Below are positions 1 to 64,000 of a stretch of DNA of 64,000 nt, piece after piece (positions within the stretch are counted from its first letter, which is position 1; every line of letters starts with the position of its first letter). A program made the translations under genes and the position numbers. Under the pieces are notes generated by a model. It searched no databases and was not told the DNA's origin. It saw nothing but the letters and a program-made list of their open reading frames with translations. The DNA is from Podarcis pityusensis (Eukaryota): assembly GCA_964106645.2 (NCBI GenBank), contig OZ067046.1; one strand, 5' to 3'.

Positions 1-534
1 AAGGCTGATTAGGTACAAAAGAAAAACCCTTTAGTAACAGCAATGTCACATACTATTTTTTATTCTACGCAGAGATCACTGCTATATAGGAAAATATGTC
101 CACATTAGAGAGGGGGTGTTTTTAAGCCAGAATCAAATGTATTTCTCCACTGAGAATATGCAGTTTGGATTCTATCTCAATTTTTAATAAAAGAGGTTCT
201 TGCCCTGATTTACAGGTTTTCCAACCCGGAGATTCTCCATATAGGAAAAAAAAGAGTAATATTTCAATACGTCTAAAGCAGTGCTTCTCAAACTTTTTTC
301 TCTGGGCCACACTTTTAGAACAAAAATTTGCTTGTACCACACTGATTTTTTTACTGATAAGAAATAAATTGGAAAACAAAACGAAACAACTCCTTGCACT
401 GTTTGATTCCTCTTCACCCTTCTGCTCCACAGGGTTCCCTCAAAATACTGCTTGTTTTCTGTTCTTTGTGTAATTAAGAGATAATTTAAAGCCAGGTACC
501 TCATTGTGGATTACAGGCTATTGGCTGAAATGCA

Positions 535-561
535 GGACATGACTAAACGACTAAACAACAA
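535..561 (+). mobile_element. Bov-B tail remnant (~27 bp)
   Basis: GGACATGACTAAACGACTAAACAACAA matches the terminus of the other two Bov-B copies. Confidence 0.7.
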
Positions 562-2180
562 GAAGTGGTAATATACAGAAAAATATTGTCTCACTCCCTG
601 GCATGTGTACAAAGATCATTACAGCTTGAATCAAATTAAAAGTATCTGAGTTATAAATGTCCCGAAAGCAGGTTTATTATGGAAATGAAACTGGAGGTCT
701 ATCTGCAGCCCCATGGATGAAGAACGTCAGCCTGAAACATGTTAAATGTCCAGCCTTAGATGAGAAAGTTAACATGTGAAGGAGAGCAATTTTGGATAAT
801 AGACACTGGGTAATGGAGGAAGCATTAAGTTTGCAAAAAATTGAGCACTCCTTTTAGAGCTGCTCCACTTGAGATCTTGGACCCAGCTTCCACTTTTATG
901 ACGTGCTTTCAAAAAAAAACACATTGCATTAATATTGTTCTCTCTCTTACACAATAAGTAGCTGATTATTTGGGATGGTGATGGTGGTATAGCGGCAAGA
1001 GGGGATGGTTTAAAACAGAAGCTAGCTGGCAGAAAAACCATTTATCATCTTCAGCCTGCTCTTTATTACTGCATATCTGGGAGCACACCACACGATGACA
1101 GCAGGATAAAATGAGAGATGGCTGTGTTTGACTTCAGTGACTATTCGCTTCAGTCCGCTTTTATAGCTTTAATCATTAACATTTGCACTTTCATGACACA
1201 GTGTATGGGAGCTGGAGTTTAAGCAAGCAAACACTTTGGGAACTGCTGGGCCTTTTTAAAATGAAGTGATTAACTAGAACATAAAAGGGAACAGAAGTGA
1301 TTGTTTCTTAGTGGTGCAAGTGTATCCTTCTTCCCCTCACCCCCATATGTTACATTCTGTGATTGCTATCAGAAGATCAATAGAAGGCAATGAGGCCTGC
1401 AAATTCTGGAATTACTAGAGTTTAGAAACAAAACTATCCTAGCTGGCAAATACAATCCTCATTATCAACTGAGTCCTCCAGACCTCTTCTGAAGTTCAGG
1501 AGGGACTTATCTTCACTGTCAACCAAGTTTTATGGCTGGGCCTGCCTTCCTTTCCCAAACAAACTTATTCAAAGTGAAGAAAGAGCTTCTTTGGACTTGG
1601 TCTTCACAATCTTTCTTACTGAAATCTTAGAAAGACCGTGAGAATTCTGTGGTGGCCAAGCTACATGTTACATGAACTACCTTTCTATGCCTTTTAGTGT
1701 TGTTGTTGAGTGTGGTTTTCTTTTGTTACACAAATAGACAACAGATAGGGACTGGACTGGATCAGGATCCTAGTATGGGGGGTGGTTTTTAAAACCCTTT
1801 ATAGCTGCTGAGATCCCATGCCTGTTTTGCACTGGGGGAAAGCTGCAAGGCACTTCAGTGGGAGTTTTTGCCTGTGTGAAACAGGTTGCTGTGCATGGAA
1901 GCCAGAAATCCTGAAGGGAGCAAAAGAAAAAGAAAGATTGGCCACTGGGGACCCAGATGAAAAAGGGCATTCATGTCAAAGGAAAAGTGACAGTAGGTGA
2001 CATGTTGCAGTCAAGATCATACTTTTAATGTAACAAGCGCTTCTACAGCTGGCTTCTGCTTTGCTTACTATTTCTTCCTATGTCCGTTCTAAATCTTACT
2101 GCATTTCTGAATATTTATTTTATTTATATGACTATTTATTTACTACCTTCACCTTATGGTCACAGTCTTGTCTTTCCCAT

Positions 2181-2695
2181 GGGTGCATTCCGACATGGGG
2201 ATTATTCTGTTGGTTTTCCTGGTTATAATGCTAGTGTTTCTGTTCTGATATCAAAACATTCTTCCATTACCTGTTGTGTTATGGAACTGTGACCATTAGA
2301 TCACATGTTGTGCTAAATTTCATTCACACCAGTGGGCACGATGTGACACAGCAGCAGACACCATTGGAGATGTCACCACCTTTTATGTGCATGTGTGCTT
2401 CTGTTGCCACATGATGCACCCATGAAAACATGGGGGGGGCTGTATGCTTGAATACCACCCCAAATTTCATCACATCACATGCAGAGAAAGTGCAGCACTA
2501 AGCCCCTTGATTTCCCAGGTTACTATGGAATTCGCCCCCCCCCCCCCGGAAGCAATTAACATAGAAATGAGCACTAAATTTCTGCTAGATTCTACTAGAT
2601 TTTTAGAAGTGGCTTTTACATTATGTAAAAAATCACATTGATGCATAAATTATCAGGTACAGGAAAACAGAATGAAGTGCTGTCTGAAAGCAGCC
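2181..2695. mobile_element. Harbinger-like MITE
   Basis: Ends GGGTGCATTCCGACA / TGTCTGAAAGCAGCC. The interior is colinear with a second copy at 31078-31450 (both translate spuriously to ...ARFLEV...). Confidence 0.6.
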
Positions 2696-2911
2696 TTTAC
2701 CTCCTAGTGTAATCTATATAGTATACTATATACTATATACAAAGCACTCCTTTGCTTCCTGATACCTCTTTGCTAGGTGATTATTGGGCATAAAAGACAC
2801 TCTAACTGGGTTTCTGCTGCTTGGCTCTCCTTTCGTCTTGCATTGTGTCATAAGGAGGGAGCAGCTGGCCAATCACAATGCTTTTGGCATGACCAAATTC
2901 CATCAGTTCTG

Positions 2912-3232
2912 AAAGGTAAAGGTAAAGGGACCCCTGCCCGTTAGGTCCAGTCGCGGACGACTCTGGGGTTGCGGTGCTCATCTTGCTTTACTGGCCAAGG
3001 GAGCCGGCGTACAGCTTCCGGGTCATGTGGCCAGCATGACTAAGCCGCTTCTGGCGAACCAGAGCAGCACACGGAAATGCCATTTACCTTCCTGCTGGAG
3101 CTGTACCTATTTATCTACTTGCACAGTGCTTTCGAACTGCTAAGTTGGCAGGAGCAGGGACCGAGCAACGGGAGCTCACCCCGTTGCGGGGATTCGATCC
3201 CCTGACCTTCAGATCGGCAAGCCCTAGGCTCT
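2912..3232 (-). mobile_element. Sauria (Squam1/POM-type) SINE lacking ~30 nt of the 5' head
   Basis: It has a (ACCTTT)n tail on the minus strand, and the body is nearly colinear with the copy at 9635-9988. The B-box region is present and the A-box end is missing. Confidence 0.93.
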
Positions 3233-4039
3233 CTACCATCACCAAGCACTAGGTATCCACAGTTGAGCCACAAAGTTCCAGAGCTTTCATTGCCAATCCA
3301 CAGTGTGACCTTAAACTTTTCTTGTGAAATGCCCTATGGCACATACTTGGATTGCTTTTCCATCCCATTTGCAACTTTCTAGGCAACTGAGAAATTACTG
3401 TTCAACAATTTGCAGTATGGCATGAATATGATGGTTGATATTGTTCTCACTGTAGGTCACTTGCCAACAGTCCATATGAGGAAGGATAACACTCATAATA
3501 GCATGTTGTTGATTTCTGCCACACAGCTAGCACCATCCCTTAGCAACATGTGAGGTCTTTGGTTATCTCTATAGCACAGTGCATTTCAGCTTCCAGCAAC
3601 AAGAAGCTTTTAACCTCCTAACCATGTGTTTCCTCTTTTCATTGTTACTAAGGAATACTGCAAAATTCTGAAAGGCAACAGATTGTCTCATGCTGTGAAC
3701 TGAAAGCTGTGTGATATAAGATATGAGGAAAGACAGTGATACACATACATATACATATACTAGTTTACAAATATCAGTTCACACCTATAGAACTAATGTA
3801 CTACTAACAATGGTTGGTAGTTCACAGGACATGTAGTCTGCTTCTCATGTTACTCGATTGTCCTAGCAAATCAATAATAAATGCATCCTACCAAGACATC
3901 ACCCACTCATGTTTGTCTCATGACCTTTTCACTCATGTATGTAATTAGATGGATATCCACATTTTGTCATTATATGTTCCCACCATTCTACCATGAAACA
4001 TGGCAACTGCCCACTAAAACCTGCCTTATAATCATCTGA

Positions 4040-4565
4040 TCAGAATATGATCACATTGGCTTACAATGAAGGATCCCATATGAATCCAAAGAAGGGCAAC
4101 AAGCAATGGTGGAGGTTGACAGTGTAGTCTAGGAAAAAAGGCTGAAGGAATTGTGTTTATTTAGCTCAGAGAAGAGGGAACTGAAGCAGGATTTATTAAG
4201 AATCTTCAAATATATAAATAGTTGCTTTAAAGAAGATAGAGATCAGTATTTCTTATCTACTGTGGTCAAGATTATAAATAATTATCTTAACAGATTAAGA
4301 AAAGCCTTCCCACTCTACCCCTGGAACATTAGATCACTAGATTTTCAATGGATGAAGTGGAATCTTCAGCACCTAAGGCCTTCACTATCTAATAGAAGCA
4401 AGTGATTAGATCTGTTTAGGTAAGTTCAATACTCAAGCAGGAAGAGTAACAGGATAGCCCCTTCAAAGGTTCTTATACTTGTATATTCAAGTAGCCTTCT
4501 GCCTCTGGCAGAGGTTTGAACTTGATGACTTATTATGTCTCTCCCAGATCTATGATTCTGTGATA
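4040..4565 (+). mobile_element. CR1 LINE 3' fragment (ancient)
   Basis: It translates to IQRRAT...RLKELCLFSSEKRELKQDLLRIFKYINSCFKEDRDQYF, similar to the CR1 ORF2 C-terminus (QRRAT...[21 protein letters not shown].VFKYL). It ends in a CR1 tail GGTTTGAACTTGATGAC...CTATGATTCTGTGAT. Confidence 0.85.
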
Positions 4566-7237
4566 TGAGGATTCTACTCTATAGTGAGGCAATCTCTTTC
4601 AAAAAAGAAGGGATTGTTCATTGTGCTTCTCCCCTTTATTTTCATATTGTTAGATCAAATTTCAAAGCAGCATTAAAACAATGTATTTTTATTCTTCATT
4701 CATCCTGCAGTTCTGATCAAAGGAGTAATTGAAGGGGAAAACCATTTAAGACTTTTAAAAATCACAATCCCTTTACTGTTTATAGATACATTAAGGTAAC
4801 AACTGCAAAAGGTTTGCTCTGATATACGTCCCTGACATACACAGAAAGCATTAGAACTTGTGAATTAGATGGTCCTGAATCAAGGCCACGACTAATAATG
4901 ATGAAGGGAAAGAAAGAAGAGTCCCCAGTCAAAAGGAAATTAAGTTAGAGCCCTTAATTTGTCAGTTTGCAATATGTGTCTGAGCATTTATATAGGATTA
5001 TGACCTCACAAATCAAGTGGCAGTGAAATATGCCTATTTTTTGGCTCCTGATGCCATGTAACTCCATTAGGTAATGCTTAAATATATAGCCTCTTAATCA
5101 TGGATGTTCATAATGAAAAATGCACACTCCCCATAAAAAGTTTATCATACAGCTGTGCCTGCCTATATATAGCACAGGTTTTTATTAGTTCATATAGTTA
5201 TGAAACTACTGAATTGTCCTTTGAGTCTCCTTTCTGAGATTCCAGATAATTAAGCTCAGGGAAAGGATCTCTTACTTTAAAGTTATTTTTGTTATTTCAC
5301 TGGCTTAGGAAAAAATGGTTACCATGCTCTCTAAGCATTAAAACAATAAAAAATAAAATAAAAAATAGAGCACGGTCTCCAGGAAGACTTGGTCTTAATA
5401 TCAATGTAACTGAAATTACTTAAACTATTGGCAGAATTGTAGTACCAGGGTTTCATTTAGCTTAGACAATACAGAGCTCATTAGATGTATTGTTGTAATT
5501 GTGAAGTTTCATCACTGTATATGTATGCACTTTTGCTAAAAATCTAGAGAATACAAGAGCACAGAAGACAAGCAGAAAGGTTTAGAGACTCCAGTGAATC
5601 TGGGGAGCAAATGTAGGTATGAATCCCTGTCATCAATATCATCTCCTCTTCAGCCAAGTAACATTTTTCAGAATGATACAGGTAGGCATAAACATTTATT
5701 CTGCGCTGCTGTCTCTGGTCATCCTAATTTTGTAGGTGTTTGATACACATCAAGCTGCATCTCAGAAAGCTATTTTTCCCCTCCTAGAAAGCAAATGAAG
5801 GCTAACTCCACAGATGTGTACACCGCAATTGTGGGCATCTATTGATGATGTCATTTGAGACAAATGACATGAAGGACACTCAGAAGGCACTTACACCAAC
5901 AGGGGTCACCATCAATTCCCTCATTTGCTGACTGCGCTGTAAATGCATCTCTTTTATTACAGTACTGATTTTCATCTCATCCCTGCCAACGGAGTGGAGC
6001 CCTGCAAACAGAACATTCTTGGCGAGCAGACTTTCCTCTTCTGTTTACATACCCAACTTGCAAGCAATGCCATTGGCCCACTCATAACATAAATACAAAA
6101 TGACTCTGTTAAATAATGTTAAAGGTCAGAAAAGCATATACAGAAAGAGGCTTCCAGTAAAGATAAGCAGCTTATGCCTGCTGCTTACCAACTCCCTCCT
6201 GTTTACAGCTCACCTTCTACAATCTGGAGGATCTAAGTCCAGGTATTGGGCTGTCGTGACTGCTTATATATTATAGAGATCTGCTTATCTGAAATGGTGA
6301 ACTATGCCAGATACATTTCCACAGGAGAGCCTCACTTTATCTCTGGCCCCTTACTTTTCCTCTTTGTCCCCATACGTAGACTGCAGGCACTGCTGTAGCA
6401 GATCTCTGCTACAAATGTGTTGCTATTCATTCCACCGCGGTACGATATTGTTCTGAATACATGCTAACCAGGGCTTTTTGGTCTGACATTGGTACAGAAA
6501 AGTGGCACCTCCTTTTTTGCTGCCAGTTTCTGCTGGCATCCATGGTGCTTTTATCAATATATGAGCACCAGCAGTTCATTTTTCCCATCCTCCTCCCAAA
6601 GCATTGTTGCTAACAGACAGGGCAAGTATCAGGACACAGCCAAGCTTGCTCTTTAAGGCCACAGTTCCATCTTCTGCCACCAGTGGCCTCCGAATTGGTG
6701 TACATGCCTATGGGAACCATTGTGCTCAGAGGGGAGATTTCCATAGGCATATGGCATATTGTTCATATGTCTCCTTTCCATACATTATGCTCAAAGCTGT
6801 TTGCAACAACAACAAATGATAGAAATAATAACAACAGAACAATTAGATCTGCAACAATATATCACAAGCCACAAAAGAAAAGCAGTTCCAAACAAGCTCC
6901 TTGTATCAAACAATGTGAAACGTAATCAATATAACACAACTGGAAAACTATTTCATTAAAAAAAATCCACCCACATTTAGGTGATGCAACAATTAATCTA
7001 TAATTGCAATATCTCAATGCAACAGGGGAATTTATAACGTGGCAATAGCACATCAGTGCACTGAATAACAACAATTCATCACCTAGATTTCATCAAATAC
7101 AGCTGAGCGTTAAAACAAGGGATAACGTAGGCAAAAAATAAATAAAGCAAAATTGAAAAGCAGCAGCAGCTTTAACAAAGTCCAAATTAACCTTTAAAAA
7201 TTGCAATAGGGATTGTAATAGGCACACAAACAATATA

Positions 7238-7476
7238 CAGTGGTACCTCGGGTTAAGTACTTAATTCATTCCGGAGGTCTGTTCTTAACCTGAAACTGTT
7301 CTTAACCTGAAGCACCACTTTAGCTAATGGGGCCTCCTGCTGCCTCGCTGCCGGAGCACGATTTCTGTTCTCATCCTGAAACGAAGTTCTTAACCTGAAG
7401 CACTATTTCGGGGTTAGCGGAGTCTGTAACCTGAAGTGTATGTAACCTGAAGCGTATGTAACCCGAGGTACCACTG
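7238..7476 (+). mobile_element. Tigger/pogo-type MITE (~240 bp)
   Basis: TIRs CAGTGGTACCTCGGGTTA / TAACCCGAGGTACCACTG, TA TSD, and internal TAACCTGAAG repeats. Confidence 0.93.
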
Positions 7477-8521
7477 TATGTAACTTCTTAGTAACAAATC
7501 CTGGTATAAATAATTGCTACTTATTTGCAAGCTTGCTTAGCTACAAGGCATAGATTCTCTCATTACATAATACATGTTCACATGGTTAGTAAACCACATG
7601 TCAGTACTCTATGAGAATCCTTCCAAAATGGTTGTTCATTTGCACAGTTTCGTTCTTATTTGTTTTTCCTTTTGATTTGTTACTTGGTTTCCTCCTATTT
7701 TCTTGTTTTCATTGTTTGCTTGTCTGCCTACTCTGTCAACCAGCCCAGCACTCTTTGATTACTTCTACAATGTTGTTGCTGGTGATGTCATCCTTTACTG
7801 CCATTCTACAGTTATCCTAACAGTGTTTTGATGATTTTGAGCTTATGCTGCTTTAAAGTCTGCATTACACACTTTTTATCCTACTATATATATATATAGA
7901 TAGATAGAATTTCTTGGGCACCCTTCACCATAAGGGCCAGGGCAGGTTACAACGTTATTCAAATCACTTAAAACAATTTACAGGATAAATATGTACATCT
8001 TCAGCATGAAACAGAAGCCATACAGTGAGAGTGCCAGACACATCTCTGTGGGGGAAGGAATCCCACTACTTAGAAGCTGTTGCAAATAATGTTGCAAATA
8101 ATGTCTCCCCACCCCTCTATGCTGATCTTAACACCCGACAGGCTTTAAACACTGTCATGCTGTGAACCGCCCTGAGATCTATGAATGAAGAGTGGCATAC
8201 AAATTTAATTAATGATAACGTCATCATCATCATCATTTATCTGCCTTTGTGCACAATTGTCAGAGCTTAAGCAAATTATGTGCATCATGTATGAAGATGG
8301 GAGGGGGCCATAAGTGCCCCCCCCAATGTATAATATCAGGATCTTTTTAAAAAAAGGAAAGTCAACATTTCTATCCATTTTAAAATTCAGATAAAATAAT
8401 TGGGGAAGCCAGGTTTTTAAGGGGGACATGGGATTTTCATGTTAACTAAAAGGTAGTATGGGTTGAGAAAAGGTTGAGAAACACTGGTTTAATTTGCAGC
8501 TTCAGTAAAGATCAACAAGTT

Positions 8522-8819
8522 AAGAATGGATGAATCCATCATTTTCAATTTTTCTCAGTTTTTATTTTTCCTATCTTAAGTTCCGTTCTCCACATTTCTA
8601 CAACAGATCTTTTTAAGCTCTTATGAAAATTCACCAGCATCTTAGTGCAAATTTATCCCTATACACGCTTTTGTGTCTTCAATTTTGTCTAACATGCATA
8701 TTTTCCCTAACAGAATGCATTTTTGTACATTATTTACACTGATGTATTAATTTTTACTGCCATTTTGTACCAACATATGCCCTTTTGTACGCATTACTTG
8801 GCTGCAGGATTGTATTGCC

Positions 8820-8850
<31 letters not shown>

Positions 8851-8961
8851 AAGTTTAAATTTTGAAGGGTGGCTATCCTTCAGTTTGCATCTTGTTTTGG
8901 AAACTGCAAATTAGATAGGTTCATCTTTAAATATGGAACACATCAAATTTCTCCCCATCCC
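8522..8961. mobile_element. Unclassified ~440-bp AT-rich non-autonomous DNA element
   Basis: Colinear with 12050-12503 and reverse-complementary to 22318-22760; partial relic at 52490-52740. It has GCATTTTTG repeats and ends ...AATTTCTCCCCATCCC. Confidence 0.6.
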
Positions 8962-9634
8962 AGAATTGTAGTAATCCAATAACATAGAGAGGCATCATCT
9001 CAAAGCATAGTCTATCACACAAAGATGATGCATGTGGCCCTTCAAATGTTGTTAGAGTACAGCTTCCATCAGCCACAGCTAGTATGGCCAATGGTCAGGG
9101 AGCTGCAGTCTGATAGCATGAATCCCCATCACTCATCCATCATTACAAACGTTTGTCCTGGAGGACTGACATCATAAGAGCAACAAGACAAAGCAAGACA
9201 AAGCAAAGAACAATAAACAGAAGTAGATCAGGCAGAAGCAGCTCACCAGGTAGGGTAGAGGCTCTCTGCTACCTTTCTGGGTCATTGCTGCTTACTGAGA
9301 GGGGTGAAGTGGTGGGGAGGTTGAAGAGGTGCAGCCACATCAGTGGGAGCACAGGATTGGCTCTGCCACTGTGTTTGCACTGCATGGACCTCCTTGTCAC
9401 CTCACTCCTCTCCGTCGCAATAAGCAACAGTGATCCCCCTCTGCCAGGATGCTAGTGTAGTGATTCTGCCCCACCCATCGAGTTGCTACTAAGAGCAGAT
9501 ACCTAATACAGATACCATTATGTGAAGAGTATATTAGAGATAGACCAGTAGAGATCTTGCAGGTGTGAAGTAGCACAGGTAGCATTACCATTTGAAAATG
9601 AACCACAGGGTTGTTATTATTCCAGTTTTAGATG

Positions 9635-9988
9635 GGTAAAGGTAAAGGGACCCCTGACCATTAGGTCCAGTTGTAGCCAACTATGGGGTTGCGGCGCTCA
9701 TCTCGCTTTATTGGCTGAGGGAGCTGGCGTACAGCTTCCGGGTCATGTGGCCAGCATGACTAAGTCGCTTCTGGCGAACCAGAGCAGCGCACGGAAACGC
9801 CGTTTACCTTCCCGCCGGGGCGGTACCTATTTATCTACTTGCACTTTGACGTGCTTTTGAACTGCTAGGTTGGCAGGAGCTGGGACCGAGCAACAGGAGC
9901 TCACCCCATTGCGGGGATTCGAACTGCCGACCTTCTGATCAGCAAGTCCTAGGCTCTGTGGTTTAACCCACAACGCCACCCGCATCCC
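9635..9988 (-). mobile_element. Sauria (Squam1/POM-type) SINE, full length
   Basis: The minus strand reads a tRNA-like head GGGATGCGGGTGGCGTTGTGGGTTAAACC...GTTCGAATCCCC, then the body, then an (ACCTTT)n tail. Confidence 0.95.
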
Positions 9989-10667
9989 TTTAATTTAGAT
10001 TAAATTAGATTAGTCCTTTTAGATAGGTAATCTACAACAAATATTTGGGTAACTCAATGAAACTAACTACTTGCCTATCTGTTCTGATGAGTTTTGGAAC
10101 ATTTGGCTGTGCATCGCTAAGACTATGAAAGCTTGAAAAAATACCACATACGGCGATAAACAAACTATTTTCTGGTTACTTCTTCTCAGGAAAAAAGCAT
10201 GCAAATCCCATCCCTGCCAATCTTGGGAGCCTAAGGGCAGATTAATTTACCATGACATGCTATAACAAAAATATTGTGCCTCCCAATGCAATGCTTTTTT
10301 GACAGATTGTCAATGAGTTAAGCCTAAGGAGTCAACACAATCTGCACAGGAGAGTTCTTACTTGTTTTACACTTTCTAAGCTTGCTATGTGGGCTTGCCA
10401 AACTCCCTCAATTAAAAAACACCAGTGAAAAATCCCTTTTAAAAACTGTCAGTTGTAGCTATGATCATCCCTTGTTAGACAAGATACCTTGCATAGAAAA
10501 GCTGTGCTCTGTAGCATCACAATAACCACCATCACCACAAAGAAACTAACCACCCAACGTTAAGTAAAAGTCCTCCATACTTATTGCATCTATATTTTAA
10601 CGTCCAATGTTATAAGCCAGCTTGTGACCTAGTAAGCTGCTCAGCCATACAAATTCTTGCAATCAGA

Positions 10668-10857
10668 GGAATACAGAAAGCTGCCTCATATTGAAACAGA
10701 CCATTGGTCTAAGCAGCTCAAACTGATGACAGCAGCTCTCCAAGGTTTCAGACAGAGGTCCTTCTCAGCCCTCCCTGAGGATGCCAGACTCCAAAGGTGG
10801 GGCATTTTGAATGCAAATCACTCTGTCGGTCTATCACTCAGCTACAGCGCTTCCCCC
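10668..10857 (-). mobile_element. tRNA-derived SINE, degenerate
   Basis: The reverse complement gives a GCTGTAGCTGAGTGATAGA head and a CAATGGTCTGTTTCAATATGAGGCAGCTTTCTGTATTCCT tail. Confidence 0.65.
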
Positions 10858-12049
10858 AAGTCCCTGCCCTGGCATTTAAATATTAGGTTTAGCAAGCCAG
10901 TACCCTATGTTCAGCATTTTTACAGATTTTAGGGATATCATGCTTTGCACAATACATCTCATAAAGTATCAGACTGAGCTATGTAGTCATGCAAGCTATT
11001 CTCATGGTGGGAGGAAATGATTAGTTGTAGCTGAACAGCCATTCTGAACTGAAACAGGGGAGGATGCACTAGTTATCATTACCTGTTAAGAAATATTATC
11101 AGTTGTGTTTTGAATGGAAGCCATACATAAGATGTGCTCCAAATCACAGAAACAGAAAGCATTTTCATGGGAGCTGATCTTTGTTTTGCACAATAAGGTC
11201 ACAGTTCAGCAAGACCTAATCTTTTCTTAATGGGCGGGGATTCAGTTCCATTCCTTTAATCTGAAAGATCGAAATGCATTGTTGTAGGTAGTGCCAGGGG
11301 AATGTAACTTTAAAGATAATTAGGTTCAATATCATGCTCTTCAATAGGAAAAAAAATTGTCATAATTCATAGTTAGAAAGGGATGGCATTGGTATCTCTA
11401 TTATTCACTTTGATAATAGCATTAATCAAGATGACCTCTCTACTTATTCATGTCGATGAAATTTGCAGTTCCATGGATACTCAATTGCAGTTTAGCATGA
11501 ATTAATGTACCTTTGCTGGAAAGCCTTTATAAGAAACAATATTATATGCTATTGTCAATAGCAGTGAAAGCAGCTGAGAGGTCCAGGAAAACCAACTGGG
11601 TTGCATCCCCTCCACAATTCTCAGGGTTAAGTCAACTATCAGGGCATCCAAGGGTGTTTGGGTCCTAAAACCAGGGTGGAAACCAGTGTTGAAAGTATTT
11701 CATTATGTCTTCATACACTTTTTGTTCCATGAGGGATAAATAATCAATTATACTGTCTATTCATTAGAGATAGGCAAGAATATCCCAGCTCATAATGGAT
11801 TAATTTGGAAATGTTCTCCCCACTCCAAGTTGGGAAGAACTACAGCTAATTTTCAAAGCCAATTTGATTATTTAATCTATAAAACTATATCATTGCAAAG
11901 TACATGTGATATTCTGCATAGCCAATATAGATGAAGGAAGTTGTTATACTTCCTTGTTAAAAATTTCTGGTGTATCTCTCAGACTGTTGATTTTTGCATC
12001 CAACCTCTAGAGAAATGGATAAATGAAATGTGCATCTGGAACTACAGAT

Positions 12050-12392
12050 AGAAGGTCTGTCAATTTTTGTTCTTCCTTTTTCTCATCTTTTCAGTCTTAA
12101 ATTCAGTTATCCACATTTCCACAGACTTTTGTGATATTATTATTTTTATTTAAAAAAACCTCATTAAAAGTTTTCAGCATTTTAGTGTGAATTTATCCAA
12201 ACAAACACATTTTTGTGTGCAGTTTTGATTAATGTACACATTTTTGCAAGCAATTTCTCCAAATATAATGCATTTTTGTAACCCCCCTATTTTTAATGCA
12301 CATTTCCTCCTAAAACATACAATTTTGTAAGCACTGTTTGGTTTGAGAACAGCGCCACAAAATCTGGATAAGTGCAATTCTTGAAAATGACT

Positions 12393-12438
<46 letters not shown>

Positions 12439-12503
12439 CTTTGCATAAATTTGATAAATTTGACTTTAAATCCCAACTGAAATGAATTTCTCCTCCATAC
12501 CTA
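12050..12503. mobile_element. Same AT-rich element family, with an expanded (TC)n inside
   Basis: Colinear with 8522-8961; (TC)n at ~12396-12436. Confidence 0.6.
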
Positions 12504-13931
12504 TCTGGAACTCAAGTATCTCACAAGTGACTACATTGAATATGACATAATAAGCACACACACAAAAATGCAGTGCCCAAAGTTACTAATGAATCGTCTG
12601 TCAGCACTTCCTTGCAACATCCCAAGCAACATCTATTTTCTGCAGGTGCTTTCAGATGTAGGCCTTTGGGAGTGTCAGCATGCCTGTTCACCACAATCCA
12701 CTTGGACAATGCAGATCCCCATACTGATCCCTGCTAGTCCAGAATGTGGTGTAGAAACAGCTATAGGAGCATGAGACGTCTGCTTTAGCTGAGAATCTTG
12801 TAGGAGTTCCTTCTCTTCCTTAGCATCCCTTCTTGTGTGACACTTGAAATTAGCAGCCGTTCAAATTAGCAGAGCATTACATTATAACCTTCCAAGTCAC
12901 TGTGTCTAAAATCGAGATGTTAGGTCTCAATAAAAGGTTTAGTAGAATACTTTTTGTCTGGAGAGTAAATAAAAAGGATAGAAGAATATGTATTGAACAT
13001 ACAGTTTGAGCATGACTTATATTGGTAATATGCAAATGTTTATAGGGCATTCATGGGCCATAAGAATGGTAGTGATTGTGGTTTTGTGCTTACTTCCCAA
13101 ATGCCTTTGTTACACTGGTTTATTCTTTTTGCTGCAGTAACTGCCGGTTGTTACAAATCCTTTCATGAATGCATTATGGAAAACTGGGGCAGGGTTCTTC
13201 ACTTGTTAGCCAAGTGCAGGCCTGCTGGGACTTTATACTGGGAAGCAGTAGGGGAGCATGGGGTTAAAACTAAAGTACACTAGAAACCCGCTTTAAAAGC
13301 CTAAGCATCTGGCACAAAACTAATGTTCATTAAAAATGCCCCATGGTTTTGTGAAATACGTATTGCTTTGCAATGCAGAACATATTTGTCAGGCATTTTG
13401 TATAAATGCATTCATTTTCCTACTGCACTTCACCTTCTGGAGCACTGAAAATAATTTTAACAAGTCTATTCTTTTGCTGAGAATTCGAGTAAAAACAGTT
13501 TCAGTTGTTTTGTTCTCCATGGTCTGGTGCACAGCACACGCATTCTTTTTAAACAGATAGGGTGTGCAGTTTAATCAGCTCATTTAAATCAGCTCTCCTA
13601 GCACAAGGCACGACAAATTCTGCTCTGACAGATGCACATGACGGAACCAGATTGGAAGTTTGTCCATGGGTAAGTTATCATGAGATTTGACAAACCAGCT
13701 AGTGGGTTCATTCATTGGGTGATAATGTTTTTTTTTAATCCCTGACAGCTGATTCAGGCAATGTAGAACTATCACATGACTGTCCACTACCATGACCACT
13801 TGAGTCTCTCAATGGTTTCTTTTCTGTGCTCACTGATAAGGCTGTTGACCCACTTTTGGGGTTAACAGCCTTATCAAAAGGCTGTTGACCCCCCAAAACT
13901 GAGCTTCCTGATTTTGATCAGTTGGAGAATA

Positions 13932-14052
13932 TGGGAACCCAAGGCAGCATACATGTAGTTCCCACGGTATCACCGAGCTGAGCACCGTAGAGACCCAGAC
14001 TTGCTTAGCTTCAGCAAGGTGATAGCATTTCTTCTACAACTGAGCTATGGTT
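13932..14052 (-). mobile_element. Second, more decayed copy of the 5S-derived SINE
   Basis: The minus strand CACCTTGCTGAAGCTAAGCAAGTCTGGGTCT...GTGGGAACTACATGTATGCTGCCTTGGGTTCCCAT is colinear with 40411-40578. Confidence 0.6.
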
Positions 14053-14954
14053 GGAAGTGAAAGTGATGGCCACTCTGTCCTATTATTCCCCATGTTTTCT
14101 TAACGCAGATTCATCCTGAAACAAATAATTATCAAGTCCTTCCCTGGTTTTTTTGTTGTGAACTGCCTTGAGGTCTGCGGGTATTGACATGAATGTAAGA
14201 AAATAAACCAACAGTATGGACCAATGCTCTGAGTGACCCAAAAGATTTCCATGTTCCTACTATGAAAATGCCATTCAGAATGTCAGAAGTACTGATATTG
14301 AACAGAAGGATTTTAATAAGTTTTAAATTCAGCATGAATACAGCCTGCAAACACAATGTTTTCCATTCCTGTCTGATACTCATAACAATTAAATTATCAA
14401 ATGTCTCTCAAAATGTATTTTTAATTTCAGTAATGGCTATATTTTCTCAACACTGTAGTGTAGGTGAAATTACTCTTCAGTTCAAGAAACATGATGAACG
14501 CACATTTTAAATGTTAAATATAAGGATAGACTGTGCTGGAGTTTAACAATGAACGTTATAAATCTTTTCTGATGAGCTAACCATTAAAAACTGATTCATC
14601 TCTCAGCAAGGGGTAGAATTCATGTGAAAAACAAAACAATTATAGGTCTGAAGAAAAATTATTCACTTTTTTGGGTGGTTCTCCTTTAATGTATATCAGT
14701 TCCTTATTTAATTTAAACATGATGGGAGTAAATCTGGAGTAATAAGCAATTATCTGACCAATGTGCATGCACTGAAAGTGCAAAGTGTACCTACTCACTG
14801 TAGTTTAACAACCCTAGACAATAATAGCATGTCAAATGAAAACTCCACCTGCTACGAATACACTAAAATGTGAAGTGACAATTCCTGGGTTTGTGCCTGC
14901 AAGAACTTCCAGTTACCTCAAGCAATGAGATGATCCAGGTATGAAGCTACTGGG

Positions 14955-15110
14955 CTCAGTTACTGACAGGGGTGGACAATTGCATGACCAGGCGGTGACA
15001 GCCCCAGCCCCCAGGGATCATAAGGAAGGAATAAAGACTCTGACAACGTTATATGGAATTAAAATTAGGCCACAACTTTATTAAACTTCCGAATGTAGGA
15101 AGACCTACAT
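14955..15110 (-). mobile_element. Fragment of a related LTR-like element
   Basis: It shares GGCCACAACTTTATT (minus strand AATAAAGTTGTGGCC) with the 31552-32335 element, and ends next to the MITE at 15120. Confidence 0.45.
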
Positions 15111-15119
15111 TCCAGTGTA

Positions 15120-15357
15120 CAGTGGTACCTCGGGTTAAGTACTTAATTCGTTCCGGAGGTCAGTTCTTAACCTGAAACTGTTAACCTGAAGCACCATTTT
15201 AGCTAATGGGGCCTCCCGCTGCCACTGCGCCACAGAGCACAATTTCTGTTCTCATCCTGAAGCAAAGTTCTTAACCTGAAGCACTATTTCTAGGTTAGCG
15301 GAGTCTGTAACCTGAAGTGTCTGTAACTTGAAGTGTATGTAACCTGAGGTACCACTG
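15120..15357 (+). mobile_element. Tigger/pogo-type MITE, same family
   Basis: Same TIRs, TA TSD, colinear with 7238-7476. Confidence 0.93.
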
Positions 15358-16504
15358 TATAATTTTTTATGAAATTAATAATAATAAATTGATTTATGAA
15401 TATGGAATATTGCCTCTATTGTAGGGATTTTATCTCCGTCTTGGGCAGAATTTCTAATTTAGATAAAGACTACCCATATCACTAATCTCAGATGTGTGGA
15501 CCTTAGATACAAACACTCATTATATGGTGAACTTCTTGACATTTAGCAGAGTGGGATAGCAAACAGAATCAAATTCAATAATGATGGAAAAGTGTAGGGT
15601 GGGTGTTATAGATGAAGTATGAGGCAGTACACAAATCCTCCGCCCCAAGCTTTCTTTCCAGCCTGGTGGTACATGTATGCATTATGAAGAAATTCCTGTG
15701 GTTTATACCTCATTATGCAGCTATGGAATATTTCACAACATTTTAAGCTGCAAGCCCTGCAAAGCAGCAGCTTTGAATCATGACCACTAGCTACTGATTA
15801 GCCCATTTGGCTTGTCACCACCTAAGGCATTTGTGAGGTGAAATGTTTCTTGAACTATGTAAACAAATAACTGTAATTTCCATTTAATTGAATGTTGACC
15901 TTGGACTGCAGTTATAATTGACTTCATGACTAGATGATGCCTAGGCTGGCAACTGGCACAAACATGCTGTAAGAGGGTGTGTGAACTTTGTTTATTATAG
16001 GTTCACTCACATTTGTACCTAGTGCACTGCAGTAAGTCCTATATAGCTTCTTCTTTTGCCTACAATACAATTATCAAAGGCAACGTAATTTACAAGGAAA
16101 AACTATTAGAAGACCTGGAAGCATATGAAATACAAATGAAAAAGATCCTCACTTGAAATAGATGCCAGCCCCTGCTACAAGCATCACCTAAGGGTTTTTT
16201 AAAAATAAAAAATACATAACATTCAGTGACTATCTAGAACCATTATTATCATGATAAGAAAAGGATACTAATTGACAGTCAATATGGTGCTCATGGGTGT
16301 CTGCTCATGCAGTCTCCCTGCAGTCCTCCTCCCATTTATCTGCAAAATCTGCTCCAGAAGAGACTCTGAAGTAAATTGGAGTGCATGTATGGGAGAGAAG
16401 AGAAACTGAAAGTCCTGTTTCATAGCACTAGCAGATTTCTGTTGCACGGGTGGATGGTCATCACTGGATGTCACCCACTGGTTTAAACGTATATCAATAT
16501 TAAA

Positions 16505-16881
16505 GGGACGCGGGTGGCGCTGTGGTCTAAACCACTGAACCTCTTGGGCTTGCTGATCGGAAGGTCGGCAGTTCGAATCACCGCAACAGGGTGAGCTCCC
16601 GTTGCTCTGTCCCAGCTCCTGCCAACCTAGCAGTTTGAAAGCATGCCAGTGCAAGTAGATAAATAGATACCACTGCGGCAGGAAGGTAAATCGCATTTCC
16701 ATGCGCTCTGGCACTTGTCACGGTCCTCCTTGCACCAGTAGCAGTTTAGTCATGCTGGCCATATGACCCGGAAAGCTGTATGTGGACAAACGCCGGCTCC
16801 CTTGGCCTGAAAGCGAGATAAGCGCCACAACCCCATAGTCGCCTTTGACTGGGCTTAACCGTCCAGGGGTCCTTTACCTTT
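16505..16881 (+). mobile_element. Sauria SINE, full length, different subfamily in the 3' half
   Basis: The head GGGACGCGGGTGGCGCTGTGG has B box GTTCGAATC, and the tail is CCTTTACCTTT. A 14-bp TSD TATATCAATATTAA sits at 16490-16503 and 16888-16901. Confidence 0.95.
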
Positions 16882-17932
16882 TATATATATATCAATATTA
16901 ATTCCTCATTGTTGCAATGAGGCATGATGTTGATCTGTTTCCATAGTACTGGAAAGAGAAAACAGTTAACAAAAATATATCAACTCCGGTATCTATTACC
17001 TCATTTTGATTTCTGAACTCTGATGTTCAGCTTTGCAAAGCTAAGACGCACAGAAAATACATAACATGCAAACAGCAGGTACATATTCCTAAAATTTTAG
17101 GCATTATATGCTAGTGAGGCCTGATCAACCATGGGTCCCCTGTGTATGCCCACTCAGCAAAATATGATCTCCCCTTAAGTTTTTTGCTTTTGTTTCGTAT
17201 TTGATGCAAGAAACCACTGGTGTAACATCTTAGCAAGCACTGCAATCACAGTTGTCACATAAAGCAGATCTAACTTACCCAAATTAATTTCCAGTGTTCT
17301 CTGTGTTAGTGTCCCTAGAACTTGTTTAAAACTTCCCTCCCTGACCCAGGTGCTTTTCATGTCTGGATGAATCCTTGAATGTATGGCATTAAAAGTTATC
17401 TGAAGAAAATAATGGGTTTTGTTATAGCATCACAGACCCATAATCACTGTAGCACACTTTGTCTGATGGTAGCAGCAACACCCAAGGTCTCAAAAAAATT
17501 GCAAGCCTGGATAGTTGTACGATTACCAACTACCCAAAGTAGACATTAAGGTGAATTAAATAGAAGGTGGCTTCAAGGTGAATTGAGTACAATTATTTGC
17601 AGGAACCTATGCTGAAATCCAGCTCAACTCAACTTCCTTTTCCATCTTTCCTGACTATACTAGTATTCGTAGTTATGTTCCAAAGACTTGGTAGAAAGAA
17701 ACAGTCCACTTTCAGAATGTTTTAAGACCTTGTCTGAATCTTCTCTCTAAGTTGCATAGAGTTATAGGGTCAATTTGGTTCTCACTTTCTTCCTTTGGAG
17801 GCTGATGGAACCTACATATGGTGGGGCATCTACAAGATCAAGTGGGTGACACCTAGGATATTTCAGTCGTATGCTCACTTCTCAGCTAAATGCACAGGAC
17901 TGTGCTATTAACCACACCCTAAGAAATGCTTC

Positions 17933-18015
17933 TTAGGGAGTGCCTGGCGTGCTCTGGTCCATGGGGTCACTAAGAGTCGGACACGACTAAACGACTAAAC
18001 AACAACAACAACAAC
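17933..18015 (+). mobile_element. Bov-B 3'-terminal fragment (~83 bp)
   Basis: GGAGTGCCTGGCGTGCTCTGGTCCATGGGGTCAC...GACTAAACGACTAAAC(AAC)n matches the 3' end of the copy at 44494. A 12-bp TSD AAGAAATGCTTC sits at 17921-17932 and 18016-18027. Confidence 0.95.
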
Positions 18016-19005
18016 AAGAAATGCTTCATCAGTGGCATAAACAAACATATTTTTAAAAATTGTTCAGTGGTGCTCTCTTAAGCCTGTAAAATAATTGTAA
18101 GGAAAGCCACCAACTACTGAATGAATTGGCCAATTGGCTTGTTTCCTTGTTCAATACAGGAAAGAGCGCAATGCAACCTATTCTCAGGTAGATGGACAGA
18201 GGATTACAGGCAGCATTCATCATTCATCCAAATAAAACTATAGCAATTGCTTCATTATCATACAGTGAGCTTCATGCCTGAAGCTTTTATCCTTGATCTC
18301 TCACACCCTAGTCCAACACTCTAATCATTATACCACACTAGAATGTTACATGATTAGGCCTGCTCTGTTATTGTATGCTCCCCAACTTCTAACTCGTCCG
18401 CTAGGTAAGGTGGGGGGGGGCCTTCCCCCACCATTCTGGACATCTTTAGGTACTAGTTGTTTCTATGACAACATAGTCATTTTTTTAGACTCTAAATTTT
18501 AGAGCATGATGTGCCTTGGATGTGCCTATTAACTTAACCAAGAGACCAGTTTGACAGACTCCAATCCTACAGGGAAGGGAATCAAAAACATCATTCCCCC
18601 TCCCAATCCTATAACATTATCACCTCTGCCCCCCACCCCCCAATCACACACACTGCTTGAGTGCTTGCACTCAAGTAAGGAAATAAATATGGCTTCTTTC
18701 TGTCCCCACCTTAACCGCCACACTGCTGAAAGGGAATGATCTGCGCAATTGTAAATGAGCAATCAACCACATGGTGGCTTAGAATGGACTGGGAACAAAC
18801 TGCACTCCAGGCAGCTTATAAGTTGGTGCTTCAAGGTGTGGCTTCTGAGAGAGAAAACAGCAGGATGAGAGGACAAGAGAATCTTCCTGCCCACCCTGCA
18901 TAGCTTGTGAGATAGTTGTTTGGTGTGTGGGTGTGGGTGTGTATACCTCTTGGGTCATTGGAAATGTGTTGATATTGTTGTGGGTGACAAGAGAAAATAT
19001 GGAGC

Positions 19006-19755
19006 ATGGCTCTGAAGGCTTACCTCCTTAACTTTGCAAACAAGGTGTTGCCTCAAAGAGGGTTGTATTTAACTGACATTGTTTTTCATAGACTCCCAGA
19101 TTTAACATGGAAAATTACTAAAGGTGTCAGTGATAACCATTATCTAAATGGCACCAACGTGATGGAAATAAAGAATAGCTTAATAAATGTAAGTAGGAAA
19201 GCCAAGTGGAGACTAATACCAATGTCACCTATGTTGTTTACAGACTATCTGAAAGCAGGTTCCCACAAATGGAATAAAAATGACAAAGGTTTAGACACTA
19301 GAGATCTACACATACCATTGAGGTTTTATCAGATGAGATAATCTTGAGGAATTAATGTTTTCAATAAGAGAACTGAAGCAAGAAGGGTAAAGGTTAAGCT
19401 ATGAACACAAAGCCAGCAAACATAATGTAGCAGCATCTTGATCAGAAAGAAATATTGCATTCTACACTCCAGTGAAATGTGCTGAAGAATTTAAATGCTT
19501 GTGTGCAGAGTTGCAAATGGAAAAAAGCAGGCAAATACTTAAACGTGCTTGGAGTGGAATGCTTTCAAACGCCCCACAGTTTTCTGAAGGGTTGACTCTG
19601 TTCAGAAGTTTACAGAATGTTTTGCATATCAACAACGTGCAGAATAAAGACCAAAGCTTCTATACAGAGCCATTTATATAGGCATCAAAAGAGATATCAA
19701 ATATCACTGGATAATTTCAAGAAGACGCAGGACCCACGAATGCCTTCATGACAGC
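19006..19755 (+). pseudogene. Possible decayed DNA-transposon (hAT-like) coding relic
   Basis: A 111-aa ORF is followed by a second long frame broken by a few stops. The peptides FYTPVKCAEEFKCLCAELQMEKSRQILKR and LEWNAFKR are reminiscent of hAT transposases; no catalytic motif is certain. Confidence 0.3.
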
Positions 19756-20329
19756 TAAATAGGTTAGATTATTCTGAAACTATATAGTGTGGCTCTTTAG
19801 ACTTGGGAAGTCTACGTATGGTTATGGACAACACATGCACAAGTTTATGCTAGACTATGATACTTTATAAACTGCTTTGAGGGTTTTTGTCATTTTTTCC
19901 AATCAAGCAGTATGCAAATTTTATGAAATAAATAAATAAATGCTTGCTGAATGAGTTTAGACGTCAACTTTGTGCCAACTTCAGCACAGCTTCTCCAGCA
20001 TGCTCACTATTTTCTTCTCTATTTAAATGTAAAACAAGAGGAGAGAACTACAGTATATTGTACCAACAACCCTATGTAGAACCTGCTGTTAAGGTTTGTA
20101 ACAATTGAAACACTGATTGTTTTGACTTGATCTTTTTAGTAAGCACATATATTTATTTTTGTCATTATTCAGCTTACTAGAGGACACCAATTTTCTCTTT
20201 CACAGATTGCACCATTTTTTTTGTCTCTTGCATTTTGCATATTTTCTCGGATTACTATTCACATGTATGATCTATGCAGTCCCTTAAAATCATCATGCTC
20301 TTTTATCCATGTTCAGCCATAATGAATTA

Positions 20330-20600
20330 GGCTCCATATGCACTGTACATTTAAAGCAATATCAAACTACTTTAAACAGTCATGGCTTCCCCTGAAGAAT
20401 CCTGGGGGCTATAGTTTTTGCAGCTGCTGAGAGTTGTTAGGAGACCTCATTCCCCCTCACGGAGCTTCAGTTCCCAGTGTTTCCTGGAAAGAGGGACTGA
20501 TTGTTAAACTACTCTGGTTATCACAGCTCTGTGAGGGGAATGGGGTCACCTAACAACTCTCAGCACCCTTAACAAACTACACAAACAACAAATTGGGATG
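20330..20600. mobile_element. Long-palindrome non-autonomous DNA element
   Basis: Arms 20410-20466 and 20525-20581 are inverted complements (TGCTGAGAGTTGTTAGG.GACC.CATTCCCC.TCAC.GAGCT). A related relic lies near 51480-51625. Confidence 0.75.
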
Positions 20601-21574
20601 ATTGGAACCAATAACTTGCACTACAGAAAGTTCTGGCAGAGAAAGAAATTCATCTTACCCTGCCCAAAACCTGGACTGGAGTGCAGCATATGGAACAGAT
20701 TCCACAATGAACTCTCAGCCTGCTAGGCTTCTCTGGGCCCACTCCAAAGCAGATGGCAGATATTGCCACCTGCTCTGCATGCTGGAGTCAGTAGGGCCAA
20801 ACTAGACAATGCAAGGAATGTGCGATCGTATCGCACATGTCTTGTTTAAATTAAACAAACAATAGAAGGAAAGTATTGAGAAAAGGAAAATCGGGAGAAG
20901 GGGGTTGAGTCGCAGCATGGTCCTGCCGAACATTCCCCTCAGCTGTTATTCGCCATGAAAGGGAAGGTGCCATCAGTGCCACGGGCTTCTTTCCTCTAGG
21001 AACGAACATCTCCTTTGCTTTACAACCCTTCCTTTTCACTGCATTCCTCATAGCCACCTTCCCGCAAAGAGCTGCTAGCTTTTACGCTAGATCATACATT
21101 TCTCAAATCATCATCTCAGAATGGGGGATGCCTAGCGTAGCCCAAGACAGATATTTGGGTGTACGCATACCCTTCAACATTCTGCAAGAAAACAGGGACA
21201 TTCTATGCTTTTAGAATGGAATGTTCCTATTTTTTCATGAGGATGAATTTTGGAGAGTGTGGTATGAGGCCTCTGATATGCAAGGGGAAAGTGATGTTGC
21301 TGTATGCTTGGTGGTCCAGAGGACTTGGATAAAAGCCTCATATGGCCTGATGTGGCCCATGGGACCACATGACTGTGAAAGCCCTTTCTACTTCAAACTG
21401 CTGAACATCTTCAGAAGATCCCTTGGACTATGCTAGTCATTCACCTCTAATCTGCTCCTAGGGCTCTGACTGTTTGCCTTAGTACCTAGGAAGCAGGCAC
21501 AGTACATGTCTCTGGCCTACATGTCTGAAAGAGAATTACTTCCAAGGCAGAAGCAGAAAGGATGGGGCAGCTAT

Positions 21575-21870
21575 GATATTATTTATTTCTTGAAAAGATC
21601 TGGATGACTCACTCTTCGTCAATACCAGGGCAAAGTCCAGAACTCAACATTAAACAGCCCACCAGATCATAAAATAAGCAACAGTGCATACTAATATATT
21701 TAAGCAGCCAAACACATAGAACAGGTTAAACAATCATCATCTTACAAAACTTTAAATACCTAGGCAAATAAAAAAAAAGTCTTAATCTGGAGCTAGGATA
21801 ATAATAATGTTGATGCCAATTGTACCTGTAAAGGGGAAGTTCCAGAGATGGGGCTTCACCACCAAAAGTG
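21575..21870 (-). mobile_element. L2 3' end, degenerate
   Basis: ATTTATTT tail, AATACCTAGGCAAATAAAAAAAAAGTCTT, GGAAGTTCCAGAGATGGGGC. Confidence 0.5.
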
Positions 21871-22317
21871 CTCTTCTTAACAGTTGTATTTTCTTGTAGT
21901 GAAAACCATCAAGTGAAACACTCTACAAACCATTCCTTAGGTGAATTATGAAATGCATGCAGACTTTTCTGTGGCATCTCTCAGATTAAGTTATTACAAG
22001 CCTTTGCCTCCATCTCCTTCAGGTCTTGTAAAGCTGCAATTTGGACACAGAAAATACAGATGATGCAAAGCACAGGCTACTGAGGGAACACTTACTAGCA
22101 TGCAATTTCAGAAAATGTAATTCCTGCCAATAAAATTTGAGGTTAAAAAGAGCATATTGGCAGGTGCGGGAGGGTCTCTTGAGATCTGATGCAGAGGAAG
22201 TTTTATCTAAAGGAGGTGCAGCATGGTGGAGTTAGTGCCCTTCAGACATTGTTATTATATTGAGAAATCCCATAGATGATGCAGGATTAATACAATCATC
22301 TTTCAGACAGCGAAATA

Positions 22318-22760
22318 GAGGTGGGGCAGTAATTCAACTCAGTGTACCTTTAAAGGTGAACTTTTCTAATTCACACTTTCTGAAACAATATGTGAACTGA
22401 AACACAGCTGTCCTTCAAAAATAGACATTACTCCAAATTTGGCAATTTAGTTTTCCAAACAAACATTATGACCAAAAATGTATATAGTTGGGTGAAATGT
22501 GCATAAAAATGCATAAGTGAAAATAACATAAAAAATATTAAGGCAGATTGCTTGCAGAAATGTGTATTATAGTCAAAACTGCATAGGAAAAATATGTTTT
22601 TAAATGAGAAATTAGTGCTAAAATGCTGACAAATTCTCATGAGTATTTTTTTTAAAAAAATAATAATAATCACAAATTCTTACAAAAATGTGAAGAACTG
22701 AAAATAAGATTGGAAAAAAGAGAAACAGAGCCCAAAACTGAGAGTTTCATCCAGTCCTAC
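22318..22760. mobile_element. Same AT-rich element family, opposite orientation
   Basis: Reverse complement of 8522-8961 (AAAATGC repeats, CTTAAGATTGGAAAA-like end). Confidence 0.6.
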
Positions 22761-23357
22761 TACTGTGACAGTCTTCAGAAGAGATATGAAGTGTAATCTA
22801 TGCATCTTTACTTGGAAGCAAGTCCCACTCTGTTCAATGGAGCTTACTCTAAATAAGTGTGAAGAGGATGACAGGCTGAAAATCTTTCACCTTTTCCTCA
22901 CTGCTCTGGATATTCAGGGCAAAGGTGTATAAAGGCTGAGTATCATTATTTTTTAAGATAGAAAACAGATGTAAAGTGCCCCAAGATTATCATACCAGAT
23001 ATATTTTAATAACATATGCATAATCAAAACAACTTCTGTTGGCCACAACTGTACAGGAATTCTAACGCTGATGTGAGCTCTTGTCAACTTTCTGAAGGCT
23101 CCCTTTCTGCAAGGTCTCTTTCACATTTACCTGATTTAGAACCTCCGGTTAGAAAGAGAAAGTAAAAATAAACAAAGCAAGCCCACAAAGCTGTTAGAGG
23201 AATTCAGAGCAGCAGACCAAGCTTACATAACAGCTACAGCTGAGATGATAGAAATGACTCTTGCTATATCACATTATCTTTCCATAAAGTCTAATCCCAG
23301 GTGACACCGCTCTGCCAAGGTTAAAGCAATTCACCTGGCATGTCTACTTTAGCCTTT

Positions 23358-23384
23358 ATTTGCATCTGCTATGCAAATGAGTCA
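23358..23384. promoter_or_regulatory. Inverted POU octamer pair plus AP-1 site (candidate enhancer core)
   Basis: ATTTGCAT-CTGCT-ATGCAAAT overlapping TGAGTCA, in repeat-free sequence. Confidence 0.4.
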
Positions 23385-23815
23385 GCAAACGTCCAGCGAG
23401 CTCATTCACAAGGCTTGGTTACCAGAGCAAAAACAAAATTGATTGCCATCATTAACATTGAATGTTTTTAAAATATTTGAAAATGTAACATTCAGTGTAG
23501 GTTACATAAGCTCTCAACAGCTACATAAAATATCCATGGTTATACCAGAGGTAGCCGACGATTACTAGACTATAAATCCCATTGTCCTGGACCAAGGACC
23601 ATGCTGGCTGGGGCTGATGGACATTGTAGTTCAACAGCATCTGGAGAGCAATATGCTGATTACTCCTGGAATAGACAATGCATACCATCTTTATTTTCAC
23701 TATGTAAAACTGGCATCTTTTTCAAAATGGTTAAATCTGCTTTTATTTCACAACAACAACTACCATTGCAACTAGAAAGCAATTCCACATTTTCTTCATA
23801 TTCTGCATAAGTATA

Positions 23816-24054
23816 CAGTGGTACCTTGGTTCTTGAACTTAATCCATTCCGGAAGTCCGTTCAACTCCTGAAACCGTTCGAAAACCAAGGCGCGGCTTCC
23901 GATTGGCTGCAGGCGCTTCCTGCACTCAAGTGGAAGCCACGTCGGACATTCAGCTTCTAAAAACATTCGAAAACTGGAACACCTATTTCTGGGTTTTCGG
24001 CGTGGGAGCTGATTTGTTCGGCAACTAAGCCATTCGAGAACCAAGGTTCCACTG
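23816..24054 (+). mobile_element. Tigger/pogo-type MITE, sister family
   Basis: TIRs CAGTGGTACCTTGGTTCTTGAA / TTCGAGAACCAAGGTTCCACTG, TA TSD, different interior. Confidence 0.9.
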
Positions 24055-24180
24055 TAATCATTATAATCATAATTTCATCAGATAACACATGAAGTGGGCA
24101 AGTATGAACTGGGCCATGTTTGGCATCTTTTATACATGGCCTAGTTCTTGCTCATGGTATGAGTTCCATGTAATAATCCT

Positions 24181-24371
24181 GGGGTGCATGGTGTTAGGGG
24201 AAGGGTAGTACATCTGCTGGGGGCCACGTCATGCTCCTTCTGGGTTAGTTTGTCCACTTTTCGTCCCCACCCTGCACTCAGCTCTTATCTGTGGCTCCTA
24301 GAAGCAGTCAGCATGCGACAGTGGCCACACCTTAGGAATGGCTTCAACTGACTGGCTAAACCAGGTGAGGG
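24181..24371 (+). ncRNA. Candidate HDV-like ribozyme relic
   Basis: Nested P1/P2/P3 pairings in HDV order, GG after P1, and GGCTAA before the 3' strand of P2 (see findings). Confidence 0.45.
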
Positions 24372-24725
24372 TAGCCGATGGGTCTTAAACCCTCAGTGAG
24401 TTAGGGGCTTCCCCTGCATGAGAAGACAAGCTGCCATGGATTGCGCGGACAAGACCAATAGTGGGTCCAACAGTCAAGCTGGTGGTTTCTGTACATGCTG
24501 TAGATGGAAGTGAGAGACAGATGGAGCTCACCCACTTGGGAAGGTGGCCCATGTAAGAGAATGAAAGCTCTGATTCTAAACCTCTGCTGCCTTGTGATAT
24601 ATCCTCAGGAGAAGAAAAAGCTAAGGAGTAAACCCTGCACAAATCCGGAGTGGAGTCCCTAAGATGGTTGGACGGCACCTTGTGCACCTCCTTCTGGCAA
24701 CTCCTGCAGTCTAGCTAGTGCCAAA
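24181..24725 (+). mobile_element. 5' region of an RTE/Vingi-like non-LTR retroelement (no ORF retained)
   Basis: A GC-richer block with motifs I recall from vertebrate RTE-type 5' UTRs (GGCTAAACCAGGTGAGGGTAGCC, CTCTGATTCTAAACCTCTGCTGCCTTG, GGAGTAAACCCT.CACAAATCCGGAGTGGAGTCCCTAAG). The clade assignment is from memory. Confidence 0.6.
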
Positions 24726-24732
24726 TATAATA

Positions 24733-24763
<31 letters not shown>

Positions 24764-24765
24764 TA
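24726..24765. repeat. (TAA)n microsatellite / retroelement tail
   Basis: Direct reading. It lies between the RTE-like block and an antisense L2 tail remnant (CTGCCCATCTGGCTGGGTTT). Confidence 0.9.
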
Positions 24766-27700
24766 CACTGCCCATCTGGCTGGGTTTAATCAAACATTAA
24801 AAACTTCCCTAAACATATATTACTCTGCTTTCCTTTGGACCACAACAGCAAGTCTGATGGGGCAGGGCATTGTCTTGTCATCTGATCAGCCCAGGACCTC
24901 CATACACACAGTCCAGGCTTGTGCCCTGAGGAGGTCACTTTGGTGCTGCTAATGCAGTGGTTTGACTTGATCCCCATAGGTGCACTCTGTTGTTTCTCAG
25001 TGCATACGAGAGCCAACAGGAGAATCTTGGTAATGTGAGGTTTGCTGCCTGGACAAGGTTGTGTGGAAGGGACAGTTTCAATCAGCCAGCACCTCTAACT
25101 GATTGCTGTATCCAAATCTGTCCACATTCTGATAGCAGTTGCCCTTTGCAAATGCGAACCGTTCCCTGTGGAGATGCTGAATAGGTGTGGAAATGCCACC
25201 TCACCCGTAAACAGGTTGTATCATGTATGCAAATAGCAGGATTATTGCTACAGTCATTGCCTTGAGAAAGATGAGCTATGCCAATCATTCAGTGGTTCCT
25301 AGTGCCTAATGAAACGCAACCATTTTTATAGCTTGTGCTCGGTTGTTAGCCTTCACTGTTTTAAATTCTGTGCTTTTCTTCTGAGTGGAGCAAGAGGTTA
25401 AATACTGCAAATTGTAGAAGGGCCCGGAGATGTGAAGGCTTGGTTGAATAACAACGCCTGTTAAACGGAACTTACTAATAAATTGCTTTGGCTTCTTAGG
25501 CATGTAGATAGGAAACACATTTGTGTTTGCTAGGAATGGAGGTGGTATGTGGAGGAGGTGTGAGAAATTAAAATGCAGGACAAACATTATTCACTTGTCC
25601 TCTCATTCACTGTTCTCTCTCTGGTGCTGAAATCTGTGTGATATACAAATATTATGTTTACCCATGATAATGTAAGAGATGAATAAATAAAATGGCTGCA
25701 TTCAAAAAACAAATTATAAATGTGTGCTATTATGATCAGGGAGAGAAAGAGGGGATATGTATTATAGAGACCCCCAGGAAACAAATATATGATTATGTAC
25801 ACTATTATCGCTGCAGGGGGAATCACTTTCAATGAGAGCTAAGATACCCAGGGTCAGGTGTGGGGAAGTTTAACCCTTCCCTCCAGGCTGCAATTGTTTT
25901 CATTTTCCCCGTAGAATTCAATGGGAACAATTGAGAACTGAACCCATCTCTATCTGCACAGCCTTCCTCTTCCTCTTCATAATTCTGCCCTTGGGCTTGT
26001 TTGTGAGGCACATTAAATTTGTGGTACAGAAACAACAAACAGTCCTGTGGTACCTTCAAGACTGAATAGAGACAATGCTTTTCTATCCTACTACAGGCGC
26101 TGATGAGCTTCACAGTGCTAAGATTATTGTTTTATGACAAGTTAGTTCTGCTGTAAGGGCCACAGTGCTTATTTTGCACACATTTAAACTCAGCTTAATT
26201 GCTGCAGACTGTACTTTTTACATTTCATTTCCATTTAACTTTTGGAACCAATAGCTCTCCAAATGTTGCTGAACTCCAACTGCCCCCATCTCCATCCAGT
26301 ATGTCCAATGCTCAGAGATTATGGGAGCTATAATACAGGTTTTCCACGTTTGCTTTACACTCATGTATGTATATACCTACCAATTAAGGATTACATTTCC
26401 TGCTTCTGGTGAACTCTAGTCCATGAAATTTGTTGATCTTTCAGGTGCCACAAGAATCTGGTTGTTGTTTTTTAAGGGGAGGTAGATGGGTCACTGCAGT
26501 AGACAAATGAAGCTACCCTCTCAAAATAGTTAAGGTGCAAAAAAATTGGTTTTTACTCTCACTGGAGCGGCATATATAAAGATGGAACCTGGGAATGGCA
26601 TAACAAAACCATACATAAATTTAATTTAGCTTCTGTTCCCCTTGGGAGGTAGAGACTAGTAGGTTTAACTTTGTGACCTTTTTGTTCATGCTGAGTAAAT
26701 TATATCAGAAATAGATCTCTTTTGTCTTAACCCATGTAGAATAAAATAGTTGTGATAGCATATACTGTGATTTATGGACTGTATTGGCTATGTTGAGCCT
26801 TTGTGAAAAGACTCCACGTGACCCCTTGTTTGGAAACAGAAACTCATTACTTAGGAAAATACCATTTCAAGGATGATGACGGGCTGTGGTCAGGACTTAA
26901 TTTGGAAAGAACTATTTACACACCTCCAATGTCTACTGATGATGTTGTCTCCCACACAGTGGTATATGTGAATTTCTATATTTTATATTATTGTTTGCCA
27001 CCCTAATGGGCAATTTCTGCAGAGAGATCACATAGCACAAGTGATCATAGTGGGCCCTTCTATATCCAGAGTGCTTATTTTGCACAGAGCTTCCTCCTCC
27101 TCGTTATAGCTCTCTGTTCATTTGTGCCTACAAACTGGTTGCCCGGTGACTAATGAATCACATTTAATCTTCTCCCTACTGTTGCAATCCTTTATTTAAA
27201 ATGTTTTCAAGTGAAACTACTTTTGCAAGCAAAGCAAATTATCAAATTGCATACATGTTTGGAAATTTGTGTTATTCATTCCTGTTGAAGAATTGAGATT
27301 GTCAGGCTTTAAAATCAGGTGCTTCGCTTCTCCTTTTGTCAGAAAGGTAGGACACTCAAATTCTAATCTAACCATAATATATACTAGTTGAAGACTCCTG
27401 TTGGAGAGCAAATGCCCACATTGGACACACCTGATGTGAAAGCAGTTTTTCAATCACAGTACAGTGTCATAACTGGAGATTTTAATGGCATCTTATGTAA
27501 AGCTGAATAATGTGCCATAAATGTGAGAACCTAACACATGATCTCAGATTAGGAAGAAGCCAAGCAGAATATGGTCACTTCCCCATTTTCACTGAGGAAT
27601 TTATTGCTGCTTGAGGTCAGAGAGTTAAATGTAACTATATACATTAAATAGGTTGGATGGTTTTATGGTGCCATTTTGAATTGCGGATTTTAACTCAGTG

Positions 27701-28761
27701 AGTTATAGTTTATTTGTTATGTTGCAGATTGTGAATCACCACCAACAGTGGGCGTTTTCCTGTTTGAACAGTCACAAGGAAAGTGTAGAGTTGCTTTTTA
27801 ATTAAAAATAATACACTACTAAAACAGTATTAATGCATGGAATAAACCATAGCTAGGATTATAAATGTGGATAATCTTTCCTCCTCCCCAGTTTATATTT
27901 ATATCAGTAATTTAGTGAGATTTCATAGTAATAGCAATAAGCAGTAACAAAAATGAAGCTGAAGAGTTATAGGGAAAATGACTCCAAGGAATACGTACTC
28001 AGAAGCAAGCCTTACTGTATTGAATGGGATTTACCCCCAAGTAAGTGTTCGTGGGATTGCAGCCTGAGACAATGGAACAAGTTGTCATGACTAACTTTTC
28101 ATCTTGCTTTCAGTGGGACCTAGCTGCAACTTAAACCTCATATACCTGGAATGAAGTCTTGATGAATTCTGAGTAGACATGGTTAGGATTGTGCTTTTAA
28201 TCAGGCCCCAGCCCATAGAGAAGGGATGACACACTGGTTCCAACTGGGAGTGGCTTGGCCGCTGGGTTGGAACAGTACCAATAGCCTCCTGGCTGCAATA
28301 TTGCTTCCACTTCTACTCTTGGTCAGTGGCAACAGCTCTGCTGTCAATATGCCATCGCTGCAGTTCCATCCACTGAGGAAGCCACTCCCAGAGGTTCTGC
28401 TATAAGGCTCCCCATAAGCATCTGGTTGTCCACAGTGAGAGCAGGATGCTGGACCTCCATTTGGCCTGATACAGCCTGATCTCTTCTAATGTTCTTGGCA
28501 AAGTGGGAATTCAAACCTGGGTCTCTCCGGTTCTTGTCTGGTTATCTGACCAATGTGCATTGAGCAATAATCTGAATAAATATATTTGTGGTTTTATGCC
28601 ATTTCCATTTTATCTTACTTAACACAGTTAGGAAATTTACTTAACACAGTTTTGGAATGAATCGAAGTAGTTGTGGCTGTGAACTAGCTGTATTAAGAGA
28701 AAAGGAAAGTCCTGAAGATTTTAATTGACCAAGAAAAGTCACTTTTGAACGAAGTCAACTG

Positions 28762-28958
28762 AAACATAAGGAGCTGTCTTATGTCAGAGCTTTGATTCAT
28801 CTAACACACCAAAGGCAGTATCTACTCTGACAGCCAGTGGCACTTCAAGGTCTCAAGAGAATACTTTCCAGCCTTTCAACATTAATTCCTTGTCATCCAA
28901 ATATGGCAGTAATTGAATCTGAGACCTTATAGCTGCAATGCTGCTGAGCTATCGCCCT
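28762..28958 (-). mobile_element. tRNA-derived SINE, highly degenerate
   Basis: The reverse complement gives GGGCGATAGCTCAGCA...GGTCTCAGATTCAAT as head and ...GACAGCTCCTTATGTTTC as tail. Confidence 0.55.
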
Positions 28959-30193
28959 TTACAATGCAATATGCCAGCGACGGGGAACCTGTGACCCTCT
29001 AGATGGGTTCTAAATGGGATGGGAACCAGTGGCCCTCTTCTGCACTCCCCATAATTCCTGTTTGTTAAAAATTGGTCAATGATTGTTGAGAAACCTATAT
29101 GAAACCACTGTGCTTAACAAAAAACAATTCAAAGCTCTTCAGTGCTCTGAAGACAACATTTTGGACAGCCTCATTTCTTGTAGAGAGATGTTAAACCATA
29201 TTGTAAAAAAAACCAAAAACCAGAATGACCAAGCATTCTGTGGCTTTTGGGGCCCCCTGATTTAACTCAGGGGGTCTTACTGACATCCTACTTCAATGTG
29301 CAAGTGAAAGTTCCCTGAACCATCCTAATTCACTTTGCTATTTACCCTCCCCCCCATGCACAAACATGCAAATGGTGAGAAAGCTAATGCACAGCCCTAA
29401 ATGGTATCACTAGGATATAAGTACAAGTCACTTTAATTCATTCTGAGCCCCTGAATGCAGTCATTCAACCGAAGCCAGTGGATGAGCTAAATGTTAATTT
29501 TGGGACTTGAATGGTGCATACTAAATGTACACTGAAAGATGGAGATGTGCATGCATAGACATTCATCTTTTTCTGTATGCTTATCTTTAACACCATGACC
29601 ACATACACCAAATGACTTTAGCCATTATTTTATGCACATGGATATTATGTTAACTCCATATTGTTCAGTATATTCTACACTTTTTGTTCAGTGAAATAAA
29701 ATGCACAGTGATTTGTAGGATCAAGTCCCAAATTCAGAACACTATTCACAATATATATCCTTATATGAATTGCTTGCTAGCTATATTGTTATGCTGCTAT
29801 TACAGAATAATGCTCACTGCTATTTCAATGAAGACCTTTTAAATAAGAAAAAAGAAAAATATCATATGTATGTTAGAACATATTTTTCAGAATGCATTGT
29901 TAGGGCGGCTCCTTTATAATGGCCACATCTAAACTCACTTTTTCTTGGCAGTGAGATGTCTTTTTCTCTAAGATTAATAGTTAATTCATACTGCACTCAG
30001 TGACCTGCTGAGATTTTGGAGCAGTACTGAAAAATACAGACTAATTTCTGAACTGCTTTACTAGTATAGCTATATTTAATATAAATGCAAGGGAAAATAT
30101 TTTGCCTTGGTGTTTCCCTGATTTCCATGCCAAAAGAAAGAAGAAGGAAAAGAATATATGGATCCAAAATCTATGCAGCTTGGAATCCAGATA

Positions 30194-30419
30194 CAGTGGT
30201 ACCTCGGGTTAAGTACTTAATTCGTTCTGGAGGTCCGTTCTTAACCTGAAACTGTTCTTAACCTGAAGCACCACTTTAGCTAATGGGGCCTCCCACTGCC
30301 ACCACGCCATCGGAGCACAATTTCTGTTGTCATCCTGAAGCAAAGTTCTTAACCCGAGGTACTATTTCTGGGTTAGCGGAGTCTGTAACCTGATGCGTAT
30401 GTAACTTGAGGTACCATTG
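30194..30419 (+). mobile_element. Tigger/pogo-type MITE, same family
   Basis: Same TIRs and TA TSD. Confidence 0.93.
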
Positions 30420-30439
30420 TATCCGAAAGTTTGTCTCAC

Positions 30440-30760
30440 CCTTTAGATACCTAGTTGTTCACTGGAGAGAACCTCCTGCAGATAACATCTTATCAAGAGG
30501 TCCATACAATGTAGGAATCAGGTCTTTGATGTTGTGGCACCTCATCTTTGGAAGTCCCTCCCCTTGAAGGATAAGCACCGTTTCTGTTGTCTTCTTGGTG
30601 CCTACTGAAGACCTTCCTCTTTCAACAAGCCGTTTAAGTGGAGATTTTTCCCAGTCTACATTGGGATCAGAATTGTTTTTTACAATGCTTTAAATATGTG
30701 TTTATTGTTGTTTGTTGCCCTGGGCTCCTTTAGGAGGAAGGGTGGGGTATAAATTTAGTG
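30440..30760 (+). mobile_element. L2 3' end
   Basis: GTGGCACCTCATCTTTGGAAGTCCCTCCCC...CTGAAGACCTTCCTCTTTCAACAAGCC...GGAGGAAGGGTGGGGTATAAAT. Confidence 0.7.
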
Positions 30761-31077
30761 ATGCTGGTGATGCTGGTTGAGGGATGTTTGTGACTCTATA
30801 AACAGACCATTTCATAGAAGCTTTATTCCTGCCAAATATCAATTTCTTTGGATGAATTAAAAACCTTCAGGGAAACATAATAATTGTATCTCTGTGGTTT
30901 AGTTCATTTTTTTATTTCTCAGTGTTCCTATTTCTTTGAGGGAAGTAATGTGTTTTAAACATGCTTTAAACATTTGGTGGGTACACAGCCTGTATCAGAA
31001 CTGAAAACTGAAGTTTAAATGGGGAAAAAAGCAAATCTCTCTTTTTTTCTATCTACCTACCTATCTATACATGCTTG

Positions 31078-31450
31078 GGGCGCATTCAGATGTGGGAAAT
31101 ATTGTGACCGATATTCTGCATGTCACGCTAAAATCAGTTCGCACCAGTGGGAATGGTGTGACACAACAACGTGTAATTGGACAACTTTCCTCACAAGTGT
31201 GCTTCTGTTCCCCCACATTTCACCATGAAAATGGCAGGAAAGAACTACTTTACTGCCTCAAATGTCGTCACTTTAGACCCATGGTTTTCTTTAATGAGAT
31301 TTTCTGGGTTAATATGTTTGTTTTCTTGGAAGTAATTAACACAAAAATGAGTGCTAAACTTCCACTACATTCTGCTAGATTTCTGGAAGTGACTGTTACA
31401 TCATGCAAAAGCTCAAATATCGTGAAGAAATTAACAGCTCGATAAACACT
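31078..31450. mobile_element. Second copy of the 2181-2695 family
   Basis: Shared GGG.GCATTC.GA start and GAAG.AATTAACA.A.AAATGAG..CTAAA...TAGATTT.T.GAAGTG block. Confidence 0.6.
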
Positions 31451-31551
31451 TGGGAAACCGAATAAACTAATCTGTATATTTAGCCTTAGCCCTATTACTT
31501 CAGTGACTCTCTCTATATTTGTCCACTTGAGGCCTGCAACAACCTTTTGCG

Positions 31552-32335
31552 TGTTGAGTCCCACAATGCCACCCCCAAAAAAATTCACACTTCACACATC
31601 AATTTTTGGTTAAGGTTTTTGGCATAATTTTGGCCACAACTTTATTCAAAATACAAAAAATGTGAGTGGTTGCTTAGGCATTGGTTATGACTATCTGTCT
31701 TTGCCCTCAGGGACAGAGCTGGCCTTCCGGACACCAACGGAAGCCAGCGTGGGAAACAAGTATTGGGTGAGAAATGAAGCTGGGAATCAGACCCTCACTT
31801 CTCGCCCTCATGTTCCTGTGGGGCTTGCACGGCCCAAGTCCGACACCACGGACAAGGACAAAAAGAATGGCAAGCCCCTGGATTCCTTTAACGGAATTCC
31901 CTTTCTGCATCATTTGGAGGGATAGGCACTTACCCCTCCAAGCACCAATTTAACCAATGCCTAACCACCAACCTTACAAGTTGTGACGATTTGCTATGCA
32001 GTAGGCAAAAACCAAATGGCACCAGCCAATCAGCCAGATGGCAAAATTCCTACCAGGCCCCCGCTCCAAGGCGGACGACCCCATGACAGGCATAGCAAGG
32101 TCAAGCGATCAAGAAAAAAACCACCCTATTAAAGGGAGGGAGGGCGGGTGATCCGGTGCAAAACGGCCAAGAGGACGTCCAACGTCTGGCCCCTGTATTT
32201 AAAGACTCTGACCCCTCCTCCAAATTGGCAACAATCAAAACTCCCCAGCAACCCAATTTTAACCACTTAAAGGCTTGGGTTCCTCACCAAAACTGCCCAG
32301 TAACGGCAGGGTGGCTTGTTCCCCCAACCGCAACA
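31552..32335 (-). mobile_element. Solo-LTR-like element (784 bp)
   Basis: The termini are TGTTG...CAACA. The minus strand has GCCAAT, then TTTAAATA, then AATAAAGTTGTGGCC in U3-R-U5 order. It is CpG-rich relative to the flanks. CGTG is repeated at both junctions (31550-31553, 32336-32339). Confidence 0.65.
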
Positions 32336-33109
32336 CGTGCTCTCTGTTAGGGAGAACACGCTTTGGCAAGGCAGATTTCAGAAGTGGCACATGCATGGGA
32401 ACAGAGTAGCAGAAACTCTGAAGGTGAGGGAAATTGTGAGGGCTTATCACCATTAGGTTCCAAAAATAAAAGGAAAATGTTGGGTGCTGCTCATTCCTAA
32501 CATTGAATTACTTTTCTTATACCTTACTTTCCATGACATTTAGCTTTACTTCCTATGACATTTCAGTCTATTAAAACTCAGGGTAAAAAGAGAAGTGCTT
32601 TCCTTGTCCCCCTCCTCCTTCTCTGTGGAAGAACTTTTGTATGTTCATGCCCTGAACCATCTGTTTTGGAACCATCTGCTTCACACTTTGCATATGAGGA
32701 TCCTCTTGGAAGCTGGCATACTTTATGCTCGTGTTCACCAATATTATAGTGCACTTCATACCTATATGTCTACTCTAGACATGTTGTTCAGTCCCTGACA
32801 TTCAGGCAATGTGACTTTGACGGTGCTGACTGCAGGCATATTCCTGAGAAACCAATGAGCGACAGGATTAATGAACTGTCTCTGCAGAAGCACTAAAACA
32901 TGAAGTTAAATTATACTACATTTCCTTCTCTCATAAACTGAAATATTTTAAGATCCTTTATCATCATGTCCCATTGTAAATGAAAATATTGTTTTGAACT
33001 CACTCTGAATGTCATAAACAGAAGCATTAATCCTGGAAAAAACATTGAACTTGGTTTGTTCAGAACAAGCACAACCCCACTTATTTCAGCATGGAGGAAT
33101 CTTTTCCCA

Positions 33110-33480
33110 AATATGTGTTATGTGGCAACCTGTTGGAACTGTTCCACCCCATCTCTCTTTTTGGATATGGTACTGAAAAAGCAGATGGACACCTTGCAAA
33201 TCTAAGTGCACTTGGATGGCATTGAATTCTGGGACTGTTCCGCTCCAGCTTTTGACCCGAATGTAGTACTGAAAGTGTTTTGATCAATACTCCATTCCAA
33301 TGGATTGACAGGAGTAATTTCACCTTGTTGGTCTCATTAGATCTCCCAACAGATTTCAGTAGTACTGTTAATAAGATGTTGGCCATATGTTTGAGGACTA
33401 GCTGTTATTCACAGGATTACTCTTAAGTAGTCCCGCTTATTCCCCAAAAGGATCTTTCAGGGACAAGTGCTGGATGATCT
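33110..33480 (+). mobile_element. Ancient L2 LINE reverse-transcriptase fragment
   Basis: Frameshifted translation gives HLDGIEFWD..SSF*PECSTESVLI...DRSNFTLLVSLDLPTDFSSTVN, similar to the L2 RT motif LDPFQSGFRP.HSTETAL...DRG..LLVLLDLSAAFDTV. Confidence 0.75.
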
Positions 33481-33660
33481 TGAATTGTTATATTTAACCT
33501 CTCTGTAGAATCTATTGACATCCATCCTAACTAAACTCCTGTTCAACATTCACTTTAGGTAAATCCAACATATTTTGACTGAGATGCAATCACCATGGTT
33601 TTAACTAAATCATGTCATCACACATTGCACCCTCTTCATGGTTCTTGTGCAGTTTTAAAC

Positions 33661-33790
33661 TATAAGAAAAGCCCTGCTGGATCAAATCAAAGTCCCAACT
33701 AACCTAACATTTTATTCTTACAGTAGCTAAACAGATGCCTATGTGAAGCCCACAAGTAGGAGATAAACACAATAGCATCTTTGGGAACTG
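33661..33790 (-). mobile_element. CR1-type 3' end / CR1-tailed SINE fragment
   Basis: ATAAGAAAAGCCCTGCTGGATCA...CAGATGCCTATGTGAAGCCCACAAG. Related pieces are at 47893-47997 (-) and 28380-28497 (+). Confidence 0.6.
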
Positions 33791-36700
33791 GATGTAGGCA
33801 AGTAAACTGAGACTGCAGTCCTATATGTAATTATCTGGGAGTGAGTCTCTTTGAGCCTAGAGGTGCTTACATCTGAACAGACATGTGTTTGATTGTGATG
33901 TGAAGAGAGAGATTGTTAAAATCTTGGTTTTTCAATGCAAATGTTCTCAGTACTGAATTCTCTAGTATTGAATCTGTTTGTATTCAGTTTTACTTTTGGA
34001 TCACTTTTTTCAAATTCTTTATGGAAGCAATGCAGAGTGCTGCATCTCTGCCAGTTTGACAGGTGGGGAATAACGCTGCTGTCAGATTTCCTGCTACCCT
34101 TCTACTAACTTAAAAAGTGTTAACTAAATTTTACTTAATAAAAAAAAACCTTGCACTTTCACAAAACTACACATTATGCAACAGCAACAGTTCCACTTAA
34201 TGAATGTTATTACCTCTAATTTTCATCTATGCCGGACCACTTTATAACCTCTCATGAAACCCTAAACATGTATTTATATTGTGAGCTATGAAATCTACTC
34301 TTAACTGCCATGGTTCCAGCAACAGAAATGTTCTGTTCACTCACTCGACATTTTTGTTCCTAGAACCATGACAAAGAGTGGATTTCAAAGGGCAAAATCA
34401 TAGAAGGTCAGGGTTCAGCTCAATTTTTTGTAGGGCACTCAAATTCAAGGCTGCTTCACACATGCATGAACATTTCTCGATTATTCAGTAGTTCATTATT
34501 TACTGTGAACTGTCTCTATTGACCAGTATTATTGTGGGCATAGACTGATGTGATGCTAAAGTTCTGTTTGTGATGTCTGCTTTGTAATTACTCATTCACA
34601 CATGTAAAATACCATGTGAGAATACATTAACGAAATGATGAGCATGTATGTGTGTACCAGTCAGAATAAGCCTGATATTTACATCAAATTGATAGGTACG
34701 CCTACTGGTTTCTGAAATTTCTCTTGCTGTTCATTTTAGCCAGTGTTTCAAAACACAAACAGTGACACCCACAAAATATAGCCACTGCACATGTTGCTCT
34801 CCCCCTCCAATGATCAGGTTTTCGTTAACTGTTTCAGTTAAGCTTTGTTCTTTTAATCTGCATCCCAATGAAATGTTGACTTCCAAAAAACTCCTGTAAA
34901 TTGCAAGGAGTTAGTTCCATTGTTGCAACAGGAATAGGAAAAATAAGACTTACTCTTTTTCTTCAGATATAAGAAGGATTGCCATTCCAACCCTTACCAT
35001 AGGCATCCATGTGACACATCAAGCCTGAAAAAAATAAGCTCTACAGTTTATGGATGATGTAACATCTTTTGCAGCTACTTTGTGATACCTCATGGCTTCA
35101 ATTATCTATTTTTGGCCTTGATGCATGACCAGACTCCACTCTCTAGATTCTAAAATATAAACTGCAAGGAAATGGAGTTGGAAGCAAGAACGAATGTCAG
35201 ATTTTCAGTAAGATTAAGCGTCTGGATGAAATTGATGAGACTGGTTCCTTGATTAATTCTGCTCTGATCTAACTTGCTTTTGCAAGTTACTGGAAGGAAG
35301 CCAGTGGTTCGGGATCTTGATCTGAAGAGTAAGCACCAGCCCATTACACCTCTATATCTTGACATAAAGGTGCTACAGGGACCTTCCTCTATCATTTCAC
35401 CTCATGCTTATTGAATGTGCTAACTTAAGTAGAGTTTTATTTTTAGGTGTCCGGTGTTCATGCAAGAAGCACTGCATGTTGAATCCGTGAGTGATCCATA
35501 AGCACATTTGTTGTGCCAACTGGCCCTCCTATGGCGTGCTAAGCCTTGTCCTTGCTAGAGCTTGAAGCAAAGGAGAGTCATTCCTCTGATCAACAAAATG
35601 ATGTGTTTTATTTATTTATTAAATTTATAACCCAACTTTTCTCCCAAAGGAGACCAGGGTGAAAAAGGAATATCAGCTCTTATGCAACTCAGTCTTATGC
35701 AACTGACCCATATACTGTTCTTCCAACTAAGGAAGGGGCAAAGTCAGCTATGGTAGCCCAAGAAGCCCAGATGGAACACGGAACATGGAACATGGTGAGG
35801 TGAGGATGAATTAGGATGGGAGACAAACCACCTAATAACTTGTATGTCTATTCTCCTTGCTTGTAGGGTAGCTACCAGCAGCTTACAGAAGATCTCTGAG
35901 AGAGTGTACCTGGGTCTCGAAGCCCCAGTGCTCCTCTCTAGCTGCTCGGGGGAAGATGTTAGCAGTGGGTGGAAAGGCACACCAATCTGAATCCCAGCCA
36001 GACTTGCAGTTGACTCAACATTGGCAAAGGGGAAGTGTCCTCCACTGCATTTGAAGGCAATGCACTAGCTTATGAGGCATCAGTAGGCCAAGTGGCAGCA
36101 CACACTGCTCTTTCCACTCTTTGTCCCTCAAAATTCCCACCTGGTGTCTGTTTGTTTCCATTTTAAAAAGGTAAAACAGAAAGAACATTCTACCTGAGAC
36201 TACTGATTCACTCTACCTAATGGTAGCTGAGCTATAGGCTGTCAGTGAGTGTATGTATCTGAATTTCAATAATTAAACACACTCCCCCCCCCCCGCAATC
36301 TTGAATATTAATTCTGATTGTGACTTCTGTTATGTCATCTCCATTAATGACTTCTGTCACTTTGTATAACAAAGTACAAATTTAGAAATGAGGGTGATGA
36401 GAAATGTTGAGAGTAAGAATGCTTATTCAGGGGCCCAGCACAGATTCTCTAATGTCCATTATTTTCCTAGACTGGGACTGTGCATTTTAGCTAATTAGCA
36501 TTTATAATGTGTCTTTCTTGAAATCATTGCCTGAAAAAGTGCTATTAATATGCAAATTATTACTTATTTCCACACTAAAAATAAACCAAGCCTAGCATAT
36601 TGTCAGAGCTACTGGAGGATATATGAAATCTACCAACTACACTAGCTTGTAAAATATCTATATTCTCAGTGTGGAATGAACATTTGATCTGGGATGGAAT

Positions 36701-38779
36701 GTTCTTATGATGGCATTCAGGATGATATATTGTTGTAACCAGGTAAGCTACTGTAAGTGAGCCTGGAAGGGAAAGCATGTGGGAAAGAAATCCATCTTGA
36801 TTGTAAAAAGCATGTGCTCTATCATGGAGCTATAGTCTCCTGCTAAGTCTGCCCACTTATCAATTGCTGTTCCCAGATGTGGGCCTAAAAAGTCTTACCC
36901 CCCAAAGTGGCAAACTGGATCTGAACCCAGCCCCTTCCCTCCCCCACCTTCCGAAGGTCAACATTGAAAGATGGATGGCCTATTAATCACCTGACACCAT
37001 TATGATAATTTCAATGGTACTATCAGTACCCAGTGGCTGATTGGTGCGGAAAGCCATTCCTTCTGAAATCTGTTTGCAAGCAGTTTGAACAGGGATGGCT
37101 CTCCATGCCCATCAGCTGATTGTCTAGGACTTGCCCCATTGTCTGATGTCAGCAAGAGATGTAGCCAGGTGTGTGAGTGTTCCATAGAAATCTACACTAC
37201 ATGATACCTTGAAGTTTTGGCATGATGTTTTATTTTTATTTTTTCATTTTATTTTTTCAATCTTTTAAGCTGCTTGGTAGGCCCTTTTGGTGGAAAAGCA
37301 ACTTTAGGTTGCAACCCTATGCACACTTACCTGTAAATAAATCCCACAGAGTTCACTGGGGCTTAACTCCATGTAGACATGGAGATAGGATTGCACTGTA
37401 AAAATACTTTTAATTTACTGTTTTAATAATAGGGACTAGATCAGTGTCCAGATCACTACACAGAATAAATTTAAAGGTCATAACAATAGGATCTGTAGCT
37501 ATGGTTAATCATGTATTGCATTTTCTGTTCCTGCTACATTCACTGATAGATGAATTCCTAATGACATTTATCTGAAACGACAAAGTTGCTGAATCAACAT
37601 CAATATGAATGAAAACAGAACTGATAGGACATACTTTTTCTTTACAGATCTATTTGTATGTTCATGCCCATAGATCAGTTTTTTCCACCCTGAGTCAGGA
37701 GCCACACCCACAAACTAATTCTAAGCCCTTTTAAGAATCACTCCTCCATCCAGCATACAGGTGAAAATATATGCTTGTCTCTACTTGGCATCATGGCCAC
37801 CTTGTGGATTAATGAATTCTGTGTCCTCTAATTCCCCCTTATTATGCACCTCTGTTGTATGTGAGTAGCCAAATGTATCGAGATTCATTTTAATGGCTGT
37901 GAGTCATTCACCTTATAGAAGAGGCAGGGCTGTCATGCTGTAAGTAAGCATAACATTAAGAGAGCTAAAAATAAACAGACAGTACCTGAAGATAACCTAA
38001 ATAGTAAAAGGACACACACACTTCTAATCATAGAAAAGCCAAACATTCCTTTAACTGATAACATAAGCAGGAATTATCTTACTGTAGGTTAAAGTAACAC
38101 AATCAAATAACTGCTGCAGAGGAGCTACTCTGGTTTTTTATTCACTGCAACAACTGAAAGCAGAATCCAATCTTCCAAATGTGTATGACGTTGAGGCTCT
38201 GCTCCACTATGCTTTATGTGGAAGAAGGTTCCACAGAGATCAACAGGACGTGCTTACAGATCAGGTATTTAGAACTGGGTCTTCGTCTCTGAGCTATATG
38301 CTACTTGCTTTATGACTTCTCTTAGTAGATTATAGCTGCACATTAAATGTGCAAATGTCTAAAATACACTTCGGACCATGCATGTTTCTTTGTGTAGAAA
38401 AGAAAACTAAGGGACAGTGCTTAGGTTAATTTTGGGGAGCTTGATTACTGTGTGTTTCCTGCTAATGTGGCACTGCTTATAGCTCGAATGATGGTTACTT
38501 CCTCCCTTCATGTTTTCAAGGTCAATCTGGAAACACATAAAATTAAGCAACAATGTCCCTTTCCCTCCCTAGCTCTCACCTGGAGAAAGGGGATAGCATA
38601 AAATGAAACAGCCATCAAGAGAGTCTTTTTACATTCCCTTGTAGTTCAGCTTTAATGCACTGGTGATATTAATAAATAGTTGCTTGCAATGGGGTTGCAA
38701 TGGGCTACAGGGAATTCCTTGGTCCAAATATTATGAGTCTTTTTTCACTTCAAGACGAGCTGGGTGCATGCTTCTGGAC

Positions 38780-39389
38780 ACAAAGTGAATTTACTCTATA
38801 TGGGGCTGCCATTGAAGAAGATCTGGAGATTACAGGTTATGAGTAGTTGCAACAGTCAAAGTATGAATGGACATGTGTGTGGCACTATATAACACCAGTC
38901 CTTAAAAAAAGAGGGGGGAGATCTCTGTTAGCTGTCTATTTGTCACCAGCCACAATTGAAGGTGTTAGTTCTGATATATAAAACCCTAAACCCAGTACTC
39001 ACTTCTCTGCATATCATTCTGCCCAGGCTTGAGGTCTGCTTGTGCTTTGAGTCCCTTCTCAAAGTGCCAGCATTAACCAAGGGAAGAAGATTTATCACCC
39101 ACCAGAGGGCCATCACAGCAATTTCACCTCAGGTGTGGATTACTGTTCTCCCAGAGGTCCGGGTCATGCTTCCTCTGACCATCTTTCAGTGCCAACTGAA
39201 GACATTTCCCTTCCACAAGTCCATTGGATGAACTTTTAAAAATTAATATTTGGAAGAGATAGGACCTATAGATGTGTTAATGTTATACTTTAACAGCATC
39301 AATTGCAATATTGTTATTTGCATTGTTGTGATCTACTCTAGGATATCCTCGGATGGAGGGTGGAACAGAAATTAAATGAATGAATGAAT
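38780..39389 (+). mobile_element. L2 LINE 3' portion
   Basis: LLYMGLPLKKIWRLQ..., KVLVLIYKTLN, RAITAISPQVW..LPEVR..PLTIFQCQLKTFPF resemble the L2 ORF2 C-terminus. The tail is AAATGAATGAATGAAT. Confidence 0.8.
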
Positions 39390-39896
39390 CTGTAATTTGC
39401 CTTGCGTCAAAAAAAAGGCAGCTATATGAACCAGCCCTTCAAGGTATATTAAGAAGACACAACAGGACTGCTGTATCTACATATCATTCTTTGGAATGAA
39501 CTCGTTCAACTACAGAGGAACAATAGATAAGCATTGCCATGTTTACTAAAGAAACATGAAATGTTGCCAACAGGAAACTACCTTTACATAAATACCTGCA
39601 CTATTCACATAAAAAGACTGATGGAAAAGATTTTTGGCCAAGTTTTGTTTACATACATCTCTTTTAAAGCAGCAAGAGGCATATCAGCTGTAAATCATTT
39701 ATTGCACCATTGTATGGATTATGGATAGGGTTTGGTAATAGGTTCTGCATTGTCACGCTATCTGCAATATCTTTCATCTCCTAATTTTGGTGGTTCACCT
39801 CAGTTTTGCATCTGTAAAATTGTACTGTGCATCACTGACTAACCAATGCTGCTATGTGGTAGGTCACATTATTCCACAGTGTACTTGGAACAATCA

Positions 39897-39928
<32 letters not shown>
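39897..39928. repeat. (GAT)n microsatellite
   Basis: Direct reading. Confidence 0.95.
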
Positions 39929-40044
39929 ATAATATTTCATGTTTCAGTCTATGCATCTTTATGATTGTGGTTTGTGAATGATGGATTCACATTTTGTCAT
40001 GATTGGAATACATAACCCGTCCCAGGGAGTGTGCCTTCTACTGT

Positions 40045-40925
40045 TGAGATTGATTGATTGATTTTAACATTGCATGCTGCCTTTCCAACAAAAAGAGCAA
40101 CCAAGCTAGCTTAACAACAACATATAGAAATATCAGAAACATTTTTAAAATAAATAAAAGCAGATGATATGTATAAAAAATGCTGTTTCACAGAAAATGA
40201 AATAATGAAAATAAAAGCAGCCACTGCATGATTCCAGAAGTCAAGGACTTTGCCTAGCACCTAAAATGTAGTCAAGAAAATGCCAGGCAGATTTATTTAT
40301 CTATTTAACCAAAAATTATATGTCATTTGATTATAATAAACAAAAAACAATTCTAAGCTTTTTTTTTTAAAAAAAAGATCTCTCTTCATATGGTGTTACA
40401 TGGGGGGCACATTTTATTTTATTTTTATTTTACTTACTACATTTAAATCCCACTTTCTTCCATCATGGAATCAAAGGTGGGATATATTTGGTTCCCAGGT
40501 GGTCTCCCATCCAGACACCAGATCTGCTTAGCTTCATCAAGCTGGCGGCCTCCTGTGCTTTCAGACATTACCCAGGACAACTACAGAGAAGGTCCTTTCA
40601 CCAGTAGCCACCTACCTGTCCTCTGCAGGTGAGGGCATCCAAAGTAGGGCCTCCAGTGGTGTTCTCAGGTGCCAGGCAGGTTCACCTGGAAGCACCAGGT
40701 CCTTTGGGTACCTAGGACTAAGGCTATTTAGTATTTTCGAAGTCAAGCCAAATTTGTAAGTATTCATGTAATATGCCCATACCACTGAGCCTCAGACAAC
40801 AGTTTGTTCTGTTCCAGCTTGAGTTCCTCAAGACTTCAAAAACAGCCACACACTTAATGCACTTTAATAATCAAGCCTGGGTTTTACTGCAAAGTTCACA
40901 CATCTCCAGGCTACTTCCAATGTGA
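40045..40925 (-). mobile_element. Degenerate L2 3' region, interrupted by the 5S-derived SINE
   Basis: It has an (ATTG)n tail and TGCTGCCTTTCC near 40050-40085, and an L2 antisense body (ACTACAGAGAAGGTCC, GGGTACCTAGGACTAAGGCTATTTAG, AATAATCAAGCCTGG). Confidence 0.6.
40411..40578 (-). mobile_element. 5S-derived SINE (SINE3-type) with L2/MIR-like tail, inserted in an L2
   Basis: The minus strand reads GAAGCTAAGCAG...TGGATGGGAGACCACCTGGGAA (5S internal control region, boxes A and C), then TTCCATGATGGAAGAAAGTGGGATTTAAATGT and an (AAAAT)n tail. Confidence 0.75.
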
Positions 40926-41293
40926 GAAAAATCCACCACAAAAGGAAAGGAGAGAGGCGCCAAAAGGATGCAAACTAATATTTATTGGGAGATCTTGAAA
41001 TTTTTGACATACTGCATGCTCAAGGCTCTTTGACAGGTGAGATTTTGCCTTGAAATTTTCAATAGAGATTGAAGCTGCTTGTGTTGACAAATACTTCTAT
41101 GCTTAATAAAAGCCATTAAAATTCACCTCCTATTCTAAGACTGTAGAGATGGAACTCATTTATCAATTGTTGCCAAGGCTGTGAGGATAGGTGTCAATGA
41201 TAGTGTTCAGACCAATTCGAACATTACAACTGATACATGAAGGCTGCCCTCCCAGAACCACTTCTGACTGGTTGTGTTCTAGGTAGTGGATTA

Positions 41294-41686
41294 CCGTATT
41301 TTTTGCCCTATAGGACGCACTTTTCCCCCTCCAAAAATGAAGGGGAAATGTGTGTGCATCTTATGGGGCGAATGCAGGCTTTCGCTGAAGCCTGGAGAGC
41401 GAGAGGGGTCGGTGCGGAGAGTTGCCTGCATGCTGAAGCCTGGGCGCGCTGAGCTCAGCGCGCCCAGGCTTCACGCAACTCTCTGCAAAGCACGGGAGCC
41501 CGGTGCTGGGCTGCCGCGGCTTGCAGAGAGTTGCCTGTTCTGGGGGCTGGGGTCGGGGGAAGCTCGGGCTTCCCCCACCCCAGCCCCGTGCCTGGGGGGG
41601 AGAATAATATTTTTTCCCTTTATTTCCACCCCAAAAAACTAGGTGCGCCTTATGTGACGGTGCGTCCTATAGGGCGAAAAATACAG
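41294..41686. mobile_element. Tc1/mariner-superfamily (pogo/Tc2-like) MITE, GC-rich and young
   Basis: TIRs CCGTATTTTTTGCCCTATAGGACGCAC / GTGCGTCCTATAGGGCGAAAAATACAG, TA TSD, and many intact CpGs. Confidence 0.9.
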
Positions 41687-41690
41687 TATA

Positions 41691-42300
41691 TGCTAGTGGC
41701 AGGGCCGGATTTAGGTTTGATGAGGCCCTAAGCTACTGAAGGTAATGCGGCCCTATATATGTCCAGCTGTCCTTTGTCAACAACAAATCGTTGCTGTTTT
41801 TTGTGTTGAATATATGCTATATGGTAATTTATGGACCTAATAGGTATCTAAAGCCATTTGCACATAACAAAATATGTATTTTATCAAAGTACATCCAGAG
41901 AGTAGGGTCCTTAGCTATAGCTTGTTTAGCTTATATGTAAATCCAGCACTGGGTAGTGGCCAAAATTGTGGGAACCTTTTGGAAAAAGTGTATTTCCAAG
42001 GTTTGATGGCTCATAACACCTGATTGGCTCTCTAAACACTCATGTTCATTGGCTACATACAAGTGAAGGAAAACAACTGCATATCTACCTAAGCAAGTTG
42101 TCCTTCCTTTTTCTGCTTATTTGGCTATAACTTTTGATAGAATACAGGTAACTGAATTTTGTTGCATTACATTCTTCGTTAAATTATCTTTCCATTGATA
42201 TATAATTTTATGGTATTACTCCAAAAAAGTGGTGTTATAAGCCATCAAACCTCAGAAATACACTTTTTCCAAAAGTTTTCCACAATTTTGGCTGCTAGTG
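41691..42300. mobile_element. Tc1-like MITE with ~70-bp TIRs, left TIR interrupted
   Basis: The left TIR (41691-41699 plus 41960-42020) is the inverted complement of 42231-42300. TA flanks both ends. Confidence 0.88.
41700..41951. mobile_element. hAT-type MITE nested in the Tc1-like TIR
   Basis: TIRs CAGGGCCGGATTTA / TAAATCCAGCACTG and an 8-bp TSD GCTAGTGG / GGTAGTGG. Confidence 0.88.
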
Positions 42301-43687
42301 TATATGAAAAATACAAATCACGATGATGCCCCGGATCATGTAGAGAGTCTGTAGACCACAGTGGTTTAGAGTCTGCATATGATCAGGACCTTCCACATGG
42401 TAAACAGCTTTCCAGCATTATGGCTAGCACATGAAGCTACTTTCTGGCTGTAACATCCAAACCAGCCCATAACATTTTTACAGTAGGAAATAACTGTTCC
42501 TGTCCCTAAGGGTAGGGACAATTGCAAGCTCTGTAAATTATCTGCAGTGAATCATACTGAAGGAATTTCAGCAGAGAGGTGTGGATGGGAAAGAGAAGAC
42601 GAGAATGAGAAATATTTGACATGGTTACTCTACAAGGAGGCCAAGTAATGTTCAACTAACAGTTTCCCATGCTCCCAGGTTGTCTTTCCCTGAGACAACC
42701 TCATCCTTACTACAGGAGACAAATTGTACAGACTTCATGGCGCCTGCTCATCGAGCCCCTATAAGCTGTTTCAGCCTGCAGGGTCCTAGTAGAAATGGAA
42801 GCACATTACATTTCTGGACTGCAACAATCAGAAATGCTGGGCTTGAACATCTGATTGCTGAAATTGGTCCCACCTGGGCATGGCAGAAATTCTAAACTCA
42901 CAAATCCCTGGTGCACATGAAAAGCACAAACAAAATCCTTTGAAAAAGGAATTGCAGGTTTCATCATACAGCATGTCTCATTAAAGAGGGGGAAGCATTT
43001 GATAGGTGATGGGGATTTGAAAGGATTCAAATTTATAAAGATAGGCAATTTAAGGAAATGCTTTAAAAACCCATGAATAATAAAACAATCAACTAGAACA
43101 TCATTGCAAAAAAGCCCATAGCTCAAATTAATTCCCTGTGACAGTCCATATTATGCCAAATCTAGATTTCTGTTTAGACTTAACAGTCCTGATGTTGCTG
43201 CTTTGTTTTTTTCTTTTTTTGCTTTAATCAACAGCAGTAAAATATTTTATATTAACACAGTTCAAAACGTCTGGGGTCTATGTTGGGAGCTGCAAGAGGA
43301 AACATGATGAAAACATCTTCAACTTTCTTATTTTACATTCCTCCCGTTTGAAAGAAGCGTTTCATTCATGTTCAGTTGTTTATGGTTAACGATTTTCATC
43401 TATTCACTTGTGTGTGACCAATTGTTGTACTTACTGTTTTGATATGGTAAGACACTTGGGTCCTCACAATGCTTCTTAGTCCTGCCAGAATGTGCTGGAC
43501 TTAACAGTCTTTTTCAATGATGGATAATCATTTTTCAAAATTCTAACCTATGTTTTCAGCCACCCTTTGCCAAGCTGGTGCCCTCCAGATATTTTAGACT
43601 ACAACTTCCATCAGGAGTTCTAGTCCAAAACATCTGGACGGCGCCATCTTGGCAAAGACTAGTATAAGCTTATGGGCCTTTTCACCT

Positions 43688-43830
43688 TTAGCTCTATGGC
43701 AGGGCTTTGCATGCAGAAGGTTCCACGGTCGATCCCTGGTGTTTCCAGGTAGGAATGGGAATGCCCCCTTTCTGAAGTTCTAGATAGCCACATCCAGCCA
43801 GTGTAGACAATTCTGAGCTAGATGGATGAA
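43688..43830 (+). mobile_element. tRNA(Ala)-derived SINE, degenerate
   Basis: TAGCTC...CTTTGCATGCAGAAGGTTCCACGGTCGATCCCTGG...CAGTGTAGACAATTCTGAGCTAGATGGA; same family as 45786. Confidence 0.75.
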
Positions 43831-44001
43831 TGATGAGAAGAATAACTCAAAATGTATGTTGCTGTGTAGGTTGAAATGACCATTCAGTGGCTAGAGTGCA
43901 TGAAAGTAGCAGAGAAGCAAAGGTAAGTAGCAAGTATATTTATTTTTCTTTTTGATGCACTATGCATATTTTTGCTCATTGGCTTTTACTCACCCCTATT
44001 A

Positions 44002-44113
44002 GCCTGTAGCCATACCATCCTGAATACATCTGATCTCATCTGATCTCAGAAGCTTAGCAGGGTCAGGCCTGCCTAGTACTTGAATGGGAGACCACCTGAC
44101 AATATCAAGTGCT
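44002..44113 (+). pseudogene. 5S rRNA-derived sequence (nt 1-112 of 5S), CpG-decayed
   Basis: It aligns without gaps to vertebrate 5S (GCCTACGGCCATACCACCCTGAAC...GGGAATACCGGGTGCT) at roughly 80% identity by eye. Many of the changes are CpG->TpG/CpA. It lacks the GTAGGCTTT end and the Pol III terminator. Confidence 0.93.
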
Positions 44114-44217
44114 CAGAGGTAGAGCACCTGCTCTGCATGCAGTAAATCCCAGTTTCAATGCTGTGTTAGCTGGATCAGTGGTCTAATTGAGTTTGATGCA
44201 GCTTCCATGCCTCCTAG
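44111..44217 (+). mobile_element. tRNA(Ala)-derived SINE segment fused to the 5S copy
   Basis: GCTCAGAGGTAGAGCACCTGCTCTGCATGCAGTAAATCCCAGTTTCAAT is followed directly by the family tail GGATCAGTGGTCTAATTGAG...GCAGCTTCCATGCCTCCTA. The middle of the SINE body is absent. Confidence 0.75.
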
Positions 44218-44493
44218 ATATGTTGTCCTTTTGCTACTATTGCCACCACAGTTCCTGGGAAATGGGCAATTCAATTCTAGAGAAGATAGCACCCCCAAGC
44301 AGAAGAAATTGAGTTCCATGTTGGAGGAAGAAGTCAGCTGCTTATGACAGTAACTTCTGGTGAGGGAGAAGGCCATTCCCTCCTCCTGCCTTATTCTTAT
44401 ATTTGCAAATTTGCTAAAGCCTTGGCTAGCAAATATTTGGCTAATTGAAGAGAAACACAAAGCTGTCACATCACAAGCAGCAACTTCCTGCAT

Positions 44494-45555
44494 GTTGTTG
44501 TTGTTTAGTCGTTTAGTCGTGTCTGACTTTTCGTGACCCCATGGACCAGAGCACGCCAGGCACTCCTGTCTTCCACTGCCTCCCCGCAGTTTGGTCAAAC
44601 TCATGTTGGTAGCTTCGAGAACACTATCCAAACACCTCGTCCTCTGTCGTCCCCTTCTCCTTGTGCCCTCAATCTTTCCCAGCATCACTGTCTTTTCCAG
44701 GGAGTCTTCTCTTCTCATGAGGTTGCCAAAGTATTGGAGCCTCAGCTTCACGATCTGTCCTTCCAGTGAGCACTCAGGGCTGATTTCCTTCAGAATGGAT
44801 AGGTTTGATCTTCTTGCAGTCCATGGGACTCTCAAGAGTCTCCTCCAGCACCATAATTCAAAAGCATCCATTCTTCAGCGATCAGCCTTCTCTTGGTCCA
44901 GCTCTCACTTCCATACATCACTACTGGGAAAACCATAGCTTTCACTATACGGACCTTTGTCGGCAAGGTGATGTCTCTGCTTTTTAAGATGCTGTCTAGG
45001 TTTGTCATTACGTTTCTCCCAAGAAGCAGGTGTCTTTTAATTTCGTGACTGCTGTCACCATCTGCAGTGATCATGGAACCCAAGAAAGTAAAATCTCTCA
45101 CTGCCTCCATTTCTTCCCCTTCTATTTGCCAGGAAGTGATGGGACCAGTGGCCGTGATCTTAGTTTTTTTGATGTTGAGCTTCAGACCATATTTTGTGCT
45201 CTCCTCTTTCACCCTCATTAAAAGGTTCTTTAATTCCTCCTCACTTTCTGCCAACAAGGTTGTGTCATCTGCATATCTGAGGTTGTTGATATTTCTTCCG
45301 GCAATCTTAATTCTGGCTTGGGATTCATCCAGTCTAGCCTTTCACATGATGAATTCTGCATATCAGTTAAATAAGCAGGGAGACAATATACAGCCTTGCT
45401 GTGCCCCTTTCCCAATTTTGAACCAATCAGTTGTTCCATATCCAGTTCTAACTGTAGCTTCTTGTCCCACATAGAGATTACTCAGGAGACAGATGAGATG
45501 ATCAGGCACTCCCATTTCTTTAAGAACTTGCCATAGTTTGCTGTGGTTGACACAG
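44494..45555 (-). mobile_element. Bov-B (RTE clade) LINE, 5'-truncated copy
   Basis: The minus strand encodes RT/C-terminal motifs NNLRYADDTTL, LKLNIKKTK, FTFLGSMITADGDSSHEIKRHLLLGR, MVFPVVMYGSESWT and DAFELWCWRRLLRVPWTARRSNLSILKEI. It has the Bov-B 3' end GACTAAACGACTAAAC(AAC)n. A 9-bp TSD TTCCTGCAT sits at 44485-44493 and 45556-45564. An in-frame stop (~45364) and a frameshift (~44895) make it non-functional. Confidence 0.97.
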
Positions 45556-45785
45556 TTCCTGCATAGGGCTTCCTAACAGAGGCAAAAGTGTTCTTTATTC
45601 AAAATGACGCTGGGAGGCATTGCCTTCACCCAGCTAAACCGGACTTGCTAGTTAGTGTTGTGGTTGAGAAAAGGCTAAGTGCGTGTTCCTTGAAATGTGG
45701 TTGGGCTCAGTTGTCAGAGTGTGTTGACCAAACAGAGAACAGGATGAAAAGGACACTGAAATAGCTAACAAACAAGAATTCAGTT

Positions 45786-45947
45786 TACCCATTGGTAGAG
45801 CATCTGTCTTGCATGTAGAAGATCCCAGGTTCAATTTCTCCAGGTAGTGCTAGGAATGTACACTGTCTGAAACCATAGAGAGCCATTGCTAGTCAGGGTA
45901 GATGACACTGAGCTGGATGGTTTGACTCAGTGCAAGGCAGCTTCCTG
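45786..45947 (+). mobile_element. tRNA(Ala)-derived SINE (Squam2-like, name tentative)
   Basis: Head TGGTAGAGCATCTGTCTTGCATGTAGAAGATCCCAGGTTCAAT and tail GACTCAGTGCAAGGCAGCTTCCT. Related copies are at 43688-43830, 52217-52412, 10668-10857 (-) and 28762-28958 (-). Confidence 0.8.
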
Positions 45948-47260
45948 GTCTGACACTTTCCTGCCAAAATGTCTGCATGAGATATTTGGTGTGGCCCTAT
46001 AACTACCAGTTTGGATACATGTAGTTCTCAGGCTACACTGCACAATCAACTTGCAGCATGCTTGTCCAACAGAAATATACACTAGCTTAATTGCCATTCT
46101 GTAATTGAAACTGCACCATTAGGCAGGCAGTGAAATGAGCCTTTAAACTGAAAACAGCCATCTTCAATGTTACATTCTGTAACAATTTTAGCAATATTTT
46201 TATTGCAAATAAATATTGCAAAAAAGGGTTTGCAAGCAGCTCTTTATGGGACTTAAAATACAAATGGATATTTGCAAAGAAATGTTGCAATAGTTTTCCA
46301 GCTTTGTAATTAGATCCTTTTGGGGCACATGGATGCAGAAACACAAGGTGCCTTCTTCCAGGTAAATTGCTGTCTCCTGCTTTGTCAACAAATTGGCACC
46401 CCTGAGCCAACTCCTACCTGTCCTTGGAAAGTTGTAAGACGGGCTCAACTGCATAAATATCACTGGTAGTGGATAGGGTGACAGGCAGACTGCTTCTCAT
46501 TCCTATTCTAATCTCTACCAACAATGTCAGTCAATGACCTCTATTACTGACATACTACAACCCCCTGAAGAATTGTCCTGACTATATAGGAAATATATCT
46601 CTGATGACAAAAATGAAGTACAGAGATGTTAAATGTGCTCAAGAATCTGCAGCTCCCTAATTGGTCGTGAGACTGTTGGGCTGCCTGTCATAAGCAATGT
46701 ATTTTATTGGCTTCAAGTCATAGCTGAATGCATTTGTGGTTACTATTCTGGTACCTTAGTTGTGGCCCATAGTGTCATAAAACTCATTTTCCATACCATC
46801 TAGGGAGTTTACTCCATCCTCAGGTACAACATGGACTGCCACATCTAAAGTCCAGATGGTAAGTTCACCTCTTTCTCACAAACTCTGTCTTCTTTGGAAG
46901 ATGCAGCAATCCCCCATTACAGAAATGGATGACAGTTAAAATTACTGTGGTGTGTTATTGGCTCATCATAATGCTGCTATAACATGTGTAAGGTGATGAC
47001 AACATAGATTGGTCAAAGTTGTGGGATAGTTCCATGCCAGCAATATTGGTCCTAGAAAGTTGCAGTGCTGATACAGACACATTCCATGGAAAAGTGTCTG
47101 TTCACATGGTAAGCCCCATTTATATGATACACCAGCCACGCAGAACCCATTTCTGGTGAAACAGAGGCCATGGGTGGTGGTGGTTAAACCTTCTGCCCGA
47201 GCATGGAGCTTGCTGGTTGATGCATACGATAACATAGGCTCTGCAGGCTCTTCTTTCTTC

Positions 47261-47480
47261 AGAGCCCGTGTGGTGTAGTGGTTAGTATGTTGGACTAGGA
47301 TCTGGGAGGCCAGGGTTCTAATCCCCCCTCAGCCATAAAGCTCACTAGTTAACCATGGGCCAATTACTGCATCTCAGTCTAGCCTACTTCACAGGGTTTT
47401 TGTGGTGATTAAATGAGGAAGGGTTCAGGTATGCCTCCTTGAACAAGAAGGTGGAATATGACTGCAATAAATGAATAAAT
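47261..47480 (+). mobile_element. MIR/Ther1-derived CORE SINE (Squam3-like)
   Basis: The head AGAGCCCGTGTGGTGTAGTGGTTAG...GGGTTCTAATCCCC is followed by a CORE-like segment (GGGCCAATTACTGCATCTCAGTCT, CTTCACAGGGTTTTTGTG) and an AATAAATGAATAAAT tail. Confidence 0.8.
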
Positions 47481-49744
47481 CTCTGGCTGTGAGTGTGATA
47501 CAGTGCACCATTGTCTGGATTCTATAGGCTGCCTCTGCCTCATAATATGTTTTATTTATTACATGTATATCCTTCCCTTCCTTCCAAATGAGCTCAGGGT
47601 GGCAAACAAGTGAAAAAACATCTGAAAAAAACAATTCCATTCCAGATGCAGACTAGGAAAGATCTTCTTGGAAGAGGAGGTTCTTTAGTAGGCCCCAAAA
47701 GGACATCTGAGACAGCTGTTACTATTGTTTAAATAATTGGGAGTCAAAAACCTACTCATAATCACACAGAGATCTACCAGTAGTTGCTGCTATGCTTTCT
47801 GTCTACCCTTCAATGTACTGCGTTTTTGCATGCCTCTCTGAGAGCCTTCTTAGCTAAAGGGTGGAGTTTGCTTGCCATTAAACAACAACAACCCATCATT
47901 CTGTTCTCACAGTGCACAGCCAGATGTCTGTGGGAAGCCCACAAGCAGCACATAAGCACAACAGCACACTCCCCACTTGTGCCCCTCTGCAACTGGTAAA
48001 AAGAGGAAGGCTGCTTCAACGGCTGGAGGTAGCAGTAGAAACTATGTCAACTATCCAATGCAGAGCATCCTTAGAGTCAGAAGAATCATGAAATAATGTT
48101 ATTGTTGGTACAATGCACTGTTACAATTAGTATGATACAACATAAAGGACAACTAGGGACAGGAAGAAAAGTCATAATGTGAAAATATCAGTTGAGCGGC
48201 CTAGCTGAGTTCAAATTGAAAACTAAAAAAATATTTAAAAATTACTGTCGGGAAGAATCTATTGTTCCATTGGATTGGGCTCAACAATGTTCTTTGACTT
48301 TGCTCATCTGCTGTATTAATCCTCTTTATCAAATTGCTGATGACCTTTTGAACTTCTTTGTAATTCCAAAATTTTCTTCCTCAAATCCACGTGTCCACTT
48401 GTCGTCTCCATCAGCTCCCTGCTACAGCTGATAGTGCAGCTAATTACCTTGATAAAGATCAAGTTAAGACTTTGTGAGGCAAGATGGGGCAACCCTTGAC
48501 CTCTACATGTTTCAACACAAGCAAACATTGCCTAATGGCCAAAGTTCTGGAGTAAATACCTTCACCACCCATAGCGGTATAAGTGTTGTGTGCATATGTA
48601 CATATGTGTGTATTTATATATGTGAATTGAAGTGGACTGCATTTGTTTTTATGAACCTTTTCCAAACCTCATGTAATGTACACAGGTTTTTACCAAACTA
48701 GTTTTGGCTGGGATTCAGGATAATTTTATCTGTCTCATAAAAAATGCCAACAGTATTTTTAAAACCAACCCTTTTAAATTTTCCAACAGTTAATAATTGC
48801 AGCTTTGTCAACAAAGATTGTTCTAAGACAAACATACTCATCTTTACAATGTCTATAATGAAACAATTTCCCCAGGAACAGTTATTAACCCTGTGCCCCC
48901 ACCCCTGGAAAAGGCAAGAAATTAAACTTATGACCTAGTCCCACCTCACTTTCATTTTGTCATGATTGCTGTAGATTAAATTGCCTATTTAAAATACTGA
49001 AGATGCATTATGAGATCTCTCTAGCTTAATAATATTCTCAGAGAAATATAAGAATGTGGCTCTGAGCAAAAGGAATCTAGAGCTTTGCTTTTTGCCTGAT
49101 GAACCTCATGTTAAGAATGGTAAACCACTGAGATTCCGCTGAATGAGAATAAAGTACTCTGAAGATCTCTCTGTAGCTTCTGTCTAATATAGTCAATTCA
49201 CTGATCGACCTCTTAGACGATACAGGAAGAAAAAGTGAGATCTCGTACGAGCAAAAGTGAAATATCATTAGGGCAGTTCTATAAATCAATTACCAGAGCA
49301 GCTTTGGGGCAAGATTTGGGAGCTAGATGCAGGCATATGGTTTTAAGGTGATTCCACACAATCATGAGGACCTGATCACACAAGTACCATACTTGTTGAA
49401 ATCAAGAGATAACTGTTTCTCACTGGAGGTATTGTGACAGTTCAATCCATGATAACTACCAGGCCTCAAATTCTTGGAGAAATCTGACAATAATGTTTGC
49501 TTCCTTCTGCTACTACCCATGTAGTGCCAATAGAAAATTCTGGCCTGGGCTGAACCCAGAAGTATTGACCTGAAAGTTCTGTGTAATGCCAACTTTCAGT
49601 GGGTATTGGTGCAAAAGGTGACCCAAAAATGAAAAATAATTTGATGAAGCAGAAAAGTTTTCTAAATTTGCATCAAAAAATGTTTATCATTTGTGGTGGC
49701 AGTTCCTATGACCTTGCATTCCCCCCTTTTGTTGTTGTTTGTTT

Positions 49745-50068
49745 GTTGTTATTGTTGTTGTTATATTTTATTAAGCTTGAAAAATTCCACATATACACTA
49801 CAAAACATAATACATTTTTCTTTGATTTTTTTTTTACTTCCCCTCCTGTTTTAGAAGATATTTTTAATTTCTCCCCCTTACTGCACTTTATAGTCTCTGT
49901 CTTATATCCTAATCACCATACAATGATCTCTAATTTCTTCTGTTGCTCATGGTTCAAATCCTGATTGCAAATTCATCATATTATAATATTTCTTTAAATA
50001 TATTGAAAGAAAGACTTTCATTTTTCCACAAAACAATCCTCATTTGGTTCTTGTTTAATTGTTCTTAC
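49745..50068 (-). mobile_element. L1-type LINE 3' end
   Basis: The minus strand reads RTIKQEPNEDCFVEK*KSFFQYI, similar to the squamate L1 ORF2 C-terminal F..EW..F..YL motif. It is followed by an A-rich 3' UTR, AATAAA and an (AAC)-rich tail. Confidence 0.55.
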
Positions 50069-51766
50069 TATCAGAGGTAGCAGGAAATCACTTCATAACA
50101 GCCACCTCCCAGCATCCGCCATTTTCTCTCCCAGTATGTGCTGGAACAAGACTACGTCATAATGTAATATTGCTTTGAGGGGCATTATGGAAAAGAAAAT
50201 AGTAGCCCCCACTGACAACACAGTCATTACGGTATACTTTTATGAAAGTTGTGGTGGAATTAGATGCAAGAAAGATGGATCTATAAAGTAGCTGATTGCA
50301 TGCTACAAATTAGCTGATAATAATGCAAAGACTAATGACTGGACATGGTTATAAAGACTGTGTTCCAAGGACCAGATTGTACTATTCCATGTTAAACCAA
50401 CAGCACAGTTGGTTTAGATAATAAAGACAGTTTGGGAAGCCACGGCACCTCGAAGCAACACAAACATTCCTTATAGGTCCCTGTTATTCAGCCAAATGTG
50501 TCAATACCCATCTTTACACAGATGATACCACCCTTTGCATTTCATAACAACAAACTCTAAAGGCCAAATTCCTCAGCTGCAGACATGCAGCTTCCTTGAC
50601 CCAGAAAACTAGGCTAAAGATGCTGCTGACAAGAATTCCTTTAAAAAATATGCACACAGCCCCATTAAAGCCTCTGTGCGTATTGCAAAGGAAGAGCCAG
50701 TATAACATATGGGTAATTCTGCAATGCTATGCATGTCTACTCAGAATTAAGTCCCAAGTTCAATGAGACTGACTATAAGGAAAGTGTGTGTAAGATTGGA
50801 GTCCATGGCCACTTCTTAAGAGTAAACTTTGTTGAACTCAATTGGATTTATGTACAACTTACGCAGTGATGCAGTGGGAAATTACGAAGTGCATGAGCTC
50901 ATTATGACAGCATCCATAGCCCTGCCTGCAATGCTAATTCACAGCTACACTCTTAGGGAGAGAAGGAAAGTCCATAGTCACATCCTCCAGTCCAAAATGC
51001 AGGGAGCTGGGTTTAGCTGTGATAGACAGACAGAGCATCCACACCCCGCCACAAACACACCAAAGGACAGCAGTATATATAATATCAAATTTGTTAAGAT
51101 CAGCTGATAGTTACAGAACAGACAGCTGGTAAACATTCTGGTGCAGGGTAGCAAATACAGCACCTTCCAGATATGGCAAAAGTATGGTCCCATTATGTTC
51201 TCATTATCATGGACCACTGACCATGCTAACTGGGGTTGATGTAAGTTGTCATCTGACACTGCCTGAAGGGCGTCACCATGGCTATCCCTGGTAACAGCTA
51301 GCATGACTGAAATCTTGTGCACTGTTTACCGGGAGTAAGCCGCATTGAACTCAGTGGTTGTTAATTCTGACACTATAGGCTGAACTTATAAAACATATGG
51401 AACTTTAACAAAAGATATCCAGGCAGCAGAAACCCAACCTTTAGCTTTTAATTCGGCTGTGCATGTACTAAACATTCAAAACAGATTTGAAGCACTGGCA
51501 AAGCACATTCTTTCTGTTAAAGAATTCTGGGCAGTGTATAGTTGAGGGCTGCTGAGAACTTTAGTTCTGGGTACAAGGCCCAGAATTCTTGGTGGGCAAA
51601 AATGTGGTTCTCAGATGTGCTTTAAAAGTTCTCAGATAAACTATAGAAAAAGGATTTTAGGGGGATTTCTCCCTTCAAAAAATTCCTAGAGCAATAGCAG
51701 AATGTGAGCATTCCCAACTGAGGTTTAGCACTATGGTGCCAATATAATAAGAATTAGGCCAGTGAG

Positions 51767-51855
51767 GCTGCAATCCTATACACACTTATGTAGGAGCAAG
51801 TCCCATTGAACTTAGTGGGGCTTACATATGAGCAGAGATGCAGAAGATTGTGCAG
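51767..51855. repeat. ~85-bp palindromic MITE-like repeat (many copies)
   Basis: GCAATCCTATACACACTTA..GGAG.AAGTCCCATTGAA.TTAGTGGGGCTTAC...GATTG. Relatives lie at ~22790-22870, 27985-28065, 28120-28195, 33812-33897, 37308-37397, 50718-50800, 51305-51380 and 58053-58135. Confidence 0.7.
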
Positions 51856-52216
51856 TTAAGGAGCAAAATACAATATGAATGCTAGGACAAAAATGCCCAA
51901 TAATATATCCCTAACACTTGCCCTAATTTATGATAGAAAAAAGTAAAACTGAACTTACTTAACTCCAGTTATCTGGACTTCAATGTGCTCTAGTCTCTTC
52001 TATTACTTCTTTTCTACCTACCAATCAATAAAGTTTCATGCAGCTAGTCCTGTGGGTTGACATTTTAACAGCCAGATTGACAAGGCAGCCAATGTGTGCA
52101 AGGCTCAAAAGCTGCTGTGAGAAGTTGACACGATTTCACATAATGAGATTTAGTTTGGCTTTTTCCTTTTTAAAAAAATAGCTAGAAACTTCATAAAATG
52201 AACTGACAAGTCAGTT

Positions 52217-52412
52217 GGGAAAGGGCCATAGCCCATCAATTGAGCATATGCTCATATATGCATAAGACAGAGCAAAGACTTTGCATGCAGAAGGTCACAG
52301 GTTCAATCCCCAGCATCTCCAGGTAGAGGAGTAAAAGACATTGCAGACATAGACATTGCTAGAAAGTGCAGGCAGTGGTGACCCAGAACAACAATCTGAC
52401 TAGGGATGCTTC
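52217..52412 (+). mobile_element. tRNA(Ala)-derived SINE, degenerate
   Basis: GGGCCATAGC...CTTTGCATGCAGAAGGTCACAGGTTCAATCCCCAGCATCTCCAGGTAG. Confidence 0.75.
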
Positions 52413-52958
52413 CAAAATTAGACCTCTGTGAATACCTGTAAGAACTGACTTGAACCACACGTTCCAAAATAATGTGTAGTTATCCTTCAGATTTCGCATT
52501 TCTCTGAATTTTGTGATATAGTACTTGACGCACTCGCCCTCTCTCTCTGCATTTTAAATGCACTTTTTGTGAGAAAATAAGTTCAAAAATACCTATATAA
52601 ATGTGCACTTAAATGTGAATTTTGGAAAAATTCTGAAAGTAAATAAATCACAGATTAATGTCAAAAATGAGATGGAGCTGACTTATGGGTAAGCACATGT
52701 AAGGTGAAACGGACTTGAAACCTATCAATCCCTTCATCTAGCGGTCACTAACCTTTTTGGTTCAATGGGCACATTTGCTCTGGTGCCACTCACAAAATGG
52801 CTGCCATAGGGCATGGCCCAACACAAAATGACTGCTGTGGGGATGTGATATAATGCAAAACAACTGACACATCTAGAAGCCCAAAAAAGAGACAGGACCA
52901 TTCTCACACAGAATAGCTCATCTTATCCATTCAGAAAGTATGGGAGGGTGGGTCTCCA

Positions 52959-53023
52959 GTTGCAGGGGGTTGGACTAGATGTCCCTCAGACCCCTTCCAA
53001 CTCTACAGTTCTATAATTCTATA
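52959..53023 (+). mobile_element. CR1 3' tail
   Basis: GCAGGGGGTTGGACTAGATG...CCCTTCCAACTCTACAGTTCTATAATTCTAT. Confidence 0.85.
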
Positions 53024-53435
53024 GTAACCAGTGAAATGTGGGTATGTGTAAGGGGGCGTGTTTAATGTAGGATTTTTAGGCTTCAAAATTTCAGTGGCAC
53101 CCCCCACCTCCCTGTTACTTGTCATTGCTGCACCCCCTGAAGCGCCCTCTCGGCTCAGTGTCAATTGCGGGCGAACTGGTCACACTCTCCTAAATCTGCC
53201 TCTGGATAGTACAAACATGAACCAAGCAGAAAGAGCAAGGAGTCTCATGTATTGTAGATTTTGGAGGGTCTATTTACTGAGACCTTTCTTGGGCACCATA
53301 GGAAGTATTGATAAACATACTAGTGTTGTGGGCTCCACATTGGCAACCTATCAGTACAAGGCAGTTTCATATCTTCAGAAACACTTAGATTAAAGAAAAC
53401 TCTGATTCATAGTTTTTCATTCTATTTTATCTCAT

Positions 53436-53456
53436 ACACACACACACACACACACA
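53436..53456. repeat. (CA)n microsatellite
   Basis: Direct reading. Confidence 0.9.
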
Positions 53457-53924
53457 AATCAGAGCTTTCAAAGCCCCACTTATAACTAATGGCTTTACAG
53501 AAAGCTCATCTTCCAAGCGCTTGGACTTTGATTTTGAATCCTATTTTATTTTATTTATTTTTAATCTTTAGCTCAACATTCTAAGTTCAATACGAAATGT
53601 TGATTGTCAAAGGAGTTGATTAAGGAACATGGGAGAGGTTTTCAACCTTGTCCAAAGCAAGTATTTCTCTGTGTAATCTCAAGGAGAGCATACGACCTTA
53701 GAGTGTCTCCTTGAATAAACAGCAGCGATAAGTAAAAGCAGATCTCCTGAACTGAAAGGCTGATAACTGCGCAGATAGATGCGACTTTAGAAGGATATAC
53801 ACAGATGTGTGTTCTAATTTTTAAAAGGATTAGTATGTTCTAACAATAAAAATGCCCAATAAAAATTATGCAATGATATGTGCCAGAAGTGTACATCTGG
53901 GTAAAAAATAATATCATCACATAT

Positions 53925-54205
53925 GAGAGTTTGACCTTTGTCGAAAATTTTGGCAGCACAATACATCATTTTCAGTTTAGGCCATGAATAGAACAATTGT
54001 GTAATTAGTGCCAGTTGCCCATGGCATTCGGATTAGTCGAAGGAGTACACGAGGGTTTCATGAATAATATTATGTAAGATGTACTATATCTCATAAAAAC
54101 ATTGCAGTTTCCATTGTACCCTCTATTGTTATCATAATCGAGTTTAAACCTCATACGGTTATACTGGTGAATAGGATCAAGGGGTCATTTAGTCAAGGTC
54201 ACAAA
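53925..54205. promoter_or_regulatory. Nuclear-receptor/SOX motif cluster (candidate enhancer)
   Basis: TGACCTTTG (53932), GGGTCA-N8-AGGTCA with TCAAGGTCA (54182-54201), AACAAT/CATTGT/TATTGT, and retained CpGs. Confidence 0.35.
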
Positions 54206-54234
54206 GACAGGATATCCTGGACATGTTTAACCAA

Positions 54235-54510
54235 TATTAATGCATTCATTCATCAAAATTTATGTAGTGCTTGATTGTATGAAAACGTTTAAGCAGTTTA
54301 CAAAATTATAAAACATTAGAATTTTGGATAAGTTTAAAAATAAGTATTTACAAACCTTTGAAACAGTAGCGAAACAGTCATAAAACACATGTAACTTTTT
54401 CATGAATGGATAGGCTTGCCTAAACAAAAATGTTTTTAGCAGCAAGAATACAACAAGAGCACCTGCGTGATGTCAACAGGCAGGGCATTCTAGAGTGTAC
54501 ATGCTGACAC
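54235..54510 (-). mobile_element. L2 3' end
   Basis: CATTCATTCAT tail; the minus frame reads LLKTFLFRQAY. Confidence 0.7.
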
Positions 54511-54639
54511 ACTAAAATATCATTTAGATACAAGTGTGAAATAGGCATTGTGTGATACCTCTAACACTGCCAGTTCCACAGTTTGAAGCAGTTGAGTGGG
54601 CATAAAATGTTTCACAGAGGTTGGATCATTTGGAAAGCC

Positions 54640-55120
54640 AAACCAGCAGCAGCTAAAAGAGACCAGCCAACTCCTTGTCCGTGCTATTCCACCAACTATC
54701 ATGCCCTTTCTTGGAGTGATGCACACTATCATCCCATGACAGCTTGTATTGCTCATGCCCACTTTTTTCGCAACTACCATAAACGCCTTGTGCATCTTGT
54801 TGACCTTTCATCTTGCCTAGTCCATATTCATGGTCTCCACCATGAAGTACTTTAGACTTCACAGCTAACTGGAATGAAGCTTCAATGCATGTACTGTAGC
54901 TGAGTTTGCTCACATTTAGCCTTATTCCTCTTGGCTTTCTCATTTTCCCCAATCTCTGTTTGTTACCTTTGACTTTCTCCTGCATTCCCCACTGGTTTCC
55001 CTTCATTTGAATTGTAGGCCCTTTGTAGAAAGATTGTGGTTTTCTCCTTTCCCTTGTTTTTGTTTTTGTTGGTTCTTGTTTTGTTATTTTATTCTGTAAA
55101 ACCCCATATAGCTATCCAAT
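54640..55120 (+). mobile_element. Very old L2 fragment
   Basis: ACCAGCCAACTCCTTGTCCGTGCT (T..LLVRA) and a 3' motif GAATTGTAGGCCCTTTG resembling the L2 TAGATTGTAAGCTCCTTG end. Confidence 0.45.
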
Positions 55121-55463
55121 GTGTAACCAAATCCATCAGGCACATCCATCAGTTGTCATCTACAACAGCCATTCCATAAAACTGTGAAAGAGAAGGAATT
55201 ACAGGGCTTCTCCAGCAGCTCTGCTGAATGACCAGTGACTTTTGGCTCCTCTCCAAATGTTTCAATTCCTATTGTTTACTTCCATAGCTAAGAATCAGGG
55301 CCTGATCCTTTCCCCATACTCTCTCTCAGTCTTTTTTGTTTTCGTGTTGTATCTCTTAGACTGTGATCCTGAGGGAAGAGTCCAACTTCTCATTCATATT
55401 TGTAAACCACTCTGGGAGACTCTTTCAAATTCAAACAAAGAGTTTAAGAGATGTTTCAGTTGT

Positions 55464-55563
55464 AACATTGCCAACCTGTGAACAGTGGGAGGGCATAGCT
55501 TCTGATTAAAATGAACATTGCCAACCTGTGAACAGTGGGAGGGCATAGCTTCTGATTAAAATG
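55464..55563. repeat. Perfect 50-bp tandem duplication
   Basis: AACATTGCCAACCTGTGAACAGTGGGAGGGCATAGCTTCTGATTAAAATG occurs at 55464-55513 and 55514-55563. Confidence 0.97.
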
Positions 55564-57371
55564 GAGAAGGGGAAGAACTCATCATTTGTGCCACTCAAAT
55601 GATTCAAATGTCCTTCAGTCCATATAAATGTTTTAATTTCTCCAATTTTCAATCTGGGATTATACCAGAGTATGCTTCTCGTGTGTGTAGGGGTTATTCC
55701 CTAATTTTTGTATCAACCAGTTCCATGTTTAACAAGTAGCTGCCACAGTCCATAGATTGACAGCACTGTACCTTTCAAGTGCTTAGACACCAATACTTTC
55801 CATGCATATAGTGGGAGAGTCTATAGAAGTGTAGCCTCAAAGCTAGTATCTTAAGAAGAATTATCAAACCTATGAACCCATTCTTAACTTTTTATGGTTG
55901 TCTTCAACCGCTGAAACAAGGAAAGTATATGTCCTTTGAGGTTGACCAATGTTTGCTATGTGTAGATGGGGTCTGATTCACCTACTTCAAAATATGATAT
56001 ATTTCTTAAATCAAGACAAGATTTTATATGAGTGTTGCTTGAGCTGCAAGTCTGAAACTACGGTCTGAGCTGTAATTGTGCTATGAATGGCAGGACTAAA
56101 TGGAAACCTTTCTCTTCTTTAATTTGCACATATGACTCATTTGAAAAATGTTTTGGAGCATTTTTTTCTAAATGGGCATATCTAGTAGATTATATGTACT
56201 GCGTCTGCATCTTCATATGCATTATGTGGGATAATACTATCCCAAGTTAAGGGGAGGGGAAGAGAAAAGAAATAACAGCTATAGCCTTTTTTACATTCAC
56301 AGCATTTCCCAAACAGTGATTAATTAAGCTATTTATAACACAGAGTCTTGTATGTCCCATAAGAAACACTATTATATTCTACTAACAAAGATCCAGAACA
56401 AAAGAATGAGAGGAGAAGTAGAAAAAAATCAATGCATTTTGGGTACATAATGAGAAATAATTCTAGGGAGAATTTGTGGACTATAATGGATTTTGTTGCC
56501 AATTAAAGGCAAGCTGGAAAATGTACTAAATACTTCTGGGTTATTAACTTTAATAATTTACCTCTGCAAAAGTCTGGGAGAGCTGTTCAGCTTTGCAAAG
56601 GCTTATCTTTCTTTAGAAAAATCATCATTTGAAATGGATGGTGCTGCAATCACTTGAGGGCAAAAGCCTCGTCTTCAGAGACACACCCCTAGTCTGTAAG
56701 CAATTCAGCTATCTTTTAAAATTGCCAGGAAAAGAAGCGCATGGTATGGAACAGATGATCCAAATCAGGTTTTGTCCTTCTACGATATCTTTCTCATTAG
56801 CGTTATTTTCCTCTCTTTCTTCTTCTTCCACCTTGCTTGCCCCATCACATAAAGAATCCTTTCAAAAACTCATTCTGTATTAGAATTAGTCTAATTTCCT
56901 ATCAAGAAATGTGCAGTGGGCACAATGTGTGTCCAGTGGAAGAAAACTAGTGGTTCTTGGGCTATTGAAAGCATGTCTATGAATGGAGTATAGTGAAAAC
57001 CCAACCAGACATATTTCAGTGTTCTTCCCCCTTTAAGAGACAGTTTTTTGAACCAGTAATGTGTTGAAACTCCAGCATACACTTCAAATTCCTGCAACTG
57101 TTTTAGTGTTCATTTCAAATGGATCGAATCTACGTGCACAGAGAGATGTGGCCTCTCTACTTAAATGAACAAGGAAATTCACCATCCACACAATATGAGA
57201 AGCATTCACTTCTGAGCATCTTTTACTTAAATTTCACATGCTTCTCCTAATCATGAGTTCTGTAAATTTGCTTTTATAAAATGAAAATTAGGCCTGGAAG
57301 AAGCTATAGAGCTGAGACTGTCTGGCCCCCTTAGAAGGCTGCTTTAAAGTTTGGATTTTCCCCTATGGTTC

Positions 57372-57623
57372 CAGGGGTCAGCAAACTTTTTCAGCAGGGG
57401 CCCGGTCCACTGTCCCTCAGACCTTGTGGGGGGCCAGAGTATATTTTGAAAAAAAATATATGAACGAATTCCTGTGCCCCACAAATAACCCAGAGATGCA
57501 TTTTAAATAAAAGGACACATTCTACTCATGTAAAAACATGCTGATTCCCGGACCGTCCACAGGCCGGATTTAGAAGGCGATTGGGCTGGATCCGGCCCCC
57601 GGGCCTTATTTTGCCTACCCATG
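57372..57623 (+). mobile_element. hAT/Charlie non-autonomous element (OposCharlie1/OC1-like)
   Basis: CAGGGGTCAGCAAACTTTTT...CACTGTCCCTCAGACC...TATGAACGAATTCCTGTGC, with right end TTTGCCTACCCATG. The resemblance to OC1 non-autonomous elements is recalled, not searched. Confidence 0.75.
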
Positions 57624-57629
57624 CTATAG

Positions 57630-57769
57630 CAGTGTCTCCCAAACTTAAGTCTCCAGCTGTTTTTCTAGACTACAATTCCCATCACCCCTAGCTAGCAGAA
57701 TGATGATGATCAGGGATGATGAGAACTGTAGTTCAAAAACAGCTGGAGACACAAGTTTTGGAAACACTG
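57630..57769. mobile_element. Palindromic hAT MITE (140 bp)
   Basis: CAGTGTCTCCCAAACTT.AGTCTCCAGCTGTTTT / AAAACAGCTGGAGAC.CAAGTTTTGGAAACACTG, with TSD TGCTATAG / CTCTATAG. Older relatives (GGACTACAACTCCC core) lie near 9020-9130, 23550-23665, 26255-26350, 43558-43660, 51160-51290, 59265-59380 and 63138-63250. Confidence 0.85.
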
Positions 57770-58768
57770 CTCTATAGTGTTGAAATACAGCTGTCTGCCA
57801 AGGACCTTTATTAGGGCAGGGCATATGAAAAAATAAATAAATCCAGATTAAGACTAGCTGAGACTAAGACTTTCTTCTTGGAAGACATGGATAGGACTGT
57901 GTTGTTAACTCTAGGATCATCCTCTCCCAGCTAATCTGCATAAACTTTCCAGTAGGACCAAGGCATCTAAGTGAACATGTTGGGAGGGGGGAGCTTCATA
58001 GCAAAGACTGATGGTGTCATCTTTGAATTCTGGCTGCAGCAGGATTTACACCACAATCCTATTTACATTTATGCATACGTAAATCCCTCTGTGTTGACTG
58101 TGGCTTCCTCCCTTGAGTGTTTGGGTTTTAGCCTCAGAGCTACCATTTAACCAGTGCTCTGACCACTGAAAACAATGACAAGGCAATCAGATCCCTTTCT
58201 TCAGTAAAGGATCAGCTCAGAATGGGCATTTATCTTCCCGTCCTTCACATGCTATCCTGATCGCAGTTCCGTCCTTTGAGAACTTTTGAAGCAGCCATTG
58301 CTCATATGCTCATCATGTGATGGTTGTTTTGGTGGGTTGGGGTAGACACAGCTATCTTGTGATTTCTAAAAGCTTCTATGAGGTTTTTAAAAAGTGGCCT
58401 GAGTATTAAGCATATCATAGACATACGAGCTGATCTAGGAAGAGATGCTATTAGTCAAGCCTGCCAAGACCAGGAAATGTGCGGTGCTGGTGCCAATATG
58501 GTAAATATCCTTTGCTTCATTCTCGTCACATCACTCCTCATTCTGACTCAGTCTCTTATGATCCTCAGTGCAATGGCAAAGGTACCTAGTAAATAGTAAG
58601 AGTGGAAAGAATTGTTTTATTGGAAAAAGTGACCATTTTAAGTTTTAGAATGACAAGTTTCAAGATTTGTATTTATTTGTATTTATTTATTTATTCTCAC
58701 ATTTTTATACCTCAGTTTTTATTATCTTCTTAACAACAAAATATATAAAATAAAACGCAGAGAAATAA

Positions 58769-58771
<3 letters not shown>

Positions 58772-58831
<60 letters not shown>
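58772..58831. repeat. Compound (TC)n(CA)n microsatellite
   Basis: Direct reading. Confidence 0.95.
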
Positions 58832-59013
58832 AAGCACTGCACAGGAGTGGGACCAGGAGGAGGGACCCCTCCATAAATCTTAGCTGCCAGCCTGGCACAT
58901 AGCAGGAGAAGTGCTCCAACAGGTATTTGAGTACCAAAAACATGCACGATCATTTCTGTTAAAAACAAAACAAAACCGGACAATGTTTCCTCAGAACTTC
59001 TGTTAATATTATA

Positions 59014-59255
59014 CAGTGGCACCTCGGGTTACATACGCTTCAGGTTACATATGCTTCAGGTTACAGATTCCGCTAACCCAGAAATAGTACCTCGGGTTAA
59101 GAACTTTGCTTCAGGATGAGAACAGAAATCGTGTTCTGGTGGTGTGGCAGCAGCAGGAGGCCCCATTAGCTTAAGTGGTGCTTCAGGTTAAGAACAGTTC
59201 CAGGTTAAGAACAGACCACCAGAACGAATTAAGTACTTAACCCGAGGTACCACTG
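59014..59255 (-). mobile_element. Tigger/pogo-type MITE, same family, reverse orientation
   Basis: Same TIRs, TA TSD, and body reverse-complementary to 7238-7476. Confidence 0.93.
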
Positions 59256-62200
59256 TACTAACATGGTGTCTTCCAAAGGCTGTGTACAACATCAATCACC
59301 CTCAGCCAGCATGGCTAATATCCAGGAATTATGGGAGTTGTAGTCCAAAACATTTGGAGGGCAATTCTTTGCTACCCATGATATACTATAGCATACCTAT
59401 TCATTAAAAAACTGAATTTTTAAAAGCTAACTTTAAAACTCCAGCAAATAAACACCCAAGCAAGGGAGGAAGCCAATTAACATCAGCAAAGACTAGATGA
59501 ATAAAAAGTGTAGTGGATTTCATCATAAGAAGCAATAATATCCATTGTGCATTTGGGATGTGGAACGAAAGTTTGAAAGTCAAATGCCCAGTAGCAGACA
59601 GCACTCACCTAACTTCTGGTTGGCCATGTCCCTGCTGCTTATTGGGAGGGTTGGGGGCAAGGGGGCAGCAACGTTGGTGCACCAACCTCACCATTGCCTC
59701 GCCCCCTGCCTCAATCTCCTGGTAAGCAGTAATAACACTACCCACTGGAGGTCAGGCGAGCCCTGTCACCCCACCTCACCATCCACTACCATAAATGTCA
59801 TCCCTCACCTCTCTGTTCTAAAGGGGAAATTGTAAATGCAAAAACCCCCCTCTGTTATGTATAAGCACCACACATGCAAACAGAAATATGCATTCAGCAT
59901 AATGTGTACTTTGGTCCAAAGAGACACCTCTGAAGAACAGAGAATGTGAGGAGGGTCTTATCCCCACCCCCCACCCCGTTTCCCAAGTATTTGCAGAGAT
60001 GCAAGCCCAGGCAATGAAGGCGCATAGTTGTTCTCCTTCATGACATATTATGAACCATAGAGGAGTATCCTGGTTCTCTGGATGGCTAAGCTATATAAAT
60101 AGGTTGAGATATTTTCCGGCTAGGAATGGAGCCATTTCGCCTTTGTTTTTGTGAAACATTTGTTTTTGCCTTCCTTGCAGCTTTATGTCCAGATTTCTTG
60201 AGGAAGGTTTATACGAACTTTTATCTACTTTACAGCTGTTGAGAGCTCAGAATGTTTGCTGGGGGTGGCAACCCTACCAATATATTCTGACCAGCAATGC
60301 ATTTTAACCAATCCCAATATATGAGCAATGGTGCATGCAATCCACTCAGTAGAAAATTCCTTAAAATTACACCACAAGGAAAGGGAGCTCCAGTGAGATT
60401 AGATCTGCTTTCTAACTTGCCATAAATAATGTGTTATCCTGGCTTGTCTATATAACCCTAAATTTGAACAACTGGATTTATTAACAAAATCATAACATGT
60501 TGTTTCAATGAATAATGTAGAAGAGTAAATCGAGCTCTAAACTGAATTGGCCCTTGAAAGTAATTAGGGATAAAGACAAGTACAATTTTTTTTATCACCA
60601 AAATCAGAAGAAATAACTTCGCATGCAGAGATCAAAGATTAAGAGGATGCCATTCTCCTCGTTAGTCTGAACAACAAAGTTAAGGTACTAAATATTCCTG
60701 CATGACACTAATGTAAAAGCATATCTCCCAGCTCTTCAGCTCTTCTCTGTGCTGTCTTGACATTTCTTGGAGTGAATATAATCTCCTTCACTTCATTTCA
60801 AAGTAACAGACAGAATTTAAAAGCAACTGTTTCTCCCATCTATTTTGACAATTCATTTCCCATATATGTAATGTGATACTATAAGGTGCTCTTGTGTTTA
60901 ATGTATGTTACACTTAATATACCTGGTTGTATCATTGTTTAATGAAATGCACGCCGTAGTTATCGAATTGCATAAATATATTTTAAAAAATTAATATTCA
61001 GGAAACATTCAGCATTTCTATCCTAACAGTTTTGATCTCCGTCCAAGAGATTGCTGAAGGGTGACTACTATTAAGAAATAACAAACCAGATACTGCACCT
61101 CTTTCCCCAAAAGAGCTTCACTTATCGAATTATAGTATGGAAAGTATGTCCAGCCTAATGGAATGTAGATTTCTTGGCACAAGCTGGAATGGGCATGGGC
61201 AAAGCAATCTCCATTAATAAGCAACTAGTAGGTGCATCAGGAACCATGGGAACTACCCTTGCCATGGCGCCTCATGTTTCAGATGCTGCCATGGCATCCT
61301 CCTGCAGCACCCAGTGTGATCTCTAAAATTGCCAGCTATTTTTAAGTCTTTCAGCCCGTTTCCTCTCCTGCAGTTCTTCAGTTCCAGCTCTTCAAGTTTC
61401 TGACTCAACAGCTTCTGACTAACTACCCTGTTTTCCAGCTTGTTTTATGCAGTGTTTTCACTCCCCTTCCCAACCCTTTAGTCAGGAAGAAAGGAAAGCC
61501 TGGTTCAGTTTCTATTTAACCTTAATTTCAAGGATCCTAGAATGAACCTTCAACCCCCCTGTGCGTAACATCCTCTTGAACCACATTTTTTAACCTGTAA
61601 CCTTCCTGTGAGCAACTTCCTAATCAAAACATCCCCTTGTACTTTTAACCTTCCTTTAAACTGTTGATCATCCGATGCATCAGAGCCTTTAAATTAAAAA
61701 GGTTTATAACCAAAAACCTAACACAAAATGTCTGAAAGTCTTGTTCCTTCACAGACTAAGCTTTGAATGGTTTTGGGCCCTATTCATAATGCACATGGAA
61801 GGCCTAAAGTTTGTTTTAATTAGAAGCTTCTCTTCCTTCACTGGAATGAGTATGATAAATAAATGTTACAAAGCTACTCCATATTAGTGAAAATTCCTTT
61901 ATTGAAGATTAGGAAACTGATATAAATCAATCAATAATTTTATTTGTATGCAACCTTTACAAAGTAAAAACTATGCTCGAGGCAGCTTGCAACATATAAA
62001 AAAATACATTAAAAAGTAGTCATAAAAAACAGAACAACAAAACATCAAAAGTACACAACCAAACGGAACAATTTCCACACAAATAGTAAAATCCAAAATA
62101 AAGATACAAAAAAATTAACCTCAAGAAGAGCAACAACACTACCGCCACCCTAAACAATACCCCAGCTCAAGATTCTGTTCAGCAGGCTCAACATTTATAG

Positions 62201-64000
62201 TTGGAGTCAGTCAGGGCCTCATCCTCCCAGGCCAGGTGGAAAAAGCCTGAGAGAATACAGCTATCTTGAATGCGGGTTGTTGGCCAATAGTCTGGTCACA
62301 GAGGAGAATGGGGTAGCCTCTCCAAGTGACAAGTTGCCCTCATGGAAGTCATATTTTGCTGTTGCAGTTATTTAATAACATAGCGGAACCTATGTAGACT
62401 CTATGACCTCTACCTACTGGACAGGAAGTGAATCACATGCCCCAATAGATCATCTAAGCCGGACTATGAGCATATAAATAATGTAGTTTGAAGGATGTGT
62501 GATGTATTTGGAAATGTTCCAGTATAGTATAGCCAAATTGTTAGAATGGCTACATGGGGAAAATCAGTTCTGTGGGAAACCACCAGCAAATTAAAGCCTA
62601 AAGAGGCAGCCATTTTGAGTAAAGGTGTTGTTGAGAGTTGCACAGCACTATGTTTCTTCTGATCTTTTGGCATCATTTTGTAAAGTTTGTAGGTGGCAAG
62701 GTGATAGAGAACAGAGCTGGGTGTGTCATGTGACCTGCTAATGTCACCTGCTGCCCTCATTTATGATGGAGGAAGATGTCCTGTAACCAGTGTTGAAATA
62801 GAATTCAGCGGCTAATACAGTCAGCTTCTAGGGCTCAGGGATAGGTCGCCTTACCCTTCCTCTCAGGCAACAAAGTTCTGGGGCCAGCCCAGCATACCTT
62901 GTCATTTTGTACTTCACATTTTCTTCAAACTCTGTGACAGAAATCCGATACCACAATTCAAATTTTGTCATCAAAACTGTGAATCTGAAATAGTATTAAA
63001 TTTCATTTGGCTCAAGTTAAATTCTTGTTGTGCTGCATTGTAGAATATAATATCATGAAGGAAGGGGCCTAAGACAGCCAAGTGAAAGGATTGCTCTCCA
63101 GTCTTATTGTTCACCCTGTGTGTGTGTGTGTCCATATGGCCTTCCCTAACTTGGTGCCCTCCAGGTGTTCTGGACTACAACTCCTGTGCTGACTGGGGCT
63201 GCTAGGAATTGTCCAAATTACCTGAATGGCACTAAGTTTGAGGAAGGCTACTCTACACTATTTGAAGCAGAATTGGTCTCTTGAAGAAATAATTGCCAAA
63301 GTGCATTTTCAGCAATAATTTTAACAGGACTGCAGGAACTACCCACACAGTTGAGCTTCATGCTAAAACCTAATTTAGTGAATACAAAAAGCTACTACTG
63401 ACATTGTTATGTGCCCCACTTTCATTCACGAAACCTTTGACTCTCAGCCGCTTTCATAAAAGCTTGTCTCTTTCTTTTTTATGACATAAAATCTGTATGA
63501 AGCCTTTTCAAACATGCTTAAACCATACTCAATGATCCATTCCAAATGAGTTTTGGCAGGTCACTCATACTGCAATTCATGTATCTATTATTTACCCATG
63601 GTGTTCTAAGATAAGAACCTATAGGTAATATTGATGTGCACTGCATACGTTGCTCTTGAAAGGCCATTTTCCAAGAAACCTACGGCCCCACCTGAATTAC
63701 ATTTTAAAGCACTATCATACTACTTTAAATGCCATGGCTTTCCCAAAGAATCTGGATACTTGGATAAATATACAACCCTTATTCATCCAAAATCTTAGCA
63801 TGCTTAGCACTCCAAAGTCTTGCAAAAGAAGAATTATGGAGGAACACGAAAAGCTGCACCAACATTTTTTCAGCCATGAAGATCAGTTCAGTCTCCTTTA
63901 CAAACTCCTGTTTATGACAGGCAAGTCTCCTTGCTGCTTACACTAGCAAGCAGGCCTTCCTTCATAGCCTTGAAAGAGAATAGAAAGTGCCTTCTAATCT

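Follow-up and report, generated by a model that had tools for sequence, protein, structure and literature searches.

RTE, Ingi and R2 elements are reported to have ribozymes at their 5′ ends and to give rise to short bipartite elements that keep that end, and short bipartite elements are reported for Vingi as well (PMC5786205). Retroelement ribozymes resembling that of hepatitis delta virus (HDV) release the element RNA from cotranscripts (PMC6765202, PMC3414825); HDV-like ribozymes use a cytosine as general acid (PMC13635239) and require a reverse wobble between a U and a G in loop L3 (PMC3774820, PMC6326823), and cleavage is faster when J1/2 is structured and P2 extended (PMC4908430). The RNArobo descriptors for HDV-like ribozymes set L3 at 7 to 8 nt, J1/2 at no more than 51 nt and the motif CNRA (PMC4870747).

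The window studied here is the whole 64-kb stretch of Podarcis pityusensis DNA, and its positions 24181 to 24371 are probably the 5′ end of a decayed RTE-derived copy whose family has an HDV-type pseudoknot with an additional helix in L3 and a predicted self-cutting site at G24181. The family has the helix order of the retroelement HDV-like ribozymes, with G1 at the first base of the element, a P1 of 6 to 7 bp, a 3-bp P3 and a 2-bp P1.1, and it also has in common with them U20 and G25, the CNRA motif, a long J1/2 with a P1.2 helix and an extended P2 (PMC4908430, PMC3774820). Such ribozymes head R2, R4, RTE, Baggins and L1Tc/Ingi elements, and drz-Agam-2-1 with its large J1/2 domain is an especially close case. 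Unlike all of these, the family in the window has a 6-bp hairpin behind G25 that brings L3 to 28 nt, an A at the position of C24 and a 1-nt bulge at the base of P2.

All parts of the fold lie on the plus strand, and every motif listed by the first-pass annotation of this DNA is present at the position given there. The 5′ strand of P1 (24181-24187) begins with G24181, where cutting is predicted and the copies of the family start, and is followed by a J1/2 domain of 94 nt (24188-24281) that a predicted P1.2 helix, pairing 24190-94 to 24274-78, closes. The 5′ strand of P2 (24282-24292) forms 10 bp and, beyond a 1-nt bulge, the pair U24292-A24360; the junction from P2 to P3 needs this pair and one bulged C in the window copy, unlike in the marine relatives described below, where it is direct. 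P3 (24293-24295) makes three of three Watson-Crick pairs with 24324-26 and shows no listed family difference. The L3 core (24296-24303) consists of U20, C21 and C22 (the P1.1 bases), U23, A, G25 and a 2-nt linker, and leads into the extra hairpin (24304-24322), which has 6 bp (24304-09 with 24317-22), a 7-nt loop and a 1-nt linker at 24323, so that L3 of the family reads U-C-C-U-A-G, two A, the hairpin and one G before P3. The 3′ strands of P3 (24324-26) and P1 (24327-33) take up 24324-24333 in our pair table; the P1.1 partner (24334-35), J1.1/4 and a short P4 (24339-43 with 24350-54) take up 24334-24355; and J4/2 with the predicted catalytic C24356 and the 3′ strand of P2 take up 24356-24371. 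T24296 corresponds to U20, G24301 to G25, and CTAA at 24356-59 to CNRA. L3 of the window copy is 28 nt long and has A at the C24 position, where published descriptors have C, and so departs from the canonical rule TYYHCG(N)Y of 7 to 8 nt; judged by its sequence, the feature is a variant, not a canonical member, of the HDV-like ribozymes, with activity predicted.

The first-pass annotation had read a P1 of 6 bp and a P3 of 4 bp. Both helices stand, with changed lengths: that register was rejected in favor of the canonical 7-bp P1 (24181-87 with 24327-33) and 3-bp P3 (24293-95 with 24324-26) because the family has T at 24187, which pairs with A24327. For P1.1 its C24297 and C24298 are correct, and their partners move from GG at 24335-36 to 24335 and 24334. 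The claimed L3 of about 28 nt with its own hairpin proved to be a family trait, the hairpin being longer than noted at 6 bp, and the P4 called decayed does contain a mismatch in the window copy, while family letters restore a short stem of 4 to 5 bp (24339-43/24350-54).

Taken alone, the window copy could be explained by chance, as the GC-rich head of a repeat, such as an internal promoter, in which no RNA structure is under selection. The fold of 24170-24400 is no better than that of shuffled sequences (z = +0.40), its minimum-energy structure ties the 5′ strand of P1 to the end of J1/2, and the J1/2 fold is weak (z = +0.81). A strict HDV descriptor rejects the copy, and a loose descriptor that accepts it finds 33 + 31 = 64 cores on the two strands, that is, in 128 kb of window. 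No HDV-type model was among the 12 Rfam matches to E 10 in 20000-30000 of the window, and the 64-kb window contains no second copy of the element. With the evidence from a single copy this weak, significance rests on the family and the relatives. J1/2 also repeats the strands of P1, with a second GGTGT after P1 (24190-24194) and a second P1-like partner before P2 (24273-24279), so that P1 and P1.2 could swap partners, as they do in the lowest-energy fold of the window copy.

The family set consisted of contigs from 4 of 23 listed DNA runs aligned on 24090-24480 at 80% likeness (3,295, 4,253, 3,961 and 4,931 contigs per run), with three organism codes in addition to that of the best-matching one. 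Family letters are marginal shares, depth-weighted and skewed toward copies with a likeness of 80% or more to the window copy, and are not a measure of column-wise covariation. The family is plainly very abundant, with peak depths of 40,742 to 656,247 across the runs, depth not being a copy number. Depth is 10 to 150 up to 24187 and then 520 to 11,242 at 24188, and at 24190 loose ends occur in all four runs, where 39, 67, 75 and 58 contigs continue into unlike AT-rich flanks (agreement 0.49 to 0.50) that lie ahead of four G and the T at 24187. Since the unlike flanks directly precede the four G, copies that reach the 5′ end start at the G of P1, the predicted cut site, as the first-pass annotation had expected. 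Depth at the 5′ end is about 1 to 2% of the peak, and many contigs stop earlier, which may reflect truncation, subfamilies or alignment loss.

The window copy has three mismatches in P1, P1.1 and P4 and one in the L3 hairpin (pair table), and family letters repair all four: the loose-end consensus of all four runs has T at 24187, T makes up 98 to 99% of family depth at 24306 in the hairpin (A in the window copy), G makes up 46 to 54% at 24334 in P1.1 (also A in the window copy) and 91 to 94% at 24351 in P4. Both pairs of P1.1 are present in no more than roughly half of the family depth. With these letters, all five helices P1, P2, P3, P1.1 and P4 are completed in HDV order. Further family letters within helices are C in 95 to 98% at 24286 and 93 to 95% at 24288 (P2), 85 to 86% at 24332 (P1), 27 to 34% at 24339 and 33 to 36% at 24353 (P4) and 34 to 40% at 24322, the last having, with A in 24 to 28% at 24323, the pattern of CpG decay. 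The restoration of Watson-Crick pairs proposed in the first-pass annotation was therefore seen in P1, P2, P1.1, P4 and the L3 hairpin. All seven T-to-C differences inside helices fall on G·T wobbles, which have 9 such T, and the 6 A-T pairs receive none of them (P = 0.006, hypergeometric test); the three majority differences among them (24286, 24288 and 24332) alone give P = 0.18, and the four minority ones (24322, 24333, 24339 and 24353, at 27 to 49%) lie at CpG-type sites and are read as CpG decay. No majority difference disrupts a core pair, six of them falling within J1/2 (24188-24281), and one minority letter, A in 23 to 27% at 24317, breaks a pair of the L3 hairpin. Among the differences listed there is none at U20 (24296), G25 (24301) or 24356-59, and none in the L3 core (24296-24303) at the 15% threshold; the candidate catalytic C at 24356, the equivalent of C75, is accordingly kept.

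In run X2, 40 contigs with loose ends at 24337 give a consensus that likewise contains the 3′ arm of the L3 hairpin. No hairpin-less subfamily was seen: the core had no indel difference, and none of the 15 joints listed out of 106 was a clean removal. Loose ends at 24355 (40 to 62 contigs per run) mark a subfamily in which the P4 region is about 5 nt shorter and the candidate catalytic C is kept; in this subfamily (24337-24358) another C follows the predicted catalytic C. The window copy itself is probably inactive, having lost the P1.1 C-G pair and having a P1 mismatch, many wobbles and a competing fold.

Relatives were fetched by a 25-nt motif of the untranslated region (UTR) about 210 nt downstream of the core. 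It gave 13 loci, 12 from metagenomes and 1 from a genome, and the fold played no part in their selection. Five of the 13 pass the strict HDV descriptor, all on the element strand and with nothing else in 99 kb, and in these the predicted catalytic C lies 98 to 111 nt upstream of the UTR motif. Applied to 20 shuffles of the window (2.56 Mb), the same descriptor found 9 strict cores, all of them devoid of an L3 hairpin; this control rate favors the descriptor, which was written after the loci had been seen. One passing locus (L001) has a canonical, hairpin-free L3 of 7 nt. The four hairpin-bearing matches represent only two families, one with a 25-nt L3 and a 6-bp hairpin (L004, L005 and L007, under one assembly prefix) and one with a 23-nt L3 and a 5-bp hairpin (L012). 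A long, hairpin-bearing L3 thus recurs with other sequence in the relatives; the earlier annotation had suggested searching with descriptors that allow an L3 insertion. The hairpins of the relatives have no sequence in common with that in the window, so that three unrelated intact sequences occupy one place, with linkers to G25 and to P3 of 3 and 1 nt in the relatives and of 2 and 1 nt in the window copy. The relatives form P3 as GCC/GGC and the window copy forms it as GGC/GCC; for P1.1, the relatives with a hairpin have GC/GC where the window family and L001 have CC/GG. The relatives also have a P1 of 6 bp and no P4.

The repair of all four mismatches, the start at the G of P1 and five strict matches with compensatory changes in P3 and P1.1 are hard to reconcile with a chance reading of a repeat head, which we consider largely refuted and very improbable. 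A promoter in the same place may coexist with a ribozyme, as in L1Tc (PMC3383444). We conclude that the HDV-type fold with its added helix in L3 is real and a feature of the whole family, ribozyme activity being predicted from the sequence.

Eight of the 13 loci fail the strict descriptor. Judged by eye, five of these (L003, L008, L009, L010 and L013) are without the 5′ part and three (L002, L006 and L011) have a core with a broken P3 or L3 position, L011 and L002 appearing as decayed hairpin versions. The core pattern gave no match in genome G001, and in viral contigs two patterns had no match and a protein query no confirmed one; the sole core-pattern match there (L014), phage-like coding DNA without a P1, was dropped as chance. 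In L004, about 837-1455 is an internally deleted copy of an RNase H-bearing element in which an intact ribozyme fold and UTR are joined to the last codons of the open reading frame (ORF), as judged by eye, and a (GAA)n tail. L013 lies on a 2-Mb contig of a bacterium-labelled genome and has an animal-type UTR and LINE-like reverse transcriptase (RT) fragments; it is likely host DNA in the bin.

If the family consensus is catalytic, the ribozyme would release the element RNA from read-through transcripts of the host by cutting at G24181, with C24356 acting as the general acid as in HDV, and the cut RNA would then be copied in trans by an RTE protein. Since the L3 hairpin lies 3′ of G25, it would be directed away from the active site, and it could act as a stabilizing helix at the periphery by stacking under P3. 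In HDV the last bases of L3 are extruded and U27 is dispensable, and an insertion at this place would leave the active site intact. The family appears to have a structured J1/2 and an extended P2, if the predicted helices are taken as a guide; 8-bp P1.2 helices are also predicted in J1/2 of L001 and L007.

The fold might also be real and noncatalytic, the L3 insertion having disabled the active site and the structure serving as a shield against 5′ exonucleases or as a platform for binding or translation start. L3 is part of the catalytic core (PMC4908430), the usual C beside G25 is replaced by A in the window copy and in L012, and a stable ribozyme fold is described as conferring cap-like protection in R2-based templates (PMC13708176). 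However, the copies start exactly at the predicted cut G, and U20, G25, P1.1 and CNRA, which catalysis demands and mere folding does not, have been retained by the window family as well as by both marine families that bear a hairpin, which makes this reading unlikely.

A neutral, removable expansion without a role of its own is a more serious possibility for the hairpin, to which we give somewhat less than an even chance; it is compatible with the predicted catalytic step and competes only with the stabilizing role. The RTE-like family of L001 and L006 has the core with a canonical, hairpin-free L3 of 7 nt, and the J1/2 and P4 parts of R2 ribozymes are free to vary (PMC3774820). Against neutrality, three unrelated and fully paired hairpins on linkers of 2 to 3 nt and 1 nt suggest that at least the pairing is selected. 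The hairpin is no simple replacement for P4, since the window family has both and L001 neither.

As for the element behind this ribozyme candidate, the region downstream agrees with a retroelement 5′ end, as first annotated: the family copies start at G24181 and the UTR that follows is RTE-like. Positions 24520-24940 (plus strand) are homologous to the UTR that precedes the ORF of L006 and L010, and blastn gives 70 to 72% identity over 190 nt to the UTRs of L001, L006 and L010 (E down to 7e-18), the alignments agreeing. This UTR is split at about 24723-24815 by an insert of about 90 bp. The insert contains (ATA)13, has an almost perfectly duplicated AT-rich 7-mer at its flanks and resembles the 3′ tail of a second retroelement, in minus-strand orientation. 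The presumed 3′ end of a short element lies in 24941-25022 (plus strand), its boundary being uncertain as the possible target-site duplication at 25023-28 matches in only 5 of 6 positions. A C-terminal protein profile found nothing in the 3′ part, and tblastn with 83 full-length proteins gave no match better than E 0.11 to a coding remnant in 24000-25200. The element is likely a short, nonautonomous, RTE-derived retroelement, as its sequence indicates, and may instead be a longer element broken at its 3′ end. Bipartite RTE elements (RTESINE1/2, WALLSI3 and MAR4_MD) and R2 SIDEs are similarly short and noncoding and keep the LINE 5′ end and UTR (PMC5786205), and R2 SIDEs keep a working ribozyme (PMC3414825). 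A tRNA-derived SINE was rejected, the head being taken up by the pseudoknot and ARAGORN finding no tRNA gene in the window, where a decayed tRNA-like head could be missed.

The ORF family that goes with the L006/L010-type UTR encodes about 1,040 aa with an endonuclease, an RT and a zinc-finger-like C-terminal motif, and none of the 120 members listed has RNase H; we take it to be RTE-like from this architecture. The ORF relatives of L007 have about 1,200 to 1,300 aa, mostly with RNase H, are about 25% identical to the RTE-like set and are presumably Ingi-like. The RTE-like family is the closer of the two to the RT fragment found elsewhere in the window. Vingi, which unlike Ingi is without RNase H (PMC13708176), found no support as the driver of the element, since it is the RTE-like family that gives the longer UTR match. 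With RTE-like L001, L006 and L010 on one side and Ingi-like L007 on the other, the ribozyme and part of the UTR are common to two distant clades; Kojima (2018) describes a conserved RTE 5′ UTR domain that is shared with Ingi-3_AC (PMC5786205).

Minimal theta-type HDV-like ribozymes are also without P4, and the marine loci L001, L004, L005, L007 and L012 resemble them, with 5 nt from P1.1 to the predicted catalytic C. In contrast to the theta type, these loci head animal retroelements, have a J1/2 of more than 100 nt and mostly carry the L3 hairpin, and the window family keeps a short P4. Descriptors that fix L3 at 7 to 8 nt and J1/2 at no more than 51 nt cannot find this build. Rfam gave no match to E 1 for any of the 8 loci searched out of 14, L001 among them, and a miss of even a canonical L3 indicates that its models miss this clan generally.

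We found no description of an L3 hairpin in the literature text covered, and an earlier depiction is possible (Ruminski 2011, Webb 2009, Webb and Luptak 2011, Weinberg 2015). The accessible parts of PMC3774820, PMC6326823, PMC13635239, PMC4035085, PMC10879173, PMC8256844 and the CPEB3 preprint contain no mention of one. The window family may be listed under an existing Repbase name. We see about an even chance that the loci represent an undescribed six-helix subclass of HDV-like ribozymes that extends from marine invertebrates to reptiles, whose 5′ module of ribozyme and UTR domain moved between RTE and RNase H-bearing Ingi-like elements and which descriptors and Rfam have missed. If so, many animal retroelement ribozymes would have been missed by searches. 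A natural helix in L3 would widen the known HDV fold, as far as the available text describes it, since L3 is part of the active site and is fixed at 7 to 8 nt in search patterns, and it would offer ribozyme design a new place to attach domains. A ribozyme would further account for the exactness of the 5′ ends in short elements derived from RTE, a class with UTRs that are being engineered to insert genes (PMC13708176).

The remainder of the window is noncoding animal DNA of about 40% GC with many short repeats, and the 15 ORFs scanned revealed no host gene. The RT fragment (44155-45474, minus strand) is frameshifted, matches Pfam RVT_1 at E 2e-10 and is about 30% identical to RTE-like proteins; we assume it to be BovB-like. 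A repeat family of about 245 bp and about 90% identity occurs at 7236-7479, 15118-15360, 30192-30409 and 59011-59257, and a more diverged piece of it lies at 23810-23879, 300 bp upstream of the element. Another family of about 320 to 390 bp and 77 to 88% identity (2915-3232, 9635-10000 and 16493-16881) is presumably Sauria-SINE-like. Inverted-repeat stretches at 20425-20565, 41434-41587, 41959-42292 and 57625-57774 are possibly small DNA transposons, the first also having a subthreshold match to a microRNA model, and 55464-55563 is an exact 50-bp tandem duplication.
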